Part shown: in pieces, positions 1 to 22,315 of the stretch
Layout of the letters: the number at the start of each line of letters is the position of its first letter
How positions within the stretch are numbered: position 1 is the stretch's first letter
Virus record (IMG/VR): IMGVR_UViG_3300005549_000001
Length of the DNA: 22,315 nucleotides
From: an uncultured virus (IMG/VR IMGVR_UViG_3300005549_000001)
Lineage: Duplodnaviria; Heunggongvirae; Uroviricota; Caudoviricetes
Direction: 5' to 3' (one strand)
Program-made: the position numbers and the translations under genes
Notes under the pieces: generated by a model
The model's database searches: none
What the model was told of the DNA's origin: nothing
Seen by the model: only the letters and a program-made list of their open reading frames with translations

Positions 1-241
1 GCGACGCGAGTTCGACGTCGTACTTGGGCAGCACGAAGTCGGCCTGTGTACTGCCCATTCCGTTGTGCAACATCGCGCGGAGTGCGTTCACCGCGTGGGT
101 CTGTCCTTTATCAGCCTTCTTTATGAGCTTCTTTGCTTTGCGCACCCGTTGAATCTCATCTTCAAGAGAGTTTTCGTAGCTCTCGATCAGGACGAGAGTC
201 TCTTCGAGTATTTGACGTCGGTGCAATTTGTTCCATCGCAT
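1..241 (-). CDS. Hypothetical protein, 3' end beyond the window (MRWNKLHRRQILEETLVLIESYENSLEDEIQRVRKAKK...)
   Basis: Hand translation: ATG at 241, 3 nt after the stop of 245..613, purine-rich SD-like sequence upstream, frame open to position 1. Confidence 0.65.
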   Translation of the reverse strand, partial: MRWNKLHRRQILEETLVLIESYENSLEDEIQRVRKAKKLIKKADKGQTHAVNALRAMLHNGMGSTQADFVLPKYDVELAS

Positions 242-244
242 TGT

Positions 245-613
245 TTACGTCTTCCCCCTGAGCTTGAACCCCCACACGCGAGCGCCCGCGCGGTAGCGCG
301 AGGCTTCCGCTGGTCCTAGGTCGTCGGGCGCGTCGTCGCGCTCCATGAAGCGCAAGGCGTCCGCGGCGGACATGGCCACGACGCGGAGGTACTCGTCGCG
401 CTCGAATGCCGGGCCCTCGGGCAGCGCCGCCTGCGCCTCCTCGAGCGACATGCGGAGCGCGGCGCAGAGTTCCTTGATCTCGTGGTCGCCGAGAAATGTA
501 CCGGCAGTGTTCTTACCATCGCGCAGGTACAAGTAGACGTTGCCCTCGTGATTGGCGACGACCAAGAACTCACCATTCTTTATCGGAATCTTTCGTTCTT
601 CGAATTTTGCCAT
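245..613 (-). CDS. Hypothetical protein (122 aa)
   Basis: Normal globular composition, co-oriented with neighbours. Confidence 0.75.
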   Translation of the reverse strand: MAKFEERKIPIKNGEFLVVANHEGNVYLYLRDGKNTAGTFLGDHEIKELCAALRMSLEEAQAALPEGPAFERDEYLRVVAMSAADALRFMERDDAPDDLGPAEASRYRAGARVWGFKLRGKT

Positions 614-671
614 CTAGTTCACCCGGGCCCGCCCGCGATCCTCCGGTCACGAGCGGGGCCTGGTGTCCTAG
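614..671 (-). other. Long imperfect hairpin filling the intergenic space
   Basis: Minus strand CUAG-GA-CACCAGGCCCCGCUCGUGA pairs with UCGCGGGCGGGCCCGGGUG-AA-CUAG (G-U pairs, few mismatches). GGAGG lies in the loop and the ATG at 613 follows the stem base. Confidence 0.55.
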
Positions 672-675
672 CTTG

Positions 676-1830
676 TTACGCGGCCTTCTTCTCGAGCACG
701 GCTCCCGCGATGCGCTGGAGCTCGATCTTCCGGTCGGCGTCCTCGGTCTGGTTGGCGATCCAGCTGAGCGCATTCGAGAACCGGAGCGCCGTCTTGCCCT
801 CGGGCAGCATGACGTTGTCCGGGCCCTCGAAGGCCTCCTTGGCGCGCTGCGCCTCGCCCTTGCTGAGCAGCTGCCCGACCTTCTTGAACGCCGCGTTCCA
901 GGAGGTCTCCTGAGCGTGGGCCTGCCGCACGGCGTCGAGCCGCGCCTCGATGGCCTTGGGCGCCAGGATGTTGCCGATGACGTCGCGCGTGGCGCTGATC
1001 ATCGTCCTCGTGTCGAGCTCGTAGGTCTGCTGCGAGAAGGTGAGCTCCTCGGGCAGGCGTTTTCCGAGGTGGACCTGCTTGAGCACGCTCTCGCCGATGG
1101 CCGCGTTCAGGCAGAGGAGCCTCAGCACGAACGCGCTCACGCCGTACATTCCCGCGCCGTAGTCGCTGTTCTGCCATGAGAGGCCGAACACCATGAACTC
1201 GCCCGGGACGGGCTCGTGCACGGTCGGGATGATGGCGCGCACGGAGACGCGCACGTCGCTCGCCACGCCCTCGAACGGTACGGCGCCGACCTTCTGCGCC
1301 TCGCCGAGGAAGGCGTCGAGCAGCGGCCTGCTGTCGAGCCGCCGGAACTTGTCGCTCAGGATGCCGCGGGCCTGGCCCCCGACGCTCCGCACGAGGTAGC
1401 GGCCGCCCTGGTGGCGGTAGTGCTGGTCGAGCGTGTACTCGAGCAGCCGGTGCTCCCACGAGGTGCCGTCGGCCTCCGCCTCGGCCGCGTCGAGCCGCCG
1501 CGCGTACGCGGTCGGGACGCCCGCCCGCTCGACCAGCTGCTCGAATGCGTGGTTGTGCAGCAGCCACTGCTGGTCGCCGACCCCAAACGCGAGCCGGCCG
1601 CCGGCGCGACCGAATTGCAGCCGCTCGCCGCGCACGATGTCGTCTCGCGGCACCTCGCTCAGGATGCGCTGCACGACGGCGCTGGAGCGCGCCGCTCCTC
1701 TTCGGACGGCGTCGTCGAGGTTTGCCCGCGCGAGCGCGAGCTTGCTCTCCTCCGGCAGTCCGCCGTGGCCGAGTATGTCGTGCACGACTCGGCCGTCAGT
1801 CTCTATTACGGGCTTCACTTCCAGGGGCAT
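676..1830 (-). CDS. DUF932-family phage/plasmid protein (384 aa)
   Basis: Motifs RGILSDKFRRLD and NSDYGAG...FVLRLLCLNAAI...HLG resemble DUF932 (NS..G....RLVC.NG...H). AAGGAG SD before the ATG. Confidence 0.75.
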   Translation of the reverse strand: MPLEVKPVIETDGRVVHDILGHGGLPEESKLALARANLDDAVRRGAARSSAVVQRILSEVPRDDIVRGERLQFGRAGGRLAFGVGDQQWLLHNHAFEQLVERAGVPTAYARRLDAAEAEADGTSWEHRLLEYTLDQHYRHQGGRYLVRSVGGQARGILSDKFRRLDSRPLLDAFLGEAQKVGAVPFEGVASDVRVSVRAIIPTVHEPVPGEFMVFGLSWQNSDYGAGMYGVSAFVLRLLCLNAAIGESVLKQVHLGKRLPEELTFSQQTYELDTRTMISATRDVIGNILAPKAIEARLDAVRQAHAQETSWNAAFKKVGQLLSKGEAQRAKEAFEGPDNVMLPEGKTALRFSNALSWIANQTEDADRKIELQRIAGAVLEKKAA

Positions 1831-1874
1831 GTGTCAGTCTCCTTTTTGTAGGGGTTCATGTGGTGCACTCCGGG

Positions 1875-1912
1875 GGTATAACACCGGGCTTTACCCAGTG
1901 CAACTTTTTTCT
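1875..1912 (-). promoter_or_regulatory. Sigma70-type promoter for the DUF932-like gene
   Basis: TTGCAC (1903-1898), 17 nt, then TATACC (1880-1875) preceded by TGn, with an upstream A-tract (UP-like). Confidence 0.65.
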
Positions 1913-1931
1913 CTCGACCCCCGCTAGTTTT

Positions 1932-2312
1932 TTATTGCTGCTCTTCGATCCCGTAGTGCGCGCGCTGCAGGGCGCGGGCCTTTTGCTGCAAGCGTCCGAC
2001 TTGTTCGGCGTGTGGGTGAGATAGACCGCCGAACACGTAGCGCGTGTCACGAAAGTAATTCTCGAGGTAGTGCGCGGTTGTGCTCGGTTTCTGGCCCGGG
2101 TAGTAGAACGTGACGAGCAGGATGCCGCCGTGCGGCGCCGTCACCTCGAAGGCCTGATAGGCGTACTTGCCGCCGTCCGCCTCGCGCACGGTCTCGACCG
2201 CGTTCGGGCGCTTGCGGTCCAGCAGAAACTGCACGGCGTGCGAGAGCACGGTGCTTTCTTCTTGGAGTCGAACGCATTCGGCCGCGAGTTCTTCTCTGGT
2301 TTGCTTTTTCAT
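1932..2312 (-). CDS. Hypothetical protein (126 aa)
   Basis: ATGA overlap with 2309..2587; plausible composition. Confidence 0.75.
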   Translation of the reverse strand: MKKQTREELAAECVRLQEESTVLSHAVQFLLDRKRPNAVETVREADGGKYAYQAFEVTAPHGGILLVTFYYPGQKPSTTAHYLENYFRDTRYVFGGLSHPHAEQVGRLQQKARALQRAHYGIEEQQ

Positions 2313-2587
2313 GTTGGATCTTTAGTTTCGAATTGAAGCCCGAAAATTTTGACACCTCCGGGTTGGAAGCTCAGGATCGCGATAGATTCCGCGAGCGCGT
2401 TGAACGCCCGCGCCGACTCACCCTTTTTCTTGCCGCGAAACTGGATGACGTCACCTTTTTCGGCGATGACTTGACCGAGTTCTCGGCCACGTGAGAGGCG
2501 CTCCTCCGGGTCGCGACCGCGCCATTGCTCGATCCACAATGGGACCGCGGCGCTGAGCGCAATTCGCAGTAGCTCTTCATCGGGCAT
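2309..2587 (-). CDS. Hypothetical protein (92 aa)
   Basis: Overlaps both neighbours in an operon-like manner; helical composition. Confidence 0.75.
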   Translation of the reverse strand: MPDEELLRIALSAAVPLWIEQWRGRDPEERLSRGRELGQVIAEKGDVIQFRGKKKGESARAFNALAESIAILSFQPGGVKIFGLQFETKDPT

Positions 2588-3185
2588 GGTTTGGATGCTC
2601 GACTCGTTCGAGTCCGCCGTGCTTGCGGTTGAGCGCGTTCTTGCCTTCGGTCGTGATCTGCGTTGCGCCGTTGCGCGAGCGCTTCAGATAGCCAGCTGCG
2701 GCGAGCCGGTTTAAGTCGGCTTCACTAGGCGTGTCGCGGTAGCGTGCCCATTCGTTGCGTCGACCCATCGAGTTCAATCCGCTGAACGTGTAGAGGATCC
2801 AACGGTCGCGCGGGTCGAGCTCTGTCGGCGCGGGTAAGAGCTTTGCTATGTTCGATGGCGCGAGGTAGAGCGTCGCGAATGTGCGCGGATAGCCCATGGT
2901 CCCCTTGATGACGGCCACGCCGTCGGGGATTGGGTAGTCCGCCGAGTCCAGGTCAACCTGGTTTTGTGGGTTGAACATGTTCGAACCGCCCCACGATCCG
3001 ATGAGTTCTTCGCGTTGGCCGGTCGCGAGCATGATGAGCACGCAGAAGCCGCGCTTGCCGTCACCACCGCATACTTGCGGCGACACTTTCTCGGCCGCGC
3101 GCACTTCGATGTCAGCGGCGCCATAGCTCACGGCGCGCAAGGCGGATTGAATGCTTTCGGGCAGATCTCTGACTTTTGCATACAT
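2577..3185 (-). CDS. Hypothetical phage protein with possible C-terminal winged helix (202 aa, starts MYAKV)
   Basis: Start moved to ATG 3185 after GGGAAGAAAAAACA. C-terminal LNRLAAAGYLKRSRNGATQITTEGK resembles a wHTH wing. Confidence 0.75.
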   Translation of the reverse strand: MYAKVRDLPESIQSALRAVSYGAADIEVRAAEKVSPQVCGGDGKRGFCVLIMLATGQREELIGSWGGSNMFNPQNQVDLDSADYPIPDGVAVIKGTMGYPRTFATLYLAPSNIAKLLPAPTELDPRDRWILYTFSGLNSMGRRNEWARYRDTPSEADLNRLAAAGYLKRSRNGATQITTEGKNALNRKHGGLERVEHPNHAR

Positions 3186-3200
3186 TGTTTTTTCTTCCCG

Positions 3201-3287
3201 TGGTCGCACCGCGTGGGATCGAACCACTGCGACCGCGCACCCTTGGCGGGCCCCGCTATCCTGCGGGCTTCTCGGCGGTCCGGTGCG
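3201..3287 (-). ncRNA. tRNA-like element (87 nt): acceptor stem, T-arm and 3' CCA with a non-canonical middle
   Basis: CGCACCG/CGGUGCG-A-CCA stem; T-arm GUGG-UUCGAUC-CCAC at canonical spacing; no standard D or anticodon arm. Confidence 0.6.
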
Positions 3288-3290
3288 GGA

Positions 3291-3321
3291 GCGGCGCGCG
3301 GAACGCGCCGCGTTTTTTCTT
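3291..3321 (+). terminator. Rho-independent terminator-like hairpin, antisense to the local genes
   Basis: GCGGCGCG-CGGAA-CGCGCCGC followed by GTTTTTTCTT. Confidence 0.45.
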
Positions 3322-3339
3322 CGCGTGTTTCCTCCTAGG

Positions 3340-3555
3340 TTAGAGCTCAGTTTCGAGCGCGGGCATTCCGTGGCCGTTGCTCTTCACCTCGACCACTTCT
3401 CGCCCGACGATTTTGTTGTAGAGCGCTGGAAACTCTTGGGCAAAGCGCTGCCTATCCTCGCTGGTCCAGCGATACGTGACCCAGTCGATGAAGACTTGCA
3501 CCTCGTAGGGTGCGAGATTTCGCGCGTGGTTCGGGATTACTTTGATCGCGTTCAT
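3340..3555 (-). CDS. Hypothetical protein (71 aa, starts MNAIKVIP)
   Basis: ATGA overlap with the stop of 3552..3758. Confidence 0.7.
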   Translation of the reverse strand: MNAIKVIPNHARNLAPYEVQVFIDWVTYRWTSEDRQRFAQEFPALYNKIVGREVVEVKSNGHGMPALETEL

Positions 3556-3758
3556 TCTTGCTCGTCGTCGCGATGTTTCAGCGAGTAGGGTGTGCCGTTC
3601 AGGTGCTCGCGCGCCCAGCGGATCGCGTCCGCTTCTGTCTTGAATGCACCGCGGCCGATCGGATCGAATGCGAGTGGATCGAATTCGCGCTTCGGGTGCC
3701 ACTCAGTGGCGAATTCGGCTGGCACGCTGGGCACGATCACGGTCCAGTAGCCGGCCAT
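3552..3758 (-). CDS. Hypothetical protein (68 aa, starts MAGYWTV)
   Basis: ATG 2 nt after the upstream TGA; coupled to the downstream gene. Confidence 0.7.
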   Translation of the reverse strand: MAGYWTVIVPSVPAEFATEWHPKREFDPLAFDPIGRGAFKTEADAIRWAREHLNGTPYSLKHRDDEQE

Positions 3759-3760
3759 GA

Positions 3761-3916
3761 TCAGAGCTTGCACGCCGCGAGAAAGCGGGCGCGGTTGAAT
3801 CTTGGATTGATGAGCTGAAACGAGGCGCATAGCGTGAGTGCTAGTTCGCGGCGCTCAGCCTCGCTCGAGATCTCCGCAACAACCGCGGCGATCCGCACGA
3901 AGTGTTTTCGGGACAT
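3761..3916 (-). CDS. Small phage protein (51 aa) MSRKHFVRIAAVVAEISSEAERRELALTLCASFQLINPRFNRARFLAACKL
   Basis: Hand-translated, below the ORF-track cutoff. Strong GAGGAG SD. The pattern M.RK.F..IA...NPRF...RFL.AC resembles a recurrent small phage protein family. Confidence 0.8.
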   Translation of the reverse strand: MSRKHFVRIAAVVAEISSEAERRELALTLCASFQLINPRFNRARFLAACKL

Positions 3917-3926
3917 GGTTGCTCCT

Positions 3927-4022
3927 CTCGGGCGAAGTAGGGCAGTCGCTCAGCGGGCCGTGTCACGGGCACGCGCGAGCGCGCGTTATCGCGCTACTTC
4001 TCCCGAGCGGAGTAACCGCTCG
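3927..4022 (-). promoter_or_regulatory. Structured 5' leader of the left operon
   Basis: 13/14-bp stem (3994-4007 with 3927-3940) enclosing short hairpins; competing hairpin 4004-4022. Confidence 0.5.
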
Positions 4023-4476
4023 TCAACCCGCGTAGGTCGCCCTGCTGGCTCGCGTTCGCTAACATGGCGACTTGCCTCGTTTTTTCTTTCTGCCGGTTCC
4101 GCCGGCTCGCATGGGGTATATGCACGGGGCATACCACATGGCTAGGCCCCATGCCGTACGTCTAACCCCGCGAGATCATTCGTTATACTCTGGCTGGAAT
4201 GGTCCGGTGCGAAGCCTTCTTCGCGGCCTGAGGCTGAAAGAGGGTTTTAAGGCTGTTTTTAGTGCCACCTTTGAGTCGCATATGAGCGAAGAAAGCTACG
4301 CGGATCGTCGGGGGCAGCTTACCCCAAGCCTCACCAGGGTCAGCTGGCTAGAGGTCAAGCGGGACTAAAAAAGCGCTTAGAAGCCCTCTAGCCCGGGCCG
4401 GGCCGGACCTTAGCTCGGACAAGGCTAGCTTGTGAGCGGGCCCGCGCCGAGCTATTGTGGCGCAAGTAGCGCGCCC

Positions 4477-4779
4477 ATGGCCCGCCCCCCCACGATTCTG
4501 TCCTACGCTGAGACGTTGCGGCTGGTCTCGCAGTATCCGACCGGCGCGACCGCTACGGAGCTTGCGCGGCGCGCGTGCGGCGCGGCGGAAACACCTAAAA
4601 AGCGGCGCGCTTTTGCCGGTTTCCTTGGCTTACTCGCTGCTCGCGGCGTGATTTCCAAGCGCGGCGGCTTGTTCTTTCCGGCCGTCATTCGGGGCGCGCC
4701 GAGCGCGCCGATGCCGCCCCCTGGTTGGTACCCTACGCCGCACGGGCCGCGCTATTGGGACGGCTTACGCTGGCTTTAA
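4477..4779 (+). CDS. Putative wHTH protein with C-terminal DUF2510-like motif (100 aa)
   Basis: N-terminal GATATELARR...LLAARGVISKRGGLFF is wHTH-like. C-terminal PPGWYPTPHGPRYWDGLRW matches the DUF2510 pattern PxGWYxDP...RYWDG..W. Confidence 0.65.
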   Translation: MARPPTILSYAETLRLVSQYPTGATATELARRACGAAETPKKRRAFAGFLGLLAARGVISKRGGLFFPAVIRGAPSAPMPPPGWYPTPHGPRYWDGLRWL

Positions 4780-4800
4780 TATCCTGCTAGGATACTGCAC

Positions 4801-4986
4801 ATGTCGGAACTGAAAGAGGACGGCGCCGTCCTGGACATGTGCTGCGGTAAGAAGCGTTGCCCCGTTTTTCGCGAAGTTTCCGATGGTTTTGAGCTCTCGG
4901 ACGAGGGCCAAACCGTGAAACTCACGCGCGAGCAGGCCGAAGCTGCCGCGGCGTGGCTCGTCATGCGCCTGCACCGCGACAAGTGA
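4801..4986 (+). CDS. Small Cys-containing hypothetical protein (61 aa; CCGKKRCP)
   Basis: TGnTAGGAT 7 nt before the ATG; GTGA overlap with the next gene. Confidence 0.75.
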   Translation: MSELKEDGAVLDMCCGKKRCPVFREVSDGFELSDEGQTVKLTREQAEAAAAWLVMRLHRDK

Positions 4987-5270
4987 CCGAGCTTTTTGCG
5001 CTCCAAGCGGCCGCGATCACGCTCATTTTCGTGCGCGGCAGCATCTTCGAGCGCGTTCGCACGAGGGGACCCGCGCTCTGGCGAGAGCTCGCGTCGTGTG
5101 CGCTCTGCTCGGGCTTCTGGATCGGCCTCGCGTGGTTCGCGCTCGCGTCGTGGCCGCCGCGCGGTTTTGCAGCGCTTCTCTGGTGTTTTGGCGGCGCCGC
5201 GCTCTCCGCGGCCGCGGCGCTCCTCCTAGTGCGCGTGCTGGACGCGCTCGAGGGCCTGGCGGGTGACTGA
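4983..5270 (+). CDS. DUF1360-like membrane protein (95 aa)
   Basis: Hydrophobic segments and IFERVR...ELASCALCSGFW resemble DUF1360 (ELL.CP.C.G.W). GTG start overlaps the upstream stop. Confidence 0.7.
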   Translation: MTELFALQAAAITLIFVRGSIFERVRTRGPALWRELASCALCSGFWIGLAWFALASWPPRGFAALLWCFGGAALSAAAALLLVRVLDALEGLAGD

Positions 5271-5475
5271 GCTCTGTGCCGCGGGTGACATTGCGAGCTT
5301 CATGGAGCCTGTTTCTTGCCCGCGCTGCGGCTCCGAGCTCGTTAGTGCGCTGCGCGAGGCCGACGGCGCCGTGCGCCTTGTGTGCCGCGGCGTGATTGGC
5401 GGCGTCTCGTGCTTGCACATGTGGCGGTCGAATGTTGAAGCACCGCGTCAGACCGCGTCAAAATCGCGTACTTGA
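5263..5475 (+). CDS. Zinc-ribbon-like small protein (start may be ATG 5302)
   Basis: CPRC...C...CLH pattern. Confidence 0.6.
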   Translation: MTELCAAGDIASFMEPVSCPRCGSELVSALREADGAVRLVCRGVIGGVSCLHMWRSNVEAPRQTASKSRT

Positions 5476-5500
5476 TAAGTCTCGCAATCTAGTAAACACT
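5472..5500 (+). promoter_or_regulatory. Putative promoter for a leaderless recombinase mRNA
   Basis: TTGATA (5472-5477), 17 nt, AACACT (5495-5500), 7 nt, GTG 5508; no SD. Confidence 0.5.
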
Positions 5501-5507
5501 ACCAGAA

Positions 5508-6431
5508 GTGACACTCCCGCTGGTCGTGCCACCGTCCGAGCTCGTCGCCCGAGAGGTGACGGGCATCGCCGATCGATCGGGAGCGAAAAACGACGAGGGT
5601 CTCGTTGATATTTGGGTCGCGTCGCAAACGAGCCCCCATACGCGTCGGGCGTACCGTTTCGACGCTGACGGCCTGCTCGCGTTCCTGGCGCGCCGCGGTC
5701 TACAACTGCGCACCATGAAGGTAGTAGACCTGCAGGGCTGGACGTCTGAGCTGTCAGGTTCGCTCTCGAGCCAGGTTCGTCGCATTGGGGCTATCAAGTC
5801 GCTGCTGACGTTCGGGCAGGAGACCGGCTACTTGACGTTCAACATCGGAAAGGTCGTAAAGCCGCCACCGTTGCCCAACAAGCTCGCCGAGCGCATCTTG
5901 AGTGAGCGCGAGGCGGCCGCGGTGCTCGAGGCCGCGCAGGCCGATCCCATCATCGGCTTCATGTACGCTTCGGGCGCGCGCGTTTCCGAGGCGTGTGCGC
6001 TGCGCTGCGGCGAAGTCCACGAGGGTCCGGACGCTGGTGCGACGGTCACGCTGCACGGTAAGGGAGGTAAGACGCGCCACGTCGTCGTGGCTGCGTCGGT
6101 CGCGACGGTGCTCCGGCGGCTCTGTGAGGGCCAGGGAGCTACGGTGCCCGTCTTTCGCACGCGTACCGGACGTCCGTTGCACCCGGCGAACGTGCACAAA
6201 CTCGTCCGGCGCGCCGCCCGCGCCGCGAACCTGGACAAGAAGGTATCGCCGCACTGGCTGCGGCACGCGCACGCTAGTCACGCGCTCGACCATGGTGCAA
6301 ACCCGGTGCTCGTGCGCGACAGTCTCGGGCACGAATCGCTCGCTACGACGAGCAAGTACACGCACGCCAAGCCCGGGGACGGTTCGAGCCTCTACTTGCC
6401 ACTCCTGCGCGATGAGGATTCGTCGGTGTAG
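5508..6431 (+). CDS. Tyrosine recombinase/integrase (XerC/D-like, 307 aa)
   Basis: Full catalytic set: YASGARVSE (R), GKGGK (K), HWLRH (HxxR), LGH, TTSKY (Y); N-terminal core-binding domain. Confidence 0.95.
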   Translation: MTLPLVVPPSELVAREVTGIADRSGAKNDEGLVDIWVASQTSPHTRRAYRFDADGLLAFLARRGLQLRTMKVVDLQGWTSELSGSLSSQVRRIGAIKSLLTFGQETGYLTFNIGKVVKPPPLPNKLAERILSEREAAAVLEAAQADPIIGFMYASGARVSEACALRCGEVHEGPDAGATVTLHGKGGKTRHVVVAASVATVLRRLCEGQGATVPVFRTRTGRPLHPANVHKLVRRAARAANLDKKVSPHWLRHAHASHALDHGANPVLVRDSLGHESLATTSKYTHAKPGDGSSLYLPLLRDEDSSV

Positions 6432-6591
6432 AGAGCTCTGAGCTAGAATAGGAGCCGGCGCCGCCGCTCCGCCAACGCCACCAAGCAACCCCGGGGCGTC
6501 GGCGCTGTTTTTCGTGTAATGTTGAGGGCAGCACCGCCGCGGAGCCTTATCCCGTCCCCCGGAATTGTCACTCCCCGGCGGTGCCATTCAA

Positions 6592-6807
6592 ATGAGCGAC
6601 GTAGACCAGGACAAGATCGACACGAAGCCCCCGCCGTCGCGCCAAAAGAGTGCTTCGGAGTGGAGTTGGCCGCGCGTCATCGTCACGGGGGTCAGCACCG
6701 GGCTGCTCGTCGCCGGCGGAATACTAGCCAAGATTCCTGTAGGTCTGATCCTCTTCAGTGTCGGCTACGGCGGCGCCATTCTCGCGCTGACCTGGTCTCG
6801 TCGGTAG
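6592..6807 (+). CDS. Small two-TM membrane protein (71 aa)
   Basis: Two C-terminal hydrophobic segments ending in RR; 1-nt gap to the next ATG. Confidence 0.7.
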   Translation: MSDVDQDKIDTKPPPSRQKSASEWSWPRVIVTGVSTGLLVAGGILAKIPVGLILFSVGYGGAILALTWSRR

Positions 6808-6808
6808 G

Positions 6809-7246
6809 ATGCTCTCGCTCCGATTCAACAGGTGTTTCACTCCCGAGATCCTGCGCGAGCTCGAGCCGCTCCTGCCCGCGACGTACGCTTGCATGGACGA
6901 GCTCGCTCCGTGGCGGCGCGGCCGCTGGCCGACGCGCATCCACTGCATGGACGAGGTGCGCATCGTCGAGGGGCGCAAGCGCGGCGCGGGGCACGGCTAC
7001 ACCTACCCGCGCGAGAACGGCATCTGGATGAACCACCACATGACGCTCGCCGGGCACTGGCTCGTGCTCGTGCACGAGAACCTGCACCACGCATTCCCCG
7101 ACGCGACCGAGAGCGAGCTCAACAACGTGCTCGTGCCGAAGGTGTACCAGTGCACGTTCGGCAGGCGCATGGATCGCGCGTGGGCGCGCCGGCACGGGCT
7201 CGGTCCGCCTCAGCCGGGCATCGGTGACCGCGGGTTCGTGAGGTGA
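6809..7246 (+). CDS. Zincin-like metallopeptidase-domain protein (145 aa)
   Basis: LVLVHENLHHAFPDATE (HExxH plus downstream E) preceded by beta-strand-like segments. Confidence 0.7.
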   Translation: MLSLRFNRCFTPEILRELEPLLPATYACMDELAPWRRGRWPTRIHCMDEVRIVEGRKRGAGHGYTYPRENGIWMNHHMTLAGHWLVLVHENLHHAFPDATESELNNVLVPKVYQCTFGRRMDRAWARRHGLGPPQPGIGDRGFVR

Positions 7247-7271
7247 TCGAGATTTTATTGCAGAACGTTGC

Positions 7272-7310
7272 GTGGTTCGTCGTGGTGCTCCTGGTGGTAC
7301 GCTTGGTGGT
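7272..7310 (+). repeat. Four GTGGT direct repeats spaced 10/12/12 nt
   Basis: GTGGT at 7272, 7282, 7294 and 7306, overlapping TGgTACGCT (extended -10-like). Confidence 0.45.
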
Positions 7311-7313
7311 GAA

Positions 7314-7508
7314 GTGAGCAAACCGCTGATACCCGAAGCGCTGCTCGTGCTCGACGATGAGCAGAAGCGCGCGTTCGCCGCGGCCTACTGGCTCGGCGTG
7401 TGCGTTGGCGAGCTCCTAAACCTCGGCGCAAGCGAGGAGGACGTGCGCGCCGGCTTCGAGCGCGCGATTGCGCAGGGATTGGCAATGCGGAAGGCAGGTA
7501 CGTCGTGA
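7314..7508 (+). CDS. Hypothetical protein (64 aa, starts MSKPLIPE)
   Basis: GTG 7314; GTGA overlap with the next gene. Confidence 0.65.
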   Translation: MSKPLIPEALLVLDDEQKRAFAAAYWLGVCVGELLNLGASEEDVRAGFERAIAQGLAMRKAGTS

Positions 7509-7870
7509 AAAAAGAATGGGGAGCGTGGCGCCTGGAGGCACAGCTGCGCAAGTTCTTCGAGCGCGCGGATCTCTTGCTGCTGCTCACCGTCGGTGAGGGG
7601 CCGAGGGGCTATGCCGTCGTGGCGCTCGAGCTACCAGAGACGGTCGTCAACGGAAATGCTGAGGACGTTTTCGATGCTCACGCTCACAAGCTCGTCGGCA
7701 CCTACGAGACGCTCTCGAAGGCGATGATGGCTGCTGACTCGTTCGGCGAGGCGTGGGTAAAGAGCTACAAGAGCACGCGCATCGAGCAGTGCGATTGCGA
7801 GCTTATCGAAGCGTCCGCGTCCAGTACGCCTCGGCGCGGCAGTCGACGCTCTCCCAGCGCCCGCGCCTGA
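7505..7870 (+). CDS. Hypothetical protein (121 aa, starts MKKEWGAW)
   Basis: GTGA coupling; its 3' end overlaps the convergent gene by 68 nt. Confidence 0.7.
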   Translation: MKKEWGAWRLEAQLRKFFERADLLLLLTVGEGPRGYAVVALELPETVVNGNAEDVFDAHAHKLVGTYETLSKAMMAADSFGEAWVKSYKSTRIEQCDCELIEASASSTPRRGSRRSPSARA

Positions 7871-8009
7871 CGCAGTCGCGCAGGAAGCTGTCCGTCTTGA
7901 GGTGCGATTCGTAGTAGCCGCGCGCCTCCTTCTTGGTCCGGCCGCGGAATACGTGCTCGACGATGGCGTAGCGCTCGTTTTCGTAGATCTTGATGTGCAG
8001 CGCCCACAT
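7803..8009 (-). CDS. Hypothetical protein (68 aa)
   Basis: TGATG overlap with 8009..8365; plausible composition. Confidence 0.7.
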   Translation of the reverse strand: MWALHIKIYENERYAIVEHVFRGRTKKEARGYYESHLKTDSFLRDCVRRGRWESVDCRAEAYWTRTLR

Positions 8010-8365
8010 CAGTCTTCCTCGAGTTCCTCGTCGTCCTCCTCGTCGAGCTCGTCCTCGTCCTCCTCATCGAGCTCGTCCTCGTCTTCGTCGAGATCTTCGT
8101 CGTCCTCGTCGTCGAGCTCGCCGAGACCGAGCTTCGATCGCATCTGCGCGACGCGCGTCGACGCCTCGATGGGGTTGTCGAAGAGCTCGGCCTCGCCGAG
8201 CACGTAGTTGTCTGCGCCGTCCTCGCTCACCACGTAGGGATTCTCCGGCTTGTTGCCGTTCTTGAACACGAAGCCGCGGCAGCCCTTCTCGACGATGACG
8301 ACGCGCTCGTATCCCTCTGGATACGCGACCCACTTGACGTCCCCCGGTCGGTAGCGCTTCGCCAC
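8009..8365 (-). CDS. Protein with a 36-aa acidic tail (118 aa)
   Basis: The tail ELDDEDDEDL...ELEED has 31 D/E in 36 residues; coupled on both sides. Confidence 0.8.
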   Translation of the reverse strand: MAKRYRPGDVKWVAYPEGYERVVIVEKGCRGFVFKNGNKPENPYVVSEDGADNYVLGEAELFDNPIEASTRVAQMRSKLGLGELDDEDDEDLDEDEDELDEEDEDELDEEDDEELEED

Positions 8366-8467
8366 CTACTTCGGTGCCTCGGGCTGCTTGTAGACCTTCT
8401 TTTTCTTCCTCCGCCGAGCGCTGCCGCAGCAGCTCCGAGGAGGAGGCATCTTGATTTTCTCTGCCAT
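8366..8467 (-). CDS. Basic micropeptide (33 aa) MAEKIKMPPPRSCCGSARRRKKKKVYKQPEAPK
   Basis: TGATG overlap at 8467; its stop abuts the next GTG; it fills the gap exactly. Confidence 0.7.
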   Translation of the reverse strand: MAEKIKMPPPRSCCGSARRRKKKKVYKQPEAPK

Positions 8468-9078
8468 CACGCGGCTCCTTCCGTAGCGAGTTGCGCCTTG
8501 ATCTCGGTGAGCTTTCGCTCGAAGCGCCTGAACGTCGCCGCGCGGAGCTTCGCGCTCTCCTTGAAGCACGCGCCCCCGGTGCCGTACGCGGCGAACGTCA
8601 TGGTCAGCCAGTCGCCCCCGCGGTGCTGGTAGGCGCACATGTTGCGCGAGACAGAGGCGATGCGCCCGGCGACGAGCGCGGCCCGCCGCGTGCTGTCCTC
8701 GTCGGTCCCGGCGAGGGTCTGCCACATGCGCTGCGGGACGAAGGCGTTGGCGTGTATCTGCCACAGGCTCGCGGCGCGGAAGCGCACGACGTCGCCGGCC
8801 CGGTTCTTCACCGCGTCGCACTGGAACGGCTTGCACTGCCCCGCGTGCACGTCTGCGTCGAAGCCGCTCTCGTGCCACGCGATGGTGGTGAGCACGAGCG
8901 CGAGATCGCGCGTGGAGCCCGGCCACGTGCGCCTCCTGCCCGTCGACAGCGCCTCGCTCGCGTCCGCGACGGCGTTCGCGACCGCGTGCATGCGCGCCTC
9001 GCGGTCGCCCGAGTCCTCCGCCGTGTACTTCGACGGCGGCAGGCTCATGAGCAGGTGGAAGAGCAGGATGCGGAGCAT
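8467..9078 (-). CDS. Lytic transglycosylase/lysozyme-like protein
   Basis: SLT-type motifs IAWHESGF (catalytic E), SLWQI and AAYGTG; short hydrophobic N-terminus. Confidence 0.75.
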   Translation of the reverse strand: MLRILLFHLLMSLPPSKYTAEDSGDREARMHAVANAVADASEALSTGRRRTWPGSTRDLALVLTTIAWHESGFDADVHAGQCKPFQCDAVKNRAGDVVRFRAASLWQIHANAFVPQRMWQTLAGTDEDSTRRAALVAGRIASVSRNMCAYQHRGGDWLTMTFAAYGTGGACFKESAKLRAATFRRFERKLTEIKAQLATEGAA

Positions 9079-9080
9079 GA

Positions 9081-9404
9081 TCAACCCAGAAGGTTCGGGA
9101 AGCGCGAGAACGCGGGGTGCGGACCGCCGATGATTCCGGCGACGAACCAGTGCCTCTTGTCTCGTGAGCGCTGGACGGTGATGGTCTCGAGATTTTGCGC
9201 GCCCAAGACGATCAGCTGCTCGTCAGGCATCTCTTCGACTGCTTTGGGGCCGAGGCCGCGGTTCATTGCGACCTGTTCTCCAACTTCCAGATACTGCTCG
9301 TCGGTGGGACCGCGACGCAGGATTCTGTCGGCCTCTTCTGCCGCGGCTCTCTGCGTCCGAAAGGATCGGGAGAGCGAGATCCAGCTGCGAGTTCTTCTTG
9401 CCAT
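9081..9404 (-). CDS. Hypothetical protein (107 aa, starts MARRTRSW)
   Basis: TGATG overlap at 9404. Confidence 0.7.
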   Translation of the reverse strand: MARRTRSWISLSRSFRTQRAAAEEADRILRRGPTDEQYLEVGEQVAMNRGLGPKAVEEMPDEQLIVLGAQNLETITVQRSRDKRHWFVAGIIGGPHPAFSRFPNLLG

Positions 9405-9973
9405 CAGTCCATCCACCTCACGCCGCTCACCGCGGCGGGCCGGAACGCGCAGAAGTCTGCTCGGTACGCGGTCGACTCGACGGGCTCTCCCGTGTCGTAC
9501 GTCCAGAACTTGCCGTCATTCGTCACGACGACGATGCTCGCGCCGCTCGTCACGAAGCTTCTCGCGAGCGCGCTGTTCGCGGGCAGCGGCGGCGCCGCGG
9601 TCGCGGGCAGGTAGACCGCGCCGATGTTCTTCGTCGTGGCCCAGGCCTCGAGCCTGGCGAAGTCCTTCGCGGTCTCGAGCGTGCACGCTGTAGCCGGCGG
9701 GGGCGGCGTCATCGTGGCCGCCGCGGCCTGCTTCGGCCGGAAGATCGCGTAGAGCGCCGCGCCGGCGAACGCCGCGAGCACGAGGTAGCCCAGTGCGTTC
9801 GGCGCCGGCGTCTGGTTCGCGAGCAGCGGATTGCTGAGTAGCGCGCCGGGGCACCTGGACATCACCCTCTGGTCGCCGTTTGGCATGTTCACGATCGCGA
9901 CGTCGCAGCCTTGCGCCCGGAGCTCGGCGATCCTCCTCTGACTCTGCGCGCGGGTGAGCTGGGGTACGGCCAT
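9404..9973 (-). CDS. Single-pass membrane protein with a Cys-bounded domain ending RADFCAF
   Basis: TM LGYLVLAAFAGAALYAIF followed by RPK; domain paralogous to 9973..10749. Confidence 0.8.
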   Translation of the reverse strand: MAVPQLTRAQSQRRIAELRAQGCDVAIVNMPNGDQRVMSRCPGALLSNPLLANQTPAPNALGYLVLAAFAGAALYAIFRPKQAAAATMTPPPPATACTLETAKDFARLEAWATTKNIGAVYLPATAAPPLPANSALARSFVTSGASIVVVTNDGKFWTYDTGEPVESTAYRADFCAFRPAAVSGVRWMD

Positions 9974-10749
9974 CACGGCCCTCCATAGCTACCCGAGCCA
10001 GGCTGTGGTGCTTGGGGAGACTCCATCTCAGTGTTGTAAAAGTACCATCCTGGGTTTGGGTTAGGGGGGGCGAGCCACACCCAGTCCACCACCGCGAGCC
10101 AGTTGTCTTTGTAGCGCCAAGGATCGATGCCCGTGAGCTCTCGCAACCAGTCAGCTACGTACCCGCCGGGAACAGCGAGGTTGCCGGGAGGGTAAGGGGC
10201 AATCTGCTCGGATATTTTTTTCCACGTGCGAGAACCTGCGTCCCAGTACAAGAACTGGCGCGCAGTGTACGCCCACAGTTCTGTCCGAGGTTGACCGAGA
10301 CCCTGCGTAGTTCCTGACTGCGGGGGCTCGGGCGGTGCGATCTGCGGTGGAGGTGCATCGGGAAACGCGCAGTAGTCGGCGCGCAGGTTGTTGGCGCGGC
10401 CCGTGCTTGGCGGATCCTGGATGTAGTACCAGAATGAGCCGTCGGAGAGCACGGCGACCGCCTGCTGGCCAGCTGTGACAACGGGCGCTTGCGGATGACT
10501 GAAAAACTCCTCGATGGTCGGCGGCGTCGAGGTGCGGGGCAGGTAGAGAACGCCAAAGCCGCGTGCCTCGCCCCAGCGGTCGAGCTTCTGGAAGTCGATC
10601 GGGCACGTCCCGGGCATTGCCGCTGTCTTTGCCTCCGCGCGCTTGGCGAACAGGAGGTAGCCGACGAGGGCAACGGTGCCGATGATGAGCGCCGTGCCGG
10701 CGCCGCCGAGCTCGTTCGCCTCCAGGCACTCGTCGCACTCGGCGGGCAT
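9973..10749 (-). CDS. Single-pass membrane protein with a RADYCAF domain and a Trp-rich C-terminal domain (258 aa, starts MPAECDEC)
   Basis: TM ALIIGTVALVGYLLFA followed by KR; paralog of the adjacent gene; CATACT 7 nt before the ATG. Confidence 0.8.
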   Translation of the reverse strand: MPAECDECLEANELGGAGTALIIGTVALVGYLLFAKRAEAKTAAMPGTCPIDFQKLDRWGEARGFGVLYLPRTSTPPTIEEFFSHPQAPVVTAGQQAVAVLSDGSFWYYIQDPPSTGRANNLRADYCAFPDAPPPQIAPPEPPQSGTTQGLGQPRTELWAYTARQFLYWDAGSRTWKKISEQIAPYPPGNLAVPGGYVADWLRELTGIDPWRYKDNWLAVVDWVWLAPPNPNPGWYFYNTEMESPQAPQPGSGSYGGP

Positions 10750-10789
10750 CTCCCGTAGTATGCCCCGCCTCCCGCGACCAGGTCCACCG

Positions 10790-10993
10790 TCAATGCCGAA
10801 GCAGCCACCACGCCAGCAGGACCGCCCCGCCCGCGGCCGCGACCCAGGGCCAGCCGGGCGCCTCGGGAGCCGGGGGCGCTGGCGGTTCGGGCGCAATTCC
10901 GGGCAGGTACGCGACGTCGTCGCCGTCCAGGTAATCGGGCGGTAGCACTGAGCTCGAGGGGCAGCGCGCCGCCTGGCCGAGGTGGGCGTACAT
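10790..10993 (-). CDS. Small C-terminally anchored membrane protein (67 aa)
   Basis: MYAHLGQ..., Pro-rich linker, TM WPWVAAAGGAVLLAWWLL followed by RH. Confidence 0.75.
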   Translation of the reverse strand: MYAHLGQAARCPSSSVLPPDYLDGDDVAYLPGIAPEPPAPPAPEAPGWPWVAAAGGAVLLAWWLLRH

Positions 10994-11380
10994 TTACCTG
11001 AGCAGGCTCAGGGCGACGACTCCGACGGCGAGGCCGATGAGCGCCGGCACGACGAAGCTCGCAGCCGACCGCGTCTCCGCGACGCAGATGGGGACGGCGT
11101 CGATGGCCTTCTGCATCTGCGGACGGTTTCCGAAGTAGCCGCCCATGATGGCGGTGCACTGCGGCTCGGGCAGGTAGGGGCCGTCGGCGTTGCCCGCGCA
11201 GCTCTCAGCGCGCTGATCCCAGCACGGCGGCAGGGCTAGCAGTCCCGCCTGGAAGAGCTCGGCGCGCTCGGCGGCCGGGATGCGCGCGGCGCGCTGGTCG
11301 ATCTGCGCCGGCGTCATGGCGCGAAACTCCGCGCGCGTTGGCAGCGCCGTCGCCTGCCCGAGCCACTGGATCGCGTTCAT
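10994..11380 (-). CDS. C-terminally anchored membrane protein with 4 Cys (128 aa, starts MNAIQWLGQ)
   Basis: AAGGAG SD; C-terminal TM FVVPALIGLAVGVVALSLL followed by R. Confidence 0.8.
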   Translation of the reverse strand: MNAIQWLGQATALPTRAEFRAMTPAQIDQRAARIPAAERAELFQAGLLALPPCWDQRAESCAGNADGPYLPEPQCTAIMGGYFGNRPQMQKAIDAVPICVAETRSAASFVVPALIGLAVGVVALSLLR

Positions 11381-11391
11381 CTTCGTCTCCT

Positions 11392-12171
11392 TTACGCAAC
11401 GTAGCAGACCGCGCCCGCGTTCTTCGGATCGATCGCGTTCCAGCGCGCGGCGAGGAACCGGCCGACGACGATGGGCAGGATCACCCGGGCCTGGTAGATG
11501 TGGTCGGCGTAGCCCTGCGGGTCGACGTTGTCGTAGCCGAGCACGATGAGCCCGTTCAGGCGCTTGGGCAGCTGCTGCGCGGGCCGCGGGTACTCGACTG
11601 TGTACGGCCTCGTCGCCGGCGGTGAGCCGACGCGGATCGAGGTCGGCGCCGCCTCGATGCCGCGCACGGCGGGGAAGTCGTGATACTTGTCGCTGCCCGT
11701 CGCCCGCTCCCAGATCTGCGCCGCGGTCGCCGTCGTCGAGGCGTACGGCGGCTCGATGGAGCTGTGGGTGATGACGCACAGGCGCTCGGCAGCGGCCGCG
11801 AGCGTCGCGAAGCTCACCCAGGGCGTGAGCGCGACAGGGTCGGGGAGCTTGCCTGGCGCGGTGTGAATGCCGTCGACGGCGACCGCGGCGTCGATGCGCG
11901 CTCCGTCGCCGGACTTCAGGAGGCCGAGGACGCCACCGCAGCTCTCGGAGAACCCGAGCGCCGCGACGCGGAGCGGCGTCACGCCGGGCGCGTAGCGCTT
12001 GAGAATGCCGCGCACGGGCGTCGGCCAACCGAGCGCGCGCAGCTGGTCTCCATATTTCCTGTTCGCCGGCGTCGGCAGCGCGATGAACGTCGTCGGGCGC
12101 TGGAACGCGGTCTGCACGCTCGCAGGTACGGGAGCGAAGCTCCAGGAGACGACGACGTCAGTCTCCGCCAT
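11392..12171 (-). CDS. Alpha/beta-hydrolase-fold protein (259 aa, starts MAETDVVV)
   Basis: VAALGFSESC nucleophile elbow, AVAVDGIH, ITHSSIEPPYAST and a C-terminal DH (His candidate). Confidence 0.65.
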   Translation of the reverse strand: MAETDVVVSWSFAPVPASVQTAFQRPTTFIALPTPANRKYGDQLRALGWPTPVRGILKRYAPGVTPLRVAALGFSESCGGVLGLLKSGDGARIDAAVAVDGIHTAPGKLPDPVALTPWVSFATLAAAAERLCVITHSSIEPPYASTTATAAQIWERATGSDKYHDFPAVRGIEAAPTSIRVGSPPATRPYTVEYPRPAQQLPKRLNGLIVLGYDNVDPQGYADHIYQARVILPIVVGRFLAARWNAIDPKNAGAVCYVA

Positions 12172-12175
12172 GCTC

Positions 12176-12715
12176 TCACGCGAAGATGAGGAGGGCCGCC
12201 ACCGCGGCGGCCGCGAGCCCCGCGACGATCGCGGCCGTGCTGATGCCCTTCTTTTTTGCAAGCGCTGCAGCAGAAGGAGAAAGAACGACTTTGAATTCGT
12301 CTTCGGTTGTGAACAGCGTTGCCGTACTTGCGTCGCGCGTGACGACGACGTCGATTCTGTCGAGGGGCCTGCCGGCGGTCAGGGCGTCGACGGGCGCCGC
12401 GGTGTTCTCGTCCGCTAGCACGTACGCGCCAGTCGCCGTATCGGGGTAACCGGGCGCCGCAGGCGGCGGGGTGCCAAAGTTGACCTCGTAGCTTCCGGGA
12501 GAGTACGCCGTGTAGCCCGAGGCGTTGGGCGCTGATTGCGAGGCGTCCGGCACCCAGATCATCGCGGCGAGGTTAGCCGCAATGCTCTGAGCAAGTTCCG
12601 CCGGAAATGCGGTCGGCGCCTGACCGACTCGACCTACACCGGCGATGGCGCGCACGGCGGCATCCGGCGGCAGGAGGGAGAAGTAGGCGTAAGGCAGGGT
12701 GTGGGGCGGCCTCAT
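12176..12715 (-). CDS. C-terminally anchored membrane protein (179 aa, starts MRPPHTLP)
   Basis: KKK followed by TM ISTAAIVAGLAAAAVAALLIFA; TGgTAGACT 7 nt before the ATG. Confidence 0.8.
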   Translation of the reverse strand: MRPPHTLPYAYFSLLPPDAAVRAIAGVGRVGQAPTAFPAELAQSIAANLAAMIWVPDASQSAPNASGYTAYSPGSYEVNFGTPPPAAPGYPDTATGAYVLADENTAAPVDALTAGRPLDRIDVVVTRDASTATLFTTEDEFKVVLSPSAAALAKKKGISTAAIVAGLAAAAVAALLIFA

Positions 12716-12756
12716 GGAGCAGAGTCTACCACGCACGACTCTGAGGCAGAAGCGCC

Positions 12757-13461
12757 CTACTTGCGGGGGCTTACGCGATGCGACTTGTACCGATTCGAGC
12801 GGCGCGACTCGCTGAGCTGGCGCTTGATCGCGAGCCGCTGCTTGGCCCGCTTGTCGGGTGCGTACGTGACGTGGTCGTTCTCCTTTGGATCGAAGAAGCC
12901 TACGTAGCCACCGGGCGTTACGCCAAATGATCTCAGAGGCCGACGGAGGAAGTTCGTGTGCGCGCCCTTCTCCTCTCCCTCCGTGAAGTAGAGGGGCAGC
13001 ACGAAGTTCGAGACGCTGATGCGGCCGATCTTGTACGTCTGGTCCTGTACGGCGTCGCACATCTCAAACCAGTGGAATACCTTGCGGCTGTTCTTGGGAT
13101 GAGGGCCCATCGCGAGCAGGTTCACCTGTGGGTCGGCAATAATCTCGAGCACTTCGTGTGAGAATGTCACGCTCCATGGCTCGCCGAGCATCGCCGACAC
13201 ATCCGTGAAGACCACGCCGAAGGGCACGCCCGCCGCCGTGCGATCGTGGTAGCCGAGCACGTCGTCTACGTCGACTTCCTTCTCGATGTAGATCACGGCC
13301 GTGTCTAGCGAATCAGTCGGCGCATCGAGGTGCTTGAGTGTGCAAGGCATTCCCCAGTGCGGCACGAAGTCGCGCTCCAGTTGCTTGTTCACGGCGTTGA
13401 TGGCGGCCATGAGGCTCGAGTGCTTCATGATCTTCTTTCGCTGCACAACGCTTATGATCAC
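12757..13461 (-). CDS. Zincin-like protein with an HExxE motif (234 aa)
   Basis: LGYHD...SVTFSHEVLEIIADP...EMCDAV...VSNFVLP, reminiscent of the PHI-1/EXORDIUM-like pattern (GYH, HE..E..TDP, E..D); GGAGG SD. Confidence 0.7.
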   Translation of the reverse strand: MIISVVQRKKIMKHSSLMAAINAVNKQLERDFVPHWGMPCTLKHLDAPTDSLDTAVIYIEKEVDVDDVLGYHDRTAAGVPFGVVFTDVSAMLGEPWSVTFSHEVLEIIADPQVNLLAMGPHPKNSRKVFHWFEMCDAVQDQTYKIGRISVSNFVLPLYFTEGEEKGAHTNFLRRPLRSFGVTPGGYVGFFDPKENDHVTYAPDKRAKQRLAIKRQLSESRRSNRYKSHRVSPRK

Positions 13462-14174
13462 CGTCGCCTCCAGTTTGCGTCGAAGAGCCTACCGGCGCGC
13501 CAGTGCGCGGGGTTGCCCTGCATCTTGAGCCCGTGCGTGCTCGGCAGCATTCTGTTTTCGGCGAGCACGGGCCTGTGAAAGAAGACGCGCTTGCCGAGCT
13601 TCCACACGGCCCGCGAGAGTGCAGCATCCTGACCGTACGTCTTCGAGCTCCGGGGGCGTTTGTTCTTTCTCGGGCAATCGCAGGTGTCGAGTGCGCAACC
13701 GAATGTCGCGGCCCACTCGCGCACCAGCTTGAGGGCCGTGGTGGCGACTTCTCGCGGTGCTGCAACGCAGAGCGAGCCGTACATCACTTCTGAGTTGCGG
13801 TAGCGCTCGAGTCCGCTTGAGGCTGTGTGCATCGTGTCGCTGAGCGCGGCTTGGGACACGTAGAGCCAGCCGGCGCCGAACAGGGGATCTCTCAGTGCTG
13901 GCCACGTGAGGAAGTTGTGGACAAGGTGTCGGTTGACGAGCACGTCGTCCTCGAGCCTCATGATGTACTGGGCGTCACACGCCGCCATCTTCTCGAGCAG
14001 CTCGGCGAAGAACTGACACTTTGGCACGCCGCGAGGGTGCTCGTGGACCTCGAAGTTCTCGCCGATGTCCGACTCCCTGACGCTCTTCAGCGTCTCCTCG
14101 ACTCCGGAGGACCTCTGCGGACAGGTCTGAACGAATACAGCGACTTGTCTCATACGGCCCTTGTCAGGCATCAT
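13458..14174 (-). CDS. GT-A fold glycosyltransferase
   Basis: VFVQTCPQR...TLKS, IMRLEDDV (DxD-like), GQD.AL and a C-terminal H; GTGA overlap. Confidence 0.7.
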   Translation of the reverse strand: MMPDKGRMRQVAVFVQTCPQRSSGVEETLKSVRESDIGENFEVHEHPRGVPKCQFFAELLEKMAACDAQYIMRLEDDVLVNRHLVHNFLTWPALRDPLFGAGWLYVSQAALSDTMHTASSGLERYRNSEVMYGSLCVAAPREVATTALKLVREWAATFGCALDTCDCPRKNKRPRSSKTYGQDAALSRAVWKLGKRVFFHRPVLAENRMLPSTHGLKMQGNPAHWRAGRLFDANWRRR

Positions 14175-14182
14175 AGCAGAGC

Positions 14183-14896
14183 GTGCTGCCTCGTCGCCGA
14201 AACCGAAAGAAGGTCTACAAGCAACCTGCTCAGGAGCAGGTTCGCAAGGTGCGGGCTAGGCCTAAGCGTCCCACCAGGGAAGTGTCGTTGAGGGTTACCC
14301 ACGTGTCCTCGCGACCCGTACCGAATGTGTCGCTGTTTTCCTGCGTGCCGTACTCCCCCGATGGAAACCTCGGCGGAGCCTACAACAGGTTCATGGAGCT
14401 CTTGCCGAGCGACGGCTGGGCGTGCTTTCTAGATCACGACGCGATCTGGACGACGAGGTACTGGTACGATCAGATAGCGCGCGCCGTCGCCTCGGCACCT
14501 CAAAACACGGGCGCGATCACGGCCGTCACCAACCGCATCGCGAACCCGAGGCAGCTCGTTTCGGGGTGCCCGAAGGACCACGACATGCTGCGCCACCGCA
14601 GGTTCGGCATGGTGCAGTTCGTCCGGCACGGCGACAAGCTCGTGGAGATCACGAATGCGGAGCCGATGAGCGGCGTCGTCATCATCTTGTCGAAGGCGGC
14701 GTGGCGCGCGTGCGGTCCACTGCCGTCTGGACTGCTCGGCGTTGACAATCACCTGCACGCTGCGTTGAGGAGGGCTGGCAGGCGCGTCTTTCTCATGCCC
14801 GGGCTCTACGTCTACCACTTTTACCGCGGCGACGGGGACAAGTCGCACCTCCGGCGCGGGCGCGCGCTCGAGGAGCCGTCACGCTGGTGGCGATGA
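14183..14896 (+). CDS. GT-A (GT2-like) glycosyltransferase with a basic N-terminal extension
   Basis: PYSPDGNLGGAYN...WACFLDHDA...GVDN...GLYVYH. Start uncertain (14183, 14303 or 14327). Confidence 0.8.
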   Translation: MLPRRRNRKKVYKQPAQEQVRKVRARPKRPTREVSLRVTHVSSRPVPNVSLFSCVPYSPDGNLGGAYNRFMELLPSDGWACFLDHDAIWTTRYWYDQIARAVASAPQNTGAITAVTNRIANPRQLVSGCPKDHDMLRHRRFGMVQFVRHGDKLVEITNAEPMSGVVIILSKAAWRACGPLPSGLLGVDNHLHAALRRAGRRVFLMPGLYVYHFYRGDGDKSHLRRGRALEEPSRWWR

Positions 14897-15510
14897 AGAT
14901 CGTCGTCAACGGCGCGCGATACCGTGACCTGCCGGTCATTGATCCACAGAGGGTAGCGATCGAGGCGGACCTCTCGCGAGCAGACGTCGCCGTGCTGCAC
15001 GAGCTCTGCGCAGGCAGGACCGTCGTAGAATTTGGCTGCGGTGGCTCGACGCTGCTGCTTGCTCGCTTCAGTCGCATCGTGCTCTCGTACGACCACGACG
15101 TGGGCTGGCTCGAGCGCGTCGCCCGCGTGGCTCGTCGTCGAGCTCAGAAGGGCGTGCGCATGTCGCGCATTGTCCTGCAGCACGTGTCCGAGGGCGCCCC
15201 GCCGCCGAAGCTGCCCCGCGTCGACGTGCTCTTCGTCGACGGCGAGCGGAATGCCCGGCACCTCTGGGTAGAGCGCGCTCTCAGGGCCCGCGTTGCCCGC
15301 GTCGTCGTAATCCACGACTCGCGGCGGCCCTCGCCGCTCGCGGACTGCTCGTCGCTCATCACGTGGCCACTCACCAGGAGCATCGACAGGGTACTCTACC
15401 ACTACAAAAACTCGAACCACGTCGTCGTGTGCCTCCGCGACGAGTCCGTTCGGTACGTGGACTGGAATAAGGCTGAACCGCGGCGCCGATTGCCGCACTT
15501 GCACGTGTAG
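14893..15510 (+). CDS. Class I SAM-dependent methyltransferase
   Basis: VVEFGCGGST (motif I), VDVLFVDG, VIHD; ATGA overlap. Confidence 0.85.
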   Translation: MKIVVNGARYRDLPVIDPQRVAIEADLSRADVAVLHELCAGRTVVEFGCGGSTLLLARFSRIVLSYDHDVGWLERVARVARRRAQKGVRMSRIVLQHVSEGAPPPKLPRVDVLFVDGERNARHLWVERALRARVARVVVIHDSRRPSPLADCSSLITWPLTRSIDRVLYHYKNSNHVVVCLRDESVRYVDWNKAEPRRRLPHLHV

Positions 15511-15525
15511 GGTTAGCATAGGGAA

Positions 15526-16191
15526 ATGAAGCGCACGCGGGAGCAGTGGGTGTCGCTGTGCAGGTGCGTGAGCTCTGGATTCATCCCGAGCACGGGAAGG
15601 GCGACGCTCTACGACAGCGGCGTCGAGTACGTGAAAACGTTTCTCGAGCCCTCGGGTGCGCTCGGCGGCAACGATCGCGTCGTCGACGTCGGCTGCGGCA
15701 ATGGCCGACTCGCCATGGGACTGACCGAGCGGCGCGGCGTGCAGTACTTGGGACTTGACGTCGTCCGCGAGTCGGTAGACTTCTGCGCTGCCGCGTTCGA
15801 GGGCTTGCCTGGCTTCAAGTTCGCGCACCTTGACGTTCGCAACTCCCGGTATAACCCCGCCGGCAAGCAGGACGGCGCGCGGATGACGCTGCCGCTGCCC
15901 GACGGTTGGGCGACGCTCGTCGTCGCCTCGAGCCTCTTCACGCACATTGCAAACCCCCTCGTGACGAAGCGCTACCTCTCCGAGATGCGGCGCGTGCTCG
16001 AGCCCGGCGGCAAGATGCTGACGACGTGGTTTGCCAACCCGCCTAACAGGCTCTCGGGCAACGAGGCGCGCGTCGTGCGTCGGCAATCTGATATTGAGGC
16101 GCTGCTAGAACCTGACGAGGTCGTCTGGCAACACGGCGGCGAAACGACTGAGCACCACGACCAGTGGATGCTTCTCACAAGGGTGGCGTGA
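15526..16191 (+). CDS. Class I SAM-dependent methyltransferase
   Basis: VVDVGCGNGR, YLGLDV, SSLFTH, RVLEPGG. Confidence 0.9.
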   Translation: MKRTREQWVSLCRCVSSGFIPSTGRATLYDSGVEYVKTFLEPSGALGGNDRVVDVGCGNGRLAMGLTERRGVQYLGLDVVRESVDFCAAAFEGLPGFKFAHLDVRNSRYNPAGKQDGARMTLPLPDGWATLVVASSLFTHIANPLVTKRYLSEMRRVLEPGGKMLTTWFANPPNRLSGNEARVVRRQSDIEALLEPDEVVWQHGGETTEHHDQWMLLTRVA

Positions 16192-16769
16192 GCCTCGTCT
16201 CGGTCATCATTCCGACGATCGGGCGCCCGTCCCTCAAGAACACCGTCGAGTCCGTGCGGGCTCAGACACACCAGCCCGTTGAGGTGATCGAGGTAGTCGA
16301 CGCGCGCAGGCGCGGCGCAGCTTGGGCGCGCAACGAAGGAGCTCGCAGAGCTCACGGCGAGTTCCTCTTTTTCTGCGACGACGACGTCCGGCTGGAGTCC
16401 CGGGCACTCGAGATGCTCGTCGCGGCTCTCAGGCATTTGCCGAGCGCCTCGTACTCGTACGGCTGGTACGTGATGGGCCCCCACGTCATCAGCCGCGTCA
16501 AGTTTGATGCGGTCAGGCTCCGCAAGAAGAACTTCATTTCGTCGATGGCTCTTGTTCGCGCCTCGCACTTCATCGGCTTCGACGAGAAGCTGCCGCGCTG
16601 GCAGGACTGGGATCTTTGGCTCCGAATGCTGCGTTATGGTCGCGTTGGCGCATTTGTGGACGCCAAGATCTTTGAGACGACATTTGATCCGAAGGGGATC
16701 AGCGGCAACGCGCGCGCTCTAGAAGTGGCCCGGGGCGTCTTGCTCAAGCGGCACGGGATTCAGCGATAG
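16188..16769 (+). CDS. GT2 glycosyltransferase
   Basis: VSVIIPT, GAAWARNEG, EFLFFCDDD, FDEKL...QDWDLWLR; GTGA overlap. Confidence 0.9.
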   Translation: MSLVSVIIPTIGRPSLKNTVESVRAQTHQPVEVIEVVDARRRGAAWARNEGARRAHGEFLFFCDDDVRLESRALEMLVAALRHLPSASYSYGWYVMGPHVISRVKFDAVRLRKKNFISSMALVRASHFIGFDEKLPRWQDWDLWLRMLRYGRVGAFVDAKIFETTFDPKGISGNARALEVARGVLLKRHGIQR

Positions 16770-17907
16770 AGCGCGTCCAATTGGCGAGGCTACGACCGAC
16801 GTGCGCCGCTCGGTGCCGCTCCCAGCCCGGCCAGGTCCGCGTGCCGCACGCGTGCTGGCCGCGGGCCGTCTGCATCGCCTCGACGAGGTCGTCGAGGTCG
16901 TAGTCGATGTAGGTCGCCCCCTCACCCCACGGGTAGCTAAGATCTGCTGCGATCAGGCCAGTGGCCGATATACAAATGTCTACTTCCGGATCGAGGAAGT
17001 CCTCGGGGCCGCCGCTCGCCGTGCAGATGAGGCGCCGCCCCGCGAGCTTGGCTGCCCAGGCACCGAGCTCGAGGCCCTCGCCGCGGCTCGCGCTGACGTA
17101 GACGTCTCCGTCGGCGTGCACCCCGAGCATCTCCTCGCGGGAGAGTCGGCCCTCGACGATGCATACATCTTCCCACACGTTCGAACCGGTCCAACCATTT
17201 CGATAGACGTCGGGCTGGCCGAGCTCGTAGTCGACGATGCGCCAGGGGCTCGGGTACTCAGCGATGTGCTGGATGGGGCTCGTCTTCAGCGTGAGCTTGG
17301 ACTCACCCGGGGCGAAGGCTCGCAGGAAGGCGCGGATGATGTTGTCCGGGGTCTTGCGCGGCTCAAATCTGCCGATGTTGTAGAAGTGCTTCGGTTCGCG
17401 AACAGGCTTGTCGAGCTCGAGGTGCGGGTCGTCGTCGAAGAATGGGTAAGGGATCAGCGCGACGTTGTGAACGCCGGCCTCGCGGAGCACGAGCTCGTTC
17501 ATGCGGCACTGCACCCACACGCCCGAGAGCTGGTTCATCTTCTCGACGAGCGCCGGCTCGATGTAGCGCCTCTCGAACACGCAGTAGAAGGCCTGCGGTT
17601 CCTTGTTCGTCATCATTGCGTCGAGCACGCCGAGCTTGTCCGAGGACAGCAGCGCGCAGGAGAAGACGTGCAGGTCGACGCCGCGGAGCTGCTGCTCCGT
17701 CGTCAGCATGGACAGGGGGTGCTCCCCCGTGAGTGCAGGAAGGAGCTCGTTGAATAGCTCCTCGTCGAGACCGACGGCGTTTGGTCGCTGCCAGTCGCGG
17801 AGCAGCACGTCGAGACCGCCGAGCTGCATGGCCCGGGCGTAGGCCCTCGACGCGATGGACCAGCCGTCGGCTGGGTGCATCCACGGCGTATTGAAGAGGA
17901 CCTTCAA
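16744..17907 (-). CDS. GT4-like (GT-B) glycosyltransferase
   Basis: NIGRFEPRK, DVYVSASRGEG, GGPEDF; TTG start abuts the upstream stop. Confidence 0.85.
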   Translation of the reverse strand: MKVLFNTPWMHPADGWSIASRAYARAMQLGGLDVLLRDWQRPNAVGLDEELFNELLPALTGEHPLSMLTTEQQLRGVDLHVFSCALLSSDKLGVLDAMMTNKEPQAFYCVFERRYIEPALVEKMNQLSGVWVQCRMNELVLREAGVHNVALIPYPFFDDDPHLELDKPVREPKHFYNIGRFEPRKTPDNIIRAFLRAFAPGESKLTLKTSPIQHIAEYPSPWRIVDYELGQPDVYRNGWTGSNVWEDVCIVEGRLSREEMLGVHADGDVYVSASRGEGLELGAWAAKLAGRRLICTASGGPEDFLDPEVDICISATGLIAADLSYPWGEGATYIDYDLDDLVEAMQTARGQHACGTRTWPGWERHRAAHVGRSLANWTRSIAESRAA

Positions 17908-18348
17908 CTAGTTTCGCTTCTCTACGGCGAGAGAGGCGAGCACCGAGTCACCCGCGTCACTCTGCGCCACCAGCTGGATGACATCTCCCGCGTCGAGCTC
18001 GACCAGGACAGTGATCGCTCCGGATCGGACGCCAGGATTCTCCGCGGAGTCGAGGGCTATCTGAGAGCCGTTGCGGAATATGGCAATGATGTCCAGACCC
18101 GCGCCGCTCCAGAAGTGCGTCGCGTAGATCGCGTAGACGCCGTCCTGCAGGACGTTGATCGCGTCACTCGCGAGGTCAGGCTCGAGCGCGGGGCCGATGT
18201 CGAAGTCGATGGTGTCGAAGTCGACGAATCCGCCGCCTCCGGGTGGTGTGAAGGGGGTGGCGTTCGAGATCTTCGTCGCGGAATATAAGGCTGCGCCGGG
18301 AGCGCCTCCTCCGGGAGAGCAGATCGTGGGACAGATGGGGGCTACCAT
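17908..18348 (-). CDS. C1q/TNF-like beta-sandwich protein with N-terminal CPTIC
   Basis: VDFDT.DFD, DGVYAI, IFRNG and VELDAGDVIQL follow the C1q strand pattern. Confidence 0.75.
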   Translation of the reverse strand: MVAPICPTICSPGGGAPGAALYSATKISNATPFTPPGGGGFVDFDTIDFDIGPALEPDLASDAINVLQDGVYAIYATHFWSGAGLDIIAIFRNGSQIALDSAENPGVRSGAITVLVELDAGDVIQLVAQSDAGDSVLASLAVEKRN

Positions 18349-18352
18349 GACA

Positions 18353-18838
18353 TCACCCTACGCACGGCCGGAAGATGCTGAGCGCCGCGCTGTTCAGGAG
18401 CACGCCCTCGAGCGCGCCGTTTTGCACTACGAAGAGTTGGACGAGATTTCCTGCGCCAAGAGCGAGAGATGTAGCCACGCTCTGTGTTGAAGGCGCCGGG
18501 CCCAGTGCGTGGACGAAGGCTGCCCTTTGGACGCCGTTCACGTAGATGAACGTCGTTGCGAAGGCTCCGGGATCGCCCGTCGCACCGAAGTTCATCGTGA
18601 AGTTGACGGAGTAAACGCCGAGCGCGCCAGCCACCACGCCGTCGTTCGGCAGGTCGGCGAAGCTCGGAGGAGTCTCGAAGTCGACCGTGTCCATGTCCAC
18701 GTCACTGAGCCCACCGTTTAGGAGAGCCTGTGGCGTCGACGAGCTCACGCCCGCGCCAGTCTCTAAGCAGGGTGTGCCTACAGGTCCACAAGGCTGAGCC
18801 ACGGTGCTGCAGATGGTATTCGTGATGGGTGTGGGCAT
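18353..18838 (-). CDS. C1q/TNF-like protein with N-terminal TNTIC
   Basis: VDMDTVDFE, GVYSVNF, IYVNG, LALGAGNLVQL. Confidence 0.75.
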   Translation of the reverse strand: MPTPITNTICSTVAQPCGPVGTPCLETGAGVSSSTPQALLNGGLSDVDMDTVDFETPPSFADLPNDGVVAGALGVYSVNFTMNFGATGDPGAFATTFIYVNGVQRAAFVHALGPAPSTQSVATSLALGAGNLVQLFVVQNGALEGVLLNSAALSIFRPCVG

Positions 18839-18850
18839 GTTGAACCTTCT

Positions 18851-19363
18851 TTAGATGCGGCTGGCTAGGATAATCAGCGCCGAGATCAGGGTGGCGTACT
18901 CGCCCGCTATGAAGCCGCCAATAGCGACCTGTAGGGTATCTCCCGGTTCGAGCGAGAGCATTTTGTCGGCAGATCCTGAAAATGACAGAAAGAGGTTTGC
19001 CGAATCGATCGTACCCTGCTGCACGGTGTCCAGAACGATTTCTCCGTTCTTCCGCAGCATCGAGAAGAAGGGTGTTTTTGCTGGAGAAGACGTCACGGTG
19101 ATAGAGATCGCGTAGCTGACACGCGCCCTGAGCGCCGCGGTGCCCACATATCGAAGAACTCCGGGAGCTGGACTGTCGAAAAAGTTACTCTCGGGACTGA
19201 GGCTGCCCTCGGGCACCTCGTGCGACTCGGAGGCGGCTTGAGTGAAGTTGAACGAGGGAGGCGTCGTCGAGGCAGAGAGGGAGAGCTCACCGACGACGAA
19301 GGGCACGCCGCTCCTGGCCCCTGGCGACGTCCCCGTAGAAGTGTCTGCGATGGGAATGGTCAT
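18851..19363 (-). CDS. TNF/BclA-like beta-sandwich protein (170 aa, starts MTIPIADT)
   Basis: AGGAG SD; LRKNG and LSLEPGDTLQV; paralog of 19366..19884. Confidence 0.7.
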   Translation of the reverse strand: MTIPIADTSTGTSPGARSGVPFVVGELSLSASTTPPSFNFTQAASESHEVPEGSLSPESNFFDSPAPGVLRYVGTAALRARVSYAISITVTSSPAKTPFFSMLRKNGEIVLDTVQQGTIDSANLFLSFSGSADKMLSLEPGDTLQVAIGGFIAGEYATLISALIILASRI

Positions 19364-19365
19364 CG

Positions 19366-19884
19366 TCAGCTCCTCGTGGCGACGATGCTGAGCCCCGAGA
19401 CGAGCATGCTGTAGGTCGACCCGGGTGTGAATGCCGCCAGGCCTATCTGGAGCGTGTCGCCAGGCTGCAGGGTGAGGAGTGTGTCGCTCGAGCCCGTGAA
19501 TGCGATGTCCCCCTCGGCGCCGATGTCGAGCGACATGAGCTGCAGCGTCGAAAGCACGTTGTCGCTGTTGAGGATGAGATTCGATAGGAAGAGCGACGCT
19601 GTGACGCCGCCAGTCGCGGAGAGCCACACGGCCGAGAGCGCGTAGCTCACGCGGAAGCGCAGCGGCGCTGTTCCCACGTACTGCAGCGTGCCAGGTGAGG
19701 GGTTCGTGAAAAGGTTGCTGTTTTCTGCGTCGAGCGTGCCAACCGTTACTGGGTGCTGCTCGCTAGCAACCTGCGCGAAAGCGAATGCTGCGCCCGTCAT
19801 GTCCCCGAACGAGACCTCGCCGGCGACGAAGAGGGGTCCGCCACCAGCGCCGGGTGAACCTCCGCAGATCGTTTCGCACTTCAT
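19366..19884 (-). CDS. TNF/BclA-like beta-sandwich protein with N-terminal CETIC
   Basis: GTLQYVG, RVSYALS, LTLQPGDTLQI. Confidence 0.7.
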   Translation of the reverse strand: MKCETICGGSPGAGGGPLFVAGEVSFGDMTGAAFAFAQVASEQHPVTVGTLDAENSNLFTNPSPGTLQYVGTAPLRFRVSYALSAVWLSATGGVTASLFLSNLILNSDNVLSTLQLMSLDIGAEGDIAFTGSSDTLLTLQPGDTLQIGLAAFTPGSTYSMLVSGLSIVATRS

Positions 19885-19888
19885 CTTT

Positions 19889-20209
19889 TTACGCTCCCGG
19901 CATGAGGGTGTACGCGATAACGGCGGCTACTCCAAGTACGAGTGCCGCGGCTCCCTTGTTCGGAGACCTGCTGCCGAGCCAGTATGCGGCCGTGAAGATC
20001 GCGAGGTCGGTCGCGACGTTGAGCGGCGACTCGGGCCTCTTGCTTCCGAAGAGCACCGAGCCGCGCGGCCACTCGTGCGCGTACTCGATGACCTCGTAGG
20101 CCACGGCGCCGCCGAACGCGGTGAGGGGAGAGACGCCGAGCAACCCCGTGGACAGGCCGGTCAGGCCGTGCACGGTGCTCCAGGCATCGAGGGCGGACTC
20201 GTTGATCAA
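19889..20209 (-). CDS. Small polytopic membrane protein, DUF2585-like putative metal-dependent hydrolase (106 aa)
   Basis: TTGA overlap start; DAWSTVH...YEVIE...ESPLNVATD within hydrophobic helices. Confidence 0.6.
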   Translation of the reverse strand: MINESALDAWSTVHGLTGLSTGLLGVSPLTAFGGAVAYEVIEYAHEWPRGSVLFGSKRPESPLNVATDLAIFTAAYWLGSRSPNKGAAALVLGVAAVIAYTLMPGA

Positions 20210-20679
20210 CCGCCACCTGAGATGATGTCGACGATCTGATCGCGGATGCAGTAGCTCATCTCGAGGTCCCATCGGTACGTACCAGCGGCTCCGTCGACCT
20301 GAAACTGGAGTGTGTTGCCGCTGACGTTGAAAGCGGTAGCCAGACCTGCTGAGAGAGATTGCAGCGTTGTGTTTTGCTGCAGCACGGTGAGTCCTGGAAG
20401 GATGTTGTCCGCGTCCCAGCGCCGGGCCATGCCGCGGAAGTACACGAAGCCTCCCTGCACGCCGTCGACGTTGTCGATCGTCTTCACGACGTAGCCAGTT
20501 ACCGTGACCTCGACGAGCTGTTCGTCGGCTACCGCCAGGTCGAACTCCGGCACAATCATCAGTGTGTCGCCCTCGGTGAAGACCGTGGCGCAGCGAACCG
20601 GGCAGCAGCCCCCTCCTTCGGCAGCTACGGCTTGTTGTGCTGGGCTGCCGCAGATTGTGCTGCACTGGGGGGCTATCAT
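20206..20679 (-). CDS. Beta-rich putative virion protein with N-terminal CSTIC (157 aa)
   Basis: Start MIAPQ at 20679; beta-strand pattern ending TLQFQVDGAAGTYRW. Confidence 0.7.
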   Translation of the reverse strand: MIAPQCSTICGSPAQQAVAAEGGGCCPVRCATVFTEGDTLMIVPEFDLAVADEQLVEVTVTGYVVKTIDNVDGVQGGFVYFRGMARRWDADNILPGLTVLQQNTTLQSLSAGLATAFNVSGNTLQFQVDGAAGTYRWDLEMSYCIRDQIVDIISGGG

Positions 20680-20686
20680 GGTTTTG

Positions 20687-20696
20687 ATGGTACCAT
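20687..20696. promoter_or_regulatory. Palindrome ATGGTACCAT, candidate bidirectional extended -10 element
   Basis: Reads TGgTACCAT on each strand, exactly 7 nt before ATG 20704 (+) and ATG 20679 (-). Confidence 0.6.
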
Positions 20697-20703
20697 GACC
20701 CGC

Positions 20704-20961
20704 ATGAGGCACACCAGCAGCCGGCGCGCAAGGAGACCGGACCCCCTCGCCCGGCTCCGAAAGATCGCCGATTTAGCTGAGTCCGACCCCTCTCGTTTTC
20801 GTGAGGAGTGTCGGCAAGTGGCGTCGAAGCTCGGCGTGGGCGTCGAACAGCTCTACCGGCTCGAAAGCGATCCGGAATTCAGGAAGGCCCTGAAGGAGAT
20901 GGCCGTTAATGCGGCACTTTCAGGTGCGGTCAAGCTCGCCCGGCGCGCGCTCGGTATCTAG
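20704..20961 (+). CDS. Small helical, possibly HTH protein (85 aa, starts MRHTSSRR)
   Basis: Fills the gap between two minus-strand genes; QVASKLGVGVEQLYR is HTH-like. Confidence 0.6.
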   Translation: MRHTSSRRARRPDPLARLRKIADLAESDPSRFREECRQVASKLGVGVEQLYRLESDPEFRKALKEMAVNAALSGAVKLARRALGI

Positions 20962-20962
20962 C

Positions 20963-21787
20963 TTAGACGAGCCCGGGGCCGTAGCGGGCCGTCACGTAGG
21001 CGTCGAGCTCGGCGAGTTCTTGAACGGTCGGCTGCCTGTCGAAGATTGCGAAATCACAGACCTCAATGTTGGCGAAGGAGGACAAGTTGGCCGCGGCGCC
21101 GAGAACGAAGTTTGCAGCAGGATCGGTGTTACCGGCGTTCGCAGTCGTTTGCGTCGCGCCACCGACCTTGGTGTAGTCGCTGACGCTGCCCGAGAAGTAA
21201 ATCTCGAGCCGCTTGTAAACGTTGAGCGTGAGCCCGCTGTTCGGGTTTACGCCAAAAGCGCCAGCTCCGGCGTCGTTTCTCATTGCAATGACGGGCGTCC
21301 CGCCGGGCATGTGCTGCAGCACTGCAAGCGAGCTATTGTTGCCGACACCGGCTCCCCACAATCTGTCGCCGCCGGTCCAGGTCACCTGGCGCAGCACGGC
21401 CCAGTAGAAGGTGCGAGTCGTGGCAGGCGCGGGCAGGTCGAGCAGGGCGTTGGCGACGTCGTCGTTGACCCCGTCGAAGAGGACGGATGGCGTGGCGTTA
21501 GGTCCGCCGGTCGCGTTGAACGTCGGCTGGTTTGCCCCGACGGCTTGGATCAGATCGAAGCCGTTCCCGCTTCCGTCGGTCCACGAGCTGACGGTGCCCC
21601 CGTTGAGTACCAGGAGGTCGCCGCGCCACCAGGCGACCGTACTGGCGCCCATGATGCTCGCGGGTGTTATCGGAGCGGGCGGAGGCACCGGGGGAATCGG
21701 CGTCACCACAATTCTGTTGCAGATCGTCTCGCAGGACTGCGCGCAGGACGTGCGACAGGGTCCGTCGCAGTTAATTTGACAAATCAT
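20963..21787 (-). CDS. LamG/concanavalin-A-like protein with a Cys-rich N-terminus ending CETIC (274 aa)
   Basis: AWWRGD...VSSWTDGSGNG...Q.....QP...FDGVND...YVTARYG, a typical phage LamG-like pattern; GAGGA SD; Pro-rich linker. Confidence 0.8.
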   Translation of the reverse strand: MICQINCDGPCRTSCAQSCETICNRIVVTPIPPVPPPAPITPASIMGASTVAWWRGDLLVLNGGTVSSWTDGSGNGFDLIQAVGANQPTFNATGGPNATPSVLFDGVNDDVANALLDLPAPATTRTFYWAVLRQVTWTGGDRLWGAGVGNNSSLAVLQHMPGGTPVIAMRNDAGAGAFGVNPNSGLTLNVYKRLEIYFSGSVSDYTKVGGATQTTANAGNTDPAANFVLGAAANLSSFANIEVCDFAIFDRQPTVQELAELDAYVTARYGPGLV

Positions 21788-21957
21788 TGTCCTCGTTTCC
21801 TCTGCTCCGCGAGCTTCTTGTCGGCGTCCCTCTTGATCTCGTCGAGCATCTGCTCGGCCTCGCCGTACTTGCCGACTTGCTTTTCTATCCCCTTGACGAC
21901 GCTCGAGCGTATCGATCTCCCCGACGGGAGCCTCTGCGGCAACTTGTCTTCGGGCAT
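21784..21957 (-). CDS. Small charged protein (57 aa, MPEDKLPQRL...EQRKRGQ)
   Basis: Hand-translated; ATGA overlap with the 21787 start; fills the gap. Confidence 0.65.
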   Translation of the reverse strand: MPEDKLPQRLPSGRSIRSSVVKGIEKQVGKYGEAEQMLDEIKRDADKKLAEQRKRGQ

Positions 21958-21968
21958 GCGGCTTGATC

Positions 21969-22295
21969 TTATCTGCGCTGGAGTAGCGCTGCAACGGTGC
22001 CCTTGAGCTCGCCGATCTTGTCGATGAGCCGCTCGCGCCGGTCGCTGTCGAGGTTCGTGTAAGCTGTAAATTCTTCGACCGTGAGATAGTCCTTCAGGGC
22101 GTGTTCCACGATCTCGCGCACGCGCTCGTCGGAGAGGGTCGGCAGCCTCTTGTCCTCGAGCTTCTTCATTTCCTCCCGGAGAAGCTTTAAGTCCCTCTTG
22201 TTTTCACGACTTACGCGCGCCTTCGTCGTGAAGTACGTGCTCACGGCCGAGCCCAGGGCGACTCCGACAAGGGTCGCTATTTGGGCGGCGTCCAT
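21969..22295 (-). CDS. N-terminal TM plus coiled-coil protein (108 aa; phage membrane or lysis-associated type)
   Basis: One N-terminal hydrophobic helix then charged helices; TACACT 6 nt before the ATG. Confidence 0.7.
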   Translation of the reverse strand: MDAAQIATLVGVALGSAVSTYFTTKARVSRENKRDLKLLREEMKKLEDKRLPTLSDERVREIVEHALKDYLTVEEFTAYTNLDSDRRERLIDKIGELKGTVAALLQRR

Positions 22296-22315
22296 GTCAG
22301 CAGTGTAGCCTATAA

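Follow-up and report, generated by a model that had tools for sequence, protein, structure and literature searches.

The window (the whole 22,315-nt stretch of DNA analysed, from an uncultured soil phage) contains an 87-nt element on the minus strand that carries the top half of a tRNA. The best reading, held at a probability of about 0.4, is that the element may be an RNase P and 3'-end punctuation site like the t-elements of plant mitochondria. The element is real, does not decode, is probably tRNA-derived and has a location that suits RNA processing; on the sequences compared, it is an orphan.

Anatomy of the element

Read from the sequence, the element consists of an acceptor stem, a non-tRNA core, a T arm, the discriminator A73 and CCA, in that order. 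RNA position p corresponds to window coordinate 3288-p. The parts are as follows.

3201..3287, minus strand: tRNA-top-half element, 87 nt (sequence; the minimum free energy (MFE) fold is the one given in the initial annotation)
3281..3287, minus strand: 5' strand of the acceptor stem, CGCACCG (sequence, fold, pair probabilities)
3231..3280, minus strand: core in place of the D and anticodon arms (fold, pair probabilities)
3212..3228, minus strand: T arm of 4 bp plus an A.G mismatch, with loop UUCGAUC (sequence, fold)
3201..3211, minus strand: 3' strand of the acceptor stem, CGGUGCG, followed by discriminator A (3204) and encoded CCA (3203-3201) (sequence)

The two acceptor strands, CGCACCG (3287-3281) and CGGUGCG (3211-3205), form seven out of seven Watson-Crick pairs. 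The T arm abuts the acceptor 3' strand on its 5' side. It reads GUGG / UUCGAUC / CCAC (3227-3213), with A and G left unpaired (A.G mismatch, 3228/3212) at the fifth position of the stem. The T loop has the conserved tRNA features G53, UUCRA and C61; within the arm, GGTTCGATCCC at 3225-3215 matches the motif GGTTCRANYCC. The core is built on a 6-bp stem, GACCGC (3280-3275) / GCGGUC (3236-3231), which stacks directly on the acceptor stem and closes a junction with two hairpins, CCCGC-AGGAUA-GCGGG (3267-3252) and GCCC-GCCAA-GGGU (3251-3239). The initial annotation had described this acceptor stem, discriminator A, CCA, T loop, core stem and hairpins, and had called the whole a non-canonical tRNA mimic, one in which just the acceptor/T-arm half is kept; the parts are all present, and sequence and fold show the description to be correct. 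The placement 15 nt before a start codon is also borne out, as the gC start codon is an ATG at 3185, 15 nt past the end of the element.

The unconstrained MFE structure of the 87 nt is exactly the structure described above (-41.4 kcal/mol), and the MFE fold retains it when a 186-nt context is used. Acceptor-stem pairs have probabilities of 0.58-1.0 (0.58 applies to the last pair only); the corresponding ranges are 0.93-1.0 in the core stem and 0.96-0.99 in the T stem. The folding energy is ordinary for a G+C content of 74% (z = -1.58; 14 of 200 shuffles are equally stable), and the core taken by itself is not significantly stable (z -1.6; 34 of 500 shuffles match it). The signal therefore lies in the tRNA-specific features rather than in stability.

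An alternative stem, GGUCGCA/UGCGACC, had also been pointed out. It does exist, with seven Watson-Crick pairs between RNA positions 54-60 and 80-86, but it carries little weight: the best fold that contains it has -36.6 kcal/mol, which is 4.8 kcal/mol weaker, and its pair probability at equilibrium is 0.002. A translational switch, in which this stem competes with the acceptor stem and thereby controls gC translation, was proposed at the outset on the strength of the 7-bp alternative. This idea fares poorly and is extremely improbable given the energy difference and the low occupancy. In addition, neither fold covers the gC start or ribosome-binding region, and both stems stem from a quasi-repeat within the element, so that the second is not independent evidence.

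tRNA detection and chance likeness

ARAGORN finds no tRNA and no tmRNA in the whole window. Nine sets of options, including introns, mitochondrial models and tmRNA mode, give nothing credible; at the 80% threshold the program forces a poor tRNA-Leu(aag) from 3279, using another, mismatched acceptor. A canonical, intron-bearing or mitochondrial-type armless tRNA was rejected on the results of these nine sets. Rfam 15 has no match in the whole window at gathering score. On 3150-3350 (201 nt), with E values up to 10 allowed, there are five chance-level matches (E 0.38-9.9), none of them to a tRNA, tmRNA, Y RNA or C4 family. The fold contains no D arm, no anticodon arm and no hairpin with a 7-nt loop and U33. 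Since the detectors are negative and there is no hairpin having such a loop, the element is not a decoding tRNA. The initial annotation had considered that a canonical tRNA might be called here; neither ARAGORN nor Rfam makes such a call.

The likelihood of a chance match was estimated by pattern scanning. The pattern comprised a T arm (G-TTCRA-NN-C, at least 4 of 5 stem pairs) and, after it, a 7-nt segment able to pair with a 5' strand located 40-119 nt upstream of the T stem. The null set consisted of 400 first-order Markov copies of the 22-kb window, scanned on both strands. The pattern occurs 0.15 times per window when G-U pairs are allowed and 0.01 times when only Watson-Crick pairs are allowed; when CCA is also required, none of the 400 windows has a match. 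A chance origin of the combined acceptor stem, T arm and CCA is unlikely. A slightly widened scan of 427,668 bases (the window and 84 loci that carry relatives of gC) returns three true tRNAs, the element and two weak extras; the element is found with two alternative 5' strands. The explanation that the whole likeness is a coincidence in G+C-rich intergenic DNA is barely credible. It could draw on the unremarkable energy z-score and on the very large number of windows scanned overall, among which a few coincidences are still expected, but it is opposed by the empty simulated set and by a real tRNA which shares the acceptor stem (see below).

Genomic setting

The window is phage-like. Most of its ORFs are unknown; the others include a tyrosine recombinase, glycosyltransferases and methyltransferases, and a match to a virion structural protein. 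Its sequence is present in rhizosphere and soil metagenome runs, with no RNA run among those listed. Every credible gene in 1-3916 is on the minus strand. The element occupies a 154-nt gap between gB2 and gC, on the same strand as both, in a tightly packed phage early operon; gC is followed by further overlapping genes downstream. The main features around the element are listed here.

5508..6431, plus strand: XerC/XerD-like tyrosine recombinase, 2.2 kb from the element; scores below the curated XerC/XerD cut-offs
3924..4041, minus strand: conserved non-coding stretch upstream of gA, 87.5% identical to the closest relative (L002)
3916-3761, minus strand: gA, operon gene
3758-3552, minus strand: gB1, operon gene
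3340..3555, minus strand: gB2, 71 aa, start overlaps the gB1 stop; no family found
3312..3327, minus strand: 16-nt direct repeat, upstream copy, with the 11-nt core GAAGAAAAAAC at 3322-3312 (sequence)
3291..3311, unstranded: GC hairpin of 8 G-C pairs, 3 nt upstream of the element (fold, terminator search)
3187..3202, minus strand: direct repeat, downstream copy, 15/16 identical (sequence)
2577..3185, minus strand: gC, 202 aa, phage-only family with 66 homologues

Searches of Pfam, PHROGs, NCBIfam, PDB profiles and a protein atlas give nothing usable on the function of gC. Profile searches recognise no defence or anti-defence gene among the neighbours of the element. A promoter-like pair, TTGACG...GATAAC, can be seen by eye in 3924-4041; the promoter scan did not call this pair. 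A perfect AGGAGG lies at 3336-3331 (minus strand), right after the gB2 stop, with no ATG, GTG or TTG in the next ~90 nt.

The 16-nt direct repeat brackets the hairpin and the element, with its copies 125 nt apart. The downstream copy overlaps the last two bases of the CCA and forms the gC leader. The core of the repeat has three matches in the window at up to one mismatch, a number reached by none of 100 shuffles; the third copy (10/11) is at 4089-4079. The repeat could be an insertion scar, a product of microhomology recombination or a repeated leader motif.

Together with a T tract that extends to ~3320, the hairpin at 3291-3311 reads as an intrinsic terminator on the plus strand only; on the minus (operon) strand, the hairpin is followed by UCCCGCACC. 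A strong predicted plus-strand terminator (3291-3320) sits amid minus-strand genes. Temperate phages have antisense RNAs such as OOP and the sar RNAs, and the functional unit here might be a comparable plus-strand RNA of ~125 nt, ending at the terminator and opposing the gC leader; the likeness to a tRNA would then be a by-product. The presence of this terminator inside an otherwise minus-strand operon fits the proposal, as does the recombinase gene, which suggests a temperate lifestyle. In addition, the plus-strand RNA of 3186-3325 folds better than the minus strand (z -2.2; 2 of 200 shuffles are as stable; MFE frequency 0.58). However, no sigma-70-like promoter is found on the plus strand, either by scan in 2400-5600 or by eye in 3060-3200. 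It would also follow that the minus strand has its T-loop consensus, A73 and CCA by coincidence, which the chance scan makes unlikely; the antisense explanation is quite improbable.

Other parts of the window contain further features. At 662-614 (minus strand) there is a 49-nt hairpin-containing intergenic stretch just before a start codon, which is 88% identical to L002 1286-1332 and precedes different genes in the window and in L002; it looks like a movable regulatory cassette, judged by its sequence and placement. Homology between the core of the element and this hairpin was considered and rejected, as 76 of 2000 shuffles score equally and other sites in the window score higher. A run of periodic repeats of 9-15 nt, rich in GTC, CTC and GAG, is located at 8012-8129 in the minus-strand ORFs 7765-8067 and 8009-8365. 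A cluster of glycosyltransferase- and methyltransferase-like genes spans 14183-16769 (plus strand) and 16744-17907 (minus strand); it adjoins a BclA_C-like protein (18353-18838) and the virion structural protein match (20963-21994).

Relatives and conservation

The 66 homologues of gC come from a large protein collection. At the nucleotide level there are 84 gC loci, 44 in metagenome contigs and 40 in viral contigs of 8-497 kb; no relative of gC is found in 185,579 species genomes. No viral relative is found with gB2 as query.

The closest relative is L002, in which gC is 86% identical at the amino acid level. Nucleotide identity is 81% downstream from the gC start codon; upstream from it, the two sequences are unrelated, and L002 has no tRNA-like sequence upstream of gC. 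The non-homologous stretch comprises 738 nt in the window (3924-3186) and 1455 nt in L002 (1045-2500). Since these unrelated stretches lie between conserved flanks, the element is read as part of a swapped module that consists of gA, gB1, gB2, the hairpin and the element. The left edge of the module is the 3924-4041 stretch and the right edge is the gC start codon.

The 84 gC loci contain no look-alike of the element: neither the module scan nor a covariance model of its sequence and fold finds one. The element scores 118.5 bits against its own model; there is no other match below E 0.028, and the only other matches below E = 1 are two tRNAs that had been selected by pattern, the tRNA-Met(CAT) copies treated under possible origins. 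The exact 25-mer at the 3' end of the element is absent from 2.9 million viral contigs. Among 50,697 phage records there is no match to window 2500-4000, and 3190-3330 gives only chance-level pieces (E 0.4-5).

Contigs from four sequencing runs were compared with the window. The element is covered without a single difference by two of these, X7 (2900-3452) and X9 (3020-3653); X10 reaches only to 3221, and X11 does not cover the element. Because the copies from other samples are letter-identical, no covariation can be read from them. Structural conservation had been put forward as a test of the element. None is found: the element is missing from L002 and from all 84 loci, and there are no variants from which covariation could be drawn. 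On these comparisons the element is an orphan singleton, with no comparative support.

True tRNAs do occur near gC, with five ARAGORN calls in the 84 loci. One of them is a tRNA-Ile(TAT) in L034 (11-85), 43 nt upstream of the gC homologue. L014 begins, at 1-60, in the apparent 3' two-thirds of a tRNA (anticodon loop UUUCUAA), ~650 nt before the gC homologue. L019 has, on the plus strand, four copies of an intergenic cassette of ~110 nt between small genes, at 893, 1897, 2391 and 3086. Each cassette starts with a T-arm-like hairpin (6-bp stem, loop TTCGAT[C/T]), from which conserved blocks extend as far as the next start codon; the cassette may serve in regulation or processing. The L019 hairpin upstream of gC was rejected as a look-alike of the element as it has only 6 pairs and no acceptor partner. 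A minihelix upstream of gC in L040 was also rejected, as folding gives it no support.

Possible origins

The origin of the element was searched for with a degenerate pattern (the same acceptor strands, A73 and T loop) over 2.9 million viral contigs. There are two matches, both of them the same genuine tRNA-Met(CAT), in jumbo-phage contigs (L085/L086). This tRNA has an acceptor stem and A73 identical to those of the element, and the two can be aligned via the acceptor 5' strand, GGUC, the T arm and the acceptor 3' strand. In the middle, an 8/9 match links the element to the junction of the D stem and anticodon stem; this match is marginal (~0.04 by chance, according to the author's own arithmetic and not a tool output). 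The contexts of the element and of the tRNA-Met(CAT) share no genes. Given this shared stem in a genuine phage tRNA, the element probably derives from a tRNA, the support being for its top half. The likeness does not show descent from that very tRNA-Met(CAT) gene.

In the main rival to the punctuation reading, the element may be an inert remnant: a phage tRNA gene, possibly of the Met(CAT) type, whose middle was scrambled by one or two rearrangements; it would ride in the swapped-in module with no selected role, and incidental cutting by RNase P would be possible. Several observations are consistent with this: the element is a singleton which is missing in the nearest relative and located at the edge of a replaced module; phages of the gC family carry tRNAs near gC (5 in 84 loci); the acceptor stem is that of a real phage tRNA, accompanied by the 8/9 junction match; and the bracketing 16-nt direct repeat resembles an insertion or recombination scar. 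Even decay, however, would not spare seven acceptor pairs, the T loop, A73 and CCA while erasing two arms. The core is neatly paired as well, and the internal match is only marginal. A remnant is possible, though on balance unlikely.

Another potential source is a host tRNA. The initial annotation had raised identity to a host tRNA 3' end (an attP relic); among 185,579 bacterial and archaeal species genomes, none contains an exact copy of the 22-mer that runs from the T loop to A73. On the attP reading, the core would be a copy of a host tRNA gene's 3' end and would serve the nearby tyrosine recombinase; in its favour, the tRNA 3'-half sequence is found 2.2 kb from a tyrosine recombinase gene. 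In such a core the matching 5' acceptor strand would be superfluous. The site is inside an early operon, 15 nt from a start codon, instead of beside the integrase gene; the recombinase is XerC/XerD-like; and gC relatives are found on viral and metagenome contigs only, with none in species genomes. An attP origin is very improbable.

Comparison with known RNAs

The closest parallel is with the t-elements of plant mitochondria. These are described in a passage of Forner et al. 2007 (PMC1920247) as non-canonical cloverleaves with GGTTCRANYCC that are found at mRNA ends. On that description, t-elements resemble the phage element in having the T-arm motif and an acceptor stem, and in being located in a longer transcript beside a coding region. 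They are organellar, and their ends have been mapped as mRNA ends made by RNase P and RNase Z; the phage element, in contrast, is known from sequence alone. The phage element also differs in having an encoded CCA and in the 50-nt foreign core which replaces the two lower arms.

The element shares with canonical tRNA (RF00005) a GGUC remnant of the variable loop, the T arm and a length in the long-tRNA range. Unlike canonical tRNA, it lacks the D and anticodon arms together with the 7-nt anticodon loop, and its T stem has four pairs plus the A.G mismatch.

The tRNA-like domain of tmRNA is similar in that it has an acceptor stem and T arm, with a helix replacing the anticodon stem. tmRNA is about 350 nt long. 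The element, by comparison, has 87 nt, no tag reading frame, no pseudoknots and C3-G70 in place of G3:U70. A tmRNA was rejected for this reason, and also as ARAGORN in tmRNA mode (-m) is negative even at the 70% threshold and Rfam gives no match. tmRNA is an RNase P substrate according to excerpts of PMC4919913 and PMC4919922.

Three other groups of small RNAs offer partial parallels. In an operon transcript of the temperate phages P1 and P7, the C4 antisense RNA precursor is reportedly released by host RNase P, in work attributed to Hartmann and colleagues in 1995. The likeness is that of a small RNA embedded in a phage operon transcript. A C4-type antisense RNA was rejected here: Rfam gives no C4 match, and no target is found near any start codon in the window. 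Targets for the element loops were searched for by duplex prediction against 36 start regions and by complement scan; the longest perfect complement has 9 nt, and such complements are scattered.

Phage T4 encodes RNAC and RNAD within a tRNA cluster, and both RNAs are conserved in the T4-like phages. The present element is alone between protein genes. Like the element, RNAC and RNAD are small phage RNAs of unknown role, and passages in PMC3014915 and PMC9697503 associate them with tRNA genes.

The third parallel is with bacterial Y RNAs. The 5' and 3' ends of a Y RNA are in its Ro-binding stem and not in an acceptor stem. The element has no Rfam Y RNA match, and no Ro/TROVE protein is found among 45 ORFs scanned. 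What the two have in common is partial tRNA mimicry in a non-coding RNA, as described for the tRNA-like domain of Y RNA in part of PMC4201824.

A candidate RNA processing site

The punctuation reading can be set out as a sequence of steps. The element would be transcribed within the phage early polycistronic message, between gB2 and gC. Host RNase P would most likely cut 5' of C3287, between 3288 and 3287; a cut is expected since bacterial RNase P recognises just such a combination of acceptor/T-arm stack and 3' ACCA. Trimming by host 3'-end enzymes would follow, down to the CCA at 3201. The first product would be an upstream gB2 message whose 3' end, 3 nt beyond the GC hairpin (3311-3291), could be protected by that hairpin. 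The second would be a free, CCA-ended RNA of 87 nt, and the third a gC message with a leader of at most ~15 nt. Such processing may benefit the phage.

The element offers a coaxial stack of 7 + 4(5) bp, a consensus T loop and ACCA. A passage of PMC4919913 agrees with the initial annotation that RNase P recognises the acceptor/T-arm half. It states that in bacterial RNase P the D-loop appears dispensable, that the T-loop or a similar loop is required, that the enzyme pairs its L15 loop or P15 hairpin with the 3' end of the tRNA, and that the elbow is measured. Substrates of RNase P include bacterial mRNAs and phage regulatory RNAs, according to an excerpt of PMC4919922. RNase E cuts 1-3 nt after an encoded CCA, according to an excerpt of PMC2190699.

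The initial annotation had suggested an mRNA processing signal among other roles. This suggestion is anatomically plausible and is now the best reading; what is missing is conservation, as the element is absent from L002 and from 84 of 84 loci. In its favour, the element fits the definition of a t-element given in part of PMC1920247 (a GGTTCRANYCC fold, intergenic, on the operon strand), and the GC hairpin is just 3 nt upstream. Against it, position -1 is a C and the leader from -4 onward is locked in the hairpin. A C at -1 and a hairpin-locked leader do not make a preferred RNase P leader. After a cut near the CCA, the gC leader would also be very short and its ribosome site, of the GGAAG type, no more than weak. 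Above all, as far as the compared sequences go, the absent conservation counts against the punctuation reading. A non-exhaustive search found no paper on tRNA-half punctuation in phage operons.

The released RNA might also act in trans. A tRNA look-alike of this kind would bind, or titrate away, one of the host factors that recognise tRNAs by their acceptor/T-arm half; examples are EF-Tu, a synthetase, the CCA-adding enzyme and a defence enzyme directed at tRNA ends. The element has the whole acceptor/T half and an encoded CCA, and the position in the early operon fits genes for host take-over. However, the element has no anticodon-like 7-nt loop and so cannot decoy anticodon nucleases; it has no G3:U70 or other nameable minihelix identity mark; neither L002 nor the 84 loci conserve it; and no defence or anti-defence neighbour can be recognised. 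A trans-acting role of this kind is improbable. The specific suggestion of a decoy for tRNA-targeting defences finds no support, given the lack of an anticodon-like loop and of an identified defence neighbour.

The two roles can be combined. A remodelled tRNA skeleton would then serve as punctuation of the early message, and the excised 87-nt RNA would persist as a non-decoding look-alike, possibly occupying host factors; this fuller scenario is rather unlikely.

If the scenario is true, the element would be a phage counterpart of the mitochondrial t-elements, with an added core domain. As a singleton, this copy is weak evidence for the wider idea; its value is as a candidate RNase P substrate. 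If phages routinely use a tRNA top half to have their long messages cut by host RNase P, the punctuation rule of organelles would extend to the viruses of bacteria. Annotation would then have a simple signature by which to recognise operon processing sites, as well as those small phage RNAs which escape standard tRNA and Rfam searches.

What the first reader, a model, noticed from the sequence alone, without database searches (positions are those of the whole stretch)
8467..22295. Gene set suggests a temperate, tailless, internal-membrane virus rather than a tailed phage
Seen: about 14 kb of apparent structural region has no terminase, portal or tail genes. It does have many small single-pass membrane proteins, an SLT-like enzyme and TNF/C1q-like proteins, with a tyrosine recombinase nearby. 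Known: PRD1 has a TNF-like spike head (P5), a membrane-associated lytic transglycosylase (P7) and many small membrane proteins. Inference: a large, glycosylation-capable jelly-roll virus lineage. Its capsid protein and packaging ATPase are not in this window.
Basis: partly seen in the sequence, partly recalled or inferred. Interest (0 to 1): 0.72.

Follow-up and report, generated by a model that had tools for sequence, protein, structure and literature searches.

The report
Large tailless phage without packaging motor
This window is part of a complete 84-kb circular virus genome in which no head-tail or DNA-pumping genes were found; its two predicted jelly-roll shell proteins, many predicted membrane-anchored proteins and a very arginine-rich protein suggest a tailless, lipid-lined bacterial virus that likely wraps its shell around pre-compacted DNA.

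Summary
The window is the last quarter of a complete 84,195-bp circular virus genome. No terminase or FtsK/HerA ATPase was found in it by profile or motif search, and no portal or HK97 capsid profile matched. The same held for two complete relatives (73.5 and 93.4 kb). Outside the window lies a conserved block, g36 to g25. g27 and g26 are predicted (pLDDT 89 and 84) to be single jelly rolls. Both have the capsid of the ATPase-less archaeal virus SPV1 as top Foldseek hit, but the scores are modest. g28 has a protamine-like arm. g34 has a transglutaminase-type Cys-His-Asp triad and is homologous to a virion protein of the cultured membrane phage SSIP-1 (E 3e-20). Two short motifs mark the virion proteins: an N-terminal WLG on membrane-anchored ones, and ENP. 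They are likely docking or cleavage sites. Best reading: an undescribed family of large single-jelly-roll, membrane-containing phages that likely condense the genome and mature by proteolysis instead of pumping DNA.

The parts
5508..6431 (+). g114 tyrosine recombinase (integration or dimer resolution; role untested)
   Evidence: Pfam Phage_integrase E 3.6e-25; sequence
8467..9078 (-). g121 probable lytic-transglycosylase-like protein
   Evidence: WHES motif; homolog in G005 at E 2.8e-10; no Pfam hit
9404..9973 (-). g123 single-pass membrane protein; xNP-type motif before the helix; paralog of g124
9973..10749 (-). g124 single-pass membrane protein, N-terminal helix
10790..10993 (-). g125 67-aa protein with N-terminal HLGQ motif and hydrophobic C-terminal tail
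   Evidence: KD 1.38, weak
10994..11380 (-). g126 membrane protein with N-terminal WLGQ motif and C-terminal anchor
   Evidence: homologs in L006/L011 and G005
11392..12171 (-). g127 conserved 259-aa protein, no family hit; about 49% identical in G003 and G004, 47% in G005
12176..12715 (-). g128 C-terminally anchored membrane protein
13458..17880 (.). g130-g135 glycosyltransferase/methyltransferase cluster (likely virion or host-surface glycosylation)
   Evidence: Pfam GT2 5e-15, Methyltransf_25 1e-12, weaker GT hits; PHROG glycosyltransferases; g135 homologs in G004/G005
17908..18838 (-). g136, g137 paralogous small beta proteins, BclA_C-like; likely spike heads
   Evidence: BclA_C E 0.023 and 3e-4, below cut-off; paralogy E 1e-10
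18851..19884 (-). g138, g139 second paralogous pair of small beta proteins; fold untested
   Evidence: paralogy E 1e-31; no Pfam hit
19889..20173 (-). g140 small membrane protein
20963..21652 (-). g143 paralog of the C-terminal domain of g1; likely spike or receptor-binding domain
   Evidence: phrog_10356 'virion structural protein' E 9e-14; paralogy E 1e-62
22196..22315 (.). 120-bp terminal direct repeat. The genome closes here and the structural arc continues into G000:C1:1-29374, outside the window (g27 C1:20625-21917, g26 19900-20613, g25 19048-19890, g28 22002-23780, g34 26824-27549, all minus strand)

Best explanation
The window belongs to a complete 84-kb circular virus in which no terminase or packaging ATPase was found, and which likely builds a tailless icosahedral shell from two or three predicted single-jelly-roll proteins around a likely protein-rich lipid membrane, infecting a probably bacterial host. 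Shown: circular genome; conserved gene block g36-g25; motif enrichment; Cys-His-Asp triad in g34; basic arm of g28. Predicted: jelly-roll folds of g27 and g26. Inferred mechanism: the membrane-associated g28 binds and compacts replicated circular DNA through its arginine-rich arm, so genome, membrane and shell assemble together without an ATP-driven pump. The N-terminal WLG/LGQ peptide would recruit the membrane proteins (cell-wall hydrolases, adhesins) to the shell. The transglutaminase-fold g34 would then clip virion proteins at the WLG and/or ENP motifs during maturation. Spikes are likely built from the BclA_C-like and repeat proteins and may be glycosylated by g130-g135. Odds by step: tailless jelly-roll particle 0.85; lipid membrane 0.8; truly no packaging ATPase 0.8; co-condensation by g28 0.6; motifs are g34 cleavage sites 0.4.
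For: Circle with 120-bp repeat. No TerL, A32 or HerA profile hit at E 1 in six frames while controls rang. The only Walker A inside a plausible ATPase is in primase-helicase g73. No hit with the PRD1, PM2, SH1, P23-77 or SSIP-1 ATPases. G004 and G005 are also circular and show no such ATPase. The g27 family spans 103 clusters at 50% identity, with contigs to 112 kb. Models have pLDDT 89 and 84; the top Foldseek hit of both is SPV1 6oj0 (E 2.7e-3, prob 0.80; E 8e-4, prob 0.96); HCIV-1, HHIV-2 and P23-77 capsid chains are among the top VIA rows. g34 triad residues are invariant in 27 of 27 aligned sequences. g34 is homologous to SSIP-1 structural protein gp34 (E 3.3e-20), and the g27 profile's three best hits among 57 SSIP-1 proteins are adjacent structural gp45, gp46 and gp47. 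g28 residues 41-185 are 68 of 145 R/K, and the arm is kept in G004 and G005. WLG occurs 15 times vs 1.7 shuffled and ENP 8 vs 1.4 (0 of 1000 shuffles reach either); both replicate in G005.
Confidence: 0.7

Rival explanations
1. Same tailless membrane virus, but WLG and ENP are uncut docking or sorting peptides, and g34 is a true transglutaminase (cross-linker) or acts on the host envelope.
For: Q is common after WLG (7 of 37) and could be an acyl donor. The capsid family ends in [LI][AS]G in 58 of 110 sequences vs 15.8 shuffled, which fits a binding peptide as well as a cut site. The fold does not separate protease from transglutaminase (label: 'transglutaminase-like putative cysteine protease').
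Against: The residue after WLG varies (S 8, Q 7, R 7, A 6 of 37), as expected for a P1' position. The motif also sits between modules, e.g. between the g34 domain and a fused membrane tail in homologs and between repeats of g23 homologs, as in a polyprotein.
Confidence: 0.35
2. The virus does pump DNA, using an unrecognised motor (the conserved g35/g36/g29, the primase-helicase g73, or a host ATPase).
For: g35, g36 and g29 are conserved in all relatives and have no family hit. SSIP-1, the closest cultured comparator, has Walker A proteins gp40 and gp41 next to its structural genes. An 84-kb genome is large for pump-free assembly.
Against: No P-loop in these proteins. G004 lacks g73 yet keeps the block. 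A protamine-like arm would hinder pumping of naked DNA (inference). ATPase-less SPV1, FLiP and Odin viruses exist.
Confidence: 0.15
3. A highly diverged tailed phage whose head genes escape the profiles; the jelly rolls are cement or tail-fibre domains.
For: Caudovirus-like replication genes (PolA, primase-helicase, ThyX). Tail-fibre and cement chains score as high as capsid chains in VIA. Atlas labels.
Against: TerL is absent from three complete genomes. About 17 membrane-anchored proteins lie in the structural arc. Homology to SSIP-1 gp34. No long tape-measure-like gene among the called genes.
Confidence: 0.06
4. An enveloped or non-icosahedral virion, with the membrane outside and the jelly rolls forming an inner shell or scaffold.
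For: Membrane proteins with N-terminal hydrolase or adhesin domains (g16, g17, g21) must reach the host wall. Poxvirus scaffold proteins score similarly in VIA.
Against: The nearest cultured comparators (SSIP-1, P23-77, PRD1) carry internal membranes, and P23-77 has virion-associated lysozyme.
Confidence: 0.1

Closest known systems
[quoted passage not shown]
   Same: Circular dsDNA, 44 kb, 100 nm, T=49, possibly single jelly roll (PMC6260650, passages); membrane-containing with two MCP types (PMC6356626, passages). Its structural protein gp34 is a homolog of g34 with the same triad and a C-terminal hydrophobic tail. gp44-47 parallel g28-g25 in order, with weak profile hits. ENP occurs 4 times vs 0.83 in its late genes (6 of 300 shuffles).
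   Different: SSIP-1 has Walker A proteins gp40/gp41 with no homolog here. It has no WLG enrichment, and gp44 has no basic arm (7% R/K). Its genome is half the size; gp45/46 are 210 aa against 430 aa for g27.
Portogloboviridae (Sulfolobus polyhedral virus 1, SPV1)
   Same: Top Foldseek hit of both g27 and g26. Single-jelly-roll MCP and no packaging ATPase (PMC8812541, passages).
   Different: Archaeal host and one MCP gene; about 20 kb (recalled). Here there are two or three jelly-roll-type genes, peptidoglycan enzymes, a PolA replisome and 73-93 kb genomes.
Halopanivirales (Singelaviria/Helvetiavirae: P23-77, SH1, HHIV-2, HCIV-1)
   Different: They have a conserved FtsK/HerA ATPase (PMC5332951, passages), absent here. 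Genomes are 17-31 kb. No sequence similarity of capsid proteins.
Tectiviridae (PRD1)
   Same: Tailless, many small membrane proteins, wall-lytic enzymes; a relative's anchored SLT hits P7 at E 3e-12.
   Different: Double jelly roll, protein-primed polymerase, linear 15-kb genome and ATPase P9; none has a counterpart in G000.
Adenovirus core proteins and protease (recalled; not tested)
   Same: Arginine-rich core protein plus a cysteine protease acting at short motifs (analogy only).
   Different: Different protease fold, double-jelly-roll hexon, no membrane, eukaryotic host.

Membership tests
Caudoviricetes (tailed phages) | Large terminase subunit | tested here: not met
   PF03237 0 matches at E 1 in six frames, 8 of 14 controls ring; no TerL in Pfam/PHROG scans of 139 of 145 genes
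Caudoviricetes (tailed phages) | HK97-fold capsid protein and portal | tested here: inconclusive
   No profile hit; only 2 proteins were folded, both jelly rolls
Tectiviridae / Bamfordvirae | [quoted passage not shown] | tested here: not met
   g27 and g26 models each hold one eight-stranded barrel, and capsid matches align about 105-157 residues, one barrel's worth; g25 not folded
Tectiviridae / Bamfordvirae | Protein-primed PolB and linear genome with inverted repeats | tested here: not met
   PolA g55; direct terminal repeat
Tectiviridae / Bamfordvirae | FtsK/HerA packaging ATPase | tested here: not met
Halopanivirales (Singelaviria) | Two adjacent single-jelly-roll capsid genes | tested here: met
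   g27 and g26 adjacent in 5 viral records G001-G005 as well as G000; predicted folds; capsid role inferred
Halopanivirales (Singelaviria) | Vertical barrels forming heterohexameric capsomers | not testable with these tools
Halopanivirales (Singelaviria) | Packaging ATPase | tested here: not met
   no tblastn hit better than E 0.13 with the P23-77, SH1 or PM2 ATPases
Halopanivirales (Singelaviria) | Internal lipid membrane | not testable with these tools
   inferred from 17 proteins with predicted anchors
Portogloboviridae | SPV1-like single jelly-roll MCP | tested here: inconclusive
Portogloboviridae | No packaging ATPase | tested here: met
Portogloboviridae | Archaeal (Sulfolobales) host and a single MCP gene | tested here: not met
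   amidase E 3e-20 and M23 peptidase E 3e-18 point to a peptidoglycan host; two jelly-roll genes
SSIP-1-like phages | Transglutaminase-fold virion protein | tested here: met
   hmmsearch E 3.3e-20, hhalign prob 98%
SSIP-1-like phages | Homologous capsid gene run (gp45-47) | tested here: inconclusive
   top three of 57 proteins, E 0.049, 0.16 and 0.37
SSIP-1-like phages | Walker A protein (gp40) beside the structural genes | tested here: not met
   no phmmer hit in G000, G004 or G005; best tblastn E 0.09 on the non-coding strand

The most novel reading that the evidence does not exclude
An undescribed, widespread family of 73 to at least 119-kb bacterial viruses with single-jelly-roll shells and a membrane that package DNA with no motor at all: a membrane-tethered protamine-like protein condenses the circular genome, two short address peptides (WLG outside, ENP inside) sort virion proteins, and a transglutaminase-fold protease cuts them. 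This would be adenovirus/poxvirus-style core assembly and maturation, evolved independently in phages with an unrelated protease, and SSIP-1 would offer a cultured model for the protease step.
Probability: 0.4. Interest if true: 0.92.

Novelty: new variant of a known kind. Interest (0 to 1): 0.78.

Why it matters
Prokaryotic jelly-roll viruses in the papers read are small: 7-18 kb for double-jelly-roll viruses (PMC5894146), under 20 kb (PMC8812541), 44 kb for SSIP-1 (PMC6260650). Those without a packaging ATPase are described as small and simple. Complete genomes of 73-93 kb without such a motor would show that pump-free packaging scales to phage-typical genome sizes. They would also expose a large lineage (103 clusters at 50% identity) that hallmark-gene classifiers cannot place. 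How jelly-roll viruses package circular or protein-covered DNA is named as an open question in PMC6260650. The motifs and g34 give a direct biochemical test, and the g34 homolog in the cultured SSIP-1 makes it testable without knowing this virus's host.

Full report
Context. The window is G000:C1:62001-84315. The contig ends in a 120-bp direct repeat, so it closes to an 84,195-bp circle and is classed as a complete virus record. I called 145 genes with a codon model (g-numbers). The finding covers g121-g145. Across the junction the same, mostly minus-strand structural arc continues through g1-g36. The remainder holds PolA, a primase-helicase, a helicase, nucleases and ThyX.

Observation. The listed features are real but weaker than written. 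There are five clear and one doubtful membrane proteins among 25 genes. BclA_C hits for g136 and g137 are below the cut-off; that BclA_C is TNF/C1q-like is recalled. g121 has an SLT-type WHES motif but no profile hit. About 4.4 kb of the region is a glycosyl-/methyltransferase cluster. Nothing in G000 resembles the seven PRD1 proteins tried (P2, P3, P5, P7, P9, P15, P31) at E 1.

Tailed-phage and ATPase genes. Pfam and PHROG scans of 139 of 145 genes (six of 47 aa or less left out) found no large terminase, portal, HK97 capsid or tail family. The exceptions are an M23 domain shared with tape measures and a weak small-terminase HTH hit in g89. Six-frame searches with Terminase_6N, Pox_A32 and DUF87/HerA gave 0 matches at E 1, while 8, 14 and 14 of 14 control genomes rang. 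Four Walker A patterns occur in frames of 80 aa or more; only that of primase-helicase g73 lies in a plausible ATPase. The pattern missed helicase g63, so deviant P-loops can escape it. Two relatives are also complete circles: G004 (73,521 bp) and G005 (93,375 bp). Pfam scans of their proteins of 90 aa or more (77 of 124 and 111 of 165 called genes) and Walker A scans of all called genes showed no packaging ATPase or terminase. G004 has a weak rolling-circle Rep hit and no PolA, so the structural block travels with different replicons.

g28 and g34. Read from its first ATG, g28 is 592 aa. Residues 41-185 contain 68 R/K and 4 D/E, followed by hydrophobic segments and a weak LysM hit (E 0.079). 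G004 and G005 keep a basic arm (75 R/K in 216 aa; 84 in 235). g34 has invariant D112-C113-D114, H146 and D161 in 27 aligned sequences, a weak Transglut_core hit, and distant homologs annotated PF01841. In two related viruses (L005/L009/L010 and L006/L011) an insertion splits the gene at residue 113. In L005 it has intein-like ends (motif recalled), as expected at a catalytic cysteine.

Motifs. In the structural arc WLG occurs 15 times (shuffled mean 1.7), LGQ 14 (3.4) and ENP 8 (1.4); 0 of 1000 shuffles reach these counts, and the other genes have 4, 0 and 2. Eleven proteins carry WLG or HLG within their first ten residues, nearly all with a membrane anchor. For two of them (g19, g22) I chose the start codon partly on the motif. 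These proteins include a glucosaminidase-like g16 and a CAP-domain g21. The patterns were picked after reading G000. G005 replicates them (WLG 11 vs 2.0, max 6; xNP 19 vs 6.8, max 14), while G004 is marginal and uses variants. ENP punctuates the g28 arm four times and often sits next to an anchor on its basic side (examples, not a controlled count).

Link to a cultured virus. The unnamed top BFVD hit led me, by recall, to SSIP-1. Its structural protein gp34 matches the g34 profile at E 3.3e-20 with the triad aligned. The g27 profile's three best hits among 57 proteins are adjacent structural gp45, gp46 and gp47 (E 0.049-0.37). ENP is modestly enriched in its late genes, once in gp44, just upstream of gp45. 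SSIP-1 is a 100-nm, T=49, 44-kb membrane phage (PMC6260650 and PMC6356626, passages). It has Walker A proteins that this lineage lacks.

Mechanism. Shown: genome form, gene content, motifs, triad, basic arm. Predicted: the two folds. Inferred: a membrane-lined icosahedral particle; DNA compaction by membrane-associated g28 and co-assembly without a pump; WLG as a shell-docking propeptide; maturation by g34; entry aided by anchored wall hydrolases; glycosylated spikes. The host is likely a bacterium, given the amidase and M23 peptidase, but is unidentified. Lysogeny is unproven: g114 looks catalytically complete, yet no provirus was found, and a recombinase on a circular genome may simply resolve dimers (established for Xer-type enzymes; recalled).

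Comparison and novelty. It works like SPV1 (jelly roll, no ATPase) and like SSIP-1 or Halopanivirales (several jelly-roll genes, membrane), but fails a defining test for each named family. Passages read give 7-18 kb for prokaryotic double-jelly-roll viruses and name Odin and FLiP as ATPase-less (PMC5894146), and name SPV1 and FLiP as ATPase-less (PMC8812541). PMC10848233 and PMC5332951 (passages) define the realms and the sphaerolipovirus core. Ten searches listed no description of this lineage. Earlier AI notes from this scan describe similar 64-94 kb ATPase-less genomes with an arginine-rich, NP-studded core protein. They agree with this reading but are not independent support, and a sequence look-up did not link them to g27.

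Verdict. A real feature and a new variant of the single-jelly-roll membrane viruses; interest 0.78.

Noticed in passing
L005:3519-5399 (also L006/L011, shorter insert): Intein-like insertion exactly at the catalytic cysteine of the g34 homolog; about 340 aa in L005, about 100 aa in L006/L011.
   Followed up: partly
G004 genes 30, 38, 40, 41, 55; G005 genes 74, 80, 87, 109: A third N-terminal motif (Q-L-x-S-P-x-G-x-W) shared by spike-like proteins; G000 uses a different one (G-P-G-E-P-G-G-T-L-P in g1-g3). Likely a swappable spike-attachment module.
   Followed up: no
G000:C1:3802-14232 vs G001 (L013, L005): G001 is 97-100% identical to G000 over g3-g10, g13-g15 and g21-g22 but only 47-85% over g25-g36: recent module exchange between related viruses.
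   Followed up: partly
G000:C1:5054-10997, plus strand: An inverted cassette (methyltransferase-glycosyltransferase-TPR g7, g10, repeat-rich anchored g13) inside the minus-strand structural arc; g4 shares the S-D-x-x-x-V-T-D repeat.
   Followed up: no
L030:17254-18783 (G004): Weak rolling-circle Rep hit and no PolA, primase or helicase in a complete 73.5-kb genome; unusually large for such a replicon.
   Followed up: no
L028:7618-8667 (G004): Tyrosine recombinase that seems to lack the C-terminal His and Tyr; g114 is not a phmmer hit at 1e-3 to the G004 or G005 recombinases although they sit in a similar neighbourhood.
   Followed up: partly
L029:2869-12615 and L034:13728-L035:3483: Relatives carry larger sugar-synthesis clusters (GDP-mannose dehydratase, dTDP-sugar epimerase, C-methyltransferase, several glycosyltransferases).
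   Followed up: no
window 676-1830: g106, 384 aa, matches phrog_1362 (unknown function, E 3e-36); not folded.
   Followed up: no
window 6809-7246: g116 is conserved at 51-58% in G003-G005 next to the recombinase; no family hit.
   Followed up: no
L015:3747-5186 (G002): 479-aa ORF ending in a zinc-finger motif, TnpB-like by eye (recalled).
   Followed up: no

Follow-up and report, generated by a model that had tools for sequence, protein, structure and literature searches.

A cysteine-bearing N-terminal tag on diverse beta-sandwich heads as a candidate connector peptide in an uncultivated soil virus

Introduction

Why do neighbouring viral proteins with different heads begin with the same few residues? 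The question is raised by a cluster of late genes at positions 17908-21787 of a 22,315-nt stretch of viral DNA (IMG/VR IMGVR_UViG_3300005549_000001), here called the window. The virus is uncultivated, has a bacterial host, comes from soil or rhizosphere and is ~84 kb long, of which ~82 kb was seen, partly through a relative. A first-pass annotation, made from the window alone, had noted a common start motif in five of six clustered proteins and read it as a docking tag that lets interchangeable heads occupy one virion site.

Results

Layout of the tagged cluster

All six open reading frames were confirmed on the minus strand, their N-termini as quoted earlier, and GC3 periodicity backed the reading frame of each. 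The consensus start is M-x-x-P-I-[C/T]-x-T-I-C, which some of the proteins shorten or extend. Gene g1 (17908..18348, 146 aa) begins with the tag MVAPICPTIC (18348-18319), followed by a Gly/Pro linker and a predicted C1q/TNF/BclA-like head. In g2 (18353..18838, 161 aa), the tag MPTPITNTIC (18838-18809) precedes a Cys-bearing linker (C17, C24), a BclA_C-like head and a C-terminal C159. Gene g3 (18851..19363, 170 aa) has a degenerate tag, MTIPIADTST (19363-19334), and no cysteine. The tag MKCETIC (19884-19864) of g4 (19366..19884, 172 aa) leads through a GGSPGAGGG linker into a second beta-sandwich head family, while MIAPQCSTIC (20679-20650) of g5 (20206..20679, 157 aa) leads through a linker with C25, C26 and C30 into an orphan head. 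Gene g6 (20963..21787, 274 aa) starts with MICQINCDGPCRTSCAQSCETIC. Its ladder of cysteines (C3, 7, 11, 15, 19 and 23; 21787-21713) has CETIC as the last unit, and a polyproline linker and a ConA/LamG-like lectin head follow.

The genes are spaced by 2-12 nt, except for a 283-nt gap before g5, and Shine-Dalgarno-like sites lie ahead of g1, g2, g3 and g6. For g1 and g2, in-frame stops 3-4 codons ahead of the ATG rule out starts further upstream; the true starts do not lie downstream of the motif either. An untagged gene for a small membrane protein of ~105 aa (19889..20209, minus strand), with a TTG start after AGGTGG and a GC3 phase, sits inside the cluster and separates g5 from g4. In L001, L003 and runs X2 and X5, a deletion allele of g5 has lost 233 bp (20354-20586), which joins the membrane-protein gene in frame to the g5 tag. 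Between g6 and the tagged genes upstream lies p108 (21969..22295, minus strand), which is untagged, combines an N-terminal transmembrane segment with a coiled coil, and matched no Pfam or PHROG family.

Sugar-modification genes flank the cluster. A 387-aa glycosyltransferase-like gene (16744..17907; phrog_2170 glycosyltransferase, E 1.3e-6; Pfam Glyco_trans_1_4, weak) follows g1 immediately downstream and is also on the minus strand. On the opposite strand, four further genes (14183..16769, plus; Pfam, PHROG) comprise a GT2-like gene (14183-14896), a methyltransferase-like gene (14887-15510), a methyltransferase gene (15526-16191) and a GT2 gene (16164-16769). The other end of the cluster is flanked by a matching methyltransferase-GT-TPR gene (L001, 2830-4677).

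The tag family continues past the right end of the window. Near-identical IMG/VR contigs carry six more upstream genes with Cys-bearing N-termini, so that the tagged run comprises at least 12 genes and the six window genes are its downstream half. The shared start noted in five of six proteins thus stood, but its extent proved larger (11/12 cluster genes).

Enrichment and conservation of the tag

A six-frame scan of 68 kb of the virus found C-x-T-x-C 13 times, and seven of these were N-termini of cluster genes, on one strand. Cysteine occurred within the first 10 residues of 11/12 cluster genes and ~5/~76 other ORFs (Fisher p = 1.5e-9), as counted with a crude ORF caller and three starts corrected by hand. 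These figures exclude chance. The cysteines are spaced CX3C; in g6, six stand in a row before the polyproline. Across the run the tags hold 0-6 cysteines and fall into the sub-types PIC.TIC, MxC and ladder, with a single tag cysteine in each of g2, p198 and p457.

Conservation of the tag is at the protein level, as the first-pass annotation had argued from its varying Thr codon (ACG in g1, g4 and g6, ACC in g2, ACA in g5). MVAPICPTIC is almost unaltered in orthologues of 55-75% identity. The tag was retained in 14/14 homologues of g1/g2 and 2/2 of g4; among the 14 g1/g2-type proteins M1, P4, T8 and C10 were invariant and I9 was at least 90% conserved, and P-[IVC]-T-x-T-I-C was found in 7/7 g2-type homologues. 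The mean share of the majority residue in the g1/g2-type alignment was 0.81 for columns 1-10 and 0.58 for the remainder. Likewise, MKC[ED]T[IV]CGGSPG was kept in the g4 homologues P0002 (82%) and P0003 (54%). The tag is better conserved than the heads, and heads have clearly been swapped while the tag stayed constant: 26/27 tag residues are common to P0170 and P0174, whose overall identity is 56%, in keeping with the interchangeability first proposed.

Cysteine is concentrated in the tag, the first 12 residues holding 22/42 of all cysteines in the g1/g2 set, 44/109 in the LamG set and 28/45 in the p198 set. The only cysteines are C6 and C10 in g1, C3 and C7 in g4, and C3 in p457; being alone, the last cannot pair within its own chain. 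In other lineages, the same tag dialect appears on two unrelated head families, namely LamG heads (P0179 MSHCGCSCGSIRK, P0172 MSCCGGLKP) and p198-type heads (P0024 MSCRCCGSIRK, P0035 MSHCCGSIRS).

The common 5' ends might instead be recombination sites, or chance combined with codon bias, with no protein function. The heads are clearly shuffled and ATCTGC is common to five genes, as such a cassette boundary would have it. But the Thr codons differ, the tag survives in homologues diverged to 27-30% identity elsewhere, Cys character is kept across differing dialects and the enrichment statistics exclude coincidence. We give this explanation almost no weight.

Heads behind the tag

The AlphaFold2 model of g1 had a pLDDT of 87.8 overall, above 90 in the head and below 50 for residues 1-20; the tag is disordered in the model and not packed on its own head. 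Its top Foldseek matches were BAFF, C1q, C1QL, F-BclA, BxpB and BclA, and the phi812 central-spike knob was also among the structural matches of the cluster heads. Paralogue g2 (31% identity to g1, E 5e-11) matched Pfam BclA_C at E 3.1e-4 and 21.1 bits, under the cut-off of 38, and the A5 profile matched BclA chains (E 7.6e-4). The C1q/TNF/BclA-like prediction for g1 and g2 thus held, as did that of a ConA/LamG-like lectin fold for g6. The g6 model (pLDDT 88.4) best matched the tailspike of cyanopodophage Pan3 and then lectin-like jelly rolls, and its sequence matched phrog_10356 'virion structural protein' (E 4.5e-14). In five contigs of tailed phages, LamG relatives adjoin genes for tail and internal virion proteins. 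On these matches, the heads are of fibre or receptor-binding type.

The nearest ESM Atlas clusters to g4 were viral (Uroviricota), accompanied by a bacterial collagen family and one cluster that bears BclA_C. Its paralogue g3 (46% identity) had been credited with only the SPG linker; in fact P4, I5 and T8 of the tag are retained and the cysteines replaced. No match to g5 was found in Pfam, PHROG or GenBank phages.

That different heads follow the linkers was borne out by profile comparison. The alignment of g1 with g4 was confined to the tag, as was that of A1 with A2 in hhalign; otherwise probabilities were 25% or less, A1 against A5 reaching 25%. At least seven unrelated beta-sandwich head types carry the tag.

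Discussion

A connector peptide and its rivals

We give roughly even odds (probability about 0.5) to a connector peptide through which diverse heads dock on one shared acceptor, with disulfide or metal as the lock. Each gene product consists of a short N-terminal peptide, a Gly/Pro-rich or polyproline linker and one beta-sandwich head. The peptide is built of a four-residue repeat, x-T-I-C, so that one to six cysteines form a CX3C ladder. Unstructured alone, it would leave the base of a probably trimeric head and insert into the shared acceptor, which could belong to the particle or to an adaptor fibre. Locking, covalently by disulfide bonds or by a bound metal, would follow once the particle had left the reducing cytoplasm. 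Several points count against this connector: in the bacterial cytoplasm, which is reducing, disulfides could not form before release, the g6 ladder was modelled as a helix (residues 12-24) at a pLDDT of only 55-66, no acceptor was found in the ORFs scanned, and 20/36 LamG-head homologues have other N-termini without any Cys tag. A uniform thiol lock cannot cover every member, since g3 has no cysteine and g2, p198 and p457 one each. A single docking site, as first proposed, appears disfavoured; several sites or acceptors would be as likely, given tags with 0-6 cysteines, differing lengths and sub-types.

No capsid, penton, portal, terminase or tail protein was assignable in the parts read (~82 of ~84 kb), so that a virion location rests on analogy; we likewise infer the docking, the sharing of an acceptor, the trimeric state and the thiol chemistry. 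ENA-type acceptor domains (DUF3992, DUF4183) were not found by Pfam in the ORFs scanned. The upstream putative structural proteins p431, p238 and WLG207 are Cys-rich (3.7%, 3.8% and 4.8%) and could be partners.

The cysteines might serve the trimer itself, the three N-termini cross-linking mutually through interchain disulfides or a shared metal, so as to set register, stabilise the trimer or bundle trimers, with attachment through another surface. Chains are cross-linked in this way by the Cys-containing N-termini of C1q, adiponectin and collectins, and by the collagen III cystine knot. Every solved relative matched by the C1q/TNF-like heads is trimeric, with their CX3C pairs g1, g4 and g5 have an even thiol count in each chain, the g6 ladder was modelled as one helix with its cysteines on one face, and minicollagen Cys-rich domains (CRDs) are described as beginning with intramolecular disulfides (PMC4863159). 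However, P4, I5, T8 and I9 are conserved as much as the cysteines, which argues for recognition of a shaped peptide. Heads other than C1q, among them the lectin fold of g6, also bear the same tag, g3 keeps P-I..T without cysteine, and a knot need not occupy residues 3-10 in every protein. Such mutual cross-linking seems rather unlikely.

Alternatively, a lipid on the N-terminal cysteines, added by S-acylation or another modification, could fasten the heads to a viral membrane. A membrane in or on the particle is suggested by at least 10 viral proteins anchored through a C-terminal transmembrane segment. Upstream there is also a gene of the SGNH/GDSL acyl-hydrolase type, and relatives begin MSCCG, MGCCGA or MKCCDCCGGIKP, starts that resemble N-terminal palmitoylation motifs of eukaryotic proteins. 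But no S-acyltransferase was recognised among the viral ORFs, and neither a signal peptide nor a lipobox precedes the cysteine in the sequence, so the bacterial lipoprotein pathway does not apply. Cytoplasmic proteins are not known to undergo S-acylation as an established process in bacteria or phages. Nor would lipidation explain the conserved Pro, Ile and Thr, and we regard a lipid anchor as improbable.

A tag that addresses the protein to an assembly site, or that a viral protease or chaperone recognises, and that is gone from the mature particle is very improbable. Another N-terminal tag, M-x(2-5)-[WH]-L-G-[QSA], does mark at least 13 other ORFs of the virus and recurs within one 628-aa protein, like a processing site, and the structural block is headed by a putative Cys protease with an intein (family assigned by eye, not by tool). 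However, no cleavage motif follows the Cys tag, which runs directly into the linker, and loss of 7-10 residues holding the only cysteines would leave their conservation unexplained.

Comparison with known systems

In the adenovirus fibre tail and the PRD1 P5 N-terminal domain, an N-terminal peptide holds a trimeric fibre on the vertex. The adenovirus analogy had been proposed for this cluster, but it found no sequence or fold support and the likeness is in concept only; no penton or double-jelly-roll protein was found in the ORFs scanned.

The exosporium leader of BclA, also invoked, is closer. This N-terminal peptide is described as targeting a glycosylated, C1q-headed filament to a surface lattice (ExsFA/BxpB), binding in the cleft of a TNF-like trimer (PDB 9H3D). 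The best structural matches of g1 include F-BclA and BxpB/ExsFA, and glycosyl- and methyltransferase genes stand beside structural genes in the virus as in the BclA system. The leader motif differs, however, and lacks cysteine, g2 falls under the Pfam BclA_C threshold, and the system belongs to spores.

Closer still, and nearest of the systems compared, are the N-terminal connectors (Ntc) of Bacillus endospore appendages (ENA; Ena1/Ena3) and their C1q-headed tip fibrillae. ENA subunits are reported to be tethered by a 14-residue N-terminal connector via Cys8-Cys21, and the C1q-headed tip fibrillum L-BclA, with an N-terminal CC motif, is proposed to dock likewise (PMC11362473); another C1q-headed protein carries five cysteines in its N-terminus (bioRxiv 10.1101/2025.02.11.637640). 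Each fibre type is described with a cognate tip protein, L-BclA and, as a candidate, the S-ENA ruffle AGE80398.1 being named, and the connectors, like the viral tags, have at most 15 residues, lie at the extreme N-terminus and bear cysteine (PMC11362473; bioRxiv 10.1101/2025.02.11.637640). As in the viral proteins, a flexible Gly/Pro-type stalk leads to a C1q/TNF-like trimeric head, and the disulfide-locked docking of the connector into its acceptor is what we propose for the viral tags. Unlike ENA, the context is viral, a single family of tags is shared by at least seven families of head, and the cysteine pattern is CX3C or a ladder instead of the CC described, although CC does occur in relatives. 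The tags have no sequence similarity, and the viral proteins lack a collagen GXY stalk (longest run, three triplets).

For the g6 ladder, the likeness is to minicollagen CRDs of the Hydra nematocyst wall, described as CX3CX3CX3CX3CC beside polyproline at the end of a trimeric fibre in a disulfide cross-linked network (PMC4863159). The g6 counterpart is five CX3C units followed by VTPIPPVPPPAP. The canonical pattern ends in CC with CRDs at both ends, and minicollagen is an animal protein with no homology to g6, so the resemblance is of pattern only.

In anchor-branch receptor-binding proteins (RBPs) of Klebsiella phages, a short conserved N-terminal peptide docks a secondary, exchangeable RBP on the primary one and likewise yields modular host-range heads; abstract-level descriptions mention no Cys basis (PMC6872550; PMC13352976). 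Those systems are described with two to few RBPs, against twelve small heads here, docking on a T4gp10-like branching domain, none of which was detected in this virus. If the connector reading is right, a constant N-terminal peptide would likewise make the heads of this virus swappable.

Gene cluster and start sites

Translation of the minus strand bore out the six genes that the first-pass annotation had placed at 17908-21787, with the N-termini it had quoted: g1 (18348..17908), g2 (18838..18353), g3 (19363..18851), g4 (19884..19366), g5 (20679..20206) and g6 (21787..20963). A gene for a 105-aa membrane protein (20209..19889, minus strand), absent from that annotation, lies between g5 and g4. 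The G+C content of the window is 62-72%, and every frame was backed by third-position GC periodicity. Intergenic spacing was 2-12 nt or an overlap, with the exception of 283 nt ahead of g5. SD-like sites were found ahead of g1, g2, g3 and g6, and the ATGs of g1 and g2 have in-frame stops 3-4 codons upstream. Given the periodicity, the SD-like sites and the upstream stops, the start sites were considered sound. Independently called homologues also start at the same residue as the cluster proteins.

An IMG/VR contig 99.5% identical to the window (L001/G001) extends 9.5 kb past its right end, and a second contig (G002, 43.6 kb) reaches further. Upstream of g6 on the same strand, the first gene, p108 (genes are named by length in aa), has no tag. 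It is followed, proceeding upstream, by p457 (N-terminus MSCRTPIF), p198 (L001 7539-8135; MECTPPIIPPF), p204 (MNCADCDPCGS), p376 (MRCLLTCETTCDIVCNRV) and p141 (MPCNVN). An Amidase_2 endolysin gene lies upstream of p141 on this strand, and p585 (MPTPTCSTSCGSG) lies further upstream, beyond the endolysin.

Two structural variants of this region were observed. A 233-bp deletion inside g5 (window 20354-20586) occurs in L001, in the related contig L003 and in contigs of runs X2 and X5, and the undeleted allele is also present in X2, X5 and X7. The deletion joins the first 31 residues of g5, comprising the tag and linker, in frame to the downstream membrane-protein ORF to give a protein of 185 aa, and its junction shows no repeat. 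The 10.9-kb variant contig L002 carries, at 1-3656, a 503-aa transposase, HTH regulators and a Gly/Ser-rich lipoprotein in place of g6 and the genes beyond it, upstream of g5; this reflects either a rearrangement or a chimeric assembly.

Conservation of the N-terminal tag

Cysteine within the first 10 residues was found in 11 of the 12 cluster genes, against approximately 5 of about 76 other ORFs in the 68-kb composite (Fisher p = 1.5e-9), as counted with a crude ORF caller and three hand-corrected starts. The tag cysteines follow a period of four residues, at C3, 7, 11, 15, 19 and 23 in g6, at C3, 7, 11 and 15 in p376, at C6 and 10 in g1 and g5, and at C3 and 7 in g4. For g1, g2, g3 and g5 the consensus is M-x-x-P-[IQ]-[CTA]-x-T-[IS]-[CT]; g3 is a paralogue of g4 (46% identical) in which Cys has been replaced.

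The tag is retained among homologues of g1/g2 and g4. It was present in 14/14 full-length homologues of g1/g2, with M1, P4, T8 and C10 invariant and I9 at least 90% conserved in the 14-row alignment, while overall identity between the two clades is 27-30%. The mean share of the majority residue was 0.81 over the first ten columns versus 0.58 over the remainder. The g4 tag, MKC[ED]T[IV]CGGSPG, was kept in both homologues found (82% and 54% identity). Of 117 variant places, the 40 listed included none in codons 1-12 of g1-g5 or codons 1-29 of g6, where ~2.8 would be expected; this result is too weak to use. C-x-T-x-C occurs 13 times in the six frames of the composite, 7 of them at cluster N-termini. 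Set beside this enrichment and the retention across divergent homologues, a DNA-level cassette or chance as the origin of the repeated N-termini is scarcely credible.

Head domains

The genes g1 and g2 encode paralogues (31% identity, E 5e-11). An AF2 model of g1 (pLDDT 87.8) matched the ten-strand jelly-roll fold of the C1q/TNF superfamily, and a Foldseek search of the PDB gave 403 matches at E<=1e-3. The top matches were BAFF, C1q, C1QL2 (TM 0.73-0.79), F-BclA, BxpB/ExsFA and BclA 1WCK, and the central-spike knob of phi812 was also among the structural matches. For Pfam BclA_C (PF18573), g2 scored 21.1 bits, under the gathering cut-off of 38, and g1 gave no match; five homologues carry a precomputed PF18573 label, and the profile of the g1/g2-type family (A5) reaches BclA chains at E 7.6e-4 to 2e-3. 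By analogy with solved relatives, the g1/g2-type head would be a homotrimer. The BclA likeness did not extend to a collagen-like stalk, as the longest G-X-Y run in g1-g6 was 0-3 triplets.

A second head family is formed by g3 and g4. Their nearest ESM Atlas clusters are viral, and their structural neighbours there include one BclA_C-bearing cluster and a bacterial collagen family. Profile-profile comparison with g1/g2 gave a probability of only 25%. The g6 protein (AF2 pLDDT 88.4) has a ConA/LamG-like lectin beta-sandwich. Its best Foldseek match was the tailspike of cyanopodophage Pan3 (E 1.5e-7), followed by lectin-like domains of GH54, trans-sialidase and other ConA-like jelly rolls; Pfam Laminin_G was sought in g6 with no match, and g6 matches phrog_10356, 'virion structural protein'. 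A p198-like domain is fused to a g6-like lectin head in p457, and g5 is an orphan with no Pfam, PHROG or GenBank-phage match. Many distant relatives of the p198 head (P0044-P0168) are ~400 aa long with three tandem domain copies, possibly pseudo-trimers made of a single chain; those scanned have no Pfam name.

Tag dialects on related heads

Homologues of g6 numbered 39, of which 36 begin with M, and 16 of these 36 have Cys in the first 12 residues. In two of them (P0170 and P0174) a six-Cys ladder with polyproline is identical at 26 of 27 positions, the whole proteins being 56% identical. Further N-termini in the family are MSCCGGLKP, MKCCDCCGGIKP and MSHCGCSCGSIRK. The other 20 of the 36 have different N-termini with no Cys tag, among which RRPGxRFNRGR is recurrent, in tailed-phage contigs and a Deltaproteobacteria MAG (P0178, P0202 and P0203; L014 9956-10714, L015 9878-10699 and L020 7734-8666). 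This sequence appears to be an alternative anchor for the LamG-type head.

An exhaustive profile search with the p198/p204/p457 family returned 1256 relatives at E<=1e-3. Among the best 150 of these, 143 begin with M, 29 of the 143 have Cys in the first 12 residues, and ~21 carry clear M-x-C(C) tags. A CGSIRK/CCGS dialect is present on both LamG and p198-type heads. Cys tags on small beta-sandwich heads are thus recurrent in a set of uncultivated viruses, and within a lineage unrelated heads share one tag dialect.

A proposed connector role for the tag

Neither g1 nor g4 has any cysteine besides the two of its tag; the sole Cys of p457 is C3, and g3 lacks Cys altogether. Residues 1-20 of g1 were modelled at pLDDT <50, whereas the head exceeded 90, and the g6 ladder was modelled as a helix (residues 12-24) at pLDDT 55-66. 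Holding a protein's only thiols, not packed against the head that follows and better conserved than that head, such a tag most plausibly acts between molecules. We favour, at a probability of roughly one half, a connector through which the different heads would dock on a shared acceptor, to be locked in place there by a disulfide or a metal. Cys content is high, at 3.7-4.8%, in several ORFs of the presumed structural block upstream.

The cysteines might also form a self-knot within the trimer, an arrangement that we consider rather unlikely. A transient address or propeptide, in which the N-terminus would serve only in passing, is very improbable alongside the strong retention of the tag. The lack of cysteine in g3, the several tags with one Cys and the division of tags into sub-types speak against a uniform single mechanism. 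For these reasons the single virion site proposed by the first-pass annotation is the least supported element of its docking-tag idea.

Two other classes of Cys-bearing N-terminus were rejected. The bacterial lipobox has the consensus L-[AS]-[GA]-C. No signal peptide or lipobox was found in the cluster proteins, and their Cys lies at residues 3-10 with no hydrophobic region ahead, so they are not bacterial lipoproteins; lipid anchoring of the heads through the tag is considered quite improbable. A RiPP precursor was discarded because the Cys-rich stretch forms the very start of folded proteins of 146-585 aa and no maturase genes were seen.

Comparison with known connectors

Among documented systems the Bacillus endospore appendage is the closest. 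There, a 14-residue N-terminal connector tethers each subunit by means of a Cys-Cys bond, and L-BclA, a C1q-headed, collagen-stalked tip fibrillum with an N-terminal CC motif, is proposed to dock in the same way (PMC11362473). A further report describes a short N-terminal hook in F-ENA, M-P-I-I-Q-P-F, mimicked by its tip protein, and another C1q-headed protein with a 5-Cys N-terminus as a candidate S-ENA tip (bioRxiv 10.1101/2025.02.11.637640). The cluster proteins share with the ENA-type connector a short N-terminal Cys peptide ahead of a jelly-roll/C1q head. They differ in that the window tags are of CX3C form, with a CC doublet absent from residues 1-12 throughout g1-g6; the doublet is, however, present in LamG- and p198-head relatives that start MSCC or MGCC. 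The p198 N-terminus MECTPPIIPPF fits the hook pattern of two hydrophobic residues, x, P, F, which may be coincidence. Pfam searches for a DUF3992 or DUF4183 acceptor gave no match in 34 + 14 + 31 ORFs, hand-picked sets in which a miss is possible.

The minicollagen CRD, CX3CX3CX3CX3CC beside polyproline, is described as a CX3C ladder able to cross-link by disulfides (PMC4863159). In g6, CX3C x5 is followed by polyproline, the terminal CC is missing, and there is no evidence of homology. Short docking peptides have a precedent in the accounts of Klebsiella phages (PMC6872550, PMC13352976). In that anchor-branch system the docking peptide is received by a T4gp10-like branching domain of a primary RBP; no PHROG or Pfam match to a tail fibre, anchor or branching protein was obtained in the ORFs scanned. 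An N-terminal connector that takes exchangeable heads is a known principle. Literature searches on phage fibre cysteines, disulfides and RBP anchors brought up no account of Cys-rich N-terminal tags in phage fibre or receptor-binding proteins. Novelty lies in this tag and its CX3C ladder, in the dozen heads of one virus that bear it, and in the virus as such.

The virus and its distribution

By several signs, including its IMG/VR UViG status and gene content, the element is a virus. Its genes include DNA polymerase A, exonucleases, ThyX, a Dam-like methyltransferase, an integrase and an endolysin. From CheckV completeness of 20%, 52% and 49% for UViGs of 16.8, 43.6 and 41.3 kb, the genome was estimated at ~84 kb. 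Capsid, portal, terminase and tail genes gave no PHROG or Pfam match in the 68-kb composite and 13.8 kb further upstream in a relative, together ~82 of the ~84 kb, of which ~19 kb upstream was seen through the relative only (65-81% nucleotide identity). That 13.8-kb stretch holds a primase-helicase and an exonuclease. No Walker-A motif was found in any ORF >150 aa of the composite. For p431, a candidate capsid protein, a PDB sequence search gave nothing usable, and the ORFs p384 and p499 had no match among PDB sequences. The particle type could be something new.

An intein (Hint + LAGLIDADG) interrupts a putative transglutaminase-type Cys protease, a family called by eye, at L011 1-1521 (G002 16441-18321). 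The catalytic Cys of the interrupted protein would fall at the splice junction; with its gene immediately before the structural block, this protein is a candidate enzyme for maturation. In a 573-aa protein (L011 4320-6041; G002 21120-22841) the N-terminal third is extremely Arg-rich (RRRRRR runs); it also has transmembrane segments, ends in a LysM-like part and could be a membrane protein that condenses DNA. Many tail-anchored membrane proteins occur in G002 (1-43599), in the related contig G003 and in the window. A second tag family, M-x(2-5)-[WH]-L-G-[QSA], starts at least 13 ORFs (MSAIQWLGQA, MTQIQWLGSA, MNAIQWLGQA and MHVYSHLGQA, for example), located in G002/L011 (G002 18.3-33.7 kb) and, on the minus strand, at ~11380-10994 and ~10993-10790 of the window. 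Many of these have a C-terminal transmembrane anchor, and an M23 peptidase, a CAP-domain protein and an SLT-like lysozyme are among them. Three further copies of the motif lie inside one 628-aa protein, like module or processing boundaries.

Glycosyl- and methyltransferase genes lie on both sides of the tagged cluster, which suggests glycosylation of the heads or linkers. Where the window carries two methyltransferase genes (14843-16190), L003 (13695-15932) has a different 2.2-kb segment in an 84-kb JGI contig otherwise 96-99% identical. The difference looks like a swapped sugar-modification cassette beside the fibre cluster.

Megablast of the window and tblastn of g1 and g5 gave no match among GenBank phages, and p198 and g6 gave only weak partial matches there. 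Scans of viral contigs with g1, g4 and p384 found no match, and with p431 only itself. Against cellular-genome contigs the p198 family had no match, and the LamG profile (A6) found 39 loci, all 22-53% identical. Most of these are generic lectin-domain proteins of Bacteroidota. The best locus came from a Polyangiaceae MAG (31%); none of the eight inspected has a Cys tag, and the loci yield no host assignment. DNA of the virus occurs in many rhizosphere and soil metagenomes, 11 runs, one possibly the source, containing at least half of the sampled words. There were no RNA runs among the sequencing runs listed as carrying virus sequence.

Implications

Speculatively, and improbably as a whole, these observations could describe a hitherto unrecognised type of large bacterial virus (~84 kb) that has a lipid membrane, in which genes for an HK97-type capsid, portal, terminase or tail are not detectable and two N-terminal address tags sort more than 25 proteins of the particle. 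The Cys-ladder connector would covalently plug a dozen glycosylated lectin- or C1q-like heads on the shell as a viral 'hairy nap', and M-x(2-5)-[WH]-L-G-[QSA] would mark cell-wall hydrolases as well as membrane proteins with a C-terminal anchor. Among uncultivated soil viruses, tagging by Cys would be widespread and come in several dialects. The virus is in itself unusual, with no recognisable morphogenesis genes in the ~82 of 84 kb examined, partly via a relative.

If the tag is a connector, 7-25 residues would suffice to mount unrelated binding heads on one particle. Such a natural plug-in system, perhaps a covalent one, would be smaller than all phage anchor domains described so far. It would provide a mechanistic link between viral fibre attachment and the disulfide-tethered appendages of Bacillus spores. 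The tag also offers a simple sequence handle for fibre and decoration genes in viral dark matter, flagging proteins that are blank in Pfam and PHROGs. Such a connector would account for the way in which this virus lineage carries and swaps a dozen different heads.
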